This document shows, piece after piece, positions 1 through 64,000 of a stretch of DNA of 64,000 bases; the stretch's first letter is position 1; each line of letters begins with the position of its first letter. The stretch is from Rhodospirillales bacterium. GTDB lineage: Bacteria > Pseudomonadota > Alphaproteobacteria > Rhodospirillales > UBA2165. The notes below the pieces were generated by a model. That model saw nothing but the letters and a program-made list of their open reading frames with translations. It was not told the origin of the DNA and did no database searches. Where the stretch lies: NCBI GenBank assembly GCA_965207535.1, contig CBDBMR010000005.1, positions 95,905-159,904 of the forward strand. The letters run 5' to 3'. Position numbers and translations under genes: made by a program.

Positions 1-2
1 TC

Positions 3-785
3 TTGGCCGCCGTATTCCCCGGAATCATCGCAACCTTCTACTACGTCATATCCGTTTGGGTATTTGTTCGATTTCGGCCGGAAGCGGGTCCTGCCGGCGA
101 AAGATATGGATGGCGTGAGCGCCTGGAGAGTCTCAAGTACGTGTGGCCGGTGGCCGTTATATTCCTGCTTGTCATCGGCGGGATATATCGCGGCATTTTC
201 ACGCCGACCGAAGGCGCCGCGGTCGGCGCTGCCGCTACCGGTGTGATCGCGCTCTTTCGCAGGATGAGCTGGAATCAGTTCACCACCGCCCTGATAGAGA
301 CGGCGAAGACCACCGGGATGATCTACCTCATTCTCATCGGCGCGGAGATTTACGGGTCCTTCATGGCCCTGTCGGAACTGCCGCTCAGGATCGCCGGTAT
401 GGTATCGGGGCTGGAACTGACCCCCTTGGCCGTCATCGCCTTGATATTGGTGATCTATATTCTGTTGGGCGCGGTGATGGACGGTCTCGCAATGATCCTG
501 ATTACCGTCCCGGTCTTCTTGCCCATCGTTCTGGGGCTGGATCTCGGGATGTCGGAAGAAGCAAAAGCCATCTGGTTCGGCATTCTCGTTCTGAGCGTCG
601 TCGAGACGGGACTGATCACCCCGCCCGTAGGCCTCAATTGTTATGTGATCAATTCACTTGCCGAGGATGTGAGCCTGATTGAGACCTTCAAAGGGGTGAC
701 CCCCTTTGTCATCAGCGACTTCTTCCGGCTCGCCACCATCGTCGGGTTTCCGGCCGTCGCGCTTTGGGCGCCGGGGCTTCTTTGA
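3..785 (+). CDS. TRAP transporter large permease (DctM family), C-terminal part; the 5' end lies outside the window
   Basis: The ORF is open to the window edge. The sequence is a very hydrophobic multi-pass protein with a DctM-like C-terminal region (GLITPPVGLNCYV). Confidence 0.8.
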   Translation: MAAVFPGIIATFYYVISVWVFVRFRPEAGPAGERYGWRERLESLKYVWPVAVIFLLVIGGIYRGIFTPTEGAAVGAAATGVIALFRRMSWNQFTTALIETAKTTGMIYLILIGAEIYGSFMALSELPLRIAGMVSGLELTPLAVIALILVIYILLGAVMDGLAMILITVPVFLPIVLGLDLGMSEEAKAIWFGILVLSVVETGLITPPVGLNCYVINSLAEDVSLIETFKGVTPFVISDFFRLATIVGFPAVALWAPGLL

Positions 786-919
786 AATTTTCACGAATTG
801 AGCGCTGCCGGATTGGAGAGGTATGGCATTGGTTGTTGTGACGTCTCCAATGCCAACTAGTATTGGCCAACCAGTATCGCAATGAAATCACTTCGTTAAT
901 TGAGAATACGGGAAGACAG

Positions 920-1929
920 ATGGAATACCGTTACATCGGAAACAGCGGCCTGAGAGTTTCCACGATCAGCCTCGGCACCATGAATTTCGGCGCGACAACA
1001 AGCGAAGCCGCCGCCCGCAAAATCGTTGATGCCGCCCGGGGCCAAGGGATCAATTTCGTCGATACCGCCGACGCCTACGTCGGTGGAGCGTCGGAGACTA
1101 TTTTGGGAAAGCTGATCAAGAAGGATCGCGAGGACTGGGTGGTTGCAACCAAAGTCGGGCAACAGGATGGGCCGCCCGAGAGGAAACGCGGCCTGTCGAA
1201 AAAATGGATGATGGAGGCCATAGATGCTTCGTTGACCCGCCTTCGGATGGATTACGTCGAAATCTATTACATGCACCATGTGGATTGGGATACGCCGCTC
1301 GAGGAAAGCATCGAGGCGATGGGAGAAATCATTGCCGGCGGCAAGGCCCGGTATTGGGGTTTCTCCAATCATCGGGCCTGGCAGGTCGGCGAGCTTGTTC
1401 GTCTGTGTGACAATCTGGGCACCCCCCGGCCCATCATCGCGCAACCCATGTACAACATGGTCAACCGGACCCCGGAAACCGATCTGCTTCCCGCCTGCGA
1501 ATATTACGGCATCGGCGTCGTGCCCTATTCGCCCCTGGCCCGCGGGGTGCTTACGGGAAAATACGGGAACAGGAAGAAGATGCCCAAAAACAGCCGGGGC
1601 GGCCGCGGCGACGCGAGCGTTCTGAACCGCGACCTGAAAGAGGAATCCTTCAGGCCGTCGCCAAAATCGAGAAATATCTCGAGAACAGGAACATTCCCGT
1701 GTCCGACTTCGCCATCAGGTGGCTGCTCAACAACGGGATCGTCACGAGCGTCATCGGCGGGCCGAGGACACTTCAGCAGTGGAACGCCTATGTCCGGGCC
1801 GCCGGCAGGGAATTCACCGCCGAGGACGAAGCGTTCGTCGATACGCTCGTCGCCCCGGGTCACCAGGCCACGCACGGATATACCTGGCCACGCTATCCGG
1901 TGCGCGGCCGGCGCGCGATAGAAGGCTGA
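920..1929 (+). pseudogene. Aldo/keto reductase interrupted by a 1-nt frameshift near 1640-1650
   Basis: The N-terminal 240 aa (MEYRYIGNSGLRVSTISLGTMNFG...DTADAY...) are AKR-like in frame 2. After ...NRDLKEES the frame-2 translation degenerates into Ser/Pro/Arg-rich sequence. The AKR C-terminus (ILQAVAKIEKYLENRNIPVSDFAIRWLLNNGIVTSVIGGPRTLQQW...) continues in frame 1 (track ORF 1699..1929). Confidence 0.75.
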
Positions 1930-1941
1930 TCAAAACCGGTT

Positions 1942-2114
1942 AACCCGCATTTCTCACCAGGGTCATGGTCTGCGCGGCGTTGATCGGGTCGACAGAGCAG
2001 GAGAGGCGCGTCGCGGCCCTCAACCGTAATTGCCGCTACGCTTTTCGGGTCGCTCCTGGCGGTTCAGCCACCTGGACGCGACGCAGGCCATAACCCTGGC
2101 GGGAAATGCGGGCT
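1942..2114. repeat. 173-bp intergenic segment bounded by 22-nt imperfect inverted repeats
   Basis: AACCCGCATTTCTCACCAGGGT (1942-1963) pairs with the reverse complement of ACCCTGGCGGGAAATGCGGGCT (2093-2114), with 3 mismatches in 22. It lies between two convergent gene ends. Confidence 0.5.
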
Positions 2115-3336
2115 AAAGCATGACGCTGGGCGAGATTTCCTGACCCAACAGGACGCCGCCATAGATATCGCCGACATGGTCAACGTCAAAGATGGCGTGG
2201 GTGGCCAGCGCATTGGTATCGCGCTGGAACCGCTGGATCAGCGAGTCATTGTAGATCGCCCGGGAACCGGCCTCGCGCGCCATATCGTTGACTACCGCAT
2301 GGCACGTGCGCGCGACGTGACAGGCGACCATCCGCGCCTTGATGCGCTCCTCGCGGCTGAATTCGTGGCCCCGGGCGACCTTGTCCGAAACCTCCTGGAT
2401 GCCGGCGTCGAACAAACGGCGGGTTGCTTCCACGGTCATCTGGTTTTGGGCCATTCGCACCCGGGTGGACATCTGTTTGTCCATGGAGGCGTATGAGTAG
2501 GCGTTGGTCTTACCCTCGAGGACCCCGCAGACGAGTTCGCATACCGCCTCGGCGCCGCCCATCAACGGGCCGACCGCACCGTAGACCATGAAAGTCAGGA
2601 GCGGCACCCGCCACACAGGTTCGGTGTTGACCTCCAGCCCGGGCGCCCGGCCATTGCGCAGATCACTTACCGACACCGAATGGTGCTCCGGCACGAATGT
2701 GCCGTCCAATTCCACGTCGTGGCTGCCGGTTGCCGCCATCGCCGACACATCCCAGGTGTCGAGGATTTTGAACTCGCCTGCCGGTACAAAGAACCGCCGC
2801 ATTTCCGCCGGATCGCCGCTATCGGCGACCGGCGCCGCCAGGGCCATGTAGTCGCCGTGAAGAATTCCGGTCGCGTACCCCCACCGGCCGGTCAGCCGAA
2901 AACCGCCGTCGACGCGTTCGGCCGTCCCGCTCGGCATAACCTGCCCAGCCGCCATGGTGTAACCGGGCTCGCCGCCCCACACCTCGTCCTGGGCCTCCAC
3001 GGGGTAATGGCCGAACTGGAAATTGTGGTAGATGAGGAACCCCATGGTCCATCCGGTGGACATGCAGCCGCGTCCCAGCTCGCGGAATATTTGCGGAATG
3101 TATTTGAAATCGACCTCATGACCGCCATAGCGCTTTGGCACGATGGCCCGGAACAGGTCGGCCCGCTTGATGTCCCCGATGGTTTCTTCAGGGATTCGGC
3201 CCGCCTCCTCGGCCGCGCGTTGACGCTCCCGAAGCGCCGGGACCATGTCGGTGATCCGCCGGATAAGCTCGTCGCCCGTCACCTCGGATTTGGGATCGTT
3301 GAGGGTATCCACGTCTGTCTCTCCCCGGCCGGTCAC
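2113..3336 (-). CDS. Acyl-CoA dehydrogenase-fold flavin-dependent monooxygenase (group D oxygenase component-like)
   Basis: 407-aa ORF whose N-terminal and middle domains look like the ACAD-type oxygenase family (RIPEETIGDIKRADLFRAIVPKRYGG..., GGFRLTGRWGYATG). The GTG start overlaps the upstream stop (GTGA). Confidence 0.7.
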   Translation of the reverse strand: MTGRGETDVDTLNDPKSEVTGDELIRRITDMVPALRERQRAAEEAGRIPEETIGDIKRADLFRAIVPKRYGGHEVDFKYIPQIFRELGRGCMSTGWTMGFLIYHNFQFGHYPVEAQDEVWGGEPGYTMAAGQVMPSGTAERVDGGFRLTGRWGYATGILHGDYMALAAPVADSGDPAEMRRFFVPAGEFKILDTWDVSAMAATGSHDVELDGTFVPEHHSVSVSDLRNGRAPGLEVNTEPVWRVPLLTFMVYGAVGPLMGGAEAVCELVCGVLEGKTNAYSYASMDKQMSTRVRMAQNQMTVEATRRLFDAGIQEVSDKVARGHEFSREERIKARMVACHVARTCHAVVNDMAREAGSRAIYNDSLIQRFQRDTNALATHAIFDVDHVGDIYGGVLLGQEISPSVML

Positions 3337-3953
3337 TCTTTCCTTTGGGCGCCGACACCGTCCATGAACTGCTCCAGCGTTTCGTAGGGTTGGGCGCCGA
3401 CCACGCCTTGGCGCTCGGCGACGTAGGTTGGGACGCCGGTGACGCCGTACTGCCGCGATTTGGCCCAGTCCATGTCGATGGCGGCTTCGAAGGTCCGCTC
3501 CTCGATCACCTCGCGGGCGCCGTCTTCGCGAAGGCCCGCCTCCCGGGCGATCTCCATCAGCACCTGCGGATTGCCGATGTTCCGGTTATCGACGAAGTAG
3601 GCGCGGAACAGCGCCATGTGGATCGCTTCGCCGCCCGGCTGGGTGTCCGCCCATTTACCCAGCTCCTGCGCGAGCCGGCTATTGTAGGTATGGGTCCGCT
3701 TGCCGTAATCGAGGCCCTCGGCGTCCATCAACCCCTTCATCCGCTGGTAGGCCGCATCGATGTCGTAGTCGCGGCCCGCGAACAGTTCCTCAAGGGTCTG
3801 GCCCGCGTCTGGAGTTTCCGGGTGAAGCGGAAAATGCACGAACTCGAGGTTGACGTCGAAGGTGTCTCGTATTTTTTCAATACGCCCGGTACTGAGATAA
3901 CACCAAGGTCAGACGTAGTCGGTAAATACTTCGAGGGTGATGGGTTCGGACAT
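3333..3953 (-). CDS. DsbA/FrnE-like thiol oxidoreductase with an in-frame TGA (3909-3911) at the first Cys of the CxxC motif; candidate selenoprotein (UPWC)
   Basis: Track ORF 3333..3839 lacks the thioredoxin-fold N-terminus. The same frame continues upstream to an ATG at 3953 with AGGAG 10 nt upstream. It reads MSEPITLEVFTDYV-TGA-PWCYLSTGRIEKIRDTFDVNLEF-VHFPLH..., which matches the DsbA_FrnE pattern (i.vfsDvvCPWCyiG) except for TGA in place of Cys. Confidence 0.7.
3861..3904 (-). other. Candidate bacterial SECIS-like stem-loop immediately 3' of the in-frame UGA
   Basis: The mRNA reads UGACCUUGGUGUUAUCUCAGUACCGGGCGUAUUGAAAAAAUACGAGACACC. The outer stem is GGUGU/ACACC (+CU/AG), the inner stem is CGUAUU/AAUACG, and the apical loop is GAAAA about 31-35 nt after the UGA. 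Confidence 0.4.
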
Positions 3954-3966
3954 TGGCGGCGGGCTC

Positions 3967-4491
3967 CTAGCCTAGAGTGTAGTCAAATGCGTCGCACAAA
4001 TAGTGGCGTTTGCCGAGTTCGGCGCCGGCGTTGCGGACGATCGCGTAAGCGGTGGTGACATGGAAGGCGATCTGCGGGATAGCGAACCGGAGAAGATAGT
4101 CCTCACCCCTGAAGCGGTTTGGCTCGCCGCGGGCAATGATCTCGACGGTCCTGTCCTCGGCGCCCTCAAGCTCATCCTCGGTTACCGATTTCACGAGTGC
4201 CATCGTTTCTTCGACCCTTGCCCGCGCATCGGCGATGGCGAGTTCGCCCATATCGGTGAACGGCGGCGTTTCCCGTCCGGCCAGCCGCGCGGCCGCCCGG
4301 CCATGGTCCGCGGCGCGCCACACCTGCAAAGACAGCGAAAACATGTCCGGCGCCAGCTTGCTGGCCATCAAATCGGCTTCCTCGGCCTTGCCGTCCTTTA
4401 CCAGCCCTTCGGCATGGTCGAGAACGTTGAGCATTCCGGTGAGCAACTGCTCGGTTTCGGTCCGGACAAGATGATGCATTGAAATGGACAT
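3967..4491 (-). CDS. DUF1993 domain protein
   Basis: 174-aa ORF with a typical DUF1993 sequence (LAPDMFSL..QV..A...G..RL.G......D....), 13 nt upstream of the DsbA-like gene. Confidence 0.7.
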   Translation of the reverse strand: MSISMHHLVRTETEQLLTGMLNVLDHAEGLVKDGKAEEADLMASKLAPDMFSLSLQVWRAADHGRAAARLAGRETPPFTDMGELAIADARARVEETMALVKSVTEDELEGAEDRTVEIIARGEPNRFRGEDYLLRFAIPQIAFHVTTAYAIVRNAGAELGKRHYLCDAFDYTLG

Positions 4492-4509
4492 TAAGAATAA
4501 TCTCCCGGC

Positions 4510-5571
4510 TTATCGTTGATCCAGGCGGGCGATATCGAACTCGTCCGCCGTCGCGTTCAGGGCCTTCAACAAGGAGGCATGGAGCGGAATTCCGTTCGCC
4601 TCCCGGTACACACGTTTCTTATGACTTTGCTCGCCGGGCAGCAAGACCTCGTCAAAGCCCGGCAGGGTCGGCGAGCCTTTCATTTGATCCACGACCCGGT
4701 CGACCTGCCGTTTGAAGCCGTCCGCGTCGCCGAACGCGGAAATGTCGATGGCGACGATAAATTGCCCGGTATTGGTCGGCGTCTCGAAGTCGGCGTTGAA
4801 ATCGACGACGTCCTTTCCGAAGGCCGCGCCGTTGAGCGTCCCCGCTAGCAGACCGAACATCAATGCGAGGCCGTATCCCTTGGCCCCGCCGATCGGCAGC
4901 AGAAATCCGTCCTCCGCCTTGGCGGGGTCGGTCAGCGGCTTGCCGTCGCGTCCCATCATCCAGCCTTCGGGCATTTGCTCGCCGCGCTGGGCGGCGGTTT
5001 TCACTTTGCCGTAGGCGGCAACGGTCGTCGCCATATCGAGAACGACATCCGGCCGGTCGAGGGCCGGCACCGCAATGGCGATGGGGTTGGTGCTCAAGAG
5101 CATCTCCAACCCGCCCCAGGGCGGCAGGTGATTGGCATTTCCGATGGCGACATAGAGACCGATCATGTCGTGGGCAAGGGGCATTTTAGCGTACAGATTG
5201 GCCGGTCCCGCATGATTGCTGTGATGGGCGCCGACCCACGCGACGCCGGTCGTCTTCGCCTTCTCGATGGCGGTCTCGGCGCAATAGCTCATCACCAGAT
5301 GACCCTGGGCGTTGTCGCCATTTACCAGGGCCATCCCGGGCCGCTCACACTCGATCCGAATGTCCGGGGTCAGATTGAGGCCGCCGGATTTGATACGCTT
5401 CAGATAGCCGGGCAAGCGAAAGATGCCATGTCCATCCGACCCGTTCAGGTCGGCGTCGGCCATCAGACCGGCCACCTTCGCGGCATCGCCGGCCGGCATT
5501 CCGGCTGATGCGAGCGCGTCTTGGATAAATTCCGAGAGCTGCGCCGCCGTATAGTTTCCGGCATCGCTCAT
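4510..5571 (-). CDS. Ldh_2 family (malate/L-lactate/ureidoglycolate-type) dehydrogenase
   Basis: 353-aa ORF with the motifs GSDGHGIFRLPGYLKRIKSGG, HSNHAGP and PIGGAKGYGLA. Confidence 0.8.
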   Translation of the reverse strand: MSDAGNYTAAQLSEFIQDALASAGMPAGDAAKVAGLMADADLNGSDGHGIFRLPGYLKRIKSGGLNLTPDIRIECERPGMALVNGDNAQGHLVMSYCAETAIEKAKTTGVAWVGAHHSNHAGPANLYAKMPLAHDMIGLYVAIGNANHLPPWGGLEMLLSTNPIAIAVPALDRPDVVLDMATTVAAYGKVKTAAQRGEQMPEGWMMGRDGKPLTDPAKAEDGFLLPIGGAKGYGLALMFGLLAGTLNGAAFGKDVVDFNADFETPTNTGQFIVAIDISAFGDADGFKRQVDRVVDQMKGSPTLPGFDEVLLPGEQSHKKRVYREANGIPLHASLLKALNATADEFDIARLDQR

Positions 5572-5605
5572 GGTTGTTCCCTGAAGCCGTCTCGCCGGCA
5601 GTCCG

Positions 5606-6013
5606 CTACGGGGTGACCAGATCTTGTTCAGAGAGATGCGGGACCGTTTTGCCGGTCTCGGTAAACGTGCGAGTTACGTCCGTCGAAGCATAGACCCACA
5701 GGATAGTCAGGGGACCGTCGCCCGTGTTGAGAAACCGATGGGGTTTGCCGGCCTCGACGTAGGTGGTGTCCAGTTCCCTTACCGGCGTCAACTTTCCATC
5801 CACCTCAAGATCGGCCTGGCCTTCGAGAATGGTGACCTGCTCATCGCAATTGTGCGAGTGCATGGGCACCTTCTGGCCGGCCGGAAATCTGGTGATCCCG
5901 GACGTAAAAGGCGCACCGCAACGGCTGTTGGCGACCAGCAGCGTGGATTCAACCCCGTCGCCACGGGCGTGCACGGGAGCTTCGTCGATCTTCAATACGA
6001 CCGTTTCGGACAT
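5606..6013 (-). CDS. Cupin domain protein
   Basis: 135-aa ORF with a cupin His cluster (PMHSHNCDEQVTILEG...GKPHRF). GAGGAAG lies upstream of the ATG. Confidence 0.7.
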   Translation of the reverse strand: MSETVVLKIDEAPVHARGDGVESTLLVANSRCGAPFTSGITRFPAGQKVPMHSHNCDEQVTILEGQADLEVDGKLTPVRELDTTYVEAGKPHRFLNTGDGPLTILWVYASTDVTRTFTETGKTVPHLSEQDLVTP

Positions 6014-6129
6014 TGGGCTTCCTCACCTGACATGTAGACCCGGGAACCACGCGGTTTGCGATCCGGGTTTGCTCATAGCATACTGGACTATAACCTATTT
6101 TTCCGCTTCCGGGGAGGCTCAGCGGCATT

Positions 6130-6906
6130 ATGGCGCGGCCGGCAGCCAAAAAACGAACCACTGCGAAATCGGCAAAAAGGCCGGCGGTCAAGAAGCAGCG
6201 ACGCTCCCTGCCGCTCTACCAGCAGGTCGACAATATCATCCGCCGGCGGCTGATCGACAACGTCTGGAAGCCCGGCGACGCGCTGCCCAGCGAAATGCAG
6301 CTGGCGGCGGAGTTGGACGTCAGTCAGGGGACGGTCCGCAAGGCTCTCAACGACATGGTCGCCGAACACCTGCTTTACCGGCGTCAGGGACTTGGAACCT
6401 TCGTCTCCGAGCATACCGAGCGCCGGGCGCTGTTCTTCTTCTTCAAGATTCAGGGAAAGGACGGCTCCAGCTCCTTGCCCGAAAGCGAGCTCCTGGATTG
6501 CAAGCAGACCAACCCGACCAAGGTCGAGGTCGAGCGGCTGGAACTGGAGCCCGGCGCCAAAGTGGTGCGGTTTACCCGCGTCCGTTCGTTCCAGAATGTG
6601 CCGAGCATCGTCGAGGGAATTGCGCTGCCCCAGGAACTGTTCCCGGATTTCGGCATCGAACTTCAGCCGCCCAATAATCTCTTCAGATTCTATCAATCCA
6701 TCTACGGGGTCACCGTCGCCAAGGCGCGGGAGCTGATCTCGGCCGTCAGCGCCACCAAGAAAGAGGCCGGGCTTCTCGGCATCAAGGCGGGCGCGCCGTT
6801 GTTGCAGATCGACCGGACGTCGATGACCATTGACGGACGGCCGGTGGAATGGCGGGTCAGCCGCTGCAATACATCAAACCATCATTATGTCTCCGAGCGC
6901 GGTTAG
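6130..6906 (+). CDS. GntR family transcriptional regulator, HutC subfamily (wHTH + UTRA)
   Basis: LPLYQQVDNIIRRRLIDNVWKPGDALPSEMQLAAELDVSQGTVRKALNDMVAEHLLYRRQGLGTFV, followed by a UTRA-like C-terminus. It is divergent from the cupin operon. Confidence 0.85.
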   Translation: MARPAAKKRTTAKSAKRPAVKKQRRSLPLYQQVDNIIRRRLIDNVWKPGDALPSEMQLAAELDVSQGTVRKALNDMVAEHLLYRRQGLGTFVSEHTERRALFFFFKIQGKDGSSSLPESELLDCKQTNPTKVEVERLELEPGAKVVRFTRVRSFQNVPSIVEGIALPQELFPDFGIELQPPNNLFRFYQSIYGVTVAKARELISAVSATKKEAGLLGIKAGAPLLQIDRTSMTIDGRPVEWRVSRCNTSNHHYVSERG

Positions 6907-6945
6907 TCGTCCGGCGAATTTCAGTTTCAGTTGGGAGGTTCCGTC

Positions 6946-7833
6946 ATGAGTACGGATGTGGGGTTCATCGGTCTGGGCGTATTGGGCTCGGCCATGGCGC
7001 CGAACCTTATGGACAGCGGATTTGGCGTCGTTGGATATGATGTCCGACCGGAGGCGATGTCGTCACTCGCCGAGAAGGGCATGACGGCGGCGACCTCGGT
7101 AGCCGAGGCCGCGTCGCTGACCGGCGTCATCGTCACCTGTCTGCCGAGCCTCGAGGCGCTCCACGATGTCGCCGCCAAACTCGCCGGCCAGGACGGCAGC
7201 GGCAAGGTGGTGATCGAAGCGAGCACCTTTCCCGTCGCCGAGAAGGAGGCCTTCCGGGACACGGTCGAGGGCGCCGGCTACACCGCCATGGACTGCCCGG
7301 TCAGCGGTAACCGCATGATGGCCGAACAAAAAAAACTGACCGCCTTCGGCAGCGGCGATGAAGACACCTACGCGGAAATCGAGCCGATCCTCCGGGGGTT
7401 CGCCAATCGCACGTTTTATGTCGGCCCTTTCGGCAACGGGATGAAGACCAAACTCTGCGGCAATATCCTGAATCTCGTCCATAATGCCGCCGCCGCCGAG
7501 GTCATGGTGCTGGCGATGAAGTCGGGCCTGGACCCTGAGCTGTTTCACAAGGTCATTAGCGGCTCAGGCTCGTCCTCATCCATGTTCGAGGTCCGCGGCG
7601 CCTTGATGGCCGCCGACGACTACGACTACGAGGGCAGCAATTTCTCCATCCCGATGAAGGATCGGGAGTTCATCCAAGGTCACGCGGCGGCAATGAAGGT
7701 GCCGACGCCGATCTATCACGCGGCGCTGCAGACCTATATGTCCGCGGTCGCGCAAGGGTACGGCGGTCAGGATGCGGCGGCGGTGTGCGCTTCGATGGAA
7801 CGCGCCGCCGATTGCGTGCGGGAGAAGAATTGA
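6946..7833 (+). CDS. NAD(P)-dependent beta-hydroxyacid dehydrogenase (3-hydroxyisobutyrate dehydrogenase family)
   Basis: VGFIGLGVLGSAMAPNL Rossmann motif. GGGAGG lies 7 nt upstream of the ATG at 6946, so the track's TTG at 6931 is less likely. Confidence 0.8.
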   Translation: MSTDVGFIGLGVLGSAMAPNLMDSGFGVVGYDVRPEAMSSLAEKGMTAATSVAEAASLTGVIVTCLPSLEALHDVAAKLAGQDGSGKVVIEASTFPVAEKEAFRDTVEGAGYTAMDCPVSGNRMMAEQKKLTAFGSGDEDTYAEIEPILRGFANRTFYVGPFGNGMKTKLCGNILNLVHNAAAAEVMVLAMKSGLDPELFHKVISGSGSSSSMFEVRGALMAADDYDYEGSNFSIPMKDREFIQGHAAAMKVPTPIYHAALQTYMSAVAQGYGGQDAAAVCASMERAADCVREKN

Positions 7834-8777
7834 TGGCTGCCAAACGCAACCGGCGTTTGCCCGCCATCGGGATCGTCGGTCTCGGCAATATGGGCGGCGG
7901 CATCGCCCGCAACTTCGCCAAGGCGGGTTATCCCACCTGGGTTTGGGATTCCGCGCCATCGGCACAGGCAAAATTCTCCAAACTGAAGAATGCAGCCGTT
8001 GCCGAACCGAGGGAGATGGCGGCCCGGTGCCGGATCATTATCTTCGTCGTGCCGGCGACGCCCGAGATCGAAGAACACTGCCTCGGCCGCGACGGAATAT
8101 TCGCCACGGCAAGGAAGGGCCTGATCATTTATGATTTTACGACATCCGACCCGGTGGAAACCAAGAAGCTCGCGCGAAAGGCGGCGCGCAGGGAGATCGC
8201 CTATCTGGACGCAGGCATGAGCGGCGGCGGCGCCGGCGCCGACAAGGGAACCCTGACGTTGATGATCGGCGGCGACAAAAGGGCCTTCGGGCGGACCAGG
8301 CGTCATCTCAAGGTGATCGCCGACAAGCTGTTCCACCTCGGCCCGTCCGGCGCCGGACACACCACCAAGCTGATCCACAACATGGTCTGCCACGCCGTCT
8401 TCCTGGCCACCTGCGAGGGCGGACGAATGGCGGAAAAGGCAGGGATCGAACTCGCCGACCTGATCGACGTCTTCAACGTGTCGAACGCCCGTTCCAACGC
8501 CAGCCAGGCGCGGTTTCCCGACCACATCCTCAACAAGAAATGGGACGGCCGGTCGCGGGTCTACAATCTCTACAAGGATACGGGCATGGCCGTCGATCTC
8601 GCCAAGGCCCTGGGGGTCAATGCTAAACTGGGCGCCGATACCCACGCCTTTTTGGCGCAGGCCATGTCCCTCGGCATGTCCGAAGAGGATTTTACGCTGG
8701 TCTACCGGGACTTCGACAAAATCAAGAAGGCGAAGCCCCGGCGCCGAGCCCCCAAGAAGAGCAAGAAGGGAATGTGA
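7833..8777 (+). CDS. NAD(P)-dependent beta-hydroxyacid dehydrogenase paralogue with a Lys-rich C-terminal tail
   Basis: IGIVGLGNMGGGIARNF...GAGHTTKLIHN. The ATG overlaps the upstream TGA (ATGA at 7831-7835). The track's upstream extension lies inside the previous gene. Confidence 0.8.
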   Translation: MAAKRNRRLPAIGIVGLGNMGGGIARNFAKAGYPTWVWDSAPSAQAKFSKLKNAAVAEPREMAARCRIIIFVVPATPEIEEHCLGRDGIFATARKGLIIYDFTTSDPVETKKLARKAARREIAYLDAGMSGGGAGADKGTLTLMIGGDKRAFGRTRRHLKVIADKLFHLGPSGAGHTTKLIHNMVCHAVFLATCEGGRMAEKAGIELADLIDVFNVSNARSNASQARFPDHILNKKWDGRSRVYNLYKDTGMAVDLAKALGVNAKLGADTHAFLAQAMSLGMSEEDFTLVYRDFDKIKKAKPRRRAPKKSKKGM

Positions 8778-8781
8778 GGGC

Positions 8782-9849
8782 CTACTCGGCGGCCGCCGGC
8801 AAATCGCGGCTGTTGAGGGGCAGATTGATGGGCTCGTTGCGCTCCACCGACAGGTCGGCGGCGATATAAACCTCCATCACCGTCCGTGCCTCCTCCGGCG
8901 TCACCATGACGGCCCGGTCGCGGGCGACCGCGTCGATGAAGTGAACGGTCTCGGCGGCCATCGGTCCGGCGTAGACGTGATCGACGAACTCACCCGGCAT
9001 GGTCGACATGGGAAGCTGGATGCCCTTCTCTACCGTGTTCCACAAAACGTCGCGGTGCGTATCGTCGACGGTCAGCATGCCGTCGGTTCCGATGAACTCG
9101 ATCCAGGTGCCGGAGTAATTCGGATAGTTGGGCGGCATGGTCCAGCCGGCGCCGATATTGAGGACGACGCCGTTGTCGAGCGTGACGATAATGTACTGGG
9201 TATCTTCGAGCCCGGATTTTTCCTTCATGATGCCGTAGGCCGACTGGGAATACACCCGGACCGGCTTGGCGCCGCCCATGGCCCAAAGGGCGAAATCGAT
9301 GTCGTGGGTCGCCTCCATTGCGGCCGGTGACAGGCTGATTCGGCCGGAGATCTTGTCTCCCAGTCCCCGGGTAATATGACGGCTGACCAACGCGCTCACC
9401 GGCTTGCCGATAGTGCCGTCGGCGATGGATTTGGCGACATAGGCGAATTTCGGATTGAAACGCTGGGAGTAGCCGATGGTGAATTTGAGGTCCTTTGCCT
9501 TGGCGAGGTCGACCAGTTCGTCAGCTTCGGCGAGGGTCAACGCGATGGGCTTTTCCAGAAAGACGTGCTTGCCGGCCTCCATGCTCGCCTTGGCCATCGG
9601 GTAGTGGGTGGTCTCGGGCGTGGCGGAGATGATGACCGCCGTAATCCCGTTGTTCTTCAGGAGTTCCTCGTAGTCCGCCGTCGCCGTGACGGCGCCGGTC
9701 ATGGACTGAACTTCCTTGAGACGCTCCGGGTTGGTCTCCGCAATATGGAGTTCGCCGACGAGCGGATTGTCCGCACAGCTTACCGCGCGTATGCCGCCAC
9801 ACCAGCCGGTGCCGATAATCGCCACGTTAATCGGATTGTACATGCCCAT
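8782..9849 (-). CDS. Gfo/Idh/MocA family oxidoreductase
   Basis: INVAIIGTGWCGG...EKPIALTLAEADELV, the family's typical N-terminal Rossmann fold plus EKP motif. Confidence 0.85.
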   Translation of the reverse strand: MGMYNPINVAIIGTGWCGGIRAVSCADNPLVGELHIAETNPERLKEVQSMTGAVTATADYEELLKNNGITAVIISATPETTHYPMAKASMEAGKHVFLEKPIALTLAEADELVDLAKAKDLKFTIGYSQRFNPKFAYVAKSIADGTIGKPVSALVSRHITRGLGDKISGRISLSPAAMEATHDIDFALWAMGGAKPVRVYSQSAYGIMKEKSGLEDTQYIIVTLDNGVVLNIGAGWTMPPNYPNYSGTWIEFIGTDGMLTVDDTHRDVLWNTVEKGIQLPMSTMPGEFVDHVYAGPMAAETVHFIDAVARDRAVMVTPEEARTVMEVYIAADLSVERNEPINLPLNSRDLPAAAE

Positions 9850-9890
9850 AACCCCTGAAGCCCCGGCCAGAGCCGGAAAGTGTTTTTGAA

Positions 9891-9904
9891 GTCTTATATG
9901 AGAC
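9891..9904. promoter_or_regulatory. Operator-like palindrome GTCTTATATGAGAC (site 1 of 3)
   Basis: Matches 13 of 14 positions of the perfect palindrome at the other two sites. It lies 42 nt upstream of the Gfo/Idh/MocA start. Confidence 0.5.
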
Positions 9905-9964
9905 CGAAATTGACCGAGAGCAACGCGCCCTTCGCCCCTGTCCGGTCACTGTAGGCGAATATGA

Positions 9965-9994
9965 AAATGGCATCCCCCGGAGGGGATGCCATTT
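9965..9994 (-). terminator. Rho-independent terminator after tctC
   Basis: A perfect 13-bp stem (AAATGGCATCCCC / GGGGATGCCATTT) with a 4-nt loop, followed on the minus strand by a U-rich run (UUUUCAUAUU). It lies 17 nt downstream of the tctC stop. Confidence 0.7.
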
Positions 9995-10010
9995 CCGGAA
10001 CCGACCTGGC

Positions 10011-10976
10011 TTAGTTGGAGGCCAAGCCCTTGATCATGTTCTTGTAGGCCTTGCTCTGCATGGGACGGCGCTTCTCGTAATCTTCGCCGCTCTCAAAGTT
10101 CGCAACCTCGCCGATGGCCTTGATCAGACGCAGGTACGTCTTGTCTTTCTGGATCGCAACCATGGCATCGCGGAGTTTCTTCAGGCGGTCGGCGGGAATG
10201 CCGCGCGGCGCCATCAGGATGCGGTGCATCTGACCGATATCGGCGGTGTAGCCCAGATCCTTAAAGGTCGGCACCCCTTTGAAGTCGCTCTTCTGACCGG
10301 CGCTGATCAGGACACGTACCTTGTCGCCCTGGCCGAGAATGGTCGACTTGAACTGCATGGTGAAGTCGGCTTCGCCACGCAGGAAACCGGCCATGGAGGG
10401 TCCGCCGCCTTTGTACGGCACCATGACGATCTTGTCGGCGATGCCCGCTTCGGTGAACAGCTGCAGGGCCGGCGCGTGGGTGGCGCCCCAGTTGCCCGAA
10501 TGGGCGAACTTGACCGTACCCGGCTTCGCTTTGGCCGCCGCCACGAGATCCTGGAACGACTTGAACGGGCTGTCGGCGCGCACGATGATCGAGAAGAAAC
10601 CGGAGTTCAGCTTCGCGACGGTGACAAAATCCTTGTCGGTGTCATAGGGAAGCTTCTTCACATGCTTCTGCAGTTGATCGAAGTAGTTGTGCGAGAACAG
10701 CAGGGTGTACCCGTCCGGCTTTGCCTTGGCGGCGGCAGCCGTACCGGTCTGGCCCGACGCGCCCGGCATCAGCTTCACGATCATCGCATTGCCGAGATAC
10801 TGCGGAATGACGGAGGTGAACACCCGCGCGTTCCGGTCGTGAGATCCGCCCGCACCAAGGGGCATGATCATGGTAATGGGCTTCTCGGGAAATTCGGCCC
10901 GGACGTCATTGACGCCGAGCAGACCGAATACGAGAAGGGCTCCCAGAAGTAGTTTGGACAAATTTGCTATCCGCAT
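10011..10976 (-). CDS. tctC: Tripartite tricarboxylate transporter (TTT) substrate-binding protein (TctC/Bug family)
   Basis: Signal peptide MRIANLSKLLLGALLVFGLLGVNDVRA followed by EFPEKPITMIMPLGAGGSHD..VPYKGGGPS. GAGAGGAAAG precedes the ATG at 10976. Confidence 0.85.
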   Translation of the reverse strand: MRIANLSKLLLGALLVFGLLGVNDVRAEFPEKPITMIMPLGAGGSHDRNARVFTSVIPQYLGNAMIVKLMPGASGQTGTAAAAKAKPDGYTLLFSHNYFDQLQKHVKKLPYDTDKDFVTVAKLNSGFFSIIVRADSPFKSFQDLVAAAKAKPGTVKFAHSGNWGATHAPALQLFTEAGIADKIVMVPYKGGGPSMAGFLRGEADFTMQFKSTILGQGDKVRVLISAGQKSDFKGVPTFKDLGYTADIGQMHRILMAPRGIPADRLKKLRDAMVAIQKDKTYLRLIKAIGEVANFESGEDYEKRRPMQSKAYKNMIKGLASN

Positions 10977-11057
10977 TGTCTTTCCTCTCTGTTGGTCGTC
11001 TCTCTTCAATAGTGTTCCCTGTAAAACAGGGGCGGTAAATCATTTTGTGCCTGCCAA

Positions 11058-11071
11058 GTCTTATATAAGAC
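11058..11071. promoter_or_regulatory. Operator-like perfect palindrome GTCTTATATAAGAC (site 2 of 3)
   Basis: Perfect 14-bp palindrome (16 bp with the flanking A/T), 82 nt upstream of the tctC start. Confidence 0.55.
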
Positions 11072-11114
11072 TATATAGCACGCCTCAGGGTCAAGTGCAC
11101 CCCGGCATCCTTCA

Positions 11115-12638
11115 TCAGTGCGCGGCGCCTTCACCAAACCTCTGTCTGAGCCGGTTGTTGCGGCGCCACATCAAATATGTCAGCAACGGTGTCAACGCCA
11201 GGATGGCTGCGGCCGCTGGACGCTCCAACGTAATGAAGGTCAGCAGGTCCCCCTGCGCCAAGGTCACGGTCTGACCAAAGGAATATTCGAGTGTCGGCCC
11301 CAGGATGAAGCCCATGGCCATGGGCGTCACGTCGAAATGCAGTTTTTTGGCCACGTATCCAAAAACGCCGAAGAACACCAGGACGGCCAGATCGAAGGGC
11401 TGTCCCCGGAACACCCACGAGCCGGCAAACGCGAACACCAGTGTCAACGGCAACAAAAATGACTTCCTGATCGTCACTACCTTGGCGAAGAAGGGAATGC
11501 ACAGGTAGCCGATGAACAGGAACAGAATGTTTGCGAGAATAATGGAGAGCAGAATGGCAAAAACGAGCGAGCCCTGATCCTCCATGAGTTGGGGGCCGGG
11601 CCGCATGCCATGCGCAATGAACGCGCCGACAAGAATGACCGTGAGGTTGTCGCCTGGAATCCCGAGGGTAAGGAGCGGCACCAGTGTCGGCCCATTTACG
11701 GCGTTGTTCGCAGCTTCCGCGGCCGCCACTCCTTCAAGCTCGCCTTGGCCAAATCTCTCGGGGTGATCGGACGCGCTTTTGGCCGCGGCATATCCCATAA
11801 ACGCCGCGACGACCTGGCCAACGCCGGGCACCATCCCAATGGTCGTGCCGATCACGGTGGACCGGCCGATCGTACGAAGACAGCTCTTGAATTCGGCAAA
11901 GGTGAGGCGTTCTCCGGAGACCTTCAATCCCTCGGCGCTGATGATCTGGGATGCTTTTTTCTCGATGCCGGCAAAAATCTCGGGAAGCGCAAACACGCCG
12001 ATCAGCATGGGCAGCAGCGGGATACCGGATTCCACCGACGTTATCCCGAACGAGAACCGCGACAGCGCGCCGATGGGATCCTGACCGACCATGGCGAAGA
12101 ACAAACCAATGGCGAGCATCAGCAGGCCTTTGACAAATACGCCGCTGGACGTAGCTGAAATGACAATCAACGCCAAAAACAGGACGGCGGCCAACTCCGG
12201 CGGTCCCATAAGAAGCGCGACAGCGGCGATGGGACCGATCAGGGCAATGGTGAAAATGTCACTCGCGGTGTCCCCGATCACCGATGAAAACAACGCTGTC
12301 TCCAGGGCCTTCCGCCCTTTCCCCTTTCTGGTCAGGGGCGGACCGTCGAATGTGGTCGCCACGGCCGCGCCGGTGCCCGGCATCGACACCAATATGGCAG
12401 GGATACTGCCCCCGTAAATTCCGCCCTTATAGACGCCGATCAAAAACGGAATCCCCAGCAGGGGGTGAAGAAAGAACGAGATAGGCAGCAAGATCGCCAT
12501 CGCCATCAATGTGGTGAAACCGGGCAAGGCGCCGACGAACATGCCAAGGAACAATCCGGCGGCAATCAGAAGGAACGTCATCAACACCGTTTCCGGGTTA
12601 AACAGGATCCCAAATCCGCCTAGAAATGCTTCGAACAT
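11115..12638 (-). CDS. tctA: TTT transporter large permease (TctA family)
   Basis: 507-aa polytopic membrane ORF with a TctA-like sequence (GALPGFTTLMAMAILLP, GIPGDNLTVIL). Confidence 0.85.
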   Translation of the reverse strand: MFEAFLGGFGILFNPETVLMTFLLIAAGLFLGMFVGALPGFTTLMAMAILLPISFFLHPLLGIPFLIGVYKGGIYGGSIPAILVSMPGTGAAVATTFDGPPLTRKGKGRKALETALFSSVIGDTASDIFTIALIGPIAAVALLMGPPELAAVLFLALIVISATSSGVFVKGLLMLAIGLFFAMVGQDPIGALSRFSFGITSVESGIPLLPMLIGVFALPEIFAGIEKKASQIISAEGLKVSGERLTFAEFKSCLRTIGRSTVIGTTIGMVPGVGQVVAAFMGYAAAKSASDHPERFGQGELEGVAAAEAANNAVNGPTLVPLLTLGIPGDNLTVILVGAFIAHGMRPGPQLMEDQGSLVFAILLSIILANILFLFIGYLCIPFFAKVVTIRKSFLLPLTLVFAFAGSWVFRGQPFDLAVLVFFGVFGYVAKKLHFDVTPMAMGFILGPTLEYSFGQTVTLAQGDLLTFITLERPAAAAILALTPLLTYLMWRRNNRLRQRFGEGAAH

Positions 12639-12653
12639 CGATTAAGCGCCGCC

Positions 12654-13241
12654 CTAAAATACCGACTTGTTGCTGAGCCACTTCAACGGCTCATAAATTA
12701 CCCAGTTGCTGGGAACGGCCTCATCTATCGGAAACGGCGGCAACGACGTTACCAGCACCTTCGTAAACAGCATAAACAGCGCAAAGGGTACGATGATGGA
12801 GACCAGCGCGCCCGCCCAATAGTTGCGGTTTCCGAAATAGGTCGAGACCACGAAGATCATGATCATGCTGCCCGCCACGAAACCGATATTGACCATGAGC
12901 CAGACATAGCCGGCCATGCAGGCGGCGGTCACCGCTACATTCGTAATTGCTTCGCGGTCGAGATCGCGAAGTTCATTCCGTTGACGCAGCGACCGGCTTT
13001 TCCAGAAAAACCAAATACCGAGCACGAATATGCCGACGGCGATGACCTGGGGGAAGAGTTCCGCCGGCAGGGAGACGTCTCCGACGACGCGAATGAGCGG
13101 CTTGTCGACGTGATCTGGAATGAGAACCCATAGGGCGATCGACAGCGCAACGAAAATCAGCGCGGCGACCGAATTATAGTTGAGATGCTTCTCGGACGTT
13201 TCTGTTTCCGTATCGCCCAACTGAGGCTTCCCTTCCATCAA
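12654..13241 (-). CDS. tctB: TTT transporter small membrane subunit (TctB family)
   Basis: A small four-helix membrane protein directly upstream of tctA. The assignment rests on position and hydrophobicity, and the start is uncertain. Confidence 0.65.
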   Translation of the reverse strand: MMEGKPQLGDTETETSEKHLNYNSVAALIFVALSIALWVLIPDHVDKPLIRVVGDVSLPAELFPQVIAVGIFVLGIWFFWKSRSLRQRNELRDLDREAITNVAVTAACMAGYVWLMVNIGFVAGSMIMIFVVSTYFGNRNYWAGALVSIIVPFALFMLFTKVLVTSLPPFPIDEAVPSNWVIYEPLKWLSNKSVF

Positions 13242-13323
13242 ATTACGGTTCGGATCTTTGGCCCGATTGTCGCCCCCGAAAAATCAGCAAACTCGACCGG
13301 CCCCAATAACCATATATTTTATA

Positions 13324-13337
13324 GTCTTATATAAGAC
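13324..13337. promoter_or_regulatory. Operator-like perfect palindrome GTCTTATATAAGAC (site 3 of 3)
   Basis: Perfect 14-bp palindrome 83 nt upstream of tctB, in the divergent region shared with the 13467 membrane-protein gene. It is flanked by the AT-rich run ATATATTTTATA. Confidence 0.55.
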
Positions 13338-13466
13338 CGCGGTGGTGTACTTGTCCGCCCTGATCGAGTCAAGGGCCCGGACCGGCGAACCCCCCGGCCA
13401 AAAGCGAGCTTAACGAATAGTACGAAAACAGTATGATCCTCAACATTCCCGATAGAATTATCTGAA

Positions 13467-14927
13467 TTGCGGCATACCATCTTGAGCGTGACCCACTTAC
13501 CTACCCTCGGCCTCGCGGCGCTCTTGCTCGCCGCGTCGGCGGGCCCGGCCGCCGCGCACGCGTTCGGTCAACGCTTCGATTTGCCTGTGCCACTGCCGTT
13601 CTTCCTGTTCGGCGCCGGTGCAGCGGTTGCCTTGTCGTTCGTTGTCGCCGCCCTGTTCATGCGTCATCGGCCCGACGACCAGCCGCCGAAAATGAACCTG
13701 CTGAACGTCCAGCCGTTTCGTATTCTGGCCCACCCCGTCCCGGTCTTTGTCATCAGGCTGATTTTTGTCGGGGTCTTTTTTCTGATCATCGCCACTGGAT
13801 ATGCCGGTAACCAAAACCCATTGCAGAATTTCTCGGTGGTCATGGTCTGGGTGATCGCGTGGGTCGGACTGGCATTCATATGTTCGCTGATCGGCAATGC
13901 CTGGGCGCTTCTCAATCCCTGGAACACGCTCTTCCTGTGGGCCGAACAAGCCTACGGAGCGGCAACGGGCAGGCGGCTGTCCAGCGGCCTCGCGTGCCCG
14001 CCCGGGATGGGGTCCTGGCCGGCCGTCATTCTGTTCGCCATCTTTGCCTGGATGGAAATTTCGTGGCCGGGCGGCGCGGTCCCTCGAAATATCGCCATCG
14101 CGCTCACCATCTATTCGGTCATCACCTGGACCGGCATGTTTCTCACCAGCCGCGAGGAGTGGTTGGAGCGCGGCGAGGCCTTTCACAACGTGTTCGGAAC
14201 ATTTGCGCGGTTCTCCATCACCGAGGGCCGGGCCACACCGGAAGGACGGGAATGGAATCTCCGGCCGCCCGGTGTCGGGTTGCGGGCCGGCAAACTGCCC
14301 AATGCCGGCCTGATGGTCTTCATCCTAGTGCTCTTGGCGACGGTCAGTTGGGACGGCTTTACCGAGACCGAGCAATCAAAACGCATCGCCCTCGAAGCCT
14401 TCTACATAATCCAGGACATCGGGCGGCTGGCCGTGCCGATCGTCGAATTGATCGGCCTCGCTGCGTTCCCGATCCTGTTTATTGCCGTCTATCTGATTTT
14501 CATGGCGGCGGTCAGCGCCATGGGCGGGGACGTCCGGGACACGTTCCGAGTGGCACGGATCATGGTCTACTCCATCGTCCCCATCGCCATCGCTTATCAC
14601 CTCTCCCACTACTACACGCTGCTAGCCATCGACGGGCAGCTTCTCATCTCACGCATTTCGGATCCGTTCGGGTTCGGCTGGGACCTGTTTGGGACCGCAG
14701 GGCACAAGGTCGACATCGCCGTGGTCAGCGCGAGGTCGGTCTGGTTCATTTCCGTCGGCGCGATCGTCGTCGGCCACGTGGCCGCCGTCTATCTCGCCCA
14801 TGCCGAGGCGCTGAAGTTTTACCGGGATCGCGGCCGCGCCCTCCGCAGCCAACTGCCGATGCTGGTTTTGATGGTCGGCTACACGATGATCAGTCTGTGG
14901 ATTATCGCCCAACCCATCGTTGCCTGA
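13467..14927 (+). CDS. Conserved-looking polytopic membrane protein of unknown function
   Basis: 486-aa ORF with a signal-like N-terminus ending AAAHAFGQRFDLPVPLP and then about 10 or more hydrophobic segments. I do not recognise the family. Confidence 0.6.
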   Translation: MRHTILSVTHLPTLGLAALLLAASAGPAAAHAFGQRFDLPVPLPFFLFGAGAAVALSFVVAALFMRHRPDDQPPKMNLLNVQPFRILAHPVPVFVIRLIFVGVFFLIIATGYAGNQNPLQNFSVVMVWVIAWVGLAFICSLIGNAWALLNPWNTLFLWAEQAYGAATGRRLSSGLACPPGMGSWPAVILFAIFAWMEISWPGGAVPRNIAIALTIYSVITWTGMFLTSREEWLERGEAFHNVFGTFARFSITEGRATPEGREWNLRPPGVGLRAGKLPNAGLMVFILVLLATVSWDGFTETEQSKRIALEAFYIIQDIGRLAVPIVELIGLAAFPILFIAVYLIFMAAVSAMGGDVRDTFRVARIMVYSIVPIAIAYHLSHYYTLLAIDGQLLISRISDPFGFGWDLFGTAGHKVDIAVVSARSVWFISVGAIVVGHVAAVYLAHAEALKFYRDRGRALRSQLPMLVLMVGYTMISLWIIAQPIVA

Positions 14928-15084
14928 GCATCCGCCGGACGCACCGGAAAGTGCGGAAATGGCGCGGAATTCAGCCCAAATTTATCTGGCAACCCCCGGG
15001 GGGCAATGCTATGTCACGGCACCTTTGGAAACCGATATTTGCCCGCCCCCGGGCCCACGAATTCATCCGGTGAGGAATTGATCG

Positions 15085-16044
15085 ATGAGTACCCAGGTAG
15101 CCGTTACCGATACCGTTTTTCCCAGCCTCGACCCCGCCAAGGAGGCCCTGTCCCGCGTCGATGCGGAACTCACGCTCGCTTCCGAGCCGACCGTGGAGGG
15201 CATCCTGGAGGTGGCCGCCGATGCCGACGCTCTGCTGGTCACCTATGGCCAGATCAACGCCGACGTCATTGCCGGGCTCAATAACTGCAAAGCCATCGGC
15301 CGGTTCGGAATCGGCACCGACAACATCGATATCGGGGCGGCGGCCGGGAAGGGAATCGTCGTCACCTACGCGCCGGTCTATTGCCTGGACGAGGTTTCGG
15401 ATCACGCGATGGCGCTCCTGCTGTCCGTGGCCCGCAAGATTCCGTACGCCAACAACCTGGTCGCCGACGGCCGTTGGGAAATGCCGGCGGTGGTCCCGAT
15501 CGCGCGGCTCCGGGGAAACACCCTCGGCCTCCTGGGCCTCGGCAACATCCCGCAGCAAATTGTCGGCAAGGCGCAGGCGTTCGGCATGAACGTCATTGCC
15601 GCCGACCCGTACTGCCCCGATGAAGTCTTTGGGAAGCTGAATGTCGCCAAGGTCGAGTTTGACGATCTCCTGGCGCAATCGGACTACATTTCCGTCCACG
15701 CGCCGCTGACGCCCGAGACCGAGAAGATGTTCAACATGGACGCCTTCAAGAAGATGAAGAACACAGCGTTCCTCATCAACACCGCGCGCGGACCCCTGGT
15801 CGATACCGCAGATCTGGCCGCCGCGCTGGACGCGGGCGAAATCGCCGGCGCCGGCCTCGACGTGTTGCCGTCCGAGCCGCCGGCCGCCGATGACCCCATC
15901 GTCGGGCGGGACAATGTGGTGATCACCCCGCACACCGGGTTCTACTCCGAAGACGCCTTGCTGGATCTGCAGACCACGGTCGCCAGCGACGTCGCCGCCG
16001 TACTCGCCGGCGAGGAGCCCAAATATCCCGTGAAGCCCCGCTAA
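15085..16044 (+). CDS. D-isomer-specific 2-hydroxyacid dehydrogenase family protein
   Basis: LGLLGLGNIPQQIV NAD motif, SDYISVHAPLTPET, NTARGPLVD and a TPHTGFYS catalytic His region. Confidence 0.85.
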   Translation: MSTQVAVTDTVFPSLDPAKEALSRVDAELTLASEPTVEGILEVAADADALLVTYGQINADVIAGLNNCKAIGRFGIGTDNIDIGAAAGKGIVVTYAPVYCLDEVSDHAMALLLSVARKIPYANNLVADGRWEMPAVVPIARLRGNTLGLLGLGNIPQQIVGKAQAFGMNVIAADPYCPDEVFGKLNVAKVEFDDLLAQSDYISVHAPLTPETEKMFNMDAFKKMKNTAFLINTARGPLVDTADLAAALDAGEIAGAGLDVLPSEPPAADDPIVGRDNVVITPHTGFYSEDALLDLQTTVASDVAAVLAGEEPKYPVKPR

Positions 16045-16125
16045 CGCCGCGGCCAAGGGAGAGCCCGACATGAAAGGCATGGTGGCTGACGATCATCATA
16101 GATACCCCAGCCAAGGAGACTTTCG

Positions 16126-16962
16126 ATGACTTCTCCCATGGTGGATTCCGCTTGGCTTGCCGAGCATCTGGACGATCCGGGGGTTCGCATTATCGAGGTT
16201 GAATCGGACCCCGAGGGAAAGGCCTACGACGAGGGACACGTTCCGGGCGCTATCCGCTGGTTTTGGAAGGACCTTTGCTGGCACGAGACCGACCGCCAGT
16301 TCGTGACGCCGGATGAGTTGGCCAAACGGCTCGGCGCCGCCGGGATCGGCGACAAGACCACGCTGGTTCTTTATGGCGATCCGGTTCAGTACGGAAACTA
16401 CGCCTTCTGGGCATTGAAGATGGCCGGCCATCCCGACCTGCGGTTGCTCGACGGCGCCCGCAGGAAGTGGCTTGCGGACGGTCACGAATTCACCACCGAC
16501 GTTCCCGCGTATGAGCCGGTCGGGTATACGCCCGGAACGCCCGACCAAACCATGCGTCTCGGGCGCGAGGCCGTGCGCGAGCGCCTGGGCGACCCCGGGC
16601 GCTTCCTGTTGGACGTGCGGACGCCCGAGGAATATTCGGGCGAACGGGTGATGGAGTACGGCCAATTCGACCACGGCGCCGAGCGTGGCGGCCGCATCCC
16701 CGGCGCCAGGCACTTGTTCTTCAAGGAACTGCTCAATGGCGACGATACCTACAAGAGCCCCGAGGAACTGAGCGCCAAATTCAAGGAAGCGGGCGCCGAC
16801 CCCGGCGACGCCGACGAGATCGTCGTCTATTGCCGCCTCTCCCACCGGGCCACCCTCGCCTGGACCGCCATGGCGCTGATCCTGGGCTGGGAGAACATCA
16901 AAATCTACGACGGTTCGTGGACCGAATGGGGCTCGATCGTCGGGTTTCCTGTCGAAAGGTAG
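16126..16962 (+). CDS. Rhodanese-domain sulfurtransferase (thiosulfate/3-mercaptopyruvate sulfurtransferase-like)
   Basis: Tandem rhodanese domains with the active-site loop VVYCRLSHRAT and GHVPGA / GRIPGA motifs. Confidence 0.85.
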   Translation: MTSPMVDSAWLAEHLDDPGVRIIEVESDPEGKAYDEGHVPGAIRWFWKDLCWHETDRQFVTPDELAKRLGAAGIGDKTTLVLYGDPVQYGNYAFWALKMAGHPDLRLLDGARRKWLADGHEFTTDVPAYEPVGYTPGTPDQTMRLGREAVRERLGDPGRFLLDVRTPEEYSGERVMEYGQFDHGAERGGRIPGARHLFFKELLNGDDTYKSPEELSAKFKEAGADPGDADEIVVYCRLSHRATLAWTAMALILGWENIKIYDGSWTEWGSIVGFPVER

Positions 16963-16977
16963 GAAGCGCCGCGCGGC

Positions 16978-17118
16978 CTAGATCGGGTCATGTTTTGACG
17001 GAACCACGGCGCGGTTTCGTCAAAACATGTGAATCCGATCTATTTCAATAGTGTAGAGCCGATTCACATGGATTGTCGGCATCGCAAAGCGACTCCGACA
17101 AACCATGATCGGCTCTAG
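16978..17118 (+). repeat. 141-bp CTAG-bounded three-hairpin intergenic repeat, copy A
   Basis: Near-identical to 51671-51811 (3 mismatches) and to the reverse complement of 46030-46170 (1 mismatch). It contains three consecutive imperfect inverted repeats. Confidence 0.9.
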
Positions 17119-17906
17119 CCGTTCGCCACGAAACCGCCGTCCACAAAGAGCGTATGCCCGGTCACGAAATCGGAAGCTGGGCTGGCGAGATACACCGCGG
17201 CCGCCAACAGATCATCGGTTTCCGCGATGCGGCCGAGCGGGATGCGTTTGACCACGTCATCTTCGAACTTCGCGAGATACTCGGCACGGCTCGGTGTGCG
17301 CACCGCGGTCGGTGCAAGAGAATTAACGCGAATGCCTTCCGGTCCCCATTCGACCGCAAGCGATTCCGTCAGGTGGCTGATTGCCGCCTTGATGGCCGAA
17401 TAGACCGATCGGGTCGGGATCGTCGAACGGGCAAACGTCGAGCTCAGATTGATGATCTTGCCATAGCCTGCGTCGCGCATCAGTTGACCAAGAATCGTAC
17501 ATGCAAAGAATGTCCCTTTGAGGCTCGTATCGAGGGACTTGTTCCATTCCGGCTCGGTGGTGTCCCAGGCGAGCGCCTCAATGGTATAGGCGGCACCGTT
17601 GACCAGAATATGCAGCCCGCCGAACCGATCGCGAACAAAGTCGCGCAATCCTTCGATCTGATCGACGTGTGAAAGATCTATTGAATAGGCCTCGGCGCGC
17701 GGGCCCAGCGCACCTATCTCGGCAACCAGCCCTTCCAGTTTGCTCTTGTCACGGCTGCAGACAATCACGTCCGCGCCGGCAGCGGCCAAACCAAGCGATA
17801 GGGCACGACCTATGCCCTCGCTGGCCCCGGTAACAATCGCCACACGATCGTCGAGACGAAAGCTATCAAGGATATCCGAGCTGGAACCGGTACCGGTCCG
17901 CGACAT
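17115..17906 (-). CDS. SDR family oxidoreductase
   Basis: VAIVTGASEGIGRA...YSAIKAA motifs. The ATG at 17906 has GGAAGG 7 nt upstream. The TAG stop (17115-17117) lies inside the terminal CTAG of repeat copy A. Confidence 0.85.
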   Translation of the reverse strand: MSRTGTGSSSDILDSFRLDDRVAIVTGASEGIGRALSLGLAAAGADVIVCSRDKSKLEGLVAEIGALGPRAEAYSIDLSHVDQIEGLRDFVRDRFGGLHILVNGAAYTIEALAWDTTEPEWNKSLDTSLKGTFFACTILGQLMRDAGYGKIINLSSTFARSTIPTRSVYSAIKAAISHLTESLAVEWGPEGIRVNSLAPTAVRTPSRAEYLAKFEDDVVKRIPLGRIAETDDLLAAAVYLASPASDFVTGHTLFVDGGFVANG

Positions 17907-18124
17907 GAATGAGCCTTCCACAAAATAATTCGACGGCAGAACCTAGCGGCTCGAATCGGTTCTGTCTGCACCGGAAAAACGCCCTTGGCGCATTGCCGTG
18001 CGCGAGATGGACGGACGCCTCCGGCGATGTCAGGGCACTCCGGGCGGTTCGGGCCGGGGATCCGGTCAGCGTCGAGCGGGTGCCCGGCTAAAGCGACTAT
18101 CCCGGCGCCTTCAAATCGCCGGCC

Positions 18125-19132
18125 CTATGTCCAGGTTGCAAACGCCATCCCGGTACCGGTTCCCACCTCGGACCGATAGCAGGGCACATAGTCCAGCAGC
18201 GTCATGTCTAGGCCGCTGTCTTCGAGAATGCCGCAGGCGGCAATCCAGTTCTTGATTTCGGACGTTCCGGACTGAAAGGCTTCGTTTCCGTCCCCGGTCA
18301 GGGCGGCGCGGTCGCCCGCCAGCATGGCGTCCAACAGCTTACGGTCGAACGCCTCGTCGATGACGAAATGGGTCAGGCCGCCCGATGCGATCACGGCGAC
18401 GCGGGTGTCCGCTTCCCAGGACCTGATCCCGCGCGCGATGGACCGGCCGATCTCGTAGCACCGCGCGGCGGTCGGCTGGTTGGGCGGAAAATAGGTATTG
18501 ATCAGAATTGGAACAAAGGGGATCGGCCGGTCTTTCAGCAGCCGCCGGTAAATGAAGCCGAAAGCATGCCCGATGGTGCGCGGACCATGCGCATCGGCGG
18601 GCGGCCGCCTGGACGAGGTGACATCGAACCGATCCTCGATGGTTTGCAGGATGATGTGTTCGGCAAGCGCCCCGTCGACCGGATAGTCGGTATCCTCCGC
18701 CGGCCAATAGGACAGGCGGACGGGCAGCATGGGCGGCGGGAGGTTGGGATCGGAGGCATCAACGGCCAGCGCCCGAACCGAACTGCCGTGATAGATGACG
18801 AAGGCCGGCTGTACGTCGTCGAAGAACCATTCCTTTTGGTCGTCGCCGACGATGATCAGCACATCGGGATCGGCCTCCGCGAGCTTCGCGGCCAGCGCAT
18901 CCAGATGCCGTTGGCACGCCGCGTAGCTCGCCTCGCGGTTCTCCGGCGTATCCAGCGCGGTATAGTGCGCCGTATCACGCACCGATTTCAGCTCCTCGAA
19001 GGAGTACATTTCCCCGCGGTAGGGGTGCGCCGGCGCCGCCCGGTCCGCATCCGTCCGGATATCCCAGTGCTCGGGCGCGAGCGAGAGCATCGGACTATGC
19101 GAGGTGCCGATCCCGAGAACGATTTCCGCCAC
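18125..19132 (-). CDS. Class III extradiol ring-cleavage dioxygenase (LigB family)
   Basis: IVLGIGTSHSPML N-terminus and ASGGLTHF motif. The GTG at 19132 has GGAGG 8 nt upstream. Confidence 0.75.
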   Translation of the reverse strand: MAEIVLGIGTSHSPMLSLAPEHWDIRTDADRAAPAHPYRGEMYSFEELKSVRDTAHYTALDTPENREASYAACQRHLDALAAKLAEADPDVLIIVGDDQKEWFFDDVQPAFVIYHGSSVRALAVDASDPNLPPPMLPVRLSYWPAEDTDYPVDGALAEHIILQTIEDRFDVTSSRRPPADAHGPRTIGHAFGFIYRRLLKDRPIPFVPILINTYFPPNQPTAARCYEIGRSIARGIRSWEADTRVAVIASGGLTHFVIDEAFDRKLLDAMLAGDRAALTGDGNEAFQSGTSEIKNWIAACGILEDSGLDMTLLDYVPCYRSEVGTGTGMAFATWT

Positions 19133-19261
19133 GACCAATTCCTCCCCGGCGGTGGTTGTTGATCGGCCTCAAGGATATCGGGTGAGCGCGCGCCCCGACA
19201 GACGCATCCACCGGAGTGTCCGCCCATCGGCTAGCTGAGAGAAGATCGGCGGGATGGAGAC

Positions 19262-19759
19262 TTACGCGTCGCGCAGAACGGCCTCGAAGAACATCAGGGT
19301 TTCCTCGGCGAAGCGCCACATGTTGTCTTCGCGGTCCGCGTGGCCGGTTTCGATGGTGACGGCCCGCTCCAAGGGGCCGGCGGCCGCGATGCAGGTGTGT
19401 CCCGCATCGTCACCATAGCGATTGCCGGTCGGCCCGGCGGCGCCCGCTTCAGCCAATCCCCAGGTCGTGCCCAGCTTCTCGCGAACGGCGGCGGCGGTCA
19501 GCTTGACAAACGGTTCGGAGGCCGAGCGCACACCCGGATGGTCGTCGAGATCGACCTCGAGAAACACGTCGCGCGCCTTGTGGGTATAAATCACCCCGCC
19601 GCCCATGAAGTAGGCCGAGGCGCCGGGAATGCTGAGAAGCGCGGCGGCAACCAGGCCGCCGGTGGACGATTCGGAAACCGCGACCGTCTCGCCGCGGTCC
19701 TTGAGAAGCCGGCCGACCGTCTCCGCCAAGGGCGTCAGTCTGCGGATAGGGTCGGCCAT
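19262..19759 (-). CDS. CinA/PncC-type (nicotinamide-nucleotide amidohydrolase-like) domain protein
   Basis: TVAVSESSTGGLVAAALLSIPGASAYFMGGGVIYTHKAR...GLAEAGAAGP are hallmark CinA C-terminal domain motifs. The start at 19759 is 8 nt after the upstream gene's stop. The track's longer ORF overlaps that gene out of frame. Confidence 0.8.
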   Translation of the reverse strand: MADPIRRLTPLAETVGRLLKDRGETVAVSESSTGGLVAAALLSIPGASAYFMGGGVIYTHKARDVFLEVDLDDHPGVRSASEPFVKLTAAAVREKLGTTWGLAEAGAAGPTGNRYGDDAGHTCIAAAGPLERAVTIETGHADREDNMWRFAEETLMFFEAVLRDA

Positions 19760-19767
19760 CCCGAACG

Positions 19768-20790
19768 CTATTCGGCCGGCAGATATTTCTGCCGGTCGCT
19801 GCGGTCCTTCGACTTGATCGCCGCCAGGACCTTCTCCGCCGTCGCCGGCAAATTGTAGATCCGCGCGCCCACGGCGTCGTAGATGGCGTTGCAGATCGCC
19901 GCCGAGGTGGCGACCGCCGTCGGCTCGCCCACACCCTTGGCGCCGAACGGTCCCGTCGGGTCGAAGTTCTCGACGATGTCGACCTCCAGGTCGGGCATGT
20001 CGAGGCTGGTCGGCATGATGTAGTTGGTGAGATTCGGATTGATCTGTTTGCCCTCGTCGTCGAACAGCATCTCTTCCTGGATCGCCATGCCGACTCCCAT
20101 GGAGATACCGCCCTGAATCTGACCTTCGACCAACATCGGGTTGATCGCGGTACCGCAATCGTGGGCCGCCGCGATTCGCAGAACCTCGACCTCTCCGGTC
20201 TCTTCGTCCACCTCGACCTCCGCGATCTGGGTCGCGTAGACATAGGTGGAGAACGGCTTGCCCTGGCCGGTTTCCGGATCCATCGCGACGGTCGGCGGAT
20301 TGTAGGATGCGGACCCCAGCGCCGGCGTGCCGGCGCCGTTCTGCGCGTGCGCAGCAACCTCGCCGATGGGCAGGCAGGATTGCGGGAAGCCCTTCACCTG
20401 GATCTGCCGGTCCTTGGCCTCGAGCTGGTTGGGACGGACGCCCAGCATCGGCGCCGCGACCTCGAACAGGATGTTCTTGGCCTTTTCGGCCGCGAGCTGG
20501 ATCGCGTTGCCGGTGACATAGGTCGTGCGGCTGGCGATGGCGCCCGTATCCATGGGCGTCGCGTCGGTATCCGCCGAAACCACATGCACGTCATCGGTGG
20601 AGATGCCGAGTTCCTCCGCGGCGATCTGGCCGAGGACAGTGAGCGAGCCCTGGCCCGTTTCCACGGTGCCGGTGATCAGGGTCGCGGTGCCGTCCTCATT
20701 GACCTTCACCGTCGCCGCCGACGGGTTGGCCATCACGGTAAACCCGATCGGATACCACATGCAGCCCATGCCTTTTCCGCGCTTTTTCAT
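19768..20790 (-). CDS. Molybdenum hydroxylase (xanthine dehydrogenase/aldehyde oxidase family) Mo-binding subunit, C-terminal half (M-like subunit)
   Basis: 340 aa: GMGCMWYPIGF...TGTVETGQGSLTVLGQIAAEELG...DTDATPMDTGAIASRTTYVTG...NPMLVEGQIQGG...GAKGVGEP. This corresponds to the second half of a CoxL/XdhB-type subunit. Confidence 0.85.
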   Translation of the reverse strand: MKKRGKGMGCMWYPIGFTVMANPSAATVKVNEDGTATLITGTVETGQGSLTVLGQIAAEELGISTDDVHVVSADTDATPMDTGAIASRTTYVTGNAIQLAAEKAKNILFEVAAPMLGVRPNQLEAKDRQIQVKGFPQSCLPIGEVAAHAQNGAGTPALGSASYNPPTVAMDPETGQGKPFSTYVYATQIAEVEVDEETGEVEVLRIAAAHDCGTAINPMLVEGQIQGGISMGVGMAIQEEMLFDDEGKQINPNLTNYIMPTSLDMPDLEVDIVENFDPTGPFGAKGVGEPTAVATSAAICNAIYDAVGARIYNLPATAEKVLAAIKSKDRSDRQKYLPAE

Positions 20791-22178
20791 TGGCCGTCCT
20801 CCTTCCAGCCGAACCGCTCGGCGGCCTTTTCGAGGGAGTCCTTGACAACCACGCTTTGCAGCACTTGGCCGGTCGGGCTGGCGGAACCTTCATGGAAGGC
20901 GTTCTTCATCCGCAGCTCCAGCGGGTCGATGCCCAGCTTGTGGGCGATCTCGTCCATCTGGGATTCATAGGCGAAGCACACCTGCGGCGCCCCGAACCCG
21001 CGCATGGCGCCGGTCATGGTCTTGTTGGTGTACATGCAGTAGGCCTCGGCGAGCAGGTTCTCGATATTGTACGGCCCCGCCGACAGAATGCAGGCCTTGC
21101 CCAGGGTGGTTTCGCTCCACGAACAGTAGGCGCCGCCGTCCAGGACGAGGCGAACCTTGCGGGCGGTGATCATGCCGTCGTTGGTAACGCCGGTCTTGTA
21201 CTCCATGATGAACGGGTGCCTGGTCGTCGAGGCGATGAATTCCTCTTCGCGGGTATAGACCATTTTCACCGGCCGTCCCGTCTTCCGCGACAGCAGGGCC
21301 AGGGCCGGCTCGGTGGTGATCTCGTTCTTGCCGCCGAAGTTGCCGCCGACGATGGTGCCGACAATGCGGATCTTGTTGATCGGCATATCGAGCGTGCGGG
21401 CAATGTCGGCCCGGCCCAGGGTTATCCGCCCCAGGCTCGACCACAAGGTCACCCGGCCATTGGGGTCCCACTGCGCGATGGACGCATGAGGCTCCAGCGG
21501 CACGTGCTCGATCATCTGGGTCGAGTAGACGCCCTCGAAAATGTGGTCGGCCTCAGCGAAGCCCTTCTCGAGATCGCCTTTCTTGATCCGCTTGGTCGCG
21601 TAGATGTTGCTGTGCGGCGGATGGACCTTGATCTCGTCTTTCATCGCCTCCACCGGATCGTAGACCGGCTCCAGCGGCTTGTACTCGACCTTGATCCTCT
21701 CGCACGCCTCCTCGGCGATCTGTTCGGTCACCGCAGCCACTGCGGCGACCGGGTCACCAGCGTGGAACACGCGTTCGTCGGCCAGGACCGGCTGATCCTG
21801 ATAGGACGGACCATAGGAATTGACCGGAATTTCCTTGCCGACCAGCACCGCCGCTACGCCGGGCATGGCCTCGGCTTCGGAGGTATCGACGGACTTGATC
21901 AACGCCGAGGAAATGCCGGCCCGCTTCATCTTGGCGAACAGCATGTTCGGAAACGTTATGTCGTCGATGTATTTGGTCTGACCCAGGCCGTGCAGGCGGC
22001 CGTCCGGACGGGTCGCCCGCTGGCCCACCGCCGGCGTCTGGTGCCGCGCCTCGGTATCGATGGTCTCGACCGGAAAATGAGCCGGCTCGACGACCGACGG
22101 GAGACGAAGGTCCTCGTCGGTCTCCTTGAGGTCGGTCAGCGAATCCGTCTTATCGGCGACTTTGACATCATCAGTCAT
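20787..22178 (-). CDS. Molybdenum hydroxylase Mo-binding subunit, N-terminal half (a/b-hammerhead plus first MoCo domain; L-like subunit)
   Basis: 463 aa: GLGQTKYIDDITFPNMLFAKMKRA...GGNFGGK...GAMRGFGAPQVCFAYESQMD. It ends 4 nt into the next gene (ATGA overlap at 20787-20790). Confidence 0.85.
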   Translation of the reverse strand: MTDDVKVADKTDSLTDLKETDEDLRLPSVVEPAHFPVETIDTEARHQTPAVGQRATRPDGRLHGLGQTKYIDDITFPNMLFAKMKRAGISSALIKSVDTSEAEAMPGVAAVLVGKEIPVNSYGPSYQDQPVLADERVFHAGDPVAAVAAVTEQIAEEACERIKVEYKPLEPVYDPVEAMKDEIKVHPPHSNIYATKRIKKGDLEKGFAEADHIFEGVYSTQMIEHVPLEPHASIAQWDPNGRVTLWSSLGRITLGRADIARTLDMPINKIRIVGTIVGGNFGGKNEITTEPALALLSRKTGRPVKMVYTREEEFIASTTRHPFIMEYKTGVTNDGMITARKVRLVLDGGAYCSWSETTLGKACILSAGPYNIENLLAEAYCMYTNKTMTGAMRGFGAPQVCFAYESQMDEIAHKLGIDPLELRMKNAFHEGSASPTGQVLQSVVVKDSLEKAAERFGWKEDGQ

Positions 22179-22201
22179 GGTTCAAGCTCCTCTCTGCGCC
22201 C

Positions 22202-22684
22202 TCAGGCGGCTTCCTTCTCGCCGCGGAGAATGCGCGCCGCATCCTGAACAGCTTCGATCATTTTAGTGTAGCCCGTGCACCGGCAAAGATTGCCGGAGAG
22301 CGCGTCCTTGATCTCTTCCTTGGTCGGATCGGGGTTCCTGTCCAACAGCCCCTTGGCGGAGATGATCACGCCGGGGCCGCAGAAACCGCACTGCAGAGAC
22401 GCGAACTCCTCGAACGCCTTCTGGATCGGATGGAGATCCTCCAAGGTCGCCAGGCCTTCGATGGTGACCACATCCCTGCCGTCCACCTGGCCGGCCAGCA
22501 TCAGGCAGGCATTCACCGGGATACCGTCGACGATGACCGTGCAGGCGCCGCAGTCGCCGACATCGCAGCCGAGCTTGGATCCGGTGAGATAAAATTCGTC
22601 CCGGAGCAACCGAAGCAGGCTGGTCTCCGGCGGCACCGATGCCAAGCGTTCTTCGCCGTTGATGGTGAGCGTAACGTCCGTCAT
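22202..22684 (-). CDS. (2Fe-2S)-binding small subunit of the molybdenum hydroxylase
   Basis: GCDVGDCGACTV...QCGFCGPG...NLCRCTGY, the canonical two-cluster CoxS/XdhC-type small subunit. Confidence 0.9.
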   Translation of the reverse strand: MTDVTLTINGEERLASVPPETSLLRLLRDEFYLTGSKLGCDVGDCGACTVIVDGIPVNACLMLAGQVDGRDVVTIEGLATLEDLHPIQKAFEEFASLQCGFCGPGVIISAKGLLDRNPDPTKEEIKDALSGNLCRCTGYTKMIEAVQDAARILRGEKEAA

Positions 22685-22709
22685 GTCCGTTCTCCTTTTC
22701 TCCGCCCGC

Positions 22710-23579
22710 CTAGTCGTTTTGGGCGAGCCGATAGGCGTTGTCGAGCGTGCGCTTGGTCAGCACGGCAATCAGATCCCGGCGGTAGGATGCCGAGGCGCGG
22801 AAGTCGTCGATGGGCTTGGCGTCCTCGACCGCCAGCCGGCCGGCTTCGGCCATGTTCTCAGGGGTGATTTCCCTGCCCTCGAGGAAATCCTCCGCGGCGG
22901 CCGCGCGGATCACCGTCGGCGCCACGGCGCCCAGGCTTATCTTCACGTCCTTGAAGGTGTTTCCCTCGCCGACCCAGAGGGCGGAGGCGGCATTGACGAG
23001 TGCCAGCGCCTGGCCCTTGCGAAGCCCGAATTTCAGGAAGTCGGTGGGCTTGCCCAGGTTCCTCTTCGGAATGATCACGTCGAGCAACACTTCGTTATGC
23101 TCGAGGATGGTCTTGCGGGGGCCGACGAAGAACTCTTCCAGGCCCATGCGGCGGGTACCGTCCGGACCGGCCACCGTCACCTCGGCTTCGAGCGCCATCA
23201 GGGCGGGACCAGAATCCATCGACGGCACGCACGTGACCAGATTGCCCCCGAGGGTTCCAAGGTTCCGGGTCTGCACCGCGCCGATGGTGTGGGCGGCGTG
23301 AACCAAGGCCGGGAAGTTTTCTTGAATGTAGGGGTTATCCATGATCTCGGTGTGGGTGACCAAGGCGCCGATGCGCAGCCCCTCGTCATTCACCTCGATG
23401 CCCTTCAGGTCTTCGGCCCTCGTAATGTCGACGACCACATCCGGGTCGTGCTTGGCGTGTTTGAGATCGACGAGAATGTCCGTCCCGCCGGCGAGCACGA
23501 TGACGTTGGGACCATGTTCGCTCAAAAGGGAAACCGCCTGACCGGCGGACTCCGCAGATACAAAATCAAAGGCCCTCAT
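22710..23579 (-). CDS. FAD-binding medium subunit of the molybdenum hydroxylase (CoxM-like)
   Basis: MRAFDFVSAESAGQAVSLL...VLAGGTDILVDLK...TLGGNL...SASYRRDL. The start at 23579 was chosen at the first Met of the homologous region. Confidence 0.85.
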   Translation of the reverse strand: MRAFDFVSAESAGQAVSLLSEHGPNVIVLAGGTDILVDLKHAKHDPDVVVDITRAEDLKGIEVNDEGLRIGALVTHTEIMDNPYIQENFPALVHAAHTIGAVQTRNLGTLGGNLVTCVPSMDSGPALMALEAEVTVAGPDGTRRMGLEEFFVGPRKTILEHNEVLLDVIIPKRNLGKPTDFLKFGLRKGQALALVNAASALWVGEGNTFKDVKISLGAVAPTVIRAAAAEDFLEGREITPENMAEAGRLAVEDAKPIDDFRASASYRRDLIAVLTKRTLDNAYRLAQND

Positions 23580-23617
23580 TCCTATTTCCTCTACCGGTCG
23601 AAAGGGTCGGGAACCGC

Positions 23618-24343
23618 CTACTGCACGATCGGCGGGTTCTCGAGTACGGCAAACAAACGTTTTTGGGATTTCCTGATGTGCGACCCGATAAGGCTCGCGG
23701 CCTTGGTCTTGTCGCGCGCCTGGATCGCATCGATGATCGCCGCGTGTTCGGCGACCAGCTTCTCCGCCGAACCGTTTCCTCGAGCCGACGACTGCTGGCC
23801 CGAAACGCCCATGAAAGTCAGGCGGTCGAACTGATCGATTACCTCGCAGGCGGTCTTCGCGAGCCGCGTATTGCCGGACAGCCTGGCGACGGCGGTATGG
23901 AAGTCCCGGTTGTAGGTAACCCATGCGGCGAGGCCGTCGGCATCCACCGCCCGGAAAATATCGAGAGAGGCCAACTCTTCGTCGCTCGCCTCTTCGATGG
24001 CGCGGCGGGCACACGCCTTTTCCATCATTATCCGCATCTCATAAAGCTCCCGCGCGTCGGAGACCGAGACAGGCACAACCCGGTAGCCCTTGCGCGGGAG
24101 TACTTCGATGAGACCCTGCTCCTGAAGCCGGAGCAGGGCGTCCCGGACAGGAGACTTGGAAACCCGATAGCGCTGGGCGAGATCGTTTTCCCGAAGCTGA
24201 GCGCCCGGCAGCAGATCACAGCTCAGAATATCCCGACGAATCTGGTCATACACCGTATCCCGCATCAATCCTTGCGGCTGGTCGTCGGTCTGATCTTGAA
24301 TTTGCGGCTGATCAAGCATTTCGAGCGCTCTCTGAAATATCAC
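23618..24343 (-). CDS. GntR family transcriptional regulator, FadR subfamily (wHTH + FCD)
   Basis: LPGAQLRENDLAQRYRVSKSPVRDALLRLQEQGLIEVLPRKGYRV, then a helical FCD-like C-terminus. It is the first gene of the hydroxylase operon. Confidence 0.85.
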   Translation of the reverse strand: MIFQRALEMLDQPQIQDQTDDQPQGLMRDTVYDQIRRDILSCDLLPGAQLRENDLAQRYRVSKSPVRDALLRLQEQGLIEVLPRKGYRVVPVSVSDARELYEMRIMMEKACARRAIEEASDEELASLDIFRAVDADGLAAWVTYNRDFHTAVARLSGNTRLAKTACEVIDQFDRLTFMGVSGQQSSARGNGSAEKLVAEHAAIIDAIQARDKTKAASLIGSHIRKSQKRLFAVLENPPIVQ

Positions 24344-24563
24344 TGCGAAGAATATCTCAGAGTTTATCTTTCAAAGTCAATAGGAAAAACGGATTTGGCC
24401 CTGAAACCACCCTAATAGCATATTTTCTAAATTTATATTTATTAATCAACATGCTAAATAAATATTTTGGCGAAGATCGCGAGAAAGAAATACCAGAAAA
24501 ATTGGCATGGTGATATTCCACAGCACAATTTTGATATCCCAAAATTAAAATTATTCGCCGAAA
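24344..24563. other. Conspicuously AT-rich 220-bp intergenic island (promoter region of the GntR-hydroxylase operon)
   Basis: Runs such as TTTCTAAATTTATATTTATTAATCAACATGCTAAATAAATATTTT and AAAATTAAAATTATT stand out in an otherwise GC-rich window. On the minus strand, TTGACT-N17/18-GATATT lies about 35 nt upstream of the GntR ATG. Confidence 0.6.
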
Positions 24564-26252
24564 TCAGGTTTTCACTGGGTCGGTTTTGAAGCGGATTTTT
24601 CCGCCCGCCGCGTGTTCCAGCCGGGTAACCGTCCGCCAGCGGTCGTCGTCGGCATCCGGGAAATCCAATCGGAAGTGAGCGCCGCGGCTTTCTTCCCGGG
24701 CGCCCGCGGCGGTTGCCAGCAGCCGGCCCAGGAGCGTGAGGTTGGGAATGGAGAGCGCGCTCTCCAGTTCCTGGCCGAGCGTCTTCGCCGATGCCTTGGC
24801 CGCCGGCGAGAGACGCATCGCCGGAATATCTTCGGCCTCGATTCGCTCATATTCGGCCAGCGCCGCAGCGCATTGTTCGGCATCCCGGATCGGCCCCAGC
24901 TTCTCGTGCGCCAGCATGCGGCAGGCCAGCCGGACCTCGGCCTGGAGGGGGCCCTTCTCCCGCGCCATCAGCGCTTTGAGGTTTTCGGCCGCGTCCTCGG
25001 GAAGGCTTACGGCGTCCGGAGCCCGGTGATCCAAGGAGGCCGCCGCGGCGCCCCGGCCGGACCGGCGGCCGAAGGCCAGGGCGTCCGACAAAGCGGATCC
25101 GCCGATGCGGTTGCCGCCGTGCACGCCGCCCGATGTTTCCCCCGCCGCCCACAGACCATCGATCGGGGTTTCGCCATGAACGCCGATCTTCAGACCGCCG
25201 AGCCAGGTATGACTGCCCGGCGCCACCTCGAGGGGCGTCTCGGTCAAGTCGATCCCCCGGTGCAGGCAGGTCCTGTAGACGTGGGGGATGGCCTTCAAGA
25301 TGGTCTCCTTCGGCACGTGGGTGGCATCCATATAGATGCCGCCGGTGAGGCTGGCGTTGCCGGCGTGAATCTCGCGCGCCATGGCGAGGATCACCTCGCT
25401 CCGGGTACTGCGCTCCGCCGTGTCCGGATAGTAGCGCTTCAGGAACTCCTCGCCGTCCCGGTTCTTGAAGATGGCGCCGGCATTGATGAAGCCGGTCGGA
25501 TGCGGCGCGAAGCCGAACAGCTCCTTCGGTGCGCAGCACATGGCCTGAAAGTCGATCATTTCGATCCCGATCAAGGGGGCGCCGGCCCGGAAGCCGAGGG
25601 CGAAGCCGTCGCCGGTGACCTGGGGCGGATTGTCGTTCACATAGAACAGGCCGCTGCCGCCGCCGGTGCAAAGAATGACCTGGGAGGCCGCATAGGCCAC
25701 GAGGCGCCCTTCCCCGTAATCGACGCCCCAGGCGCCGGCCACCCGGTCCCCGTCCTTCACGAGATCGACAATGGCCGTCAGTGAGTGCTTGTCGATGCGC
25801 GTGTCCGCCCGGAGCCGCTTGGACAGCGTCTTGGTCACCATATTGCCGGTGGTGTCGTGATGGTGCACGGCGCGGGGCAGGGTGTGGTTGGGAAACATTT
25901 TGAGGTCCAATTCGCCGTCGCCGCCGCGCACGAATTCGGCGCCCCACGCTTCCAGGTCCCGGACAATGGGGATGATGTCCTCGCACCAGGCGCGCGCCAG
26001 ATCGGGGTCGATCAGCTCCCCGCCATGTTCAAGGATTTCCTCGAGGTGCTTCCCGGGGGAATCTTCCTTGCCCATGGCCGCCGCAAATCCGCCGCGGGCG
26101 ACCGTGGTCGTTCCGGACGTCGCCCGGCCCTTGGTGACCTGGATGACCGGCACGCCGGCCTCGGCGCATTCGAAGGCCGCCATGGTGCCGGCCGCGCCGC
26201 CGCCGATGATCAGGACGCCGGTCTTGAAGTTCCTGGTTTCCATCCCGGCCAT
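24564..26252 (-). CDS. FAD-dependent oxidoreductase of the succinate dehydrogenase/fumarate reductase/L-aspartate oxidase flavoprotein family
   Basis: GVLIIGGGAAGTMAA dinucleotide motif, GLWAAGETSGGVHGGNRIGGSALSD, and a C-terminal helical domain with ESRGAHFR. Confidence 0.8.
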   Translation of the reverse strand: MAGMETRNFKTGVLIIGGGAAGTMAAFECAEAGVPVIQVTKGRATSGTTTVARGGFAAAMGKEDSPGKHLEEILEHGGELIDPDLARAWCEDIIPIVRDLEAWGAEFVRGGDGELDLKMFPNHTLPRAVHHHDTTGNMVTKTLSKRLRADTRIDKHSLTAIVDLVKDGDRVAGAWGVDYGEGRLVAYAASQVILCTGGGSGLFYVNDNPPQVTGDGFALGFRAGAPLIGIEMIDFQAMCCAPKELFGFAPHPTGFINAGAIFKNRDGEEFLKRYYPDTAERSTRSEVILAMAREIHAGNASLTGGIYMDATHVPKETILKAIPHVYRTCLHRGIDLTETPLEVAPGSHTWLGGLKIGVHGETPIDGLWAAGETSGGVHGGNRIGGSALSDALAFGRRSGRGAAAASLDHRAPDAVSLPEDAAENLKALMAREKGPLQAEVRLACRMLAHEKLGPIRDAEQCAAALAEYERIEAEDIPAMRLSPAAKASAKTLGQELESALSIPNLTLLGRLLATAAGAREESRGAHFRLDFPDADDDRWRTVTRLEHAAGGKIRFKTDPVKT

Positions 26253-26253
26253 C

Positions 26254-27501
26254 TCAGTTGCGGTCCATCAGGCGCCCGAGCTCGGCCACGCAGGCATCGG
26301 CGAATTCCGGGTCGTTGATATGAACGTCCATCTCCTTGAGTTCTCCGGCACTCAATTCGCCGCGGAGCGCGTCCGTGAAGTGCCGATCGGTTTCGGGCTG
26401 GAACCAGGAGCCGATCTCGTTGCCGTCCAAATCGTGGGTCTTGCGGATGGTGTGCTGGCTGAATCCCCGGCTCGGCACCAGAACCACGAACGGTGCCCTC
26501 GACCGGTTCAGGCGCTCGGCGAACATCGTACCCAGCGCCGTCATTTCCTCGGCGTTGGTCCGCATCAAGAGGATTTCCGGATTGTATTGATAGAACTCCC
26601 GGTCCCTGAACCGCTCGGGACACTCGCCGACCCACCAGTTGGTGTGATCGATGGCGCCGGGCGCAACGACCTGCGGCAGGCCGGCCTCCGCCGCGCCCGT
26701 CAGGCGGTCCGGTCCGGCGCTGTAGACCCCGCCGGTCAGCAGGTCGGTCACCTCCGAAGTCGTCAAATCGATCACCCCCGCGAGTTCGCGGCGGGACGCC
26801 AAATTCTCCAGCGCCTTGCCGCCGGGCCCCGAGGCATGAAAGTGCATGACCTCGTATCCCGCGGCCTGCAATTGATCGGTTATACGGTCGACGGCGACCT
26901 GCAGATTGCCGAAGGACGAAACGCCGATCAGCGGCGGGGCCTCCTCGGTCCGGACCCGCTGGTCTTCCCACGATCGCGCCATGGCGGCGACGGCATGCGC
27001 CGCATTTTCCATGATCGAGCAGGTAATCCGGTTCATCACGATATCGCTGATGGTCGGGAACATGGCGATATCGCTCTCGGCCACGTACCACTGCACGGCG
27101 GCCGTAGCCGCGACCGGGGTCACCATCACCTTGGGGAACATGGGCGGCAGTCGGCGCATCATCCCGCAAAAGACTGTACACCCATTGGCCCCGCCGACCC
27201 CGATGGCGCCGGAGATTTCCCCCGCCGCCTGGGCGTTGACCAGCGCCTGGGCGCCGCCGGCAATCATCGCCTCGGCGGCGGCGGAGCGTTCCAGCCCGCC
27301 CAATGCCTCCCAGGTCCGTCCGGCGATCGCAGCGACCTCGCCACCGGTCATCGCCGCCCCCGGCTTGTCGTGGGGCCGGAGGGACAAGTCCAGCAGCCAA
27401 GGCTCGGCACCCGCATCCCGAAGACCGTCGCAAACGTGCCCGGCCGCCTCGGATTTGCTGTCGAGGGTCGCCAGAACGGCAATTCGGACGGGATCGGCCA
27501 T
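26254..27501 (-). CDS. UPF0261 family protein (Tm-1-like N-terminal ATP-binding domain)
   Basis: RIAVLATLDSKSEAAGHVCDGLRDAGAEPWLLD...GIGGANGCT...PKVMVTP. There is a 1-nt gap to the downstream flavoprotein gene. Confidence 0.75.
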   Translation of the reverse strand: MADPVRIAVLATLDSKSEAAGHVCDGLRDAGAEPWLLDLSLRPHDKPGAAMTGGEVAAIAGRTWEALGGLERSAAAEAMIAGGAQALVNAQAAGEISGAIGVGGANGCTVFCGMMRRLPPMFPKVMVTPVAATAAVQWYVAESDIAMFPTISDIVMNRITCSIMENAAHAVAAMARSWEDQRVRTEEAPPLIGVSSFGNLQVAVDRITDQLQAAGYEVMHFHASGPGGKALENLASRRELAGVIDLTTSEVTDLLTGGVYSAGPDRLTGAAEAGLPQVVAPGAIDHTNWWVGECPERFRDREFYQYNPEILLMRTNAEEMTALGTMFAERLNRSRAPFVVLVPSRGFSQHTIRKTHDLDGNEIGSWFQPETDRHFTDALRGELSAGELKEMDVHINDPEFADACVAELGRLMDRN

Positions 27502-27504
27502 GGG

Positions 27505-28344
27505 CTATGCCGGCTTGGTGATTTCTTTGAACCTGGCGGTGACGGCCGGGACCGAATCCTCGATGGGAAACCGCTCGGCGGATGAGCCGCCCACATAGCC
27601 GTCCAGCCGCGGCTCCTTGGCCCAGAACGCGGCGAAGTCCTCCGGGGTCTCGATGGAGCCGCCGTGGCAGGTGACGATCCGGTCGGCGTATTTGGATGCC
27701 AGCGCATCGCAGACGCCGGCGGCGCGCACAACCGCGTCGTCCTCGGCCATCACGGTTTGCGAGCCGATGGTGCCGCCCGACGAGTTGCCGAAATGGACAA
27801 TGATGTTGTCCACGCCCGCCTCGGCCATGGCGAGGGATTCATCGACGCTGGTGCAGAACGCCTTGGTGTAGATGCCTTGGCTCGATGCATAGCCCAGTAC
27901 GTCCACTTCCCTATCGTAACCCATGCCGGTCTCTTCCAGGTCGCCGCGGAACTTGCCGTCGATCAGGGCCACCGTCGGGCAAGCCATGATGCCGTCGAAC
28001 CCGGCAGCCGCGGCGTGATCAACGAAGCGGTGCATGTCGCGGGTCGGATCGACGCACAGCAGCCCGGCCATCACCGGGCAGCGGTCAACCACGTTGATCA
28101 TGGACCGTTCGCCGATTTCGAGGGTGAGTTCGTTGGCGTCGCAGATGGGCAGATACCCGGCCATGGACGAGAGGCCCTGCATCCGGAAATAGGCGAGGTC
28201 ATGGGTGGTGACCATGTCGGCGCCGCCGCGGGCCGCCATTTTTGCGGTGATGCCAGTGCCGCAGAGCGCATCGTAGATGGCGCGGCCCGCCTCCCGCTCG
28301 GCCTGGAACCGCGCGCGAATGGTGTCTCGATCAAATCCGCTCAA
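27505..28344 (-). CDS. Phosphoenolpyruvate hydrolase-like TIM-barrel protein (Tm-1 C-terminal domain family)
   Basis: FRMQGLSSMAGYLPICDAN...PTVALIDGKFRGDLEETGMGYDREV...VHFGNSSGGTIG...CHGGSIETPED...GGSSAERFP. Confidence 0.75.
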   Translation of the reverse strand: MSGFDRDTIRARFQAEREAGRAIYDALCGTGITAKMAARGGADMVTTHDLAYFRMQGLSSMAGYLPICDANELTLEIGERSMINVVDRCPVMAGLLCVDPTRDMHRFVDHAAAAGFDGIMACPTVALIDGKFRGDLEETGMGYDREVDVLGYASSQGIYTKAFCTSVDESLAMAEAGVDNIIVHFGNSSGGTIGSQTVMAEDDAVVRAAGVCDALASKYADRIVTCHGGSIETPEDFAAFWAKEPRLDGYVGGSSAERFPIEDSVPAVTARFKEITKPA

Positions 28345-28428
28345 GGACCCCTCCCTGGAATTTCGTCATTGTTCGCCCGAAGTTTAGAAGCTAAATCCCG
28401 GATGCACATCACTTTCGGACGCAAAGAC

Positions 28429-29196
28429 ATGAGTGGACGGCTGGAGAATAAGGTTGCAATCGTGACGGGCGCCGGCGGCGGCATCGGCGGCGCTATCGCC
28501 AGGTCGTATGCGGCCGAAGGCGCGGCAGTGGTCCTGGTCGATCTCAACGAGGCCGCGACCCGCGAGGTCAAGAACGCCATATTTGAAGCAGGCGGCAGGG
28601 CCGCGGCCCTGGTCGCCGATGTGTCCCTCGAGGAGACGGCGGTCCGCGCGGTCGAGACGGCCAGCCGCGAATTCGGCGGACTGACGACGGTCGTCGCCTC
28701 CGCCATCTACGACGCCCCCTACCAGCCGGCCCCGGAACTTTCCGTCGAGGAGTGGAAGAAAAGCATCGATGTAAACCAGACGGGCCCGTTCCTGCTCGTC
28801 AAGCACGCGGTGCCGGTCATGGCCGCCGGCGCCGATGAACATGGCGGCGGCAGCATCATCCTGGTGGCCTCGCAACTCGCCTTCGCGCCCAAACCCGGCC
28901 GTACCTGGTACGCCTCCCAGAAGGCCGCCATGGTCAGCCTCGCCAAGGCGCTTGCCGTCGATCACGCCAAGGACGGCATCCGCGCCAATGCGCTGTCCCC
29001 GGGGCCGACCGCCGATGAGCGATTCTTCAGCCAGTGGCCGAGCGAGGAAGAGGCGCACGCCAACGCCAACACGCTGATGGGCCGGCTGGGCGAGCCCGAG
29101 GAAATTGCCGCCGGGGCGGTGTTTCTGGCGAGCGACGAGGCCAGTTTCGTCACCGGTATCGATCTTCTGGTCGACGGCGGCTACACCGCCATCTGA
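28429..29196 (+). CDS. SDR family oxidoreductase
   Basis: LENKVAIVTGAGGGIGGAIA...YASQKAA...PGPT motifs. An alternative in-frame ATG exists at 28402. Confidence 0.85.
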   Translation: MSGRLENKVAIVTGAGGGIGGAIARSYAAEGAAVVLVDLNEAATREVKNAIFEAGGRAAALVADVSLEETAVRAVETASREFGGLTTVVASAIYDAPYQPAPELSVEEWKKSIDVNQTGPFLLVKHAVPVMAAGADEHGGGSIILVASQLAFAPKPGRTWYASQKAAMVSLAKALAVDHAKDGIRANALSPGPTADERFFSQWPSEEEAHANANTLMGRLGEPEEIAAGAVFLASDEASFVTGIDLLVDGGYTAI

Positions 29197-29246
29197 GACC
29201 CGTTCTCCGGGGTGCGGAACCGTTGATTCCGCAACCGGCTTCCACG

Positions 29247-29275
29247 TTGACTCCCCCTGACCCGTTCCCTAGATT
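29247..29275 (+). promoter_or_regulatory. Sigma70-like promoter candidate for the HMGL-like gene
   Basis: TTGACT (29247-29252), a 17-nt spacer, then TAGATT (29270-29275), about 95 nt upstream of the ATG at 29370. Confidence 0.4.
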
Positions 29276-29369
29276 CCCGCCGCGTTTCGCCCGGCGAGGA
29301 TGAATTCGAATTTTTTTGCCGATTGCCGTCTGGCCCGCGTAGCGGCGCGGGCGCCCGAGGAGAAGAATA

Positions 29370-30602
29370 ATGCCCGATACCCCATGGATTTCCGAAAATT
29401 GGTTTACCAGCCCCTGGAACTTCGCCGACGAAGTGACCAAGGACTGGAAGTTCCCCGAGCAGGTCCGCATTCACGACGTCACGCTCCGTGACGGCGAGCA
29501 GCAGGCCGGTCTCGCCTTCGATTACGACGACAAGATCCGTATCGCCGAGGGCCTTGCCGAGGCCGGCGTCCACCGGATCGAAGCCGGCATGCCGGTGGTC
29601 TCCCCCGATGACGCCCGCGTGGTCCGGGACCTCGCCAAGCGCGACTTCGGCCCCAAGATCTATTCCTTCGCCCGCTGCATGGTCGACGACGTCAAGCGCG
29701 CCGTCGATGCCGGCGTCGGCGGCGTGATCATGGAGGTCCCGTCCTCCCAGCACCTGATCGAAAAAGGCTACCGCTGGGAACTGGAGCGGGCCATCGACCT
29801 CTCCATCGAGAGCACCAAGTTCGCCCATGACCAGGGCCTGGAAGTGGTGTTCTTCCCGATCGACTTTACCCGTTCCGATCTGAACTGGGTGATGGACCTG
29901 ATCGAGAAGGTCGGCAACGAAGGCCACATGGACGGTCTCGCGCTGGTCGACACCATGGGCGTCACGTCCGTGCATGCCATGCCGTACTTCGTCCGCGAGG
30001 TGAAGAAGCGGTTCCCGGATGTGCCGCTCGAGGCCCACTTCCACATGGATTACGGTCTCGGCGTCGCCAACACCATCATGGCCGTCGCCGAGGGCGTCGA
30101 GGTCATCCAGTCCACGGTCCTGGGTCTCGGCGAGCGCGCCGGCAACGTGCCCATGGAAGAGACCGTGATGGCGCTCAAGACCCTCTACAACGTCGATTGC
30201 GGCATCAAGACCGAGAAGTTCAAGGAGCTGGCCGACATGGTCGCCGAGGTATCCGGCGCCATCGTGCCCCGTAACCGGCCGATCGTCGGCGACGATCTGT
30301 TCAAGATCGAGAGCGGCATCATCGCCACCTGGCTGTTGAATTGCGGCGTCGGCGAGGATCTCACCACCGTCGTTCCATTCCGCCCCTCGATGGTCGGCCA
30401 GGCCGACCCCATCGCCGTCATCGGCAAGGGCTGCGGCATCGACAACGTAAAGCACTATCTCGACAAGTTCCAGTTCCAGTACACCGAGGAATCCGCCATG
30501 GCGCTCCTCATGGACATCAAGAACTGGGGTCTGAAGCACAAGCGGCTGATGACCGACGACGAGTTCCGCGCCTTTGCGGAAGAGAACTTGAAGCAGGACT
30601 AG
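29370..30602 (+). CDS. HMGL-like / pyruvate carboxyltransferase-domain enzyme (isopropylmalate/homocitrate/citramalate synthase family)
   Basis: IHDVTLRDGEQQAGLAF...GVHRIEAG...LEAHFHMDYGLGVANT, the DRE-TIM metallolyase signature. Confidence 0.8.
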   Translation: MPDTPWISENWFTSPWNFADEVTKDWKFPEQVRIHDVTLRDGEQQAGLAFDYDDKIRIAEGLAEAGVHRIEAGMPVVSPDDARVVRDLAKRDFGPKIYSFARCMVDDVKRAVDAGVGGVIMEVPSSQHLIEKGYRWELERAIDLSIESTKFAHDQGLEVVFFPIDFTRSDLNWVMDLIEKVGNEGHMDGLALVDTMGVTSVHAMPYFVREVKKRFPDVPLEAHFHMDYGLGVANTIMAVAEGVEVIQSTVLGLGERAGNVPMEETVMALKTLYNVDCGIKTEKFKELADMVAEVSGAIVPRNRPIVGDDLFKIESGIIATWLLNCGVGEDLTTVVPFRPSMVGQADPIAVIGKGCGIDNVKHYLDKFQFQYTEESAMALLMDIKNWGLKHKRLMTDDEFRAFAEENLKQD

Positions 30603-30624
30603 TTTCTACTCCAAGTTCGCCAGG

Positions 30625-30658
30625 GAGCCCGGTCTCTTTCGAGAGGCCGGGCTTTTTT
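30625..30658 (+). terminator. Rho-independent terminator
   Basis: GCCCGGTCTC-TTTC-GAGA(GG)CCGGGC stem-loop followed by TTTTTT, about 25 nt after the stop. Confidence 0.7.
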
Positions 30659-30668
30659 CATCCGCGCC

Positions 30669-31529
30669 CTACTTCCGGGCGGCAACGAACAGCGCCAGGA
30701 CGACGATGGCGGCCCCCAGCAGCTGGAGCGGCGACAGGCTCTGATCCAGCAGGATGAACCCGGCGGTGATGGCGACCAGCGGCTCGATGTTGGAGAGGAT
30801 CGTCGTCAGCGGCGCGCCGATGGCCCCGATGGCGACGAAGAACATGATCATCGAGGCGGCATAGAACAGGTGGGTGAGCGAGAAACCGGTCCAGCCGACA
30901 CCCGTTTCCGGCAGCTTGAAGCCGCCGGCGATCGACACGATCACCACGAACGTGATCAACGCGCCCGCCGACATGTAGAGGGTCGCCTGCATGGGGTGCG
31001 ACGTGACCATCACCCTGCCGCTGACCGCCGAGACGGTGCCGAGGCCCAGCCCGGCGACGGCGGCGAGGACAATCCCCATCACTTCGTATTCATCGATCTT
31101 CACGCCGAGAGCCAGCGCCAAACCGCCGAAGGCGACGACCGCGCCGATCACCGTGGTCATACGCAAGGGCGCCAGGCGCAGGGCCGCCGCCTCGAAGCTG
31201 GTGACCAGCGGGAAGATATAGAAAACCAGGATGGCGATCCCGACGGGCAGTTTGTCGAGGGCGCTCAAGAGGGCGAGGGTATAGCCGGCGGTGACGATCC
31301 CTAAGATGAACGCGGCGGTTCCCACCCGCCTGGGCAGGAACAGGGGGATTTGCCGGGCCTTGAGGATCACCACCAAGATGATCAACGGCAGGATGAAACG
31401 GGTCGCCGAGGCCGTCATCGGATTGGTGCCGCCCTGATAGGCGAGACCGACGATGGAATTGGAGAGCGCGAAGCCGACCGCCGACACCAAGGCCAGCGTA
31501 ATTCCAAGTCCGCGCGCGCTTTGATCCAT
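30669..31529 (-). CDS. DMT superfamily (EamA-type) transporter
   Basis: 286-aa protein with about ten predicted helices, with the duplicated EamA pattern. Confidence 0.75.
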   Translation of the reverse strand: MDQSARGLGITLALVSAVGFALSNSIVGLAYQGGTNPMTASATRFILPLIILVVILKARQIPLFLPRRVGTAAFILGIVTAGYTLALLSALDKLPVGIAILVFYIFPLVTSFEAAALRLAPLRMTTVIGAVVAFGGLALALGVKIDEYEVMGIVLAAVAGLGLGTVSAVSGRVMVTSHPMQATLYMSAGALITFVVIVSIAGGFKLPETGVGWTGFSLTHLFYAASMIMFFVAIGAIGAPLTTILSNIEPLVAITAGFILLDQSLSPLQLLGAAIVVLALFVAARK

Positions 31530-31654
31530 TCAACGTCCCCCCGTGTCCGCCGATGGGACCAATCCCCACCGGTATTTGCAAGCGCCCTTGCCGTTCCCGC
31601 GCTCAAGGGGAACAATGACCGCGACAAACGGATATCCTTTTGGGAGACGTCTCA

Positions 31655-32638
31655 ATGGCGGTTAAGCATTTCCATCACGCGACGCTGCAGGTGCCGGACG
31701 TCGCGGCGCAATTTCAGTTCTACAAGGATTTCGGCCTGACCGGCCGCGCCCGCGGCAACAACGCGGTAATGCGCTGCAAGGACCGCAAACAGGACCAGGT
31801 GATCGTCACCGAGGGCCCGGCCATGGGCCTCCATGACCTCTCCTTCGGCGCGACCAAGGCCGCCATCCGGAAAATCCAGAAGCGAGCCGAGGAACGGGAC
31901 GACGTCTCGGTCATCGATCCGCCGAAGAACGCCGCCTACAAGGGGCTTTGGCTCCGCCACGAATTCGACGGCATGATCTACAATGTCAACGACGACCCGG
32001 CGGCCAAATCGCTCGGCGGCGTGAAGCCGGCCAGGAAACAGCCCGAATACAAGGTCAATACGCCGGGCCATTTCTACCGTGTGAACGAGAAGCTGGATCT
32101 CCCCATCGACACCAAACCGGTGCCCCGGCGTCTCGGCCATATGGTTCACTTCACCCCCGACGTGGACAAGAAGGTCGACTTCTATTCGGACGTGCTGGGC
32201 CTGCAGCTCACCGACCGCTCGGGCGACCTGATCGCCTTCATGCGCCCCGCCGGCGGCAGCGACCATCACGTGGTCGGCTTCGTGAAGGACAAGAAACCGG
32301 GCTTCCACCATATCTCCTTCGAGGTGGGGAACCCGGACGAGGTGGGCATGGGCGGCCAGAGTTTGCTCAATCGAGGCTACCGCAACGGCTGGGGCTTCGG
32401 CCGCCACGCCCTGGGGTCCAACTTCTTCTGGTATGTGCGCGATCCGCACATGGGCATGTGCGAGTACTTCTCGGACATCGACTACATCGCCGATGATGAC
32501 CAGTGGAAGCCCCGCGACTGGCCCATCGAGGTGGCGTTCTACCTGTGGGGCCCGCCGCCGCCCAAGGCCTTCGGCACCAATTACACGGGCAACAAAAAGG
32601 TGGTGAAGCCGGAGTCGATTTCCTATTCGCGGGTTTAG
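31655..32638 (+). CDS. VOC superfamily protein, two-domain extradiol dioxygenase-like (catechol 2,3-dioxygenase family)
   Basis: HFHHATLQVPD and LGHMVHFTPDVDKKVDFYSDVLGLQLTD...GFHHISFEV, i.e. two glyoxalase/VOC modules. GGGAGA lies 8 nt before the ATG at 31655. Confidence 0.7.
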   Translation: MAVKHFHHATLQVPDVAAQFQFYKDFGLTGRARGNNAVMRCKDRKQDQVIVTEGPAMGLHDLSFGATKAAIRKIQKRAEERDDVSVIDPPKNAAYKGLWLRHEFDGMIYNVNDDPAAKSLGGVKPARKQPEYKVNTPGHFYRVNEKLDLPIDTKPVPRRLGHMVHFTPDVDKKVDFYSDVLGLQLTDRSGDLIAFMRPAGGSDHHVVGFVKDKKPGFHHISFEVGNPDEVGMGGQSLLNRGYRNGWGFGRHALGSNFFWYVRDPHMGMCEYFSDIDYIADDDQWKPRDWPIEVAFYLWGPPPPKAFGTNYTGNKKVVKPESISYSRV

Positions 32639-32736
32639 GGGGCCGGAAAAGAGAGGCCGCAACGCCGAAACCGGCAGGGACAAGCCCCCTCGCCCAACTC
32701 CAGCCAGGTTCGTACTGAATTAAATTCCCGGGGACC

Positions 32737-34020
32737 CTACTGCACCCACCTGACGATGCCGGCGACGCCGTCGACGCCGACCTGCGAACCGTCGGGGATT
32801 TTTTCCGTGGCGTCCTGGACGCCCAGCACCATGGGAATGCCCCGCTCGCGCCCCAGCGACGCGAGGTGGGACGTGGACCCGCCCAGTTCCGCGACCACGC
32901 CGGCGACCCGGGGCAGCACGGAGGCGAGCGCCGGCCCCGCCACGTTGGTGATCAGAATATCGCCCGGGGCAATTCGGCCGATCTCGCATTCGCAGTTGAT
33001 CACCACCGCGCGGCCGGTCCCCCAGCCGACGCCGGAGGGCTGGCCCCGCAAACCGGGATGCTTCTGCCACATGGCGTCCGGCACGATTGCGTCTTCCATG
33101 TGAAGCGGACGCGCCTGCAGCATCTTGATGCCGCCCTTGTCCATGGCCCACTCGATTTCGGCGGGAACGCCCAGCATGTCTTCGGACTGCCGCAGATAGC
33201 CGGCGAGCTCGCCCACATGATCCTCATTCAGGCACTGCCGCGCCTGGTGCTCATGGTCGTTGTGGTGAGCTTGGGGCGCGTGATGGTGCCGGCAGGACAC
33301 GCTGTGCTTCTTGGCGCCCGTCGCGATGTCGATGATGCCGCCGTCCGCATCCAGGTCGTAGCGGTCGGGCACCACCTCGCCCTGGGCGATGCTCTCGCCG
33401 AGGCCCCAGGTGGCCGACACCATCATGCCGCCGGACGCCGTCTTCGAAAGCCCGCCGCCGGACGCCACCGCGTCCACCAGCGGCTGGACCAGCAGCGCCA
33501 TGGCCGTGGAGCCGGGATCGATGTCGTGGGACTGCATGTAGCGAAGCGCGCGCGGCGCCCAGAGCGCCGCCCAGCAGGCCTTCACCGCGGTGATGAAATC
33601 CTCTTCCGTCTCGAGACCCAGAAAACTCTCGAACTGACCGGCGAAGGTGGAGCCCTCCCGGTCCTCGACCAGGGCCGAGGAGCGGACGACCACCAGGGCG
33701 CCGGTGCGACCGACCATCCCGGCCCGCGCGTCCAGCAATTCTTCCCGGATCTCGGGATCGATGTCGTTGGTGTAGAGCCCGAGGCGCACCTGAGTGGCTA
33801 ATTTTCGGGCCTGGGTGTACCCGGCGCCGTAATAGGCAAGTGCGGCCTCTTCCACCCCGATGGCCTTCAATTGCGCCCGGTAGACGTCGGCGCCGATGCA
33901 GAACCCGTCCGGGATCGGCATCCCCTTCCGGCCGAGGGCGGCCTGATTGGCGGCCTTGGGCCCGAAGCGCCCGGGGTCGGCGGCTTCAGCCGAATTCAGT
34001 TGGACGACGTACCGGCTCAT
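32737..34020 (-). CDS. PEP synthase/PPDK-related protein: ATP-grasp (PPDK_N) domain plus phospho-His swivel domain, with no TIM-barrel PEP/pyruvate domain
   Basis: GPKAANQAALGRKGMPIPDGF...VVVRSSALVEDREGSTFAGQFESFL...EIEWAMD, and a C-terminal GGSTSHLASLGRERGIPMV (catalytic His motif). A His-rich Cys-flanked insert occurs at 33232-33294. Confidence 0.75.
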   Translation of the reverse strand: MSRYVVQLNSAEAADPGRFGPKAANQAALGRKGMPIPDGFCIGADVYRAQLKAIGVEEAALAYYGAGYTQARKLATQVRLGLYTNDIDPEIREELLDARAGMVGRTGALVVVRSSALVEDREGSTFAGQFESFLGLETEEDFITAVKACWAALWAPRALRYMQSHDIDPGSTAMALLVQPLVDAVASGGGLSKTASGGMMVSATWGLGESIAQGEVVPDRYDLDADGGIIDIATGAKKHSVSCRHHHAPQAHHNDHEHQARQCLNEDHVGELAGYLRQSEDMLGVPAEIEWAMDKGGIKMLQARPLHMEDAIVPDAMWQKHPGLRGQPSGVGWGTGRAVVINCECEIGRIAPGDILITNVAGPALASVLPRVAGVVAELGGSTSHLASLGRERGIPMVLGVQDATEKIPDGSQVGVDGVAGIVRWVQ

Positions 34021-34139
34021 GGTTCTTCCCTGCAATCCGTCAGACCCAAGAACCGGCGAACCTTCATCCGGGAAAGCCCGCCGGCCTCAACTCTTGTCGA
34101 CATCCGGGGCCCATAACCGGCCCCGGGCCGGGCGCGTCC

Positions 34140-35393
34140 TCAGACAACCTCGACCGGCATGATGCGGTCGATGGGGAAGTGGGTGATCAGCTCCGTGTGA
34201 TCGGCGTGGCAAATCACCATTTCCTCGATCCGGCAGCCCCACTCGTGGACCTTGCCGTGCTGGGTTTCCAGCGCGAAGACCATGCCTTCCTGGATCTCGA
34301 TGGGGTGATCGAGAGACCAGATGCGCGAGATCACCGGCGGATCGTACTGGGCGAGACCGAGACCATGGCCCCAGAGGTTGGCGGCCGCCTGGTCTTCTTC
34401 CTCGTAGCCCCAGACCTCCTTGGCCGACGGCCACTTCTCGGCGATTTCGCGGGTCGTGGTGCCCGGCTTCACCGCGTCGATGGAAGCCTGCAGCCACTCG
34501 AGCGCGCGGGCGTAGTATTCCTGCTGTTCCTTGGTCGGCTCCTGGCCCACCGAATAGGTCCGGTAGTAGCAGGACTTGTAGCCGTTCCAGGTCAGCGCCG
34601 CGAGATCCATGAAGACGATGTCGCCCGGCTGGATGATCCTATCGGAGAAGTTCCGCCAGTTCGGCCAGGTGTTCGGACCCGAGGACACGATGACGTCCTC
34701 GACGTCTTCCATGCCCGGGATGTTGTAGAGGAATTCCATGATGTGCGCGGTCACCTGGTTCTCGGTGATGCCGGGCTTCAGGAATTTCATGCACTCCCAG
34801 TGGGCGGCGTCGCCGATGGCGCCGACGATCCGCATGCACTCGTGCTCGTCTTCGTTCTTGACCGCGCGGGCTTCCATCATCGGGGTCATGCCGTCGGCCC
34901 ACACGATGTCGTTGTCGGCGAAGGCCTGGAGCATGTTGATGTCGATAAAGTCGACGCCCAGCTTCTCGCCCTCGACGCCGTGACGCTTCATCTCTTCCTT
35001 GGCGGCGTTGATGAACTTGGTCACCTGCTGGGTCGAGGCGGGACCGGCCGCGCCCTTGATCCAGGCGTAGGAGTAGCGAATGTTCTCCGGCGGGATCCAC
35101 GGGCTGTGACGCTCGATCTGAATACCGATGTCGCCCTGTTCGAACAGGATCGGCTGACCGTCGCCGCACAGCATGGCATAGCGAAGGCCGGGCTTCAGCC
35201 GGTTCCAGCCGGGCGTGAGCGTGCTGGTCACATACCGGACGTTCTCGTCATACATGAGCAGCATGGCGCCCAGACCATGGGCCTTCATGCGCTCACGGGC
35301 GCGTTCCAGGCGGTAATTCCGCAGGCGGTCCCAATTGATCCGCTGCTGCCAATCGACGCCGGTGATACCGAAATTTGCAAAACCTGAGGACAT
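34140..35393 (-). CDS. M24 family metallopeptidase-fold protein (creatinase/Xaa-Pro dipeptidase-like)
   Basis: Creatinase-N-like N-terminus and a pita-bread C-terminal domain (PGDIVFMDLAA...GHGLGL...VFALE...EEMV metal-ligand pattern). Confidence 0.75.
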   Translation of the reverse strand: MSSGFANFGITGVDWQQRINWDRLRNYRLERARERMKAHGLGAMLLMYDENVRYVTSTLTPGWNRLKPGLRYAMLCGDGQPILFEQGDIGIQIERHSPWIPPENIRYSYAWIKGAAGPASTQQVTKFINAAKEEMKRHGVEGEKLGVDFIDINMLQAFADNDIVWADGMTPMMEARAVKNEDEHECMRIVGAIGDAAHWECMKFLKPGITENQVTAHIMEFLYNIPGMEDVEDVIVSSGPNTWPNWRNFSDRIIQPGDIVFMDLAALTWNGYKSCYYRTYSVGQEPTKEQQEYYARALEWLQASIDAVKPGTTTREIAEKWPSAKEVWGYEEEDQAAANLWGHGLGLAQYDPPVISRIWSLDHPIEIQEGMVFALETQHGKVHEWGCRIEEMVICHADHTELITHFPIDRIMPVEVV

Positions 35394-35529
35394 TTAATGA
35401 GGACTCCCTAATCACTCCCAAGACATAAATGCATAAAGAATGGACGGGGGCGAATCAAACCCAATCTACTATAAGACCCCGCGCCATCGGGGGCGCGTAA
35501 GCCGCGGAAATTTAGGACATTCGGGTCCG

Positions 35530-36525
35530 TCAGACGGTCACCGGCTTGCCGCTCTCCGCGGACCTGACGACCGCCTCCAGGACGGCCACATTGCGGATTT
35601 TTTCTTCATCGGTGAACGGATAATCGGCCCGCCCCTCGACCGCATCCGCGAAGGCCTCGAGATTGGCGGTGACGGTGTCGATATCGTCGAGCACAGCGGT
35701 TTCTTCCACCCCTTCCGCCCGGGAGACTGTCAGCCGGGTCTTGCCGATCTCACTCGGGTGCGTGTCGCCGCGCGCCTCCACCCAGGCCTCGGACCCGAAG
35801 ACGGCGAACCGCATGTAGAGCGGCGTTGCCAGCTGCGAGGAAAAATAGGACGTGGCGCCGTTCGCATGCCGGAACTGGATCGACAGGACATCGCCGGCGC
35901 CGTGCTGCATGTAGCGCCGCGCCGTCTGGGCGAAAACCTCGGTAATGTCGCCCAGCATCCATAAATAGGCGTCCGAGTGGTGAATGCCCGTCGCGGTCAT
36001 GCCGGCGGCAGGCGATTCGCCGGCGTCCGCCCGCCATCCCTCGGCCGGCACACCGGCCAGCCTGTCGTGAGAGAAGTTGCTTTCGGCATGCTGGATTTCG
36101 CCGAGCGCGCCTTCATCGATCAGCCGCTTGATCTCCCGGAACGCGGGCTCGAACCGGCGTTCGTGTCCGACGCCCAGTTGGACGCCGGCCGCGCGGCATG
36201 CCGCGACCGCGCGCTCGGCGCTCGCCTTGGTCAGCGCCAGCGGCTTCTCGCAGAAGACGTGCTTCCCGGCTTCCGCCGCGGCGACGATCTGCGCCTCGTG
36301 CAGGCTGTGGGGGGTCGCCAGCAGAACGCCGTCGATGCCGGGATCGTCCAGCGCATGGGAGAGGTCGGCGCTCAGCTCCAGTCCGTTCGCATCGGCGAAT
36401 TCCCGATGGGCGTCCAGCGCGATGTCGATGCCGCGCGTCACCCGCAGCTTGCCGCCGTTGTTTTGCAGGCAGCCGACGATGTGCCTGCCCCACCAGCCAA
36501 GGCCGACCATGGCCACATTGATCAT
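35530..36525 (-). CDS. Gfo/Idh/MocA family oxidoreductase
   Basis: MINVAMVGLGWWGRH...CEKPLALT. The ATG at 36525 is preceded by GGAG. The track's upstream extension has no family similarity. Confidence 0.85.
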   Translation of the reverse strand: MINVAMVGLGWWGRHIVGCLQNNGGKLRVTRGIDIALDAHREFADANGLELSADLSHALDDPGIDGVLLATPHSLHEAQIVAAAEAGKHVFCEKPLALTKASAERAVAACRAAGVQLGVGHERRFEPAFREIKRLIDEGALGEIQHAESNFSHDRLAGVPAEGWRADAGESPAAGMTATGIHHSDAYLWMLGDITEVFAQTARRYMQHGAGDVLSIQFRHANGATSYFSSQLATPLYMRFAVFGSEAWVEARGDTHPSEIGKTRLTVSRAEGVEETAVLDDIDTVTANLEAFADAVEGRADYPFTDEEKIRNVAVLEAVVRSAESGKPVTV

Positions 36526-36726
36526 GCGAAATTCTCCGGTCCACTCGCGGGCCGGAGTCTTAGCCAATCGGCTTGCCGGGATCAAACGCCCGAAGCGATT
36601 AGGCGGGGCGATCGGGCGGCGCGATGCGATTTTCGGTTTTCCGAAAGTAGACGGAATTTCATCGAAATTCCCCGCTGGACCCGGCCGCTCCCGACGCGTA
36701 AGGAAGATGCCGAACGGGGCAGGCAA

Positions 36727-37398
36727 TTGATCGACAAACGGGTCACATCTTTCGAGCAGGCGCTGGCCGGGATCGAGGACGGATCGACCATCCTGGCGAG
36801 CGGTTTCGGCAATGCCGGCTCACCCATCGAACTTCTGGAGGCGCTGGTCGACCAGGGGGCCAGGGACCTGACCGTGGTCAGCAACAATGCGGGCGAAGGC
36901 GAGTACGGGCTGGCCGCACTCATGCGGGCCGGACGGGTGCGCAAGATCATATGCTCCTACCCGATCACGTCCGGTTCGGTGGTCGTCGATGAACTCCATG
37001 CGGCGGGCAAGATCGAGCTGGAGGTGGCGCCCCAGGGCACGATCAGCGAACGCATGCGCGCCGCGGCGGCCGGCATCGGCGGCTTCTACACCCGGACGTC
37101 CGCCGGCACGATGCTCGGCGAAGGCAAGGAAACCCGCGAGTTCGACGGGCGGCTCCATGTGCTGGAACGGCCGCTCAAGGGCGACGTCGCCCTCATCCGT
37201 GCCAAGACCGGCGACCGGTGGGGCAACCTCATCTACAACATGACGGCCCGAAATTTCGGACCCACCATGGCCATGGCCGCGGACCTGACCATCGCCCAGG
37301 TGGACGAAACCGTCGATGCCGGCGAATTGGACCCCGAGATCATCGTGACCCCCGGCATCTTCGTCGACCGGGTTCTAAAGGTTCCGGGGAGCTCGTAA
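36727..37398 (+). CDS. 3-oxoacid CoA-transferase family, subunit A
   Basis: IDKRVTSFEQALAGIEDGSTILASGFGNAGSPIELLEAL...GTISERMRAAAAGIGGFYT. The only in-frame start near the homologous N-terminus is the TTG at 36727, so the start is uncertain. Confidence 0.75.
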   Translation: MIDKRVTSFEQALAGIEDGSTILASGFGNAGSPIELLEALVDQGARDLTVVSNNAGEGEYGLAALMRAGRVRKIICSYPITSGSVVVDELHAAGKIELEVAPQGTISERMRAAAAGIGGFYTRTSAGTMLGEGKETREFDGRLHVLERPLKGDVALIRAKTGDRWGNLIYNMTARNFGPTMAMAADLTIAQVDETVDAGELDPEIIVTPGIFVDRVLKVPGSS

Positions 37399-37399
37399 C

Positions 37400-38083
37400 G
37401 TGGGTCTGGACCGCAACCAGATCGCCTGGCGGATCGCCCAGGACATCGTCGACGGCAGCTACGTAAATCTCGGCATCGGCATGCCGGAACTGGTGGCCGA
37501 CTTCATCCCCGAGGGGCGCGAGATCGTCTTTCACAGCGAGAATGGGCTGTTGGGCATGGGGCCCAAGCCGCCGAAGGACCAGGAAGACCACGATTTGATG
37601 AACGCCGGCAAGAAACCGGTGACGCTGGTGCCGGGCGGCGCCTACTTTCATCACACCGACTCGTTCCTGATGATCAGGGGCGGCCATCTCGATCTCTGCG
37701 TGCTCGGGGCCTACCAGATCTCGGAGGCCGGCGATCTCGCCAACTGGGCGACCAACAGCGACAAGCGGCTGCCCGCCGTCGGCGGCGCCATGGACCTGGC
37801 GGCCGGCACCCCGCGGGTCGTCGCCATGACCACGCACTGCGCACGGGACGGCACGCCCAAACTTCTCGGCGAATGCACCTTTCCGCTGACCGCGGCGGGC
37901 GTCGTCGACCGGGTTTATACGGATCTCGCCGTGGTCGATGTGACGCCGGGGGGCTTCGTCGCGCGCGAGATCATCGACGGGATGACCATCGGCGAACTGC
38001 AGGACAGGACCGGGGCACGGCTCACCGCCGCGGATGATCTCGGCATCCTGAAAGCGCCAGCGCTCGGCGGAGCGGCCGGGTAG
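37400..38083 (+). CDS. 3-oxoacid CoA-transferase family, subunit B
   Basis: YVNLGIGMPELVADFIP...FHSENGLLGMGP (catalytic Glu motif SENG). It starts 1 nt after the subunit A stop. Confidence 0.85.
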   Translation: MGLDRNQIAWRIAQDIVDGSYVNLGIGMPELVADFIPEGREIVFHSENGLLGMGPKPPKDQEDHDLMNAGKKPVTLVPGGAYFHHTDSFLMIRGGHLDLCVLGAYQISEAGDLANWATNSDKRLPAVGGAMDLAAGTPRVVAMTTHCARDGTPKLLGECTFPLTAAGVVDRVYTDLAVVDVTPGGFVAREIIDGMTIGELQDRTGARLTAADDLGILKAPALGGAAG

Positions 38084-38090
38084 CCGCTAG

Positions 38091-38308
38091 CGCGTGGATG
38101 CCCCGGTCAAGCCGGGGCATGACGACTTGGTTTGTGTCGTATATCCACTCGTCATACCCCGCCTTATGCGGGGTATCCAGATTTCCAACTCTTTAACCAC
38201 AGAGACAGTGAGACAGTGAGATAGGAGGAGTTAACCAATTCTCCTCTGTGATCTCTGTGTCTCTGTGGTGAATATCCTGGATGCCCCGGACAGGCCGGGG
38301 CATGACGG
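38091..38308 (+). repeat. Composite REP-like repeat cluster R1 (GC hairpins plus a 75-nt CAGAGACAGTGAGAC...GTGTCTCTGTGG long hairpin)
   Basis: GGATGCCCCGGTCAAGCCGGGGCATGACG hairpin, GTCATACCCCGCCTTATGCGGGGTATCC hairpin, a long inverted repeat, and a second GGATGCCCCGG..CCGGGGCATGACGG hairpin. The reverse complement recurs at 59751-59943 and a related copy at 61841-62175. Confidence 0.85.
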
Positions 38309-38319
38309 CCGGGTAGCTG

Positions 38320-39111
38320 CTAGGACCAGGGGGTTTCGACCTTCTCGATGGAGACGCCGTCGACCTGGATGTCATCGACCTTTTCGTTGAAGAAGCACAT
38401 CAGGCCCTTGATCCTGGGCATCTCCGGGATGGGCTCCGGGTAGCTCCAGACGATGTTCTCGAACACCCGGCCTCCCACCGCCGCCGTCCAATACACCGCG
38501 TCCCCCTTGTAGGGACAGGACGACGCGGCGTCGCTCGGGGTCAGAAGCTCCCGCCGAACGTCCTCGGGCGGCAGGTAGTAGCGGGTCGGCAGCCCGGTTT
38601 CGAAAAGAAAGTAGGCGTTGGCGCTCTCGGCCACCGTTTCGCCGCCGAGGACGACCTTGACGGGCCGGGAGCTCCGCACCACGTCGATGCGCTTATAGGG
38701 ATCCCGGGCGTGGACGAAGATTTCGTCATCCTCCTCGTACCAGTGATCCACCTTGTTCCAGTAGAACGCCACATGATCCTTGAGTTGCGCGCATTCCACG
38801 AACGGGTCCTCGTATCCCCAGACGGCGTTTTCCGACGTTCTGCCGCCGGCGCCGATGGTCCAGTAGGACGCATCGCCCTTGAACGGACAATGTGTGGAGT
38901 GGCCGGTCGCGCTCAGCAATTCCATGCGGACATCCGGCTTCGGGAAATAATAGACGGGGACGTGTCCGGTTTCCCGGACCAGCAGGGTCTCAAGGGAATC
39001 CGCGATGACCTCGCCGCCGAACTCGACACGCACCCGGCGCGGGCTGATCTCCATATTCACCTCGTAGCCGGGGTGGCTTTGAAACCCGGGGGCGTTCACT
39101 CCATCAGGCAT
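38320..39111 (-). CDS. Protein with two tandem DUF427 domains
   Basis: Internal duplication: ...VPVYYFPKPDVRMELLSATGHSTHCPFKGDASYWTI... and ...LPTRYYLPPEDVRRELLTPSDAASSCPYKGDAVYWTA.... GGAGGG precedes the ATG at 39111. Confidence 0.75.
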   Translation of the reverse strand: MPDGVNAPGFQSHPGYEVNMEISPRRVRVEFGGEVIADSLETLLVRETGHVPVYYFPKPDVRMELLSATGHSTHCPFKGDASYWTIGAGGRTSENAVWGYEDPFVECAQLKDHVAFYWNKVDHWYEEDDEIFVHARDPYKRIDVVRSSRPVKVVLGGETVAESANAYFLFETGLPTRYYLPPEDVRRELLTPSDAASSCPYKGDAVYWTAAVGGRVFENIVWSYPEPIPEMPRIKGLMCFFNEKVDDIQVDGVSIEKVETPWS

Positions 39112-39133
39112 TGGTTCCCTCCAGTCGCCCCAA

Positions 39134-39352
39134 CTAATCCCTGGGCCGATCCGTCTCGGCATCCGCGAACTCGTCGTCGCCCGGCTCCTCGTCTTCGACG
39201 GCGGCGATCCGGTAGTCTTCGTTGAGCCACTTCGAGAGGTCGAGGTCGGCACAGCGCTTGGAGCAGAAGGGCCGATATTCGGCGGCCGCGGGACGGCCGC
39301 AGGACGGACATTTCTTGCCTTTGGCGCTGACGGGAAGTCGGTGAACGGACAC
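39134..39352 (-). CDS. yacG: DNA gyrase inhibitor YacG (zinc-finger protein)
   Basis: CPSCGRP...RPFCSKRCADLDLSKWLNEDYRI, the canonical YacG sequence. Confidence 0.85.
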   Translation of the reverse strand: MSVHRLPVSAKGKKCPSCGRPAAAEYRPFCSKRCADLDLSKWLNEDYRIAAVEDEEPGDDEFADAETDRPRD

Positions 39353-39410
39353 GGGGCGGTCTCGGCTTCAGTTTAAGGCACCACAGCCTAGGTCAGCCGG
39401 CGACCCGGCA

Positions 39411-40550
39411 TCAACCTTCTTCCGCCTCCAGGAGCACCCGGGCCTCCGGCAGGCTGCGGCGCCTGCGGCGCCGGGTCAATTCGACCAGTCCGAGCTTGCT
39501 GTATCCATGGACGAAAACGGATCGGTCGGCCGCACAGCGCTCGCGCAGCCGGCGGAGCACCTGATTGCGGTCCTCGCCACGGGAAAGGGAGATGAAATCG
39601 ATAACCGCCTGGCCGGAAAGATTTCGGAGCCGGATCTCCCTGGCGGCGGCGGCCGCCGCCTCCAGGTTGACGTGCAGAGGTCCCTGCCCGGCGTTCCCCG
39701 CATTGACGTCAATGGCCACGAGCGCCTGGGTAGGCTCGATGACCAGCTCGCCCCCCGACGGAAGCCGGACCAGCGGCTCGAAGGCCTCCTGCCAGGCGTC
39801 TTCCAGGCCCATGCCGCCGAAGGGTCCGACGGTCTGGTGGTGGGCCATCAGCCTATCGGTGGCTTCGGGCGCCCACCGGCCGATGCAGGATTGGACAAAC
39901 GGCACGGATTCGCTGGTCGCGACGATTTGCGACCAATCCCCGGCCGGAATATCCCTGATGAAGCTCTCCACCGGCGAAACCGGCGGTGACAGGACCGCAT
40001 TGTCCTCGGTGTCCCCGATCGAGGACCACGCCCCGCGCAGCCTCCGAACCTCGTCGACAACCGCGTCCGCCCCGGCGTCCGCTGCCCGGGTGCGCAGAAC
40101 GACCCCTTCTTCGCCCAGCAAACTCCCATCCACCGTGTCGATGAGGGTTTCGATGCCCGGATGATCGCGAAGCGATCGCGGCGCCCGGACCGTCTCGCCG
40201 TCCGGCTGGAAGACCGCCAGGCAGCCGGCGATCCGGGGCCTCGCGGTCAGCCGGGCCAGCTTGCCCGGAAAGCTGTCGCGCTCCACCTGCACGATCAGCC
40301 GCTGCCCTTCCCGGAGTGCCGGTGAGCCCACGGGCACGTCCCGGCCGTTGAGGAAGCCGGTCGACCCGTCGCCGAATTCGACGAACCCGTCGCCCCCTGC
40401 CGTCTTGCCGGCGACCCTGCCCCGGTAAATGCCCTCTACCTGGCTGGGGTGGCGCCTCAGCTCCAGATACGCTTCCGCCAGATCTCCGTCCTCGAGTAGG
40501 GCGATGCGGTCGGCCGCAACACCGGATTCGATGACCAGTTCGCGCTTCAT
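39411..40550 (-). CDS. rng: Ribonuclease E/G family protein (RNase G-like)
   Basis: GIYRGRVAGK...GFVEFG (S1-like) and ALVAIDVNAG...LRNLSGQAVIDFI catalytic-core motifs. The ATG at 40550 overlaps the maf stop (ATGA). Confidence 0.75.
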   Translation of the reverse strand: MKRELVIESGVAADRIALLEDGDLAEAYLELRRHPSQVEGIYRGRVAGKTAGGDGFVEFGDGSTGFLNGRDVPVGSPALREGQRLIVQVERDSFPGKLARLTARPRIAGCLAVFQPDGETVRAPRSLRDHPGIETLIDTVDGSLLGEEGVVLRTRAADAGADAVVDEVRRLRGAWSSIGDTEDNAVLSPPVSPVESFIRDIPAGDWSQIVATSESVPFVQSCIGRWAPEATDRLMAHHQTVGPFGGMGLEDAWQEAFEPLVRLPSGGELVIEPTQALVAIDVNAGNAGQGPLHVNLEAAAAAAREIRLRNLSGQAVIDFISLSRGEDRNQVLRRLRERCAADRSVFVHGYSKLGLVELTRRRRRRSLPEARVLLEAEEG

Positions 40551-41149
40551 GACCGCTCCGCCTGCGGCCGGATTCCAAGGCCGCCCAACAATTGCACGAC
40601 CTCGAACAGGGGCAGCCCCACCACGTTGCTGTAGGAACCGGAGATGGCGCGGACATAACCGGCGGCCAGACCCTGAATGGCGTACCCGCCCGCCTTGCCC
40701 CGCCATTCCAATGACCGGAGATAATCGTCGATTTCCGCGGCATCCAGGCGCTTGAACGAGACGCCGGTCGACACCAGACGGGTATGTTCCGCCCCCCGTG
40801 GGTCGACGACACAGACGCCGCCGAGAACGGTGTGCCTGCGCCCGGAGAGCAGTTCCAGCATGCGGCGCGCCTCGCTCTCGGTTGCCGGTTTCCCGAGGCC
40901 GCGGCGGCCGCAGGCGACGACCGTATCGGCGCCAAGAACAAAACAATCCGGGTTGTCCGCCGCAACCACCCGCGCCTTGCCGGCCGCGAGCCTCAGCGCC
41001 AGGTCCTTCGGCAGTTCGCCGGGCTTCGCCGCCTCGTCGATACGGGCCGGAACGATCGAGCCGGGCTCCAGGCAGACCTGGCGCAGCAAATCGAGCCGCC
41101 TGGGCGATGCCGAGGCGAGGATCAGGTTCGGTATCTGGGAATGGGTCAT
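40547..41149 (-). CDS. maf: Maf family nucleoside-triphosphate pyrophosphatase
   Basis: LILASASPRRLDLLRQ...GADTVV...GKAGGYAIQG motifs. Confidence 0.9.
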   Translation of the reverse strand: MTHSQIPNLILASASPRRLDLLRQVCLEPGSIVPARIDEAAKPGELPKDLALRLAAGKARVVAADNPDCFVLGADTVVACGRRGLGKPATESEARRMLELLSGRRHTVLGGVCVVDPRGAEHTRLVSTGVSFKRLDAAEIDDYLRSLEWRGKAGGYAIQGLAAGYVRAISGSYSNVVGLPLFEVVQLLGGLGIRPQAERS

Positions 41150-41178
41150 CGGCCGCGCCAGGATCAGGCGCCAGCGGA

Positions 41179-41397
41179 TTACTTGAAGCGGAAGGTAATC
41201 CGGCCCTTCGTCAGGTCGTACGGGGTCATCTCGACGTTAACGCGGTCCCCCGCCAGCACGCGAATCCGGTGTTTCCGCATCTTTCCGGCCGTGTGGGCCA
41301 AAATTTCATGATCATTGTCCAGTTTGACCCGGAACATCGCATTGGGCAGCAGTTCGGTGACCGTGCCCTCGAACTCCAAAAGCTCTTCCTTCGCCAT
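41179..41397 (-). CDS. infA: Translation initiation factor IF-1
   Basis: [72 protein letters not shown], a full-length IF-1. Confidence 0.97.
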
Positions 41398-41498
41398 CTC
41401 CGCTCCCGCGGCTGTTGCAGTGAGGGGTGAAAGTGGTCCGAACAGCCTTTCGGGTCAAGTCCTTTTGCCCCGAATTCCGCCGAATATCGTGGGATCGG

Positions 41499-41942
41499 TC
41501 AGCCGCCGGGGGGCTTTGCGACGGGAAATCTCCGGTGAATTCGATCATGAATGGCGTCGCGCACCCGGCGATAGGCTTCGAGCTGCACCTCCCGCGTTCC
41601 TTCGATCCCGCCGGGATGCTCGGTGGCCCAGTATTCCACCTCGCAGGAGACGCGCGAGGTGAGGTCCAGCGCCAGGTGATGGGCCTCTGGCGACAGGGTG
41701 ACGATCAGGTCGAATGACAAATCGTTCAGATCGTTGAAGGATTTCGGGCGGTGACGGGACATGTCGATCCCCCGCTCCCGCATGACCTCGACGACGAATC
41801 CGTCGGGGTCGCCGATCTCGACCCCCACCGAGTCCACATATATTCGATGCCCGTGATAGTGCTTGAGAAACCCTTCCGCCATGGGCGAGCGTACCGCGTT
41901 CAGCGAGCAGGCGAACAGGACGGCGGAGGGGCGTTCGGTCAT
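41499..41942 (-). CDS. Low-molecular-weight phosphotyrosine phosphatase / ArsC-like family protein
   Basis: VLFACSLNAVRSPMAEG contains the CX5R(S) P-loop. The start at 41942 lies just after the upstream gene's stop. Confidence 0.8.
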   Translation of the reverse strand: MTERPSAVLFACSLNAVRSPMAEGFLKHYHGHRIYVDSVGVEIGDPDGFVVEVMRERGIDMSRHRPKSFNDLNDLSFDLIVTLSPEAHHLALDLTSRVSCEVEYWATEHPGGIEGTREVQLEAYRRVRDAIHDRIHRRFPVAKPPGG

Positions 41943-41946
41943 CGTC

Positions 41947-42417
41947 CTATCGCCACAGCATGACGCAAATGAGGGTGAACAGCCGCCGCGCCGTATCGAA
42001 GTCCATGGCGACGTGGGATTTGAGGCGTTCCCGCAGCAACTCCGAGCCTTCATTGTGCAGGCCCCGCCGTCCCATATCGATGGCCTCGATTTTCGATGGC
42101 GATGCAACTTTGATGGCCTCGTAGTAGCTCTCGCACATCAGCATGTAGTCCTTGATGACCGAACGGACCGTCGTGAGCGGCAGCGTGAACTCGGTCAGCG
42201 GACCGTCTTCCTGGTTCCGGACATCGAGCCGGAGCCGGTTCTCCTCGACGCTGATGTGCAGATTGAACGGACCGGCGACGTCATCGGCCGGCTCGAAGCT
42301 GTTTTCCTCCAGCAAATCATAGATAGCGACGGCCCGGTCGCGGTCGACCTCGCGCGAGCGGCGCGGCACCGTCTTCTCGTCCAGGTATACGGCGACGATG
42401 CGGCGCGTATCGTCCAT
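41947..42417 (-). CDS. UPF0262 family protein
   Basis: 156-aa ORF in the conserved position downstream of hisD in alphaproteobacteria, with a typical sequence (AIYDLLEENSF.P....GPF.L.....E.RL). Confidence 0.75.
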   Translation of the reverse strand: MDDTRRIVAVYLDEKTVPRRSREVDRDRAVAIYDLLEENSFEPADDVAGPFNLHISVEENRLRLDVRNQEDGPLTEFTLPLTTVRSVIKDYMLMCESYYEAIKVASPSKIEAIDMGRRGLHNEGSELLRERLKSHVAMDFDTARRLFTLICVMLWR

Positions 42418-42420
42418 TGC

Positions 42421-43725
42421 TTACGCCTCGTCGGGCTCCGACATGCGAAGCTGCAAGGACAGGGCATGGGCGTCGAGGCCTTCCGCCTTGGCGAGAGTCA
42501 CGGCGGCCGGTCCGATCTTCGCCAGCGAGGCCCTATCGGCCCCAATGATCGAACTGCGCTTCATGAAGTCCAGAACGCCGAGGCCCGAAGAGAACCTCGC
42601 GCTCCGCCCCGTCGGCAGAACGTGGTTGGGACCGGCGATATAGTCGCCCACCGCCTCCGGCGCATGGTTGCCGAGGAATATGGCGCCGGCATTGGTGATC
42701 TTCCCGGCCAGCCCGTCCGGCTCGGCGGTCGCGATTTCCAGATGCTCCGGCGCAATCCGGTCGACGATGGCGGCCCCGGCCTCGAGTGTGGGCACGACGA
42801 TAATGGCGCCGTGACGCCGCCAACTCTCACCGGCGATGTCGCTCCGGGGCAGCGCCTGAAGGTGACGGTCGACGTGACGCGCCACTTCATCGGCGAACGC
42901 CGCGCTGTCGGTCACCAGGACGGATTGCGCGCTGGTATCGTGCTCGGCCTGCGCCAAGAGGTCCGCCGCGATCCAGGAGGGATCGGCCCGGTCGTCCGCC
43001 ATCACCAGGATTTCCGACGGCCCGGCGATGGCATCGATCCCGACGGTGCCGAAAACCAGACGCTTGGCCGCCGCCACATAGGCATTGCCCGGGCCGACGA
43101 TCTTGTCGACGGGTGCGATGGTCTCGGTCCCGAAAGCCAGCGCCGCCACGGCCTGGGCGCCGCCGACCCGGTAGATTTCATCCACCCCGGCCAGATCGGC
43201 GGCCGCCAGGACCAGCGGAGCGATTTCCCCATCGGGCGCCGGCACGGCCATGACCAGACGCGGCACGCCGGCCACCTGCGCCGGGATGGCGTTCATCAGG
43301 ACCGACGACGGATAGGCCGCGGTGCCCCCCGGCACGTACATGCCGACCGCCGGGACCGGCCGCCAGCGGTGGCCGAGACGAATGCCCGCATCATCGGTGT
43401 AGTCCAGATCGTCGGGCAGTTGGCGCGCGTGGTAGCTCTTGATCCGCTGGGCCGCGAGGTCCAGGGCGGCGATGGTGTCGGGCTCGCAATCCTTCCTGGC
43501 AGCAGCAATTTCCGCGGGCGAAATCCGCAGTCCGGATGCCGCCGCGTCGAAGCGGTCGTATTTTCGGGTGTAGTCGAGCAGGGCGGCGTCGCCGTTCGCC
43601 CGCACGGTCTCGACGATTTCGCGCACCGCCTGATCGACATCCGCTTCCGCCGCCCGCTTGACGTTTAGAAAGTCCTGGAACCGAACGTCGAAATCCGGAT
43701 CGGCGGCGTCAAGCCGGGCGGGCAT
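42421..43725 (-). CDS. hisD: Histidinol dehydrogenase
   Basis: 434 aa with YVPGGTAAYPSSVLMNAIPA, AQAEHD and GDYIAGPNHVLPT motifs. Confidence 0.95.
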   Translation of the reverse strand: MPARLDAADPDFDVRFQDFLNVKRAAEADVDQAVREIVETVRANGDAALLDYTRKYDRFDAAASGLRISPAEIAAARKDCEPDTIAALDLAAQRIKSYHARQLPDDLDYTDDAGIRLGHRWRPVPAVGMYVPGGTAAYPSSVLMNAIPAQVAGVPRLVMAVPAPDGEIAPLVLAAADLAGVDEIYRVGGAQAVAALAFGTETIAPVDKIVGPGNAYVAAAKRLVFGTVGIDAIAGPSEILVMADDRADPSWIAADLLAQAEHDTSAQSVLVTDSAAFADEVARHVDRHLQALPRSDIAGESWRRHGAIIVVPTLEAGAAIVDRIAPEHLEIATAEPDGLAGKITNAGAIFLGNHAPEAVGDYIAGPNHVLPTGRSARFSSGLGVLDFMKRSSIIGADRASLAKIGPAAVTLAKAEGLDAHALSLQLRMSEPDEA

Positions 43726-44377
43726 CGGCCGCCTCCCGGAACCGGGAAATCCATTTGGAGATATCGTCGGAGCGGGTCTTCAGCGCCGTCCGGTTCACCG
43801 CCAGCCGGGAAGAGATCCGGGCGATTTCCTCCACCTCGACGAGGCCGTTGGCCTTCAAGGTGGCGCCGGTGGACACCAGATCGACGATGCGCTCGCAAAG
43901 ACCCAGGGCTGGAGCAATTTCGACGGCGCCGGAGAGCTTGACGCATTCGGCCTGAACGCCGCGCGCGGCAAAGTGCCGCTTGGTGATTTCCGGATACTTG
44001 GTCGCGATGCGGATGTGGCTCCAGCGTTTCGGGTTGTCCCGCTTCACCAGCTCCTCGGGCGCGGCGACCACCATCCGGCAGTGGCCGAGATCGAGATCGA
44101 GGGGTGCATATATCTCCCGGGATTCGAATTCCAACAGCACGTCGGCGCCGGCAACACCCATGTGGGCGGCGCCGAACGCAACGATGGTGGCGACATCGAA
44201 GCTGCGCACGCGGATAATGTCGACCGACGGATCGCTGGTCGAGAAACGGATTTGGCGCGCATCATCCCGGTGAAACGCGTCCTCGGGCTCCAGCCCGGCG
44301 CGGCTGATCAGCGGCAGGACCTCGTCGAGGATTCGCCCCCTCGGCAACGCCAGAATGAGTTTTTCGTTGGCCAGCAC
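43709..44377 (-). CDS. hisG: ATP phosphoribosyltransferase, short (HisZ-dependent) form
   Basis: LILALPRGRILDE...VDLVSTGATLKANGL. At 222 aa it lacks the C-terminal regulatory domain. Confidence 0.9.
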   Translation of the reverse strand: MLANEKLILALPRGRILDEVLPLISRAGLEPEDAFHRDDARQIRFSTSDPSVDIIRVRSFDVATIVAFGAAHMGVAGADVLLEFESREIYAPLDLDLGHCRMVVAAPEELVKRDNPKRWSHIRIATKYPEITKRHFAARGVQAECVKLSGAVEIAPALGLCERIVDLVSTGATLKANGLVEVEEIARISSRLAVNRTALKTRSDDISKWISRFREAADARPA

Positions 44378-44446
44378 GGCTCTCGCTCCCGGTTTGGGAG
44401 CGCATCCTTAAAGGTTTTGTTCCGGTTTTTCCAGGGCTGAAGGCGG

Positions 44447-45748
44447 TTACGCGCTGACCCGTGAAATCTCCGCCCCGCACGCCGCGAGCTTCTCCTCCAC
44501 CCGCTCGTAGCCCCGGTCGAGGTGGTACACCCGGTTGATCACGGTTTCACCCTTGGCCGCAAGACCGGCGAGCACGAGCGAAACCGACGCCCGGAGGTCG
44601 GTGGCCATCAGATGCGCGCCCGAGAGTTCGGGCACCCCGCGAACGATCGCCGAGGAGCCGTGAACATTGATGTCGGCTCCCATGCGGTTGAGCTCCGGTA
44701 CATGCATGAAGCGGTTTTCGAAGATGGTTTCGGTAATCATCGAAGCGCCGTCGGACACCGCCAACAGCGCCATGATCTGCGCCTGCATGTCGGTGGGAAA
44801 GCCGGGATAGGGCTCGGTCATCACATCGATGCCGTCCAGATGATTGTTGGTCCGCCTGACCAGGATGTCCCCATCCGCCTCGGTCACGCTGACCCCGGCC
44901 CTGCCCAGGGTATCGACCACGGAATCGAGGAAATCCATTCTCGAATTGCGAAGCCGGAGTTCACCGCCGGTAATGGCGGCGGCGACGGCATAGGTGCCGG
45001 TTTCGATCCGATCGGGGATGACCGAATAGTCGGCGCCGTGCAGCGATTTCCGTCCCTGCACCACCAGGGTGTCGGTGCCGATGCCGTCGATTTCCGCCCC
45101 CATGGCGACCAGGCAGTGAGCCAGGTCGGACACCTCGGGCTCCCGGGCGACATTCGCAAGCTGCGTCTCGCCCTCGGCCAGGACCGCCGCCATCAGGATG
45201 TTTTCCGAGGCGCCGACGGAGACGGAGGGAAAGGTAATATGCGAGCCGGCCAATCCGTCCGGCGCCTTCGCGCTGATGTAGCCTTCCTCGAGTTCGATCT
45301 CGGCTCCCAATTGCCGCAGGGCTTCGAGGTGCAGATCGACCGGCCGGGTCCCGATGGCGCAGCCGCCGGGCAGCGAAACCCGCGCCTCCCCGAATCGAGC
45401 CAGCGCCGGGCCCAGAACGAGGACCGAAGCGCGCATCTTACGGACCAGATCGTAGGGCGCCGTCCTGCCGATTGCGCCGTCGGCGGTCAGGCGCAGGACT
45501 CGGGCCCCATGTTCGCCGCTACTTGGCTCGCCGTTACTAGGCCCGCCGTCCATATCGACGGTGACGCCGAGTTCGGCCAGCAGATCCGCCATGGTCGAGA
45601 TATCGGCCAGGTGCGGCGGATTGGCCAATGTCAGGGTCTCGTCGGTCAACAGACACGCCGCCATCAACGGCAGCGCCGCATTCTTGGACCCGGCGATGGG
45701 AATGGTGCCGTTGAGGGGTCTTCCGCCTCGAATGACGATTTGATCCAC
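44447..45748 (-). CDS. murA: UDP-N-acetylglucosamine 1-carboxyvinyltransferase
   Basis: [26 protein letters not shown]...[15 protein letters not shown]...[12 protein letters not shown]. Confidence 0.95.
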
Positions 45749-45749
45749 G

Positions 45750-45938
45750 CTAGTCCTTTTGTTCCGGTTCCCCGTCCGCCTGCCCGCGCTGCCGCGCCTT
45801 CCGCCGGTTGAGGTTCCGCCGCAGCGCCTCGGCCAGTTTGGCCTCGCGCTCCCGGCGGGCGGCCTCGGCCTTGCTCGTGACGTTGGGACCCTGCCGGCCC
45901 TTGGCGGTGTTCATGGGGTGCTCATTGGGTGTGCTCAT
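45750..45938 (-). CDS. Small basic hypothetical protein (Arg/Lys/Glu-rich)
   Basis: [62 protein letters not shown]. It lies 1 nt upstream of murA in the same orientation. The start is uncertain, and the track's extension runs into repeat copy B. Confidence 0.5.
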
Positions 45939-46029
45939 CGATCGAAGGCGGTCGGCATGGTTGTCGCAGTCTACTCCTTGAGCGTCAAGAATATGCCGCG
46001 GGATTGAGGCGGAAGTGTGGCGATGAAGC

Positions 46030-46170
46030 CTAGAGCCGATCATGGTTTGTCGGAATCGCTTTGCGATGCCGACAATCCATGTGAATCGGCTCTACACTAT
46101 TGAAATAGATCGGATTCACATGTTTTGACGAAACCGCGCCGTGGTTCCGTCAAAACATGACCCGATCTAG
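46030..46170 (-). repeat. 141-bp CTAG-bounded three-hairpin repeat, copy B (inverted orientation)
   Basis: Its reverse complement differs from copy A at 1 position. It lies 68 nt upstream of tRNA-Thr. Confidence 0.9.
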
Positions 46171-46238
46171 GAGCGGCGCGCTTGCCCGGACAATGCCGCT
46201 GTGGCATGTTGCGCGCCGCTTGAATCCGACCTTGATGT

Positions 46239-46313
46239 GCCGCCGTAGCTCAGGGGTAGAGCGCGCCCTTGGTAAGGGCGAGGTCGAGTGTTCAATTCAC
46301 TCCGGCGGCACCA
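46239..46313 (+). tRNA. tRNA-Thr (anticodon GGU), CCA encoded
   Basis: Manual cloverleaf: acceptor GCCGCCG/CGGCGGC, D-stem GCTC/GAGC, anticodon stem CGCCC/GGGCG with loop TTGGTAA, T-stem GAGTG/CACTC with loop TTCAATT, discriminator A plus CCA. Confidence 0.9.
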
Positions 46314-46360
46314 TTACTTCCGGCGATATTTCGGGGATTTTCGGCCCTGGCCGGGATATG

Positions 46361-47278
46361 TCAGGCGTCCGTACCGGCGCCGGCGGCCGGACCGGTCAGC
46401 ATTCTCATTACCTCCGCCCCGTTCGCCACGATCCAGAAGTGGCCGGCCCCGGAAATGAACCGGGTGCGGCAATCGGGAATCCGTCCGGCCAGCCAATGGC
46501 CGAACGCCGCCGGCACGACCGTATCTGCTTCGCCGTGCCACAAATATGTGGGGACCGGAATGTCCGATGGATCGAACCCCCAGGCCCGGGACATCAGCGC
46601 CAACTCGGTCACCAGCCCCGATGTGCCTTGGGAGAGGGCGTCCTCGGCCGACGCGATCAAGCACGCCTGCGTCCAGTCATCGGCGAGCATATCCCGATCC
46701 GGACCGGTCATTGCCGACATGGCGAAGCGCATCACCCGGTCCGGATCCCTGGTTAAGGTCCGCCGGAAGAGTTTTGTCCCGAGCGCGGTCATCAGGCGGC
46801 TGCGGCGGCCGATGCCATAGATGACCGAATAGCGGGCCGTCAAATGTTTGCGGATTGCCGGAGAGGTGACGGGGGCCATGGCGCTCACCATGCCCAGCGC
46901 CGTCAGCCTGTCACCGAGCCGCGCCCCGCAGGCCGCCGCGTAGGGCCCGCCGCCCGAGATGCCGGCCAATGGAAACCGGCCGAGCGACAGGTGGTCCGCC
47001 AATGACGCCACGTCATCGGCGAAATCGAGGATGGTTCGGTTCGGGTCCGGATCGGAAAGGCCCAGACCGGGCCGGTCGGGCGCGATCAACCGGACGCCGG
47101 CCTCCCTGGCGGCGCGATCGCCGAGCCGGAACATCACGCGGGTCGACGGCGTACCGTGCAGGAAAATCAGCGGCCGGCCGGCCGGGTCGCCGTATTCGGC
47201 ATATCCGAGCCGCCGCCCCGACGGCAGCATGACGAGGTTGTCTTCGTTGGGATAGGTGGCGGCGGCCGACGGGTCCAT
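46361..47278 (-). CDS. Alpha/beta hydrolase fold protein
   Basis: LIFLHGTPSTR and the nucleophile elbow GISGGGPYAAA, with a C-terminal His region (GAGHFW). Confidence 0.8.
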   Translation of the reverse strand: MDPSAAATYPNEDNLVMLPSGRRLGYAEYGDPAGRPLIFLHGTPSTRVMFRLGDRAAREAGVRLIAPDRPGLGLSDPDPNRTILDFADDVASLADHLSLGRFPLAGISGGGPYAAACGARLGDRLTALGMVSAMAPVTSPAIRKHLTARYSVIYGIGRRSRLMTALGTKLFRRTLTRDPDRVMRFAMSAMTGPDRDMLADDWTQACLIASAEDALSQGTSGLVTELALMSRAWGFDPSDIPVPTYLWHGEADTVVPAAFGHWLAGRIPDCRTRFISGAGHFWIVANGAEVMRMLTGPAAGAGTDA

Positions 47279-47290
47279 CGGTCGCGCCGG

Positions 47291-48292
47291 TCAGGCGGCC
47301 TTCAGGAAGTGGATGCTGAACAGGTCGTTCGCGTCGGTCCAGGTTGCGCCGACGGCAAAACCGGCCCCAGCCGCCAAACCGCCGAATTCCCGGACGGTGT
47401 ATTTGTAGGAATTTTCCGTATGGATGGTTTCACCCTCCGAGAAACGGAATGTCTCCCCGCCGATACGAATGCGCTGCTCCGATTTGGCGCGCAGGTGCAT
47501 TTCTATCCGCCCCTCGCCCTCATTGTAGAATGCGTGATGCTCGAACCCGTCGACGTTCACCTCGGAATCGAGTTCACGCTCGATGCGGCGCAACAGGTTG
47601 AGATTGAAGTCGGCCGTGTGGCCGGCTTCGTCGTTGTAGGCGCGGTTCAGACGGCCGGTGTCTTTCTTCAGATCGACGCCGATGAGCAGGGCGCCGTCGT
47701 CACCCACGTTCTCCCGCACCCGTCCCAGGAAGGCCCCGGCCTCCTCGGGCGTCTGGTTGCCGATGGTCGAGCCCGGGAAGAAACCCAGTTTCGTGCCGCC
47801 GCCGCCCCTGGCGACGTCGGCGGGAAGTTCGAAGCCGCCGGTGAAGTCGGCGCAGATGCCGCCTACCCTGAGACCGGGGTGGCGGGCGGAGATATCCTCG
47901 ACCACGAAGCGCAGGTGCTCCGGCGATATATCGATGGCCGCATACTCGGCCGGGTCTTCCAGCGCATCGAGCAGCAGGTTGATCTTGGCCGCCGAGCCGC
48001 AGCCGTATTCGATGACCACCGCGCCGGGCCCCGCGAGGCGCCGGATATCGTCGCTTCGATCGGACAGCAGGCCGGTCTCCGTCCGGGTGACGTAATACTC
48101 CTCGGTCTCGCAAATGCGGTTGAAAATGTGCGAGCCCTCCTCATCGTAGAAGAACTTCGCCGGAATTTCCTTCTGTGCGGCCCGCAGGCCGGCAATTACC
48201 GCGTGCTCGAAATCGGCCGCCCGGGGCTGCCGGTCGACGAAATAGGCCACGCCTCCGGACGCGCCGTCGCCGGGTGGTGTCAATTCATCCAT
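47291..48292 (-). CDS. egtD: EgtD-type L-histidine N-alpha-methyltransferase family protein (Methyltransf_33)
   Basis: KFFYDEEGSHIFNRICETEEYYVTRTE...VIEYGCGSAAK...GFFPGSTIGN...ENSYKYT are hallmark EgtD-family motifs. The start at 48292 is the first Met of the homologous region. Confidence 0.75.
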   Translation of the reverse strand: MDELTPPGDGASGGVAYFVDRQPRAADFEHAVIAGLRAAQKEIPAKFFYDEEGSHIFNRICETEEYYVTRTETGLLSDRSDDIRRLAGPGAVVIEYGCGSAAKINLLLDALEDPAEYAAIDISPEHLRFVVEDISARHPGLRVGGICADFTGGFELPADVARGGGGTKLGFFPGSTIGNQTPEEAGAFLGRVRENVGDDGALLIGVDLKKDTGRLNRAYNDEAGHTADFNLNLLRRIERELDSEVNVDGFEHHAFYNEGEGRIEMHLRAKSEQRIRIGGETFRFSEGETIHTENSYKYTVREFGGLAAGAGFAVGATWTDANDLFSIHFLKAA

Positions 48293-48406
48293 GATGCGAT
48301 TGCCGCCTTTCGGTGCCTTGGGCGCGGGTGAAAGTGGCCGGATTGTTGGCGGCGGGGCATCGGGTGTCAACCCGCCGCCGGGAAAAAGCACCCGTCTTTG
48401 AATAAG

Positions 48407-49312
48407 TTAGCGGCTCTTGCCGCCAAGCGACCCGCGGTGCGCCAGATAGACCCCGAGCAGCACCACGAGCCCGCCCAGGCCCCGAAGGCCGGTAATGGCT
48501 TCGGCGAACAACGCCCACGCGATCAGCGCCGCCAATACCGGCTGGAACAGCAGCCCGACCGAGGAGAACGCGGCCGGGAGCTTGGCGAGCGCATAGGCGA
48601 TCAACCCCTGACCACCGGTATGGGACACGACCGCCAGGCCCAGCAGTACGGTCCAGCCGGCAACCCCCGCCGGCCAGAGCGGGGTCTCGGTGATCAGGGC
48701 GGCCGGCAGCAGAATGACCGAGGTGGAGATACCGCTCCACCACATGACGGTGGCGGTGGAGAATTTGGCCCGCAGGCGGCTGACGGTCAGAATATAGGAC
48801 GCGTAGAACACCGCGGTCGCGATGCCGAGGGCATCGCCGATCAGGTGCCTTTCGCTGGTACCGGCGCTCACCCCGACCAGAATGGCGACACCGGCGACGG
48901 CGCAGAACAACCCCCCGAGAAACACCCGGTTGAACCGCTCCTTGAATAGCAGGAACGCCCCCAGCGTCACGAATATGGGAGCGAAGTTGGCGAACAAAGT
49001 CGCGTTGGCGACCGTCGTCAGATTGATCGACCAGTGCCAAAGCGCGAGATCGCCGGCAAAGAAAACCCCGGACAGCATGAGCAGCGCATAGTCCTTGGCG
49101 GTCGGCGGGCCCGCGGCGATCTCGCGCCGGCTCCGGTCAATCATGATCCAGACGAATACGACCGGCAGCGACAGGAAGACCCGGTGAAATCCGGTGGTGA
49201 CCGGCCCGAGCTCGCTCAACCGGACAAATATGGGCGACAGGGCGATGGCGGCCGCGCCGAGGAACAGCGCGGCCATCGCCCGGCGGTCATGAGCGGTCCC
49301 TGTAACGGACAT
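48407..49312 (-). CDS. DMT superfamily (EamA-type) transporter
   Basis: 301-aa protein with about ten predicted helices. The start may be the internal Met at 49276. Confidence 0.75.
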   Translation of the reverse strand: MSVTGTAHDRRAMAALFLGAAAIALSPIFVRLSELGPVTTGFHRVFLSLPVVFVWIMIDRSRREIAAGPPTAKDYALLMLSGVFFAGDLALWHWSINLTTVANATLFANFAPIFVTLGAFLLFKERFNRVFLGGLFCAVAGVAILVGVSAGTSERHLIGDALGIATAVFYASYILTVSRLRAKFSTATVMWWSGISTSVILLPAALITETPLWPAGVAGWTVLLGLAVVSHTGGQGLIAYALAKLPAAFSSVGLLFQPVLAALIAWALFAEAITGLRGLGGLVVLLGVYLAHRGSLGGKSR

Positions 49313-49391
49313 GGCGCGCGGTTATAGCTATCTCGTCCTGCCGGAACAAACGGTGAGTGATGCCGGGGATTTGGTGGTCTATAGTCCGGCC

Positions 49392-50210
49392 ATGGATTCT
49401 GAAACCCCTGGCGCCGCCGATCTGGCGGCCGCCTTGATTTCTTCGGACGACCCGCCGCCCTTCGAGCTTCTCAACCCCGAGGGTAGCGCACCGGTGCTGC
49501 TGATCTGCGATCATGCGAGCCGCGAGGTTCCAGGGAGTTTGGACGGGCTCGGCCTCACGCCGGAGACGCTTGACCTGCACGTCGCCTGGGATATCGGCGC
49601 CGCCAACGTCACTCGGCGGCTCGCGGCAAAACTGGACGCCAGGGCCGTGCTCGCCGGCTATTCGCGGCTGGTCATCGACAACAACCGCCAACCCGGTGAT
49701 CCGACGGCGATCCCCGACGTCAGCGACAATATCGTCATTCCCGGCAACCAGGACCTGTCGGAGGCCGACGAGGTGGCGCGGCGGGACGCTCTCTACTGGC
49801 CCTATCACCGCGCCGTTTCGGAAGGTCTGGCCCACCTGTGGCGCCGCGGCACGCCGCCGGCCCTGTTCTCGGTCCACAGCTTCACGCCGTCCATGGGCGG
49901 CGAGGATCGCGAGTGGCACGTGGGCGTGCTGTGGAACCGGGACCCCCGGATCGCCGAGCCGCTCATATATGAACTCCGCCGGCGGCCGGAAGGCTTCAAG
50001 GTCGGCGACAACCTGCCCTACTCCGGTGCGGACCTGGCTCATTCCCTTGATTTTCACGGCGGCGCGGCGGGCCTGCCCAATTGCGCGGTCGAAATCCGGC
50101 AGGATTTGGTGGAAGACGACGAAGGCGCCGAGGAGTGGGCCGGTATCGTTGCGGACTGCCTGAACCGAATTCTGCGGATCGACGACATTCACGAGGTCAA
50201 ACACTACTGA
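49392..50210 (+). CDS. N-formylglutamate amidohydrolase family protein
   Basis: PVLLICDHASREVP...WDIGA...SRLVIDNNR...SVHSFTP motifs. The ATG at 49392 is preferred because the track start (49311) would overlap the divergent gene's start codon. Confidence 0.8.
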   Translation: MDSETPGAADLAAALISSDDPPPFELLNPEGSAPVLLICDHASREVPGSLDGLGLTPETLDLHVAWDIGAANVTRRLAAKLDARAVLAGYSRLVIDNNRQPGDPTAIPDVSDNIVIPGNQDLSEADEVARRDALYWPYHRAVSEGLAHLWRRGTPPALFSVHSFTPSMGGEDREWHVGVLWNRDPRIAEPLIYELRRRPEGFKVGDNLPYSGADLAHSLDFHGGAAGLPNCAVEIRQDLVEDDEGAEEWAGIVADCLNRILRIDDIHEVKHY

Positions 50211-51346
50211 TGCCCATCTCGGAACCCGCCCTGACGATCGGTATCGAGGAGGAGTATCTTCTCGTCGAGCGCGACAGCCGCGACCTTGCCAAAAATCCGC
50301 CGGGAGAAATGTTCGAGGAATGCGAGGCGCGGCTCCAGAACCTAGTCAAGCCGGAGTTCCTGAAGTCCCAGATCGAGGTGGCGACCGATGTCTGTGCCTC
50401 CATTGCCGAGGCGCGCCGGGAACTGGGCGAACTGCGCTCCACCATCGCCGAGGTCGCCGACAAGTTTGACCTCGCCCCCATCGCCGCCTCCACCCATCCC
50501 TTTGCCCGTTGGGAACACCAGGTCCACACCGACAAGGACCGCTACAATTCGCTCGCCCGGGACCTTCAAGCGGTCGCCCGGCGGCTAGTGATCTGCGGCA
50601 TGCACGTCCACGTCTGCGTCGAAGACGACGATCTTCGGATCGATTTGATGAGCCAGGCCGCCTATTTCCTGCCCCATTTGATGGCTCTCTCCACCTCGTC
50701 GCCGTTCTGGGGAGGCGAGAAGACCGGCCTGATGTCGTACCGGCTGTGCGTCTGGGACGAATTGCCGCGGACCGGCTTGCCGGAGCGTTTCGACTCCTAC
50801 GGCGAGTATCTCCGGCATGTGAATGTCATGATAGACGCCGGACTCATCGAGGACGCGACGATGATCTGGTGGGATATCCGGCCGAGCGCCCGGTTCCCGA
50901 CCCTCGAGATGCGAATCAGCGACATCTGCACCCGAATCGAGGACACGATCACCATCGCGGCCTTCTATGTCTGCATCATCCGCATGCTCTATCGCCTTCG
51001 CAGCTCCAATCAGCGCTGGCGCAGCTATTCCAATATGCTGGTCGCGGAGAATCGCTGGCGCGCCCATCGGTTCGGTCTGGATGAAGGCCTAGTGGATTTC
51101 GGAAAGGGCTCGCTTGTTCCTTTTGCCGATCTCATCGAGGAATTGCTGGAACTGATCCGCGAGGATGCCGAGGCTCTCGGCTGCGTCGCCGAGGTGGAAC
51201 ATGCCCGGACGATCATCGCGCGCGGCACCAGCGCCCACCGGCAGATCGCCACGTTCGACGATGCCGTCGGCGCGGGCGCGTCCCCGGAAGAGGCCCTCCG
51301 CGCCGTCGTCGACGACCTGATCGAGCAGACCGCCGCAGGACTTTAG
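50210..51346 (+). CDS. Carboxylate-amine ligase, YbdK type (glutamate-cysteine ligase family 2)
   Basis: LTIGIEEEYLLV...CGMHVHV...STSSPFWGG..TG..SYR...WWDIRPS..FPTLE.R..D. The ATG shares one base with the upstream TGA (TGATG). Confidence 0.85.
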   Translation: MPISEPALTIGIEEEYLLVERDSRDLAKNPPGEMFEECEARLQNLVKPEFLKSQIEVATDVCASIAEARRELGELRSTIAEVADKFDLAPIAASTHPFARWEHQVHTDKDRYNSLARDLQAVARRLVICGMHVHVCVEDDDLRIDLMSQAAYFLPHLMALSTSSPFWGGEKTGLMSYRLCVWDELPRTGLPERFDSYGEYLRHVNVMIDAGLIEDATMIWWDIRPSARFPTLEMRISDICTRIEDTITIAAFYVCIIRMLYRLRSSNQRWRSYSNMLVAENRWRAHRFGLDEGLVDFGKGSLVPFADLIEELLELIREDAEALGCVAEVEHARTIIARGTSAHRQIATFDDAVGAGASPEEALRAVVDDLIEQTAAGL

Positions 51347-51428
51347 AGCGCCCCCCGGTCGGGTCTTGCCCGGCCCGCCCTGCCGTGGCAAATCTCCGGG
51401 TTCAAACGACACCCAAGAGGAGACACCC

Positions 51429-51674
51429 ATGGCCGATGTTGGCGGAATTGCGGCTGAACGATTGCGGTCCTTCGTCGAGCGGATCGAACGGCTGGAAGAA
51501 GAAAAAGCAGCGCTCGGCGCCGACGTCCGGGAGGTTTATTCCGAAGCCAAAAGCGTCGGATTCGATTCCAAGATCATCCGGCAGGTCATCCGTCTCCGGA
51601 AGCTGGACGGCAGCGACCGGCGCGAGCAGGAGGAACTCCTCGACCTCTACAAGACCGCCCTCGGCATGGACTAG
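51429..51674 (+). CDS. DUF2312 (UPF0335) family protein
   Basis: LRSFVERIERLEEEKAALGADVREVYSEAKSVGFDSKIIRQVIRLRK. AGAGGAG lies upstream. Its TAG stop is inside the first CTAG of repeat copy C. Confidence 0.85.
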   Translation: MADVGGIAAERLRSFVERIERLEEEKAALGADVREVYSEAKSVGFDSKIIRQVIRLRKLDGSDRREQEELLDLYKTALGMD

Positions 51675-51811
51675 ATCGGGTCATGTTTTGACGGAACCAC
51701 GGCGCGGTTTCGTCAAAACATGTGAATTCGATCTATTTCAATAGTGTAGAGCCGATTCACATGGATTGTCGGCATCGCAAAGCGATTCCGACAAACCATG
51801 ATCGGCCCTAG
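51671..51811 (+). repeat. 141-bp CTAG-bounded three-hairpin repeat, copy C
   Basis: 3 mismatches to copy A. Both terminal CTAGs contain the stop codons of the flanking convergent genes. Confidence 0.9.
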
Positions 51812-52512
51812 AATTTCTCCACCCACGGCCGCACCTCGATCTCCCAGGACCACGAACTGCGGTGCTGGCGATGCAGATGCAGATAGGTCTCGGCGATTGC
51901 GTCGGGCTCGAGCCACGCATCCTCGCCCCGGTCGCCCCCTTGGGTCCGTCCGCGGTCCGGGTTGGCGATGCCGCCGTCGACCACCACGTGGCCCACGTGA
52001 ATGTTCTCGGGGTGAAGTTCCCGCGCCATGCTTTGCGCCAGCCCGCGAAGGCCGAATTTTCCCATGGCGAAGGTGGCCGACTGCGGAAAGCCCTTGACCC
52101 CGGCCGACGCGCCGGTAAGCAGGATCGTCCCCTTCCCGGCGTCGAGCATCCGCCTGGCCGCCTGCTGGGCGACCAGGAAGCCGCCGAACGCCGTGGTCAG
52201 GATCGCCTGGCCGACCTCCTGGGGATCAAGCTCGACGAGCGGTCCCCGCACCCGGGCGCTGGCGTTGAACACCACGATGTCGGGCGTGCCGAAATCCGCA
52301 TCGACCCCCTCGAAAAGCGCGGCAACCGACGCCGCGTCCGCGGTGTCGCAGGTGTAGGATTTGCCGTCCACTTCGGCGGTCAGGCCGGCCAGCTTGTCGG
52401 TATTTCTGGCCGCCAGAGCGACCTTCATGCCTTCCTTGTGGAACAACCGTGCCAGCGACGCGCTCAGCCCCGACCCGGCGCCGACGATAACGGCGATCTC
52501 GTTTTCACTCAT
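51808..52512 (-). CDS. SDR family oxidoreductase
   Basis: IAVIVGAGSGLSASLA...FAMGKFG (YxxxK-like region). 234 aa. Confidence 0.8.
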   Translation of the reverse strand: MSENEIAVIVGAGSGLSASLARLFHKEGMKVALAARNTDKLAGLTAEVDGKSYTCDTADAASVAALFEGVDADFGTPDIVVFNASARVRGPLVELDPQEVGQAILTTAFGGFLVAQQAARRMLDAGKGTILLTGASAGVKGFPQSATFAMGKFGLRGLAQSMARELHPENIHVGHVVVDGGIANPDRGRTQGGDRGEDAWLEPDAIAETYLHLHRQHRSSWSWEIEVRPWVEKF

Positions 52513-52640
52513 GTGTACCTCTTGAACTGGCGTACGGCGGACCGCCGCCCCGTTTGAACTGGTTCAACGATATCTGTCGCGGCCGGTATTCTTCAAGACC
52601 CAGAACAGCCCGCCGGCACGGGGGTGTTGGGGATCACGGG

Positions 52641-53708
52641 CTACCGGGCGAAGACCCGGCCAAACCTGTTTGCCGTGAAATCCTCGAAATCGACCTGCTC
52701 CTGGCGGACAAAACCGGATGCCGGCAGGCGGCTATCGCGATGCAGATCGACCATGGCACAAATGGCCGAGGCGGTTGTCAACTGGATCGCGCTCCACGGC
52801 ACCCCATCGTCGCCGCCATAGATCTTTTTGGCGTAGGATTCCTGGGTCAGACGGCCGTCCTTGATCCCCCGGACGGTGACGAAGATCACAACCACATCCT
52901 GCATGGTGACCGGGACCCCATGCTCGATGACGTCCTTGAACACGTCGCGCCGATTGCAGAGGTTGAGGTCTTCGGCGAGCATCTTGATCATGTCGCGGTG
53001 ACCGGGGTAGCGGACGGTCTTGTAGTTCAGATTCTCGACCTTGCCCTCGAGGGTGTCGCACAGGCTGCCGATGCCGCCCGAGGTGCTGAATGCTTCGTAA
53101 TGCACGCCGTCCAGGGAAAACTCCTCGAGCCCTTCCAGCGGAATAACCTCGCGGCGTTCACCGTCGTGGATCGTGTCGCAAAGATTGCAGTACTCGTTGA
53201 TCAGTCCGTCGGTGCTCCAGGTGAGGTTGTATTTGAGAGCATTGTCGGGGAACTGCGGCAACGCACCGACCCGGAGCTTCACGTCCTGGGGCTCGTCGAA
53301 CTGCTGCACCAGATGGTGGGCGGCGATGGCGATGAACCCGGGCGCCAGACCGCACTGAGGAACGAAGACCATCCCGGCGCCATTGGAGAGTTCCGAGATC
53401 ATCCGGGCCGTCCGGACGTCTTCGGTGGGGTCGAAGTAATGAACGCCAGCCTCGCGGGCGAATTCCGCCACCCTGAGATCGAGAAAGTACGGGAGCGTGC
53501 TGACCACGACGTCCCGGCCGGACAGGGCGCTCTGAAGGTCCCGGTCGTCGCTCACATCGACGCCAGCCAGGGCGATTCCGTCGCCGATCAACCCCTCCGG
53601 GACCGCGGCCTTGTCAGCCAGCGTAACGGCGTAGTCGCCGGTTTCAGCCAGCATCCGCGCGACCGCAATGCCGATCTTGCCGGCGCCCAGCACCAGAGTA
53701 TTGGTCAT
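52641..53708 (-). CDS. Saccharopine dehydrogenase-like NAD(P)-binding oxidoreductase
   Basis: LVLGAGKIGIAVARML Rossmann N-terminus and a Sacchrp_dh C-terminal-like domain (GLAPG..., YPGHRD). Confidence 0.7.
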   Translation of the reverse strand: MTNTLVLGAGKIGIAVARMLAETGDYAVTLADKAAVPEGLIGDGIALAGVDVSDDRDLQSALSGRDVVVSTLPYFLDLRVAEFAREAGVHYFDPTEDVRTARMISELSNGAGMVFVPQCGLAPGFIAIAAHHLVQQFDEPQDVKLRVGALPQFPDNALKYNLTWSTDGLINEYCNLCDTIHDGERREVIPLEGLEEFSLDGVHYEAFSTSGGIGSLCDTLEGKVENLNYKTVRYPGHRDMIKMLAEDLNLCNRRDVFKDVIEHGVPVTMQDVVVIFVTVRGIKDGRLTQESYAKKIYGGDDGVPWSAIQLTTASAICAMVDLHRDSRLPASGFVRQEQVDFEDFTANRFGRVFAR

Positions 53709-53720
53709 CGCATCGGCCCG

Positions 53721-54341
53721 TCAGGTTTCATCGCCCCTGGGATCGCCTCTGAGGATATCACGTAGCCGCTGCACATGGGCCCGGGCGCCCGCCGCATTGG
53801 GATGAATTTTCAATACCTCCTTGAACGCGCGAAGCGCCGCTTCCGGCCGGTCGAGGGCCATGTTGATCAGGCCGAGGCCGGAAAGCGCGCCGAAGTGCCT
53901 GGGCTCCAGCGCCAGCGTCCGGGCGATGTCCCTCACCGACGCATCGAAGTTCTTCATCAGGTAGTGAACCGTCGCGCGCTTGTTCCAGCCTTCCGCGAAG
54001 CCCGGCGCCTCCCGGGTCACCCGGTCGAAGAACGCGAGAGCGGCACCAAACCGTCCGCCGTTCATGGCGGCGATACCGCGCGCCATGACCGCCTCCAGCT
54101 TCGCATCCTTGGGCTCCAGCCAAATCCGCCAGATGGCGGCCTCGAGGGAGCGCGCCTCGGCCGCATCCGCGGTTACCGCCAACCGGCCGAAGAGGATGTC
54201 GAGGCGGCCGTCCTCCTGATCGGCCAGCGCCGAACCCGGCGGCCCGCTCATAAGGAACACCGCCAGGAAAACCGCCAGAAGGGTAACGATCACCCAATGC
54301 CGGAGCGGGCGCATCCCCCGATCATCCGGGGACCGGCTCAT
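53721..54341 (-). CDS. Tetratricopeptide-repeat protein with an N-terminal signal/anchor
   Basis: The hydrophobic segment WVIVTLLAVFLAVFLM is followed by TPR-like helices (AEGWNKRATVHYLMKNFDASVRDIARTLALEP). The start could be 54341 or 54314. Confidence 0.65.
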   Translation of the reverse strand: MSRSPDDRGMRPLRHWVIVTLLAVFLAVFLMSGPPGSALADQEDGRLDILFGRLAVTADAAEARSLEAAIWRIWLEPKDAKLEAVMARGIAAMNGGRFGAALAFFDRVTREAPGFAEGWNKRATVHYLMKNFDASVRDIARTLALEPRHFGALSGLGLINMALDRPEAALRAFKEVLKIHPNAAGARAHVQRLRDILRGDPRGDET

Positions 54342-54364
54342 AGGCCAAATTGCGGCGCCCGCGG

Positions 54365-55660
54365 TCACAATCGGCGCGGGTCGGGCCCGCCGGTCGCCCA
54401 GTCGAGCAGCTCGACCGTATGAAAGACGTCGAGCCCGCCCTTCTGGCGCAAATGGTGCAGGCAGCCGATGTTGCCGGTGGCGACGACCTCGGCTTGGGTC
54501 CCGCGAATGGCGTCGATTTTCCGGGCCGCGAGCGCGTCGGCGATTTCGGGCTGGAAGATGTTGTAGCTGCCGGCCGATCCGCAGCAATGGGTCTCGGCCA
54601 GTTCGCCCACCCGGAACCCGGCCGCCGTCAGGAGCGCCCGGGGCTGAGCGGTAATCCCCTGGCCGTTCTTGAGCGAGCAGGCATCCTGGTAGGCGACCGC
54701 CGGCAGGGGGCCTTGCGCCGGCTCGCCCAGGTCCGGTTCGCCCATGCCGGGTTCGCCGAGGCCCAGTTCGCCGAGAATCTCCGAAATATCCCGCGTCAGG
54801 CCCGAGATCCGCCGCGCCTCGTCCGTATCGGCCATGTGGCCGTAATCCTTCACCACGGTTCCGCAGCCGGCCGCGTTGGTGACGATGGCGTCGACCCCGC
54901 CCGCCTCGATCTCCCGGCGCCAGGCGGCCAGATTGGCCTCCAGGGACCGGCCCGCGGCCTTCTCGTCGCCGAGATGATGGGTCAGCGCGCCGCAGCAGCC
55001 GGTGTTCTCCGCCACCACCACCTCACAGCCCAGCCGGTTGAGCAGCCGGATCGTCGCATCGTTGATATTGGGCCGCAGCACGTCCTGCACGCACCCCGGC
55101 AGCAGAAGCACCCGCATCCGGCGCGCGCCGTCGGCCGGATAGGTCCGGCCCATCCGATCGTCCGGCTTCGGCGGAAGATTTGCCGGCGCGAGGTCCAGCA
55201 TGGCCCGGACCTTGTTCCCGAGCATTCCGGCGAAAGGCCGCGCCAATCCCGACCATTTGAGCGCCAGGCGGGCCCGGCCGGGATGGGGCAGGATCATCGA
55301 AACGGCGCGGCGCAGCAGCCGCTCGAACCAGGGCCTGGTGTAATTCTTCTCGATATGAACCCGCGCGCTGTCCACATAGTGCTGATAGTGCACCCCGGAC
55401 GGACAGGCGTTCATGCAGGCGAGGCACGACAGGCAGCGGTCCACGTGATGCACGATTTCGTCCGCCGGCCGCCCGCCCGCCTGCAGCATGTCCTTGATCA
55501 TGTAGATGCGTCCGCGCGGGCTGTCCCGCTCGTCGCCGAGCAGCGCGTAGGTCGGGCAGGCCGACAGGCAGAACCCGCAATGAACGCAGTTCCGGAGGAT
55601 GGCGTTGGCCTCCATGATTGCGGGTTCGGCGAGTTGGGCCTCGGTGAAACTGGTCTGCAT
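54365..55660 (-). CDS. glcF: Glycolate oxidase iron-sulfur subunit
   Basis: CVHCGFCLSACPTY and CLSCLACMNACPSGV ferredoxin motifs, plus two CCG domains (PGCV.., QDACS..). Confidence 0.9.
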   Translation of the reverse strand: MQTSFTEAQLAEPAIMEANAILRNCVHCGFCLSACPTYALLGDERDSPRGRIYMIKDMLQAGGRPADEIVHHVDRCLSCLACMNACPSGVHYQHYVDSARVHIEKNYTRPWFERLLRRAVSMILPHPGRARLALKWSGLARPFAGMLGNKVRAMLDLAPANLPPKPDDRMGRTYPADGARRMRVLLLPGCVQDVLRPNINDATIRLLNRLGCEVVVAENTGCCGALTHHLGDEKAAGRSLEANLAAWRREIEAGGVDAIVTNAAGCGTVVKDYGHMADTDEARRISGLTRDISEILGELGLGEPGMGEPDLGEPAQGPLPAVAYQDACSLKNGQGITAQPRALLTAAGFRVGELAETHCCGSAGSYNIFQPEIADALAARKIDAIRGTQAEVVATGNIGCLHHLRQKGGLDVFHTVELLDWATGGPDPRRL

Positions 55661-55663
55661 GGC

Positions 55664-56854
55664 TCAGATTCCCGGATACATCCGGCCCGGATTCAAGACG
55701 TGCTCCGGATCGAAGCTTTCCTTGATCCGGGCCGACAAGGCGGCCACCCCGGCGGGAAGCTCCTCGAAGACGGCGACGCCGCTGCGGACCGAGGCGGGCG
55801 CTCTCATCAGCGTGGCGTGTCCCCCATCGGCGCGCGGCGGGGGCGGCGCCCCGTCATTGGACGCCGGCGCCGAAATCCACACCAGCCCCCCGCCCCAGTC
55901 GGTGTAATACTCGGCTTCGGGCGGCGGCGCATAGGGGCCTGCCGGCGGCACCGAGACGCGCCAGATCAGATTTTCGCTTTGCGGCAGCAGGGGATGAACG
56001 TCCCGGATTTCGGCCCATAGGGTCCTGGAGCGCGCGGTGTGAAGTTCCTCGGTCTCCCCGTACTCGCCCAGCAGCTTTCTCAGGGCTTCCGTCCGGGCGA
56101 TGACCGACGGCTCGGGGCCCTCGATCCGGAGCGCCGTGGCCGCGGTTCCCCCGCCGTTGACGTAATCGACCGCCGAGCGCGCCGCCGCGCCCGCCGGCAG
56201 GTGCGCCGCGCCGCTGACATCCGAGGGGCTGTTGAGGGCCGCCGACATGGCCTTCCGCGCATCTTCGCCGGAGAGGCCGAACACCAGGACGGTGCGCACC
56301 TTCTCCGGCGCCGGGAGAACCTTGACGGTGATGTCCGACATCACCGCCAGGGTGCCGAAGGACCCGGCGATGAGCTTGGAGAGGTCGAAGCCGGTCACGT
56401 TCTTCACCACCCGCCCGCCGGACTTGAAGGTCTCGCCCCGGCCGCTGACGGCGGTGAAACCCAGCAGATGATCCCGCGCCGCGCCGGCCTGAATGCGCCG
56501 GGGCCCCGCGAGGTTGCAGGCGATCACGCCGCCGAAGGTCCCTTCTCCCGCGGCGGCGCCATAGAGCGGCGCCCAGTCCGGCGGCTCGAAGGCCAGATGC
56601 TGGTTCCGCGCCGCCAACGCTTCGTTGATTTCGCTGATCGGCGTGCCCGCCGCCGCCGAGAGGACCAGCTCCTCCGGCTCATAGAGGTGGATGCCCCTGA
56701 CGCCGCTCAGGTCCAACTCCTGTTCCGCCTGTACCGGCCGGCCCCAGCCGCGCTTGGTGGCGTGGCCCCGAACCTCCATCGGGATGCCGTCGGCCAGCGC
56801 GCCGGCAACCGCCGCCTGGATTTCGCCGTGATCGCTGGGCGTCAGGACGCTCAC
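55664..56854 (-). CDS. glcE: Glycolate oxidase FAD-binding subunit
   Basis: FAD_binding_4-type protein located between glcD and glcF (VKNVTGFDLSKLIAGSFGTLAV). Confidence 0.85.
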   Translation of the reverse strand: MSVLTPSDHGEIQAAVAGALADGIPMEVRGHATKRGWGRPVQAEQELDLSGVRGIHLYEPEELVLSAAAGTPISEINEALAARNQHLAFEPPDWAPLYGAAAGEGTFGGVIACNLAGPRRIQAGAARDHLLGFTAVSGRGETFKSGGRVVKNVTGFDLSKLIAGSFGTLAVMSDITVKVLPAPEKVRTVLVFGLSGEDARKAMSAALNSPSDVSGAAHLPAGAAARSAVDYVNGGGTAATALRIEGPEPSVIARTEALRKLLGEYGETEELHTARSRTLWAEIRDVHPLLPQSENLIWRVSVPPAGPYAPPPEAEYYTDWGGGLVWISAPASNDGAPPPPRADGGHATLMRAPASVRSGVAVFEELPAGVAALSARIKESFDPEHVLNPGRMYPGI

Positions 56855-56857
56855 CGG

Positions 56858-58357
56858 TCAGAACCGGGGAATGTCGGGGAAACGGGTTTCGCCGTGATGC
56901 ACGTGCACCCGGCCGAGTTCCGCGCACCGGTGGAGGGTCGGGAACACCTTGCCCGGATTGAGCAGGCTGTCCGGGTCGAAGGCGCATTTGACCCGCTGCT
57001 GCTGCTTCAGGTCGTCCTCGGTGAACATGGCGCCCATCAGGTCGCGCTTCTCGACGCCGACCCCGTGCTCGCCGGTGAGCACGCCGCCCACCTCGACGCA
57101 CAGCCTGAGAATTTCGGCGCCGAACTCTTCGGCCGCCGCCAGTTCGCCGGGCTCGTTGGCGTCATACATGATCAGAGGATGGAGGTTGCCGTCGCCGGCG
57201 TGGAAGACGTTGGCCACCCCGAGACCGTACTTTTCCGAAAGCTCGGAGATGCGGGTCAGCACTTCGGGCAGACGCGCCCTGGGAATGGTGCCGTCCATGC
57301 AGTAGTAATCCGGCGTGATCCGTCCCACCGCCGGAAAAGCGGCCTTGCGCCCGGCCCAGAAATTCTCCCGCTCCTCGTCGTTTTCGGAGATGCGGAAATA
57401 GCCGGCGCCGGCCCCCTCGGCGATCTCCCTGACCCGGCCGATGAGGTAGTCGACCTCCGCCGCCGGCCCGTCCAGTTCGACGATCAGCAGCGCCTCCACG
57501 TCGAGGGGGTAGCCTGCGTGCACGAACTCCTCCGTCGCCGCGATGGCCGGGCGGTCCATCATCTCCATGCCGCCGGGAATGATGCCTGCGCCGATCACCG
57601 CGCCGACGCAGTCGCCGGCGGCGGCCGCACTATCGAACCCGATGAGCGCCGCCCGGGCGGTTTCCGGTTTCCTCAGGATCCGGACCGTCACTTCGGTGAT
57701 CACGCCCAGCAAGCCTTCCGAGCCGTTGATCAGGCCGAGGATGTCGTAGCCGCCGGAATCCAGATGCTTGCCGCCGAGACGGATGATCTCGCCGTCCATC
57801 ATCACCATCTCGACGCCCAGCACGTTGTTGGTGGTGAGGCCGTATTTCAGGCAATGCACGCCGCCCGAATTCTCGGCCACGTTGCCGCCGATGGAACAGA
57901 CGATCTGGCTCGACGGATCGGGGGCGTAATGGAACCCGTCGGCCGCCACCGCTTCGGAGATGGCGAGGTTGGTGACGCCCGGCTGGGTCACGACGCAGCG
58001 GTTGGCATAGTCGACATCGAGGATGCGGTTGAACTTGCCGAGGCCCAGCATCACCGCGTCCGCCAGCGGCAGCGCGCCGCCCGACAGCGAGGTGCCCGAG
58101 CCCCGGGCCACCACCTTGGTGCCGGTCTCGTGACAGTATGCGAGGATGTCGGATACCTGCTCCGTGGTCTCCGGCAGCACCACCACCATGGGAAGCTGCC
58201 GGTAGGCCGACAGGCCGTCGCACTCGTAGGCCGACAGGGTGTTGGCGTCGTCGATCACCCCGTCGCCCAGGGGCCCGGGGGGGACGATCTCCCTGAGCCT
58301 GGCGACGATCTCCTGGCGGCGCGCGAGGGTCGCCTGATCGGGTGCCGGCATTTTCAT
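56858..58357 (-). CDS. glcD: Glycolate oxidase subunit GlcD (FAD-linked oxidase)
   Basis: VVARGSGTSLSGGALP...GVHCLKYG...GDGNLHP...GVLTGEHGVG. The start may be 58357 or 58351. Confidence 0.9.
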   Translation of the reverse strand: MKMPAPDQATLARRQEIVARLREIVPPGPLGDGVIDDANTLSAYECDGLSAYRQLPMVVVLPETTEQVSDILAYCHETGTKVVARGSGTSLSGGALPLADAVMLGLGKFNRILDVDYANRCVVTQPGVTNLAISEAVAADGFHYAPDPSSQIVCSIGGNVAENSGGVHCLKYGLTTNNVLGVEMVMMDGEIIRLGGKHLDSGGYDILGLINGSEGLLGVITEVTVRILRKPETARAALIGFDSAAAAGDCVGAVIGAGIIPGGMEMMDRPAIAATEEFVHAGYPLDVEALLIVELDGPAAEVDYLIGRVREIAEGAGAGYFRISENDEERENFWAGRKAAFPAVGRITPDYYCMDGTIPRARLPEVLTRISELSEKYGLGVANVFHAGDGNLHPLIMYDANEPGELAAAEEFGAEILRLCVEVGGVLTGEHGVGVEKRDLMGAMFTEDDLKQQQRVKCAFDPDSLLNPGKVFPTLHRCAELGRVHVHHGETRFPDIPRF

Positions 58358-58461
58358 GACGCCGCCAGTGTAGAAAGGTTGCGGGGTTCTAAAAAGCAAA
58401 ACCGCGCCCGGCGGGCGCGGCCGCGATTTCCGCGTCGGGCCGCCGAATGCGGGGCAGGGTT

Positions 58462-58587
58462 TAGCCTTGGCGGGCCTTGAACCTGGGGTTGCGCTTGTTG
58501 ATCACGTACAGGCGGCCGCGGCGGCGCACCACGCGGCAGCCCTTTTCCCGCAGCTTCGCCGACTTGAGCGAGTTTCGTACCTTCATG
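58462..58587 (-). CDS. rpmJ: 50S ribosomal protein L36 (Cys-poor YkgO-like type); absent from the ORF track because it is under 60 aa
   Basis: Manual translation gives [41 protein letters not shown] (41 aa), a near-canonical L36. Confidence 0.9.
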
Positions 58588-58782
58588 ATCGCACCCGATG
58601 GTCAGATCGAACGCGCCGCCCTTGGTCTGTCCCGGGGATTGTCCGGGGGACCGTCCGGGCGGCGAAGTCGCGGGAACATAAGGGCCGGGTACGCCCGTGT
58701 CAACGTCCCCGCCGGCCATATTTCCCGAATTGCCTAAGCCGCCCGTTTGGGGTGAAATGGGGTCAACGGAGAGGAGATTCAA

Positions 58783-59406
58783 ATGGACGGTCAATCGGCC
58801 GGCCCGGCCGGATCCGCCGGGGCCGCTCAAGCCAAGGACAGGGATGACGTGCCCACCCGCGGCGTTCATCACCTTGCGCTGACCACCGAGGACATGAAGG
58901 CCACCGTCGAGTTCTATACCGGCGTGCTGGGCATGAAGCTGGTCCACGCCATGAAGGTGCCGGAGGGCATCGGCACGGTGAACAACCGGGGCAACCCGCC
59001 CTGGGAGCGGCTGCGCCATTATTTCTTCGACATGGGCGGCGACAGCCTCTATGCGTTCTTCGAAATTCCTCGTGGCGAGCGCCCGCAGACCGACCGGGAC
59101 GCCATCGGCGGGATGCAGCATGTGGCCTTCGCCTGCACCGCCGAGCGGTTCCAGGATATCCAGGACCGCCTGAAGGCCCACGGCGTCCCCGCCGACGGGC
59201 CCATCGAAATCCTCCCCGGCATCTGGTCGGTCTACTTTCACGACAATAACGACATCCGGCTCGAAGCCTGCTGCAAACTGGACGAAGGCGATGCGCAGGG
59301 CGTCGTCGTCAGCGTCACCCAGACGAAGGCCGAAGCGGCGGAGGAACTGCTGACCCTCGGCGATAATGATTGGATCGACAAGGTCGCCCCTAACCTCAAA
59401 AGCTGA
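58783..59406 (+). CDS. VOC (glyoxalase/bleomycin-resistance/dioxygenase) family protein
   Basis: VHHLALTTEDMKATVEFYTGVLGMKL...MQHVAFA...YFHDNNDIRLE. GGAGAGGAG lies upstream of the ATG. Confidence 0.75.
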   Translation: MDGQSAGPAGSAGAAQAKDRDDVPTRGVHHLALTTEDMKATVEFYTGVLGMKLVHAMKVPEGIGTVNNRGNPPWERLRHYFFDMGGDSLYAFFEIPRGERPQTDRDAIGGMQHVAFACTAERFQDIQDRLKAHGVPADGPIEILPGIWSVYFHDNNDIRLEACCKLDEGDAQGVVVSVTQTKAEAAEELLTLGDNDWIDKVAPNLKS

Positions 59407-59533
59407 TTGTCCGGCAAGGGAGTTGAAGTTCCGCGCACCGGACATGATTCCGGTAGATCCCGTTTCGGCGGGACTTGGAATCTGCTTCCAACGAAAATTT
59501 CGGATTCGGCCCGATCGTGTGCGCCGGTATAGG

Positions 59534-59563
59534 CATTTATGGTCATTTATGGACATTTGATGA
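59534..59563. repeat. 10-bp direct repeat, 3 copies (CATTTATGGT / CATTTATGGA / CATTTGATGA)
   Basis: Read directly from the sequence. The period equals one helical turn, and the array sits in a relatively AT-rich patch. Confidence 0.7.
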
Positions 59564-59627
59564 CTTGGTTAAATTCCAATTCGGGGCTTGTGGCGCATTT
59601 TTGTGCGCGGGAACCACAGGCAAAATC

Positions 59628-59666
59628 ATGTGGCAAATTCATGGGGCGAAACCATGGGGCGGAACC
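59628..59666. repeat. 13-bp direct repeat, 3 copies (ATGTGGCAAATTC / ATGGGGCGAAACC / ATGGGGCGGAACC)
   Basis: Read directly from the sequence. A partial fourth unit (CGCGAACCATG) follows. Confidence 0.65.
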
Positions 59667-59750
59667 CGCGAACCATGCTCCCTTATCGATATGTGCGATC
59701 GGCCGCCCGATGCCAGTCCCCCACCCCCGTCGAGGGAGAGAGGCTGCAAA

Positions 59751-59943
59751 TTTACCACAGAGCACACAGAGACCACGGAGGTTGGGAGGAGAGGTTTCGG
59801 TCCCGGCGCTCCTCACTGTCTCACCGTCTCCGTGGTTCGAGAATTGGAAATGCGGATACCCCGGACTTACGCCGGGGTATGACGAGTGGATATACGACAC
59901 AAACCAGGCCGTCATGCCCCGACTTGTTCGGGGCATCCACGCC
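59751..59943 (-). repeat. Composite REP-like repeat cluster R2 (reverse orientation of R1)
   Basis: GAGAATTGGAAATGCGGATACCCCGGACTTACGCCGGGGTATGACGAGTGGATATACGACACAAACCAGGCCGTCATGCCCCGACTTGTTCGGGGCATCCACGCC closely matches the reverse complement of 38091-38190. The ACCACAGAG...CTCCGTGGT long hairpin is also shared. Confidence 0.85.
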
Positions 59944-59945
59944 TT

Positions 59946-59975
59946 AGGCGGGATCAGGCGGGATCAGGCGGGATG
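59946..59975. repeat. 10-bp tandem repeat, 3 copies (AGGCGGGATC, last unit AGGCGGGATG)
   Basis: Read directly from the sequence. Confidence 0.75.
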
Positions 59976-60114
59976 ATGAAAGTTGCTGCCGGGGCGGGAC
60001 CGGTCGGCTAGAATTCCTCGGAAGGCCAAACACGGGCATGACGCCGGGATACGCCCCCCGCGGCATGCCGGAGGCACCGGCCGCTTGCTCCGATCCGAAA
60101 CGGCGCACGGGCGA

Positions 60115-60129
60115 CTAGAGCCGATCTAG
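60115..60129. repeat. 15-bp CTAGAGCCGATCTAG, which looks like the two fused termini of the 141-bp repeat
   Basis: CTAGAGCCGATC equals the first 12 nt of copy B, and GATCTAG equals its last 7 nt. It lies 10 nt upstream of the ATG at 60140. Confidence 0.5.
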
Positions 60130-60139
60130 GGAGGTAGAC

Positions 60140-61237
60140 ATGCCCTCATCCACCGGAGACGTGCTGTTGGTCGGCAGCGTTCCCTTCGACACGGTCGACG
60201 AAGTTATCCGGACCTGCGCCGGATCGCTCGGCGCCCGCGCCTATGCCTTGCCCGACGGCGAGATCGGCCACCGCAGGAACTGGATCCAGGCGCTGCCGCA
60301 CCTGACCTATTCCAAGAACCCGGATCTCGACCCGATCCGCGTGGTGGCGCCCGAAGACGTCAAGAACCCGCCGAACCACGATCCGGAGTTGATGAAGGCG
60401 ACGCGCGGCACCTTCAAGCTGAAGGCCGGCGTGACGGAGACGGCGCTCGATTTGCCCTATGGCCGGGAAGCCATCAACTCGTACGGCATCTACGAACGGT
60501 TGCGCGACGAGGGTAGGGTGGCCCCCGGCGTGCCCTTCCAGGTGTCGCTGCCCTGCACCGTGGACGGCACGGTCGGCTTCTTTCCCGACCCGGCGGATCA
60601 TCCCGTCGTCATGCGCGCATACGAGCGGGCCATCCAGCGGAATATCTCGGATATCCTCCAATACATCCCGGCGGAAGACCTCGTCATCCAGTGGGACTAC
60701 TGCTCGGAGGTGCTCGACATCATGGGCGCCCGGCGGAAGTACCTGGACGGCAAATCCGGCATCGAACAGCTGACCCAGGAAGACGCCATCCGGAAGTACA
60801 CGTCGCCGGAATATCTCGCGCCCATGACCGGGACCATCCCGGAGGCGGTGCCCATGGGCTACCACCTGTGCTACGGCACGTGGGGCGGCTGGCCGATGAC
60901 CGAAGTGGACGACCTCGGCCTGTGCGTGCGCTTGTCGAACGATCTCTCGGCCAACACCCCCCGGCGGGTCGATTTCTTCCACCTGCCGGCGATGCGTGAA
61001 GCGGACGAAGCGTTTTTCCGCCCGCTCCGGAACCTGAACGTCGGCGGCGCCAAGATCTTTCTCGGTATCGAGCTGGCGGACGGCGTCGACGAGATGATGC
61101 GCCGGGCCGATGCCGCGCGGAAATTCCTGCCGGACTTCGGCGTCGCGCACTATTGCGGCTATGGCCGCGAGACGCCCGGGCGGGTGCGCGAACTGCTGAC
61201 CGACATCGCGGAGGGAGCCGACCGAATCGCCGGTTGA
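60140..61237 (+). CDS. Hypothetical protein, possibly MetE/UROD-like TIM-barrel fold
   Basis: 365-aa ORF with GGAGG upstream. The candidate metal-ligand pattern YHLCYG ... AHYCGYG resembles cobalamin-independent methionine-synthase-like proteins, but the family assignment is tentative. Confidence 0.55.
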   Translation: MPSSTGDVLLVGSVPFDTVDEVIRTCAGSLGARAYALPDGEIGHRRNWIQALPHLTYSKNPDLDPIRVVAPEDVKNPPNHDPELMKATRGTFKLKAGVTETALDLPYGREAINSYGIYERLRDEGRVAPGVPFQVSLPCTVDGTVGFFPDPADHPVVMRAYERAIQRNISDILQYIPAEDLVIQWDYCSEVLDIMGARRKYLDGKSGIEQLTQEDAIRKYTSPEYLAPMTGTIPEAVPMGYHLCYGTWGGWPMTEVDDLGLCVRLSNDLSANTPRRVDFFHLPAMREADEAFFRPLRNLNVGGAKIFLGIELADGVDEMMRRADAARKFLPDFGVAHYCGYGRETPGRVRELLTDIAEGADRIAG

Positions 61238-61343
61238 CCGAATAATGCGCCCCGCCCCTAATGCACCCGCCCCGGCCCTACCCTGCGCCGGGCTCTCCGG
61301 TTAGACTAGGTGCGGGCGAATACGATAGGAGAAGGAGACCGGC

Positions 61344-61817
61344 ATGAGCGGACAATCGGAAGGCCGATCGAAGGGCCAAACAGCAGGCCAATCGGAAGGC
61401 AAGACGCCGGGATATGCCCCGCACGACATGCTGGAGGCGCTGTCGTCCCGCTTCGTGGATCCGGATGCGATCCCGTGGGACGAGGCCAAGCCGGGCCAGC
61501 GCGCCAAGGTGCTCTACAAGGACGACGCGGCCAGGGAGGCCTGGGTTCTGGTGGAGACCGACCCGGGCTTCGTCATCGAGGACCATCTGCACACCGGCCT
61601 CGAATGCACCTTCGTGCTCGAAGGCTCCATGGTCGACCAGGAAGGCACCTGCGAGGCGGGCAATTTCGTCTGGCGGCCCGAGGGCAGCCGCCACGAAGTG
61701 ACCACGCCCGACGGGTCCAGGTTCCTCACCTATTTCCGGGGCGGCGCCATGAACATGAAGACGGGCCGGGTCTTCCCCGATTTCGGAGCCGAGGCCGGTA
61801 AAGAGGCCGCGGAGTAG
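61344..61817 (+). CDS. ChrR-like cupin domain protein
   Basis: FVIEDHLHTGLECTFVLEGSMVD...FVWRPEGSRHEV, a cupin_7/ChrR C-terminal-like pattern. The N-terminal 25 aa are low complexity (SEGRSKGQTAGQSEGK). Confidence 0.65.
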   Translation: MSGQSEGRSKGQTAGQSEGKTPGYAPHDMLEALSSRFVDPDAIPWDEAKPGQRAKVLYKDDAAREAWVLVETDPGFVIEDHLHTGLECTFVLEGSMVDQEGTCEAGNFVWRPEGSRHEVTTPDGSRFLTYFRGGAMNMKTGRVFPDFGAEAGKEAAE

Positions 61818-61840
61818 GAGGCGGCGACCGGCGCCAAATG

Positions 61841-62175
61841 AAGAACGTCATCACCGGGCTTGACCCGGTGATCCACGTGGATGCCCGTGTCAAGCACGGG
61901 CATGACGGCTTCCTGAACCAGAGAGACAGTGAGACGGTGAGGAGTTAACTATTCCTACTCTGTGATCTCTGTGATCTCGGTGGTAAAATCCTGTTCCCCC
62001 TCACCCAGCGCCAAATAAAGAACGTCATGGCCGGGCCCACTGGACCGGCTTTGCCGGGCCAGCCGGCAAAGTGGCCCGGCCATCCACGTGGATGCCCGTG
62101 TCAAGCACGGGCATGACGCGTGATGCTGAATTAAAGAAGGTCGTCATCACCGGGCTTTGACCCGGTGATCCACGT
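61841..62175 (+). repeat. Composite REP-like repeat cluster R3
   Basis: GTCATCACCGGGCTTGACCCGGTGATCCACG (twice), GGATGCCCGTGTCAAGCACGGGCATGACG (twice), GTCATGGCCGGGC..GCCCGGCCATCCACG, and the CAGAGAGACAGTGAGAC...GTGATCTCGGTGG long hairpin related to R1 and R2. Confidence 0.85.
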
Positions 62176-62394
62176 AAGCCCGTCCCCTACCAGCGGATGG
62201 CGCCGGTGAGCATCGCTTCCACGCAGCAGAAATCGGCGACGAATTTTCCGACCGGATGTTGCCTCCGAAACTTGTGACCACCGAGTTGGCGGTTGCGAAT
62301 GGCCGCTCAGAATTTCTTCTCGGCCTCGGTAGAGTCCCGGCGCAGCTTTCGGGGCAATGTATTGGCCATGCCTGATCGTAGCATGTCTTGATAT

Positions 62395-62595
62395 CACCCT
62401 CACCCCGACCCTCTCCCTCAGGGAGGGAGAGGGAGCTTGCCGTGCTCCCTCTCCCCCAAATCATGGGGGCCAGGGAACACGATAGAAAAGGAACGTGAAG
62501 GGCGAGGGGGGAACCACGCATCCCCCCCCCTCGCCTTGGTCAATTCCCTGCGGGAAATGACCGACCTCTCCCCCTGAAAAGGGGGAGAGGGGGAC
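62395..62595. repeat. Cluster of three GC-rich hairpins of the CCCTCTCCC...GGGAGAGGG type
   Basis: CCCTCTCCCTCAGGGAGGGAGAGGG; GGGCGAGGGGGG-N10-CCCCCCCCCTCGCC; CCTCTCCCCCTGAAAAGGGGGAGAGG. Confidence 0.8.
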
Positions 62596-62627
62596 CTTGT
62601 ATCGTGCCGCCCCGCGCCCGCAAGCCG

Positions 62628-64000
62628 TCAGAACGCGAAGCGCGCCTGGAGGCGGGCGGAATAGGAGGTATCGCCGGAACCGAGGCCCGCCGCGCCCACC
62701 GAGCCGCCGATGGTGTAGCCGCCCATGCGGTACGCGGCGCCCAGCCCGGCGCCGAGCCGGGTCCCGCCGGCTTCCGATTCCAGCGCCGTCTCCGACACGT
62801 CCACCTTGGTGCCGCCGCTTAGAACCTGCTCCGCGTCCAGCGAGCCCCGCAGCCGGAGCCGGTCCGCGCCGTCCAAGGGCAGCAGCCCGGTCTCGGCGAT
62901 GACGCCCGCACCGGCGGCGAGCCGGTCGGCATCCGTAATCGAGACCCTGGAGAACAGCCCGTCCTCGAACTCGCCCATGGAGACGCTGGAGCGGCGGAGC
63001 GCGCCCCGCGCGGTCAGCCGGGTCTTCCGGCCGAGAAGGTCCAGATCGAAGCGCCGCCCGCCCTCGATGCCGAGCGCGTGGACCCAGCCGGACGCGCCGC
63101 TCTTCAGGCCGCCCCGCGTCTCCGAGGAGAGATCCGCATTGTAGCGGGTGAGCGAAAGCCGGCCACGGCCGTACAAGCCGTCGTCCCCTTCCCAGGCCAC
63201 GCCGCCGATCACGCCTAAGCCCCGGGCCTCGATCCGCCCGCCGCCGGCCGGCGACGAGACCTTGGCCGAGCCCGAGACCACCCGCACCCCGGCCCAGCCG
63301 GAGAGCCCCGTCAGCCCGGTCAGCTCATAATCGAGGGGGAAGTCCATGCCGCTCTCCACGCCGAAGCGGTCATAGTCGTAGCGCGCCGCCACCGTGGCGG
63401 TGCCCGGCTCGTAGGAGCCCTGGCCCACGGCGATGCGCGCGTATGCGGGCGTACCCGCCGAGCGCAGCAGGGTTTCGCCGCTGCCGGGACCGCCCGCCCC
63501 GTCAATCCGCAGCAGAACCCCCGGCAGCGCCTCGTAGACCGCCGCGCGGGGGGCGAAGCGCCGGGCGAACGCCAGGGACGCGAAATCGTCTCCCGTCGCC
63601 CGCACGTCATGCGCCCCGATGGGAGTCCACACGCCCGTCGCGCCGTCCACGCTGTCGAACAACGTCATGCCGTTGACCTTGACCTCGTAGGCCGTGGTTC
63701 CGTGCTGGTTCTCGATCCCCCCGGCCAGAAGCTTCTCTGGATCCAGCGAGCGTGGGTCGAGCCTCAGTTCGAGAAGGAGGCGCGGGCTCTCGGTCCCATC
63801 GCTCGGATCGACGCGGGTCACCCTGATGGCGACGCCGCCGGTGTCCGCGCCGATGCGCCCGTCGGGGCCGATAATCACCCGGCCGCCGCCGATCAACCAG
63901 ATGCCCGCGCCGGTGCCCGAACCGCCCCATACCTCGCTGCCGACCGACACGGTCTGCATGCGGTTGCCGTCCGCGTCGAGCCCGCCGCCCTGAACCCGGA
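62628..64000 (-). CDS. Autotransporter-type outer-membrane protein, C-terminal beta-barrel translocator plus part of the passenger; the N-terminus lies outside the window
   Basis: The frame stays open to the window edge. The sequence is Gly/Ala/Ser/Thr-rich with alternating beta-strand pattern and ends ...YSARLQARFAF (aromatic C-terminal OMP signature). Confidence 0.75.
   Translation of the reverse strand, partial: RVQGGGLDADGNRMQTVSVGSEVWGGSGTGAGIWLIGGGRVIIGPDGRIGADTGGVAIRVTRVDPSDGTESPRLLLELRLDPRSLDPEKLLAGGIENQHGTTAYEVKVNGMTLFDSVDGATGVWTPIGAHDVRATGDDFASLAFARRFAPRAAVYEALPGVLLRIDGAGGPGSGETLLRSAGTPAYARIAVGQGSYEPGTATVAARYDYDRFGVESGMDFPLDYELTGLTGLSGWAGVRVVSGSAKVSSPAGGGRIEARGLGVIGGVAWEGDDGLYGRGRLSLTRYNADLSSETRGGLKSGASGWVHALGIEGGRRFDLDLLGRKTRLTARGALRRSSVSMGEFEDGLFSRVSITDADRLAAGAGVIAETGLLPLDGADRLRLRGSLDAEQVLSGGTKVDVSETALESEAGGTRLGAGLGAAYRMGGYTIGGSVGAAGLGSGDTSYSARLQARFAF

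Follow-up and report, generated by a model that had tools for sequence, protein, structure and literature searches.

DsbA-like selenoproteins of form 1 (PF01323/COG2761), which carry selenocysteine (Sec, U) in a UxxC motif, were predicted in 2005 from 9 Sargasso sequences (Zhang, Fomenko & Gladyshev, PMC1088965). In sequenced genomes, four DsbA-like selenoproteins were counted in 2006 (Zhang et al., PMC1794560), and 41 sequenced organisms were known to encode them by 2016 (Peng et al., PMC5029168). The form 1 family is still a computational prediction, none of its members having been experimentally shown to contain selenium (2026 review, PMC13188914). A preliminary description of the DNA studied here had held that such proteins were predicted only computationally and only from marine metagenomes; the first half of that statement stands, whereas the second is too narrow given the counts from sequenced genomes. 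Among Cys-containing proteins, FrnE of Deinococcus radiodurans (DR_0659; PDB 5CNW and others) is a cytoplasmic disulfide reductase/isomerase whose C-terminal tail assists, through a CxxxxC motif, in regenerating the active site, and tail-less FrnE proteins also exist (PMC8945050).

The DNA that was analyzed, hereafter the window, is a 64,000-nt stretch of a Rhodospirillales bacterium. On its minus strand, a frame of 206 codons runs from an ATG at 3953..3951 to a terminator TGA at 3335..3333 (CDS 3333..3953) and reads MSEPITLEVFTDYV, a stop, then PWCYLSTGR...AQRKE and the final stop. The only internal stop is a TGA at 3911..3909. An AGGAG Shine-Dalgarno sequence (3968..3964) lies 10 nt before the ATG and shares bases with the TAG (3969..3967) that ends the upstream DUF1993 gene, leaving a gap of 13 nt between the two frames. 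Coordinates and sequence bear out the preliminary description, and the position of the ATG is kept in 74 of 80 Sec-form relatives. We propose, from sequence comparison, that this gene very probably encodes a UxxC selenoprotein of the DsbA/FrnE family, in which Sec would replace the catalytic Cys under the direction of a SECIS element and the product would act as a cytoplasmic thiol-disulfide oxidoreductase. This reading follows from four observations, namely, a conserved TGA, purifying selection upstream of it, a co-varying hairpin confined to the TGA forms, and reading frames left intact in relatives, which together lend strong support to the UPWC selenoprotein candidate first suspected at this locus. 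The relatives are the 80 best related loci (66 to 94% identity), each from a different MAG species of the Alphaproteobacteria; 79 of them have TGA at this codon, and the remaining one has TGC.

When the protein is aligned with FrnE (5CNW) and with 11 full-length Cys homologues, the residue encoded by the TGA (U15) stands opposite the first Cys of CPWC, as the preliminary description had anticipated, so that 3911..3909 corresponds to the first, nucleophilic position of a U-P-W-C redox motif. TGT at 3902..3900 encodes Cys18, the resolving Cys of this motif and the only Cys of the protein; exactly one Cys follows U in 77 of 81 sequences (the 80 loci and the window). The best match among solved structures was 5CNW (E 7e-22, residues 2-202), and the active-site motif was aligned in each of the top PDB matches (FrnE 5CNW/5CP1 and SCO1869 3GL5). 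The alignment with Cys homologues also revealed an invariant G173-V174-P175-T176 segment (Pro175 codon at 3431..3429, minus strand), which, from what is known of the family, we take to be the cis-Pro loop of the thioredoxin fold. With a PF01323 domain and predicted Sec at the first CxxC position, the protein shares its defining traits with DsbA-like selenoprotein form 1, as it does the widespread occurrence of Cys homologues and a SECIS-type hairpin that follows shortly after the UGA and carries a G in its small apical loop. From domain and motif, it is a probable member of that family, for which AACY01178397 and NIP15863.1 are published representatives. The form seen here differs from the published sets in its extent, with at least 79 species-level genomes, whereas the 2005 set comprised 9 Sargasso sequences and that of 2016 covered 41 organisms. 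A dedicated NCBIfam model was not found, the only match being a weak one below threshold to the Rcas_1661 family (28.7 bits versus 190).

Within the DsbA superfamily, the protein carries the features of the FrnE subfamily (cd03024/COG2761), that is, a cytoplasmic DsbA-like domain with a CP(W/F)C-type active site close to its N-terminus. Its motif context resembles that of D. radiodurans FrnE (DYVUPWCYLS versus DIACPWCYIG), although FrnE has Cys where Sec is predicted here, and a signal peptide is absent from both proteins; read by eye, the N-terminus begins at strand beta1 and shows no hydrophobic leader. Periplasmic DsbA of the E. coli type belongs to the same Pfam family and shares the thioredoxin-fold CxxC chemistry, but it differs in having a signal peptide and a CPHC motif rather than xPWC. 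The signal peptide, the CPHC-type motif, and a DsbB partner that characterize such oxidases were all lacking in the window protein or among its annotated neighbors, which are cytoplasmic catabolic enzymes. A reducing or isomerizing role in the cytoplasm is more likely than one in oxidative folding. The predicted product would be a 206-residue FrnE-subfamily oxidoreductase with U15-P-W-C18 that cycles between a selenol/thiol and a selenenylsulfide form while reducing or isomerizing disulfides in substrate proteins. In contrast to D. radiodurans FrnE, it ends at residue 206, about 50 residues earlier, and has no C-terminal CxxxxC tail, a layout similar to that of FrnE in S. roseofulvus and D. 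maricopensis, where the tail is likewise missing. Because this recycling tail is missing, an external reductant would have to regenerate the enzyme.

Downstream of the UGA, the RNA can form a hairpin at 3895..3877 (minus strand), with a 5' arm UCAGUAC (3895..3889), a CGGGC loop (3888..3884), and a 3' arm GUAUUGA (3883..3877). Published bSECIS criteria specify a loop of 3-9 nt, a stem of 4-16 bp, a G among the first two loop nucleotides, mostly as G[G/U], a distance of 16-37 nt from UGA to loop, and an MFE of at most -7.5 kcal/mol (PMC13188914). The element falls within these ranges and so fits the bacterial SECIS consensus (bSECISearch model), with a 5-nt loop of consensus C-G-[G/U]-G-C (G at position 2, then G/U), a 7-bp stem, and a spacing of 20 nt, all within the coding region. 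A 60-nt segment reached the energy threshold in 80 of 80 sequences, and nt 4-50 did so in 77 of 80. The core hairpin alone is modest (-4.9 to -6.8 kcal/mol across sequences), and the value of -4.9 can be quoted against the reading; the window sequence taken singly also folded no better than its shuffles (z = -0.96). Across relatives, 99.7% of cells were paired versus 25-43% in slid controls. At pair 21:31, 61 sequences have U:A and 19 have C:G, mixed or intermediate states being absent, and this double change, which turns Ile into Val, arose independently at least four times when placed on a tree of the remaining protein sequence. No base other than G or U occurred at loop position 3, through at least five changes, and synonymous variation was near zero in codons +5 to +11 after the TGA. 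The E. coli fdhF and fdnG elements are the experimental archetypes of SECIS; the window hairpin does not resemble them in sequence, shows no evident bulged U, and has no Rfam match. Indeed, Rfam returned no relevant family over the hairpin even at a permissive threshold, and a covariance-model search for more copies of the element recovered none besides a truncated duplicate at one related locus (L062). By its fit to the consensus, we regard the hairpin as a candidate SelB-binding SECIS.

Homologues with Cys offered a control for the link between hairpin and TGA. In the five that were examined, only 3 to 5 of the 7 hairpin pairs could form, and their covariance-model scores were 17-38 bits versus 60-76 bits for Sec forms. 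The Cys form L075 and the Sec form L030 are 86% identical overall and 63% identical in the hairpin, while Sec-Sec pairs of similar divergence average 98% hairpin identity. Judged from these sequences, the hairpin is absent or decayed in Cys forms, and the constraint appears to be gone once Sec reverts to Cys, as in L075.

According to the proposed mechanism, the UGA at 3911..3909 would not be read as a stop during translation; the hairpin, acting as a bacterial SECIS 20 nt downstream, would recruit SelB-GTP-Sec-tRNA(Sec) as the ribosome approaches, and insertion of Sec would follow. Sec machinery has been reported in Rhodospirillales, with tRNA-Sec nested in selB (PMC9312934). In our searches, tRNA-Sec was detected neither in the 64-kb window (ARAGORN, Rfam) nor in the 80 related loci (ARAGORN), and tblastn with E. 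coli and Roseomonas queries for SelA, SelB, SelD, and FdnG found none of these in the window and 1.33 Mb of related flanks, the sole match being EF-Tu at one related locus (L066). A protein-database search seeded with Roseomonas SelA returned, among its best 120 matches, only proteins from other lineages, all sharing 68% identity or more with the seed. Pfam annotation of about 46 window ORFs disclosed no selenium-related gene. To look for a second selenoprotein, all read-through ORFs of the window and flanks were scanned for Sec/Cys homology, which gave only off-frame Arg/Ser/Cys-rich noise, and inspection of the window genes for coding-like extensions across TGA yielded no further candidate. 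Reassignment of UGA in the genetic code was considered separately and rejected, TGA being the commonest ordinary stop in the window, where it terminates 21 of 46 confident ORFs, including the selenoprotein gene itself.

This lack of Sec machinery in the window and flanks favors Sec-independent recoding, whereby the hairpin would promote UGA read-through by a near-cognate tRNA (Trp/Cys) or by a route other than SelB, making residue 15 Cys or Trp. The nucleotide after the UGA points the same way, being C in 80 of 80 Sec-form sequences; UGA-C is a leaky termination context. We nevertheless consider this alternative unlikely, since loop size, G[G/U] motif, and spacing match the SelB-type bSECIS consensus, loop position 3 is confined to G or U, the family is a recognized Sec/Cys pair family, and the lineage that needs Cys (L075) takes TGC and then loses the hairpin. 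Also improbable is the idea that some lineages decode the UGA and hairpin without a canonical system of SelA, SelB, and tRNA-Sec, or that a single near-invariant SECIS has been kept in at least 79 species for a second regulatory role, e.g., selenium-dependent expression of a cytoplasmic disulfide reductase.

Public annotation suggests a different product. The ORF list indeed starts this gene at a GTG (3839..3837, minus strand), giving 168 aa, and this is also the called length in all 27 of the nearest public protein clusters; among the public calls seen for the orthologue group, all are 168 or 184 aa and lack the active site. On this basis, the functional protein could be the 168-aa form without CxxC, with the 14 upstream codons as a leader peptide and the hairpin as a regulatory element. 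We find this highly improbable. With U read as C, PF01323 (DSBA) was matched end to end (E 9e-32; 110.9 bits, the cut-off being 25.6; profile 1-190 of 191), and this complete domain requires the 38 upstream codons, which bears out the earlier suggestion that they represent the missing N-terminal DsbA/FrnE element. Together with the FrnE alignment, this match settles the fold as well as where the U sits in it. The supposed leader (MSEPITLEVFTDYV, 3953..3912), which gene callers leave out, is homologous to strand beta1 of FrnE, and the residues encoded from the TGA to GTG 3839 (PWCYLST...EFVH), the resolving Cys and helix alpha1 among them, show conservation at the protein level. GTG 3839 itself corresponds to a conserved internal Val (V39) and is not kept as a start codon, GTA standing in its place in 3 of the 80 Sec forms. 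From this sequence evidence, the gene is almost certainly real and shortened by ORF calling, the GTG being a false start.

Could the UPWC gene instead be a decaying locus, with a Cys-to-stop nonsense mutation in a DsbA/FrnE gene? A single sequence with an in-frame stop one TGY-to-TGA step away would look alike, and the window contains at least one frameshifted gene (an aldo-keto reductase, 863-1921). However, the same TGA recurs in relatives down to 66% identity, and the further disruptions that decay would bring are missing, a normal frame of 188-196 codons following the TGA in 78 of 80 relatives and only the final stop being lost in the other two. Selection acts at the protein level on both sides of the TGA. 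Among the 14 upstream codons, E, F, D, and Y are kept in 100% of sequences, V in 97%, and L in 94%, while synonymous sites are free to vary (codon entropy of 0.3-1.8 bits), a combination indicating purifying selection on translated sequence. A pseudogene is thus effectively refuted, in line with the earlier view that the gene is not decaying. Still less credible is a sequencing or assembly error masking a true TGC or TGT, since, although the window seems to be a metagenome assembly and the exact 168-aa product occurs on ENA metagenome contigs, independent assemblies from many projects and technologies agree on TGA and the downstream RNA constraint is tied to TGA and absent from TGC/TGT forms, which effectively refutes it.

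The gene is an unannotated further example of a cataloged family of predicted selenoproteins, and its novelty is modest; DsbA-like UxxC selenoproteins have been cataloged since 2005, and current understanding is unchanged. The clade consists mainly of MAGs of Alphaproteobacteria, with soil, freshwater, seawater, and sponges as their sources, and orthologues also occur on complete genomes, e.g., OZ243926.1 (92% identical), OZ244931.1, and CP170489.1, and on contig CBDBHH010000005.1. With the public calls cut short of the active site, a redox enzyme widespread in soil and marine Alphaproteobacteria is systematically misannotated, and there is no NCBIfam model to rescue it. The questions raised by the whole family, namely, the substrate of the enzyme and the benefit of Sec over Cys, apply here too. 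The locus is also a clean natural case in which an RNA element constrains the protein that it lies in, SECIS pairing and loop identity dictating the choice of Ile or Val and of Gly or Val.

The gene neighborhood was less informative. No neighbor was common to the whole family, and the order cupin, Ldh_2, DUF1993, DsbA(U), and HsaA-like was found only in the four closest relatives; we therefore rejected the operon as functional evidence. The preliminary description had argued from an intact operon with a 13-nt gap upstream and a GTGA overlap downstream. The gap is as described and GTGA is present at 3336..3333, but the argument is weak, and the overlap may not be one, because the downstream gene has a better start in the in-frame GTG at 3312, which GGGGAGAG precedes by 6 nt and which would turn the junction into a 20-nt spacer.

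On the evidence of sequence, the locus at window 3333..3953 (minus strand) is a true selenoprotein gene that has been mis-called, and it belongs to a family already known from computational prediction. Its frame runs on the minus strand from ATG 3953..3951 to TGA 3335..3333 (MSEPITLEVFTDYV-TGA-PWCYLSTGRIEK...), and minus-strand translation reveals a sole internal stop, TGA 3911..3909. A Shine-Dalgarno-type AGGAG (3968..3964, minus strand) lies 10 nt 5′ of the ATG, and the preceding ORF stops at 3969..3967, 13 nt from the gene. The mechanical ORF list places the start at GTG 3839, yielding 168 aa. With the TGA taken as Cys, the product covers positions 1-190 of the 191 in the Pfam DSBA (PF01323) profile (E 9e-32); since this domain is complete only with the 38 codons upstream of GTG 3839, these are required. 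Re-reading the sequence thus bore out the preliminary description, both for every coordinate it assigned to the ATG, TGA, AGGAG and ORF start, and for its view that the start at 3839 truncates the gene.

The best solved-structure matches were Deinococcus radiodurans FrnE (5CNW/5CP1, E 7e-22, residues 2-202) and also SCO1869 (3GL5). The FrnE active site, DIACPWCYIG, aligns with DYV-U-PWCYLS of the window protein and, as proposed, the TGA occupies the first Cys of CPWC: the U column holds Cys in 11/11 full-length homologues aligned, as well as in FrnE. FrnE proteins, which carry a CP(W/F)C motif, are predicted to act in the cytoplasm as thiol-disulfide oxidoreductases; the enzyme of Deinococcus both isomerises and reduces disulfides, and its C-terminal CxxxxC tail, missing in some homologues, aids active-site regeneration (PMC8945050). 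The window protein begins directly at strand β1, with no leader, and unlike Deinococcus FrnE it lacks this tail, Cys18 being its sole Cys. We infer a cytoplasmic selenol/thiol oxidoreductase in which Sec would act as the attacking nucleophile and an external reductant would recycle the enzyme.

In a protein search, the 27 closest clusters (92-98% identity) were all annotated at exactly 168 aa, and full-length Cys homologues were first met at ≤69% identity. Related loci were then compared in 80 species-representative genomes (66-94% protein identity), mostly Rhodospirillales, Rhodospirillaceae, Stellaceae and other alphaproteobacterial MAGs, with single MAGs labelled Myxococcota, Gammaproteobacteria and Ca. 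Cybelea. Read directly, the codon at position 15 was TGA in 79 of the 80 loci and TGC in one (L075); its recurrence in independent assemblies from many projects excludes sequencing error.

Immediately downstream, codons +5 to +11 after the TGA (CTC AGY ACC GKG CGT RTT GAA) show almost zero synonymous variation, compared with a codon entropy of 0.8-1.8 bits in the flanking codons. They encode a predicted 7-bp hairpin, UCAGUAC / GUAUUGA with loop C-G-[G/U]-G-C (3895..3877, minus strand), whose loop lies 20 nt from the UGA. Across 54 distinct sequences, 99.7% of cells were paired, versus 25-43% when the 3′ partners were slid by 1-3 columns. The single variable pair is either U:A (61 sequences) or C:G (19), never a mixed state, and its switch couples the synonymous change AGT to AGC with the non-synonymous change ATT (Ile) to GTT (Val). 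Mapped on a neighbour-joining tree of the remainder of the protein, the switch requires at least 4 independent events. Loop base 3 is only ever G or U, changing at least 5 times, and with it the residue alternates between Gly and Val. The bacterial SECIS (bSECIS) model describes a loop of 3-9 nt, a stem of 4-16 bp, a G at loop position 1 or 2 with G or U as the usual next base, a UGA-to-loop distance of 16-37 nt and an MFE ≤ -7.5 kcal/mol (PMC13188914), and the element agrees with it in loop and stem size, G[G/U], spacing and MFE. That MFE was reached by 80/80 sequences over 60 nt and by 77/80 over nt 4-50; the core hairpin alone is weaker (-4.9 to -6.8 kcal/mol), and the window sequence alone folds no better than shuffles (z = -0.96). 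Support for the hairpin is comparative, not thermodynamic.

Cys-encoding homologues served as controls. Five of them (L075 and L086-L089) retain just 3-5 of the 7 hairpin pairs because other synonymous codons are used, e.g., CGC ATC, and some nearly match the residues of the Sec forms across the hairpin (YLSTARIEK, YLSTGRV). Scored with a covariance model built on the element, Sec forms reached 60-76 bits and Cys forms 17-38 bits. L075 (9998-10045), the sole Cys form among the best 80 loci, has 7/19 hairpin bases altered; it shares 86% DNA identity over 600 nt with its nearest Sec relative, L030, but 63% in the 19-nt hairpin, whereas hairpin identity in 666 Sec-Sec pairs at comparable divergence averaged 98% (minimum 84%). 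The RNA constraint is thus tied to the TGA and lifted once Cys replaces Sec, and the nesting of L075 among Sec forms suggests a recent Sec-to-Cys replacement. Another locus, L062, carries a second, truncated copy (~8004-8088) 2 kb upstream of its intact gene, comprising the N-terminus, TGA and 5′ half of the hairpin; it diverges past ...YLSTVR and scores 28 bits with the covariance model.

The UGA is very probably decoded as Sec, and Sec-independent read-through of the UGA takes up most of the small remaining probability. No selA, selB, selD, fdnG-type formate dehydrogenase or tRNA-Sec was found in the window plus 1.33 Mb of related-locus flanks; since Sec machinery is usually encoded away from the genes it serves, this absence is not evidence either way. 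Beyond this gene, the window yielded neither a selenoprotein candidate nor a selenium-related gene. A two-domain rhodanese sulfurtransferase at 16102-16962 (plus strand) lacks an in-frame TGA; some members of that family are selenoproteins. Sec machinery is reported in Rhodospirillales and other Alphaproteobacteria, making Sec use plausible in this group, and tRNA-Sec is sometimes nested in selB (PMC9312934), so a plain tRNA scan could miss selC.

A decaying pseudogene, which would also carry an in-frame TGA, is excluded, as the preliminary description had argued. Among the relatives, the frame 3′ of the TGA is open for 188-196 codons in 78/80, the other two missing only the terminal stop. Over the 14 codons 5′ of the TGA in the 80 loci, E, F, D and Y are 100% conserved, V 97% and L 94%, while synonymous sites vary freely (Val-1 is GTC, GTT, GTG or GTA; Leu-8 uses five codons), indicating translated sequence under purifying selection. 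The terminal stop is missing in L024 and L030 (from ~10,570 in each locus): the L024 frame runs into a downstream gene that is a separate ORF in L013, and that of L030 extends as an Arg-rich stretch of ~70 codons. A general UGA-as-sense code is rejected, TGA being the commonest stop in 46 confident window ORFs (TGA 21, TAG 18, TAA 7) and terminating the selenoprotein gene itself. For a genome of 64% GC, TAG appears to be used unusually often.

The "DsbA-like protein" family (COG2761, UxxC) was among the new selenoprotein families predicted in 2005 from the Sargasso Sea, with 9 sequences and a SECIS drawn for the representative AACY01178397 (PMC1088965). It was next found in 4 sequenced bacterial genomes, including Anaeromyxobacter dehalogenans, Desulfovibrio desulfuricans and Desulfotomaculum reducens (PMC1794560), and in 41 organisms by 2016 (PMC5029168). 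A 2026 review lists "DsbA-like protein form 1, PF01323, UxxC" and describes nearly all such families as bioinformatics-based and functionally uncharacterised (PMC13188914). The earlier account of purely computational predictions from marine metagenomes was therefore roughly right, but understated the family's standing. Two points extend the catalogue entry: the clade is broad, the best 80 matches including at least 79 species-level genomes, and its SECIS hardly varies; and public gene calls systematically truncate this orthologue group, for which NCBIfam lacks a model.

The gene follows cupin, Ldh_2 dehydrogenase and DUF1993 genes and precedes an HsaA-like flavin monooxygenase gene, with a divergent GntR regulator. 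This arrangement is common to the four closest relatives only, and no neighbour is conserved across the whole family in the related loci compared; it thus gives no functional lead, and the earlier appeal to an intact operon carries little weight. At the downstream junction, the reported GTGA is present (3336..3333), and GTG 3336 overlaps the selenoprotein's TGA stop (window 3312-3336, minus strand), but the genes probably do not overlap. The monooxygenase more likely starts at the in-frame GTG 3312, which has GGGGAGAG 6 nt before it, leaving a probable spacer of ~20 nt; in NCBIfam matches, the aligned part of the longer ORF starts around residue 24-26.

Other window loci deserve mention. An aldo/keto reductase ORF (863-1921, plus strand) matches Pfam profile positions 2-212 of 291 only, and its C-terminal part (..AIRWLLNNGIVTSVIGGPRTLQQWNAYV..) resumes in a different plus-strand frame after ~1600-1640, so that this gene is frameshifted, through either pseudogenization or an assembly indel. 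A xanthine-dehydrogenase-family molybdopterin-binding large subunit (19768-22181, minus strand) falls in two ORFs, Ald_Xan_dh_C+MoCoBD_1 and MoCoBD_2, meeting at an ATGA stop/start overlap beside an A5 run close to 20783; either a natural two-gene split or a 1-nt indel could account for the break. A [2Fe-2S] subunit lies at 22202-22756. Finally, the proximity of an EgtD-like histidine-specific SAM methyltransferase (Methyltransf_33; 47291-48406, minus strand) and an EgtA-like GCS2 glutamate-cysteine ligase (50051-51346, plus strand) is suggestive of a partial ergothioneine-type thiol pathway.

Follow-up and report, generated by a model that had tools for sequence, protein, structure and literature searches.

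The 64-kb stretch of alphaproteobacterial DNA analysed here (the window) carries, in three places, a palindromic repeat of 141 bp that begins and ends with CTAG. The question raised by these copies is whether they belong to a mobile element, and if so which transposase moves it, or whether they form a structured RNA or terminator module. A preliminary description of this DNA had left both readings standing and had looked to the IS5 group for an explanation of the CTAG ends. We conclude that the copies are very probably those of a 135-bp MITE, a non-autonomous mobile element built from the ends of an ISRel6-type insertion sequence (IS) of the IS630/Tc1-mariner family. The positions of the copies are as follows.

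16978-17118, + strand: MITE copy A from CTAG to CTAG, defined by sequence and alignment, between a rhodanese gene and an SDR (short-chain dehydrogenase) gene
16981-17115: the element proper of copy A (135 bp) under a TA-duplication model, with the two TA copies at 16979-16980 and 17116-17117
46030-46170, - strand: MITE copy B, intergenic, 68 bp upstream of the tRNA-Thr(GGT) gene at 46239-46313
51671-51811, + strand: MITE copy C, between convergent genes, GapR-like (+) and SDR (-)

Reading the sequence and aligning the copies reproduced the coordinates, strands, CTAG bounds and one to three differences that had been reported for them. Only 3 of the 141 alignment columns vary among copies A, B and C (A and B differ by 1 nt, B and C by 2 nt, A and C by 3 nt), and in all three the similarity breaks off abruptly at CTAG on both sides. 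The copies form the top family in a repeat scan of the whole window, and a 41-nt core of hairpin 1 occurs three times when up to three mismatches are allowed, but never in 100 dinucleotide-preserving shuffles. The open reading frames that overlap the 141 bp from CTAG to CTAG are all spurious or belong to flanking genes, and so the element has no coding capacity of its own. Its terminal inverted repeats, CTAGATCGGGTCATG and CTAGAGCCGATCATG, agree at 12 of 15 positions. A distant-mode blastn search of a plasmid collection with the element gave no match.

The minimum-energy fold of the element consists of two 64-nt hairpins (element positions 2-65 and 77-140), each with a 3-nt bulge. Folding is almost equally strong on the two strands, at -77.4 kcal/mol on the + strand (z = -11.6 against shuffles) and -75.7 kcal/mol on the - strand (z = -11.5). 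In copy A the parts are arranged in the following order.

16979-17042, + strand: hairpin module A, defined by the fold, by comparison with IS ends and by pairing kept in 56 family members
17043-17053, + strand: AT-rich spacer of 11 nt between the modules, TTTCAATAGTG, defined by the fold and by an oriented listing of the family
17054-17117, + strand: hairpin module B, defined by the fold, by comparison with IS ends and by pairing in the family

The outer arm of module A is similar to the IRR, or right end, of the IS (TAGATCGGGTCATGTTTTGACGGAACC); a loop of 7 nt and an inverted inner arm with a 3-nt TGA bulge complete the module. In module B the outer arm reads TAGAGCCGATCATGGTTTGTCGGAGTCG from the right end inward and agrees at 23 of 30 positions with the IRL, or left end, of ISRel6. 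The spacer keeps its length and AT-richness across subfamilies while its sequence varies. The element is thus composed of two back-to-back palindromes joined by an AT-rich spacer, and each half is one IS end together with its inverted copy. All of the inverted repeats listed in the preliminary description exist, but the three hairpins described there are reduced to two long ones in the minimum-energy fold. Since the four arms are mutually related, the middle hairpin can be understood as an alternative pairing of the two inner arms, and for the same reason three hairpins plus terminal repeats is also a possible reading of the structure.

If the copies are mobile, sites that are filled in one genome should be empty in another. 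Orthologues of the SDR gene beside copy C were collected and their contigs were retrieved for a comparison of sites. The genes and the unoccupied target that enter into this comparison are listed here.

51366-51674, + strand: GapR-like DNA-binding gene, given as the maximal ORF (81 aa are called in relatives), whose TAG stop at 51672-51674 lies in the left CTAG of copy C
51808-52512, - strand: SDR gene, whose stop is the reverse complement of 51808-51810 and lies in the right CTAG of copy C
17115-17921, - strand: SDR gene beside copy A, with its stop codon within the right CTAG of copy A
19231-19234, no strand: unoccupied CTAG target site, at exactly which a relative (L046) has a mini-element

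At the copy C site the window reads attCTAG, then 133 bp, then CTAGtccatgcc, and three relatives with an SDR that is 97% identical (L088, L089 and L090) read attCTAGtccatgcc. With longer flanks, the window has gagaaattCTAG, 133 bp and CTAGtccatgccgag where these three relatives have gagaaattCTAGtccatgccgag. In the relatives a single CTAG serves as the stop common to both convergent genes, which overlap by 4 bp, and compared with this empty site the insertion of copy C adds 137 bp. The opposite case is found at 19231-19234, where the window has catcggCTAGctgagag and L046 (MAG JAPPFK01, contig JAPPFK010000030.1), which is syntenic with window positions 13844-21604 at about 95% identity, has catcggCTAG, a mini-element of 55 bp and CTAGcggagag. 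The element is therefore polymorphic for insertion at both sites.

Copies A and B are less simple to compare. At the copy B site, L085 is without the element and reads cccaag, and L089 holds only a scar, CTAGATCGGCTCTAG. This scar is the exact remainder expected from a deletion between the GATCGG repeats of the two termini; an excision footprint was considered and rejected, the scar being longer than a footprint of the Tc1 type. At the copy A site the syntenic contig of L046 has other gene content, with the SDR gene absent and another ORF in its place, and gives no clean empty-site comparison.

To obtain the wider distribution of the family, bacterial and archaeal genomes, one for each species, were scanned for the stem of hairpin 1 with the loop left free. 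The 82 loci found are nearly all in a small group of Rhodospirillales whose members include several MAGs, Pelagibius, Denitrobaculum, Thalassobaculaceae and a 'Reyranellaceae' MAG, with about 13-20 copies per genome when the exact stem pattern alone is counted. By BLAST, 141-bp dimers that are 94-99% identical to the window copies are present in five species-level genomes. The dimers of Pelagibius, Denitrobaculum and Thalassobaculaceae have a different second module, and those of the Reyranellaceae MAG are only about 74% identical, with completely different stems. Shorter forms also occur, namely monomers of 65 bp and mini-elements of about 61 bp that keep the two termini around one hairpin. 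A dimer (L068) and a monomer (L017) have identical flanks, and because of this a monomer could have arisen from a dimer at its site through loss of internal sequence.

Clean filled and empty sites, together with dozens of dispersed copies in related genomes, bear out the suggestion that this is a MITE or other non-autonomous mobile element. The near identity of the copies had been attributed to either recent spread or strong constraint. Orthologous copies in species-level genomes (L061 and L005, L032 and L010) are 94-95% identical, which is about the same as their flanking DNA, and the window copies share 98-99% identity; copy C is, moreover, absent from a relative that is about 95% identical. 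On these sequence identities, recent transposition in the lineage of the window is favoured over strong purifying selection, and of the two original options the first probably applies.

The strongest alternative is that the repeat is now a functional structured element under selection, for example a bidirectional terminator, a stabiliser of mRNA 3' ends or a small RNA, and that mobility explains its origin only. The very stable hairpins (z = -11.6) would suit such a role, as would the fact that two of the three window copies (A and C) abut stop codons, in each case of convergent genes, and there is a precedent in the Correia/NEMIS MITEs, whose hairpins act on mRNA (PMC2229807). The pairing itself is kept, with compensatory changes, across diverged subfamilies. 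Among 56 dimers drawn from every subfamily, 97.3% of cells in the two-hairpin structure are paired, changes on both sides are seen in 19 of 53 pairs, and controls in which the structure was slid along the sequence reach at most 43% pairing. The values observed were attained by none of 500 shuffles on four of five measures and by 1 of 500 on the fifth (further pair types). The independent lineages behind these statistics are few. Also conserved across subfamilies are the offset of 3 nt that sets inner arms apart from outer ones and an AT-rich spacer of 11-13 nt.

Several results argue against an RNA function. In an Rfam search of the window only the tRNA reached the gathering score, and a relaxed search of the element returned only sub-threshold, generic miRNA-hairpin matches that scored 21-27 bits where the cutoffs were 76-100. 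Consensus scans of the surroundings of copies A and B found no promoter, and no terminator that spans either 64-nt hairpin; the lone terminator-like match, a stem of 5 pairs at the left edge (16975-16989), is no more than shuffled sequence would give. The two strands fold equally well and both orientations occur, and the earlier suggestion of a structured RNA or terminator module accordingly finds no backing. Close strains are without a copy at the same loci, and divergence between orthologous copies has roughly kept pace with that of the flanks. The compensatory pairing can equally be explained by palindromic copying of an IS end followed by correction of one arm against the other, although the mere decay of an IS would leave it unexplained. 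The stem boxes of the modules (GAGCGG, GAGCAA, GAGCCT and GAGCGT) mirror the variety of IS ends, and each module may simply have arisen when a single IS end was made palindromic, so that pairing need not mean RNA function. In L002, L044 and L021 the inner arm has been restored to full complementarity with the outer arm, with a double change among the alterations, which suggests arm-to-arm correction. Taken as a rival to the MITE reading, selection for an RNA or terminator function is thus decidedly improbable.

A related reading starts from the pairing, the 3-nt offset and the spacer, which were kept while the stem sequences changed completely. The four-arm hairpins might be functional in transposition itself, with the inner pseudo-ends acting as extra binding sites for the transposase or with hairpins as single-strand intermediates, or they might have been exapted by the host as a 3'-end RNA that insulates convergent genes with formerly overlapping stops. 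We hold this to be unlikely.

The mobile-element reading was pursued through the target site. We tallied the bounding tetramers in 51 full-length copies, with the following results.

Left tetramer (n=51): CTAG 43, ATAG 3, TTAG 3, GTAG 1, CTGG 1
Right tetramer (n=51): CTAG 36, CTAA 4, CTAT 3, CTGG 5, CTGA 2, CCGC 1

CTAG stands on both sides of 30 of the 51 copies. The inner G on the left and the inner C on the right are invariant, and outside the central TA the variation falls on the outermost bases, bar a few decayed ends (e.g. CTGG, CCGC). A matched pair other than CTAG was never seen among the 51; instead there are combinations such as TTAG..CTAG, CTAG..CTAA, GTAG..CTAA and ATAG..CTAT. These data fit a duplication of TA within an NTAN target that is mostly CTAG, with an element that ends in 5'-GA...TC-3'. 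Because the duplicated target is TA, the element proper is 135 bp long and its insertion adds 137 bp. The CTGG and CTGA found at the right end of several copies have to be put down to mutation after insertion under the TA model.

An autonomous relative with the same target was found at the copy C site. In another close strain (L083 and L084), whose SDR is again 97% identical, foreign sequence begins at the CTAG of this site, CTAGAGCGTTTCATATTTTGACGGAAGCG (in its longer form CTAGAGCGTTTCATATTTTGACGGAAGCGTATCC), after which the contigs end. The same 54 nt (53/54) were found by blastn-short in a long-read MAG, CBDCSV01 (L007, contig CBDCSV010000002.1), where they are one end of a 1056-bp element at 793-1848 with CTAG on both sides. 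This element has two ORFs on either side of an A-run, of which the first encodes a helix-turn-helix protein and the second a DDE_3 protein (Pfam DDE_3, 4.9e-37; NCBIfam transpos_IS630, 153.9 bits where the cutoff is 100). Rhizobium etli proteins named 'IS630-like element ISRel6 family transposase' share 78% identity with this transposase. ISRel6 and six copies of an IS that is 87% identical are likewise all about 1050 bp long with CTAG..CTAG flanks, and such flanks were present in 8 of the 8 full-length IS copies examined. IS and MITE occur together in MAG CBDCSV01 and in the strain of L083, where the IS occupies the insertion site of copy C; in the MAG a MITE monomer (6868-6938) lies 5 kb from the IS.

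The ends of the IS and of the MITE were compared directly.

ISRel6 right end (IRR): CTAGAGCCTTTCATGTTTTGACGGAAGCG
L007 IS right end (IRR): CTAGAGCGTTTCATATTTTGACGGAAGCG
MITE left end: CTAGATCGGGTCATGTTTTGACGGAACC
ISRel6 left end (IRL): CTAGAGCGGATCATTTCTTATCGGAATCGG
MITE right end: CTAGAGCCGATCATGGTTTGTCGGAGTCGC

Without gaps, the left end of the MITE matches the IRR of the L007 element and that of ISRel6 at 23 of 30 positions each, and its 16-nt core, TCATGTTTTGACGGAA, is identical in the IRR of ISRel6. The right end of the MITE matches the IRL of ISRel6 at 23/30, and the Reyranellaceae variant matches the IRR of ISRel6 at 25/30; for comparison, a random 25-mer averages about 6.3/25. The stop codon of the transposase gene falls inside the IRR (...GTC AAA ACA TGA), and because of this the MITE stem CGTCAAAACATGA can be regarded as a relic of the 3' end of that gene. 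The search for a cognate IS proposed in the preliminary description thus led to an ISRel6-like member of the IS630 family, with ends that agree with those of the MITE at 23/30.

The best matches to IS ends are imperfect at 23/30, and the exact parent of the MITE is not among the IS found. The inner arms and hairpins are absent from the IS itself. Within one dimer the left and right outer ends differ at positions 3-8, so that a single transposase must tolerate variation there.

These ends and targets also bear on the second rival, a MITE derived from the IS5 group that duplicates a 4-bp CTAG (YTAR) target, of the type of MITEPsy1 in Pseudomonas syringae. MITEs of this type that duplicate the 4 nt of CTAG are known (PMC3189936), and the 30 of 51 copies with CTAG on both sides would agree with one. 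A 4-bp duplication, however, predicts matched pairs such as TTAG..TTAG, and the non-CTAG sides never match. The ends of the MITE match those of an IS630-family IS, and the transposase of the IS at the copy C site is of the DDE_3/IS630 type and not DDE_Tnp_1. We therefore consider an IS5-type origin very improbable, and the link to the IS5 group first drawn from the CTAG ends must be given up in favour of a TA duplication and an ISRel6-like parent. Least probable of all is a REP/REPIN-type palindrome spread by a RAYT (IS200/IS605-like) that recognises a hairpin and a tetranucleotide, which would account for hairpin units with a fixed bounding tetranucleotide that occur as singlets and inverted doublets, but not for a symmetric TA duplication with flanking-base variation on both sides, where REP/RAYT and IS200/IS605 are asymmetric and without duplication, nor for ends homologous to an IS630-family IS, including the 3' end of its transposase gene. 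A RAYT gene was not encountered in analyses that were aimed at other features.

The presence or absence of copies in related strains, and a target-site signature, had been proposed as a check on mobility; orthologous sites differ in whether they hold a copy, and the signature is present. For the IS630 type, the earlier statement that no transposase is nearby held up, since a tblastn search of the 64-kb window with the cognate transposase found none. Element-like pairs of ends 400-4000 bp apart were sought in the window and the first 82 loci, and none were found.

Elements of the IS630 family insert into TA and duplicate it, as established in vitro for ISY100 (PMC2170065). The transposase attaches to the terminal repeats through a bipartite HTH domain at its N terminus, and the element is cut and pasted into TA (PMC2170065). 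IS630 itself prefers TA within 5'-CTAG-3' (Tenzen & Ohtsubo 1991; Tenzen 1990, as cited in PMC2170065). The left 28 bp or so of the MITE are similar to the IRR of the IS, which overlaps the last codons and the stop of the transposase gene, and the right 28 bp or so are similar to an IS end as well, most closely to the IRL of ISRel6. By analogy, a transposase made elsewhere in the genome would bind the outer ends, excise the element and paste it into a TA, with a strong preference for the TA of CTAG, and the TA would be duplicated. With a G at its start and a C at its end, the element would restore a full CTAG on both sides. Because it shares target and duplication with IS630/Tc1-mariner elements and has ends homologous to theirs, we infer that mobilisation in trans by an ISRel6-like transposase is the most likely route.

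RIME, the Rhizobium-specific intergenic mosaic elements, resemble the present family in being mosaic palindromes in an alphaproteobacterium. The closest analogue is RUP of Streptococcus pneumoniae, a 107-bp MITE tied to IS630-Spn1 by the similarity of its ends and by TA targets (PMC2229807). Both are about 100-140 bp long, non-coding and present in many copies, with IS630-like ends, insertion into TA and inferred mobilisation in trans (PMC2229807). Their sequences are unrelated, however, and the host of the window element is a GC-rich alphaproteobacterium. The window element has four end-like arms and two 64-nt hairpins, its TA is almost always in CTAG, and it is found at stop codons, whereas RUP is found inside other IS elements. 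With the ISRel6-like IS the MITE shares the terminal 28 bp or so (23/30), the 16-nt core, the CTAG..CTAG flanks, the same genomes and the copy C site; it differs in having no transposase, in its length (135 bp against about 1050 bp) and in its inverted copies of the ends with a 3-nt offset. IS630 of Shigella sonnei and ISY100 of Synechocystis have the same TA target and TA duplication, but these are autonomous elements that have been studied experimentally, and for the present family, known from sequence alone, the mechanism is borrowed from them. The Correia/NEMIS elements of Neisseria are likewise short, TA-flanked MITEs with long stem-loops, internal-deletion variants and filled and empty sites (PMC2229807). 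Effects through promoters, IHF sites and RNase III are documented for Correia elements, their sequence is unrelated, and the review assigns no cognate IS to them (PMC2229807). MITEPsy1 is also short and associated with CTAG, but it has a 4-nt duplication and a likeness to the IS5-family ISPsy2 (PMC3189936), whereas only TA is duplicated here and the ends are IS630-like.

No published description of this particular family was found. The MITE family is new, but an IS630-derived MITE is a kind of element that is already known and would not surprise a specialist, and IS630/Tc1-mariner biology as known is left unchanged. What changes is that a repeat so far unexplained can be annotated as a mobile element and assigned to a named parent family, which should aid annotation and assembly in the poorly studied marine Rhodospirillales. 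Contigs break at these repeats, for example in L083 and L084.

The position of copies at gene ends can be explained by the choice of target, because CTAG is rare and is often a stop codon. At a G+C content of 64% the window contains 31 CTAGs, 6 of which are element boundaries, where base composition predicts 213 (about seven-fold more than observed) and a Markov model 55. Open frames of 100 codons or more end at about 40% of the CTAGs in the window. With its initial G and final C, the element restores CTAG, and with it a TAG stop on either strand, at both of its boundaries. Insertions at TAG stops would be harmless and persistent, as the stop is regenerated for the gene on either side. Copy C is a natural example of such a harmless selfish element, in which the overlapping stops of two convergent genes have been split and neither gene is damaged, and the filled, empty and scarred sites of the family are ready-made strain markers.

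The full-length IS630-family element of L007 (CBDCSV010000002.1) is inserted at the CTAG stop codon (1845-1848) of a gene for a cyclic-nucleotide-binding ion channel, so that the IS and the 141-bp MITE show the same stop-codon landing. At the site of MITE copy C, where the bounding CTAGs supply the stop codons of the convergent GapR-like and SDR genes, the spacer separating both stop codons is 6 bp or 18 bp in other relatives; L091, L092 and L093 read CTAGggctgcCTAG, and L085 has an 18-bp spacer beginning ggctgc. One end of copy C is atypical, with CTAGGGCC in place of CTAGAGCC, and the first 7 nt of CTAGGGCC are also found in the inter-stop spacer of relatives. Deletion, insertion and conversion are candidate events in the history of this site.

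A 15-nt scar, CTAGATCGGCTCTAG, which is the remnant expected from deletion between the GATCGG repeats in both termini, was seen more than once, at the copy B site in L089 (around 9090) and in L070 (around 1478-1492). In L070 the scar directly adjoins a full dimer, that is, an element with both hairpin modules, and one CTAG is common to both, which suggests that CTAGs made by earlier insertions have repeatedly served as targets for new ones.

Only 68 bp separate copy B from the downstream tRNA-Thr(GGT) (window 46030-46313), which places the copy in what should be the promoter-proximal region of the tRNA gene; the same tRNA gene and flanks are retained in relatives without this copy. Around copy A, gene content differs between the window and the syntenic relative L046 (JAPPFK010000030.1), the two genomes being approximately 95% identical:

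Window 16091-16125 versus L046 2247-3243: 34 bp in the window, an extra ~1 kb in L046
Window 16955-18123 versus L046 4073-4460: copy A and an SDR gene in the window, a different 387-bp ORF in L046

The window contains 31 CTAGs against an expectation of 213, an under-representation of approximately 7-fold. Where MITE boundaries have decayed (L005, L037, L044, L070, L076, L079, L072, L036, L029, L030 and L049), they recurrently read CTGG or CCAG, a transition within the central TA. In enterobacteria, such a pattern is ascribed to very-short-patch repair.

The inner arm of module A has, in some copies, lost its 3-nt bulge and turned into an exact complement of its outer partner:

L002, 5361-5497
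L044, 2086-2223
L021, 553-635
L063, 2169-2240

The change in L002 includes a matching double substitution, and the two sides of a hairpin seem to have been homogenised against one another. The stem pattern was also matched, with short and different loops, in L025 (Anaerolineales MAG), L039 (Asticcacaulis) and L041 (Gammaproteobacteria MAG); these loci have no similarity to the remainder of the MITE outside the stem pattern and are probably chance or unrelated hairpins.

A second repeat family, a mosaic of several GC-rich hairpins unrelated to the MITE, is present in the window as 3-4 partial copies in both orientations:

38078-38314, mosaic repeat
59812-59947 (-), mosaic repeat
61837-62157, mosaic repeat

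Example hairpins are GTGGATGCCCCGGnnnnGCCGGGGCATGACG and GTCATACCCCG..CGGGGTATCC, and the family also includes the palindrome CAGAGACAGTGAGACAGTGAG / CTCTGTGATCTCTGTG.

Follow-up and report, generated by a model that had tools for sequence, protein, structure and literature searches.

The locus described here encodes a cytoplasmic, four-subunit molybdenum hydroxylase of the xanthine-oxidase (XOR) family that is controlled by a GntR/FCD regulator. From sequence comparisons, the enzyme appears to represent a separate, very conserved, widespread and uncharacterised clade of aerobic bacteria, and not an orthologue of the nicotinate dehydrogenase (NDH) of Eubacterium barkeri. We give a probability of roughly 60% to the complete reading, in which this clade acts on a planar aromatic or heteroaromatic carboxylate and uses a sulfido cofactor. 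A sequence-only reading had likened the operon to the selenium-dependent NDH; its observation is confirmed, and its interpretation is partly supported, with regard to architecture only.

Organization of the operon

All six genes of the proposed operon (a GntR regulator, the four hydroxylase subunits in F/S/L/M order and a CinA-like gene) were found on the minus strand by ORF calling, Pfam and NCBIfam, with order, coordinates and sizes matching the sequence-only reading, and the LigB-type gene likewise lies 123 nt downstream of the CinA-domain gene (Table 1). The regulator met no NCBIfam equivalog cut-off; its gene precedes that for the FAD subunit in the same direction, with a gap of 38 nt, and 12 of 84 related loci have a homologue (61-96% identity) next to the operon. 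Gaps of 25 and 23 nt follow, the two Mo genes overlap by 4 nt (ATGA), and 8 nt separate the second of them from the CinA-domain gene. The AT-rich region upstream of the regulator gene is presumed to contain the promoter/operator of the unit, and no Rfam family reached gathering score within positions 17000-30000.

Table 1. Features of the operon and its surroundings, in coordinates of the window (the whole 64-kb stretch of DNA analysed).
Feature	Position	Strand	Size and evidence
TctC/TctA/TctB tripartite tricarboxylate-type transporter	10011-13241	-	Pfam TctC, TctA, TctB
D-2-hydroxyacid dehydrogenase	15085-16044	+	Pfam, NCBIfam; beside operon in 14/84 loci
Two-domain rhodanese	16126-16962	+	Pfam, NCBIfam; beside operon in 8/84 loci
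Divergent LigB-superfamily (class III extradiol dioxygenase-like) protein	18125-19138	-	337 aa; Pfam LigB 63 bits
CinA C-terminal (PncC-family) domain protein	19262-19759	-	165 aa; Pfam CinA 128 bits
Mo C-half (NdhM-like)	19768-20790	-	340 aa; MoCoBD_2 291 bits
Mo N-half (NdhL-like)	20787-22178	-	463 aa; Ald_Xan_dh_C + MoCoBD_1
Small 2x[2Fe-2S] subunit (NdhS type)	22202-22684	-	160 aa; Fer2 + Fer2_2
FAD-binding subunit (NdhF/XdhB/CoxM type)	22710-23579	-	289 aa; FAD_binding_5 164 bits, CO_deh_flav_C 89 bits
GntR+FCD regulator	23618-24343	-	241 aa; Pfam GntR 65.6 bits, FCD 83 bits
AT-rich intergenic region upstream of GntR gene	24344-24563	-	Sequence read
SdhA/NadB-like flavoprotein	24564-26252	-	Pfam
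UPF0261 MarK-family putative aromatic kinase	26254-27501	-	Pfam; PDB 9mpy match 183 bits
PEP-hydrolase-like protein	27505-28344	-	Pfam
HMGL-like protein, isopropylmalate/homocitrate-synthase family	29343-30602	+	Pfam HMGL-like 218 bits
PPDK_N + PEP-utilizer protein	32737-34086	-	Pfam
M24 creatinase-like hydrolase	34140-35393	-	Pfam

Both Cys motifs are readable in the translated 2x[2Fe-2S] subunit, and a Tat signal is absent from its N-terminus. The FAD subunit contains a single Cys and thus lacks the [4Fe-4S] insertion of HcrB. By analogy with the family, a substrate C-H bond would be attacked at a Mo-pterin site to which both Mo polypeptides contribute, and the conserved C-half Glu would serve as the base. 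Electrons would then travel via the small subunit, with its two [2Fe-2S] clusters, and FAD to an external acceptor.

The division of the Mo subunit is not a frameshift artefact, because 67 of about 80 related loci have the two genes in different frames with the same 4-nt ATGA/GTGA overlap. This translationally coupled split is conserved across the clade. Of 80 loci, 72-80 keep the F-S-L-M core, with identities of 52-84% across phyla.

A clade apart from NDH

The resemblance to E. barkeri NdhFSLM (PDB 3HRD) is genuine with respect to architecture, since both enzymes have four subunits in the order F-S-L-M and a Mo subunit split at the same domain boundary, with Tyr13M and the catalytic Glu conserved. 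Among solved structures, NdhL is the best match to the N-half (3hrd_A, 285 bits, 37% identity) and NdhM to the C-half (3hrd_B, 292 bits, 45% identity), with HcrA of HcrABC (PDB 1RM6) second for both (200 and 207 bits). However, the FAD and 2x[2Fe-2S] subunits are only 33% and 53% identical to NdhF and NdhS, and the hnr, ApbE, hgd, ena, mgm, mii and dml genes that surround the E. barkeri operon are missing around this one, whose host is an aerobic proteobacterium.

The split was also proposed as a sign of kinship with NDH, and this part of the comparison does not stand. Among representatives clustered at 50% identity, a split protein with the same motifs comes first (P0241, 59%). Many fused proteins of ~760 aa follow at ~44-51% and resemble both halves more closely than NdhL and NdhM do, whereas the representative of the E. 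barkeri clade (NdhL) ranks about 116th to 120th of 150. In a neighbour-joining tree whose deep branches are short and unbootstrapped, the window clade and the E. barkeri clade are separate from each other, and split forms are scattered among fused ones. Moreover, the motif that opens the C-half, 'KKRGxG..MWY', occurs internally in fused Mo proteins. The closest sequences outside the clade are uncharacterised metagenomic XOR-family subunits (P0244, P0245, P0246 and P0249), with BLASTP identities of 42-47% to the N-half and 43-51% to the C-half. These differ in being single polypeptides that retain a Gln lost in the window enzyme (see below), although P0246 shares GGK-NEIT, Lys and the P-x-G-F-T motif.

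Members of the clade abound among uncultured Acidobacteria and Proteobacteria (Alpha-, Beta- and Gamma-), so an enzyme of this kind is not the oddity in an aerobic alphaproteobacterium that it had been thought to be; E. barkeri-like nicotinate genes have in any case been reported from Alphaproteobacteria (PMC3511419). Automated public annotation names the clade 'nicotinate dehydrogenase medium subunit' (IMG/KEGG-type names and some NCBI MAG records). Divergence alone is not decisive against nicotinate, because identities among the nicotinate-pathway enzymes, and between these and the window enzyme, are all as low as 33-42%.

Active-site signature and substrate

The N-half carries the clade motifs 'SSLGRITLG', 'GGNFGGKNE' and 'TTLGK', which are invariant in 77-80 related loci, and the C-half motif 'MWYPIGFT' is present in 84 of 84; the C-half further provides Tyr13, an 'FT' motif (Phe17-Thr18) and, within GVGEP, the catalytic Glu. 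The corresponding residues are 'STQN', 'GGKLD' and Arg in the E. barkeri clade (120 clusters), with Asn17 in E. barkeri NdhM itself, and 'CTQA', 'KIDLS', Arg and 'GNT' in an hnr-linked Sulfitobacter enzyme. Four signatures are therefore common to the E. barkeri clade and the hnr/enamidase-linked enzyme (Gln208L, GGK-[LI]-D, Arg and Asn17M), and all four differ in the window clade, which has Gly-Arg, GGK-N-E, Lys and Phe without variation across about 80 related loci.

In bovine xanthine dehydrogenase (XDH) numbering, Gln767 is replaced by Gly(-Arg), Glu802 by Asn and Arg880 by Lys, whereas the Phe/Phe 'sandwich' (equivalents of Phe914 and Phe1009-Thr1010) and the catalytic Glu1261 are retained. 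The Gln replaced here is the near-universal Mo=O-binding residue. Tyr13M maps to Phe1005 (PMC5746545) and is also found in the fused relatives. The Phe/Phe pair together with polar Lys, Arg and Asn residues would be a better fit for a planar anionic ring than for a generic aldehyde. The substrate class of this uncharacterised clade thus rests on residue analogy and on a gene neighbourhood that is variable; the most probable substrate is a carboxylate with a planar aromatic or N-heteroaromatic ring, not nicotinate or at least not demonstrably so.

Links to nicotinate metabolism

It is unlikely, in our estimation, that the enzyme is a genuine sulfur-type nicotinate 6-hydroxylase that feeds the aerobic breakdown of nicotinate or a pyridine carboxylate, in which the CinA/PncC-like and LigB-like proteins would act on pyridine intermediates. 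Such a function would accord with the best structural match, with the automated names and with the conservation of Tyr13M, which has been modelled as a binder of the ring N, but this Tyr is shared with the fused relatives and the four positions described above are changed. The CinA-domain protein exceeds the cut-off for the PncC domain (TIGR00199, 74.9 versus 68.9 bits) and scores 57.5 against 212 for the PncC equivalog; even when matches down to E<1e-4 are counted, just 5 of the 84 related loci have its gene. The LigB-like gene occurs in 4 of 84, and its product matches the protocatechuate 4,5-dioxygenase beta subunit (1b4u_B) with only 33 bits. Hence, the two genes, which had been offered as links to pyridine metabolism, are lineage-specific neighbours confined to the nearest relatives and not conserved partners. 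They were picked up by the operon in this particular Rhodospirillales lineage, CinA as a passenger, within an island that holds other aromatic-catabolism-type genes.

No hnr, enamidase, NicC/NicX-type or other nicotinate-pathway gene was found in the window or the 84 related loci, which also argues against nicotinate as the substrate. Three proteobacterial hnr clusters were examined, and none uses an enzyme of the window clade: theirs is a fused 915-aa FeS+Mo protein (Sulfitobacter) or NicAB-type (Comamonadaceae, Neorhizobium plasmids). Like the window enzyme, these are XOR-family or related Mo enzymes of aerobic Proteobacteria, often with Liv-type ABC transporters nearby, a further point of agreement with the nicotinate function. 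Unlike it, they are not split and adjoin hnr, AA_synth genes and an amidohydrolase that shares 45% identity with enamidase. As in E. barkeri, Gln, K-I-D, Arg and G-N-T are retained in the Sulfitobacter enzyme, whose identity to the window proteins is only 33-46%.

Genomic neighbourhood and other functions

Transporters are the commonest neighbours of the operon: of 80 loci, 19 have TctC-family genes close to it and 24-31 have Liv-type ABC transporters. The TctC/TctA/TctB system is a candidate importer of a carboxylated substrate, and uptake might proceed through such neighbouring tripartite or ABC transporters. The HMGL-like gene, whose NCBIfam scores are all under cut-offs, is the most frequent non-transport neighbour (16 of 84 loci; directly upstream of ndhF in some), together with that for D-2-hydroxyacid dehydrogenase.

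These two neighbours could point to a broad-specificity aldehyde oxidoreductase (PaoABC, glyceraldehyde-dehydrogenase or MOP-like) that works with HMGL, D-2-hydroxyacid dehydrogenase and GFO/SDR proteins on aldehydes derived from sugar acids or 2-oxoacids. The Gln at the Mo=O position is also missing in D. gigas MOP ('SIGVH' versus 'SLGRI' here), and the beta and gamma models of glyceraldehyde dehydrogenase give the FAD and FeS subunits moderate scores, but below cut-off. Against the same proposal, the MOP, PaoC and glyceraldehyde-dehydrogenase alpha models score under pucD, XdhA and Hcr, the neighbours are variable, and the active site seems better fitted to a planar anion. We consider an aldehyde oxidoreductase improbable as well.

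The preferred reading, an aromatic or N-heteroaromatic carboxylate hydroxylase, finds its setting among several aromatic-type genes in the window: LigB-like, VOC dioxygenase-like, MarK-family UPF0261 and PPDK_N/PEP-utilizer. MarK is an ATP-dependent aromatic kinase (PMC12624787). The SdhA/NadB-like, UPF0261 and PEP-hydrolase-like genes accompany the operon only in the 4-5 nearest relatives. The PPDK_N/PEP-utilizer and M24 pair directly adjoins ndhF at other loci (L082/L083 and L052; M24 in L023), with 57-62% and 80-81% identity to the window copies. In about 10 Xanthobacteraceae-type loci, an AhtL-like transhydroxylase-family enzyme and cupins adjoin ndhF.

The putative aromatic kinases and CoA-transferases of the island would also fit a reductive enzyme acting on phenolic acyl-CoA, like 4-hydroxybenzoyl-CoA reductase. 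Of the NCBIfam models, Hcr alpha scores highest with the C-half, and HcrA is the second-best structural match. Nevertheless, the scores are far below cut-off (285 versus 995 and 314 versus 995), HcrABC has an unsplit alpha subunit and the [4Fe-4S] insertion in its beta subunit, the hosts are aerobic and a CoA ligase is not adjacent, which makes this function very unlikely. Still more doubtful is a xanthine or hypoxanthine dehydrogenase with a split large subunit: pucD and XdhA are the top-scoring models for the N-half, and the cofactor chain, FT motif and Phe914 equivalent resemble XDH (bovine; R. capsulatus XdhAB), but every score is less than half of the cut-off, Gln767, Glu802 and Arg880 are all replaced, and there are no xdhC or purine-catabolic genes nearby in the window.

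Selenium and the cofactor

Selenium use is not readable from sequence, and the case made for it relied in part on a putative selenocysteine gene in the window, which we could not reproduce. ARAGORN found only tRNA-Thr and no tRNA-Sec in the window, and Pfam scans of nearly all ORFs in the 64 kb revealed no selA, selB, selD, YqeB/YqeC or XdhC domains. Long same-frame ORF pairs joined by TGA were only adjacent separate genes (for example, GlcD/E/F at 54365-58501). A hydroxylase like that of E. barkeri, with a labile Mo=Se ligand installed via SelD/YqeB, would agree with the shared subunit architecture and the best structural match. It is nonetheless highly improbable: the NCBIfam models for Se-dependent hydroxylases (TIGR03311/03312/03313) score far below cut-off, other lineages lie closer to the E. 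barkeri clade than the window enzyme does, and the second sphere of Mo is altered by the change of Gln to Gly-Arg. Furthermore, the hosts are aerobic Proteobacteria and Acidobacteria, whereas the bacteria in which the Se-cofactor trait has been described are purinolytic clostridia, Enterococcus and similar organisms (PMC11448449). Although no XdhC-type chaperone for sulfurated Moco was seen nearby, the enzyme most probably carries its cofactor in the ordinary sulfido form.

Organization of the operon

The enzyme encoded by the window operon would best be explained as an ordinary (sulfido-Moco) XOR-family hydroxylase from a widespread clade that is uncharacterised and has a distinctive active site; its substrate would probably be a planar (hetero)aromatic acid. 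The sequence-only reading, a Se-dependent nicotinate dehydrogenase-like operon, was right about the NdhFSLM-type architecture, but the implications attached to it, nicotinate and selenium, proved wrong or unsupported.

Pfam domains and ORF sizes bear out the gene content, order and sizes first described (see table). As in NdhFSLM, the nicotinate dehydrogenase (NDH) of Eubacterium barkeri, there are four polypeptides: a FAD subunit (F), a 2x[2Fe-2S] subunit (S), and a Mo protein in an N-half (L) and a C-half (M) of ~50 and ~37 kDa. The division of the Mo protein into two genes is genuine; these lie in different frames with a 4-nt overlap (ATGA), a layout kept in 67 of ~80 related loci. No operon protein reaches an NCBIfam equivalog cut-off, and an Rfam search of window positions 17-30 kb gave no match. 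The window comes from a Rhodospirillales MAG; its Mo C-half matches JAPPFK010000030.1 at 100% identity and the 4.56-Mb chromosome OZ243926.1 at 98%.

Features of the window (window positions)
Feature	Position	Strand	Size	Remarks
Polytopic membrane protein	13467-14927	+	486 aa	beside TTT transporter
Two-domain rhodanese (SseA-like)	16126-16962	+		
LigB-like protein	18125-19138	-	337 aa	Pfam; 123 nt beyond CinA-domain gene
CinA-domain protein	19262-19759	-	165 aa	Pfam
Mo C-half	19768-20790	-	340 aa	MoCoBD_2
Mo N-half	20787-22178	-	463 aa	Ald_Xan_dh_C + MoCoBD_1
2x[2Fe-2S] subunit	22202-22684	-	160 aa	Pfam domains
FAD subunit	22710-23579	-	289 aa	Pfam domains
GntR/FCD regulator	23618-24343	-	241 aa	Pfam domains
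AT-rich spacer			220 nt	upstream of GntR/FCD gene; minus-strand unit
SdhA/NadB-like flavoprotein, UPF0261 protein, PEP-hydrolase-like TIM-barrel protein	24564-28344	-		tightly packed, just upstream of GntR gene
PPDK_N+PEP-utilizer protein, M24 creatinase-like hydrolase	32737-35393	-		
Ergothioneine-type gene set	47291-51346			EgtD-like histidine methyltransferase, EamA transporter, N-formylglutamate amidohydrolase-family protein, GCS2 glutamate-cysteine ligase
GlcF-, GlcE-, GlcD-like genes	54365-58501	-		CCG/Fer4; FAD_binding_4; FAD-oxidase_C
372-aa protein	60119-61237	+	372 aa	no Pfam match

Relationship to E. barkeri NDH

Although the four-subunit architecture is common to the window operon and E. 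barkeri NDH, sequence kinship between the two is weak. The best solved-structure matches of the Mo halves are chains A and B of 3HRD, that is, NdhL and NdhM (285 and 292 bits, versus 200 and 207 for HcrA), and identities to the proteins of the E. barkeri cluster are 33% for F, 53% for S, 37% for L and 45% for M. When the N-half was searched against 1.84 billion 50%-identity representatives, the top rank went to P0241, a split protein (59%) that carries the same motifs, followed by many fused proteins of ~760 aa (44-50%), and an E. barkeri-clade representative appeared near rank 116 (304 bits). By BLASTP, the C-half is 50-51% identical to the C-terminal parts of the fused proteins P0246, P0249 and P0245 versus 45% to NdhM; NdhL ranked 120th of 150 and NdhM 6th. 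A neighbour-joining tree, unbootstrapped and indicative only, intermixes split and fused forms and sets the window clade apart from the E. barkeri clade. With fused proteins closer and the clades separate, orthology to NDH does not hold.

The Mo C-half start common to the window and NDH ('MKKRGKG..MWY') is no proof of a single split event, because the same motif occurs internally in the fused relatives, just past the inter-domain linker. Given these closer fused relatives, the intermixing of forms and the internal start motif, the F-S-L-M architecture is shared with NDH but is not diagnostic. A tblastn search of plasmids with NdhL found relatives of at most ~41% identity, and thus no cultured or annotated clade member among plasmids; cluster look-ups of related proteins returned almost no names. 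The literature basis was PMC5746545, PMC10331938, PMC3511419 and PMC11448449.

Active-site residues

Residues were mapped to bovine xanthine dehydrogenase (bXDH) numbering from HMMER alignments, with the C-half mapping taken from PMC5746545. At the Gln767 position (Gln208 of NdhL), all 120 E. barkeri-clade clusters read 'STQN' and all 77 window-clade loci 'SSLGRITLG'; among 151 aligned family representatives, LGR at this position is confined to the window protein and P0241. The Glu802 position falls in 'GGKLD' in 120/120 clusters and in 'GGNFGGKNE' in 77/77 loci, and the Arg880 position is Arg in 120/120 clusters and lies within 'TTLGK' in 80/80 loci. Phe1009-Thr1010 corresponds to Asn17-Thr18 in E. 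barkeri NdhM and to the XDH-like Phe-Thr of 'MWYPIGFT' in the window clade (84/84 loci). Tyr13 of NdhM, which has been modelled as binding the pyridine N (PMC5746545), and the catalytic Glu (GVGEP) are kept in the window C-half.

A second enzyme tied to the nicotinate pathway served as an independent comparator. This fused 915-aa Mo protein is encoded on Sulfitobacter plasmids, flanked by hnr, the gene for 6-hydroxynicotinate reductase, and by a gene for an enamidase homologue (45% identical), and it is E. barkeri-like at all four positions ('CTQA', 'KIDLS', Arg and 'GNT'). Thus two enzymes linked to the pathway share a signature (Gln208 of NdhL, GGK-[LI]-D, Arg and Asn17 of NdhM) that is missing from the window clade, in which Gly-Arg, GGK-N-E, Lys and Phe17 are found instead; the three NdhL positions hold across all 120 E. 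barkeri-clade clusters, and all four in E. barkeri itself and the Sulfitobacter enzyme. This four-position signature sets pathway-linked nicotinate enzymes apart from the window clade. The latter retains the Phe914/Phe1009 pair and adds the basic or polar residues Arg251, Lys and Asn, a combination that, by analogy, would fit a planar, anionic ring substrate.

Nicotinate, other substrates and selenium

A nicotinate enzyme of the NDH type might be expected to cluster with 6-hydroxynicotinate reductase or enamidase, but it does not do so here: tblastn searches (E<1e-5) with E. barkeri Hnr, ApbE, Ena, AA_synth, Mgm, Mii and Dml gave no match, neither in the window nor in the 84 related loci (~20 kb each). 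The hnr clusters of Sulfitobacter, Comamonadaceae and Neorhizobium carry fused or NicAB-type enzymes, not the window clade, and hnr is likewise paired with such enzymes in the Azorhizobium caulinodans and Bradyrhizobium clusters (composition in PMC3511419). Three plasmid hnr clusters (L086 from Sulfitobacter, 6169-15455; L088; L089) encode the fused 915-aa FeS+Mo protein or NicAB-type enzymes along with ferredoxin-NADP reductase, UPF0280 and two AA_synth genes; those of Neorhizobium and Pleomorphomonas have hydantoinase A/B-like genes, with no enamidase-like amidohydrolase annotated in the stretches shown. A 497-codon ORF of the window (13437-14927), considered as an Hnr candidate by size, encodes a polytopic membrane protein instead; this 486-aa protein has no match in Pfam or NCBIfam and is conserved in four related loci (L001, L003, L004 and L011).

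Assignment to xanthine dehydrogenase fares no better, since the XdhA/pucD NCBIfam scores of the Mo proteins are less than half of the cut-offs, and Asn, Lys and Gly stand at the positions aligned with Glu802, Arg880 and Gln767. A 4-hydroxybenzoyl-CoA reductase is opposed by NCBIfam scores of 128/182/314/285 bits versus cut-offs of 405/258/995/995 and by the absence of the [4Fe-4S] insertion from the FAD subunit, which has one Cys in 289 aa.

Selenium dependence of the window hydroxylase would be very improbable: kinship to the E. barkeri clade is weak and the hosts are aerobes, and we give it only a few chances in a hundred. Scores against the Se-hydroxylase models TIGR03311, TIGR03313 and TIGR03312 (293, 211 and 62 bits) are far below the cut-offs of 830, 1102 and 241. 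The accepted genomic markers of such enzymes are selD together with yqeB/yqeC (PMC11448449); Pfam scans of the 64-kb window found none of the three, and neither a tRNA-Sec nor an XdhC-like gene is present in it. The putative Sec gene reported earlier was not reproduced, the in-frame TGA junctions being ordinary gene boundaries. The GlcF-, GlcE- and GlcD-like genes share one frame with TGA stops only between them, an arrangement that can mimic an in-frame Sec codon; the window holding them has no sel genes or tRNA-Sec.

Distribution and significance

Neighbour counts, which rest on tblastn with window proteins plus Pfam checks, were made in 80-84 related loci (~20 kb each) from Alpha-, Beta- and Gammaproteobacteria and Acidobacteria. 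The F-S-L-M core (52-84% identity) was found in 72-80, a Liv-type ABC transporter in 24-31, TctC in 19, an IPMS-like HMGL protein in 16, a D-2-hydroxyacid dehydrogenase in 14, GntR in 12, rhodanese in 8, the CinA-like gene in 5 and the LigB-like gene in 4. The last two, once proposed as further links to pyridine metabolism, are therefore passengers of a single lineage (5 and 4 of 84). The CinA-domain protein carries an 'ESxTGG' motif and scores 74.9 against the PncC-domain model (cut-off 68.9) and 57.5 against the PncC equivalog (cut-off 212). The LigB-like protein passes Pfam LigB (63 versus 26), falls far under the cut-off of every NCBIfam subfamily and equivalog model, and gives 33 bits to 1b4u_B.

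The LigB-like gene belongs to an island of aromatic-catabolism type, together with VOC extradiol-dioxygenase-like, UPF0261, PPDK_N/PEP-utilizer and CoA-transferase genes. Its UPF0261 protein gives 183 bits to 9mpy; this is the family of MarK, an ATP-dependent aromatic kinase (PMC12624787). In ~10 Xanthobacteraceae-type loci, a pyrogallol-transhydroxylase-like (AhtL-like) enzyme, cupins and DoxX adjoin ndhF, which suggests a polyphenol-type context in these MAGs. Island and AhtL-type neighbours would loosely back an aromatic or heteroaromatic substrate.

Taken alone, the locus is unsurprising, an ordinary operon for a catabolic molybdoenzyme. A broader proposal, to which we assign slightly less than even odds (about 0.45), is that it represents a large, entirely uncharacterised four-subunit clade of the xanthine-oxidase family, highly conserved across phyla. 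In the Mo second sphere of this clade, Gly-Arg stands where nearly all other members have the Mo=O-binding Gln, and the two substrate-binding positions are Asn and Lys. Its substrate would be new to the family, its hosts would be uncultured aerobes that abound in soil, groundwater and marine habitats, and automatic 'nicotinate dehydrogenase' labels would be wrong for thousands of entries. Neither a split Mo subunit nor a best match to 3HRD, tempting as the inference is, marks an enzyme as a nicotinate dehydrogenase or as selenium-dependent. This caution bears on automated annotation because clade members are already named 'nicotinate dehydrogenase medium subunit', a label that deserves correction. 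Widespread and strongly conserved, the clade merits one biochemical characterisation.

Other neighbouring genes

The two-domain rhodanese is an operon neighbour in 8 of the 84 loci; that it might supply the sulfur of the Mo=S ligand would be pure speculation. In several betaproteobacterial loci (L024, 6079-8557; L029; L064; L067; L071), an insertion separates ndhS from ndhL; an XdhC-like maturation gene was ruled out, the insertion comprising a Zn-dependent alcohol dehydrogenase and an Asp/Glu/hydantoin-racemase-family gene. The flavoprotein, UPF0261 and PEP-hydrolase-like trio is restricted to the four nearest relatives, with the PEP-hydrolase-like gene additionally in L018. Directly upstream of ndhF in L049, L035, L021 and ~7 similar loci (approximately 500-7000) lie LysR, the AhtL-like enzyme (a molybdopterin enzyme of ~1030 aa resembling pyrogallol transhydroxylase or resorcinol hydroxylase), two cupins, a Fer4_11 + CarboxypepD_reg subunit and DoxX. 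The PPDK_N+PEP-utilizer and M24 genes recur as a pair beside ndhF in other lineages (L082, 4080-6741; L052; L023), and for the M24 creatinase-like hydrolase the identity is unusually high, at 80-81%.
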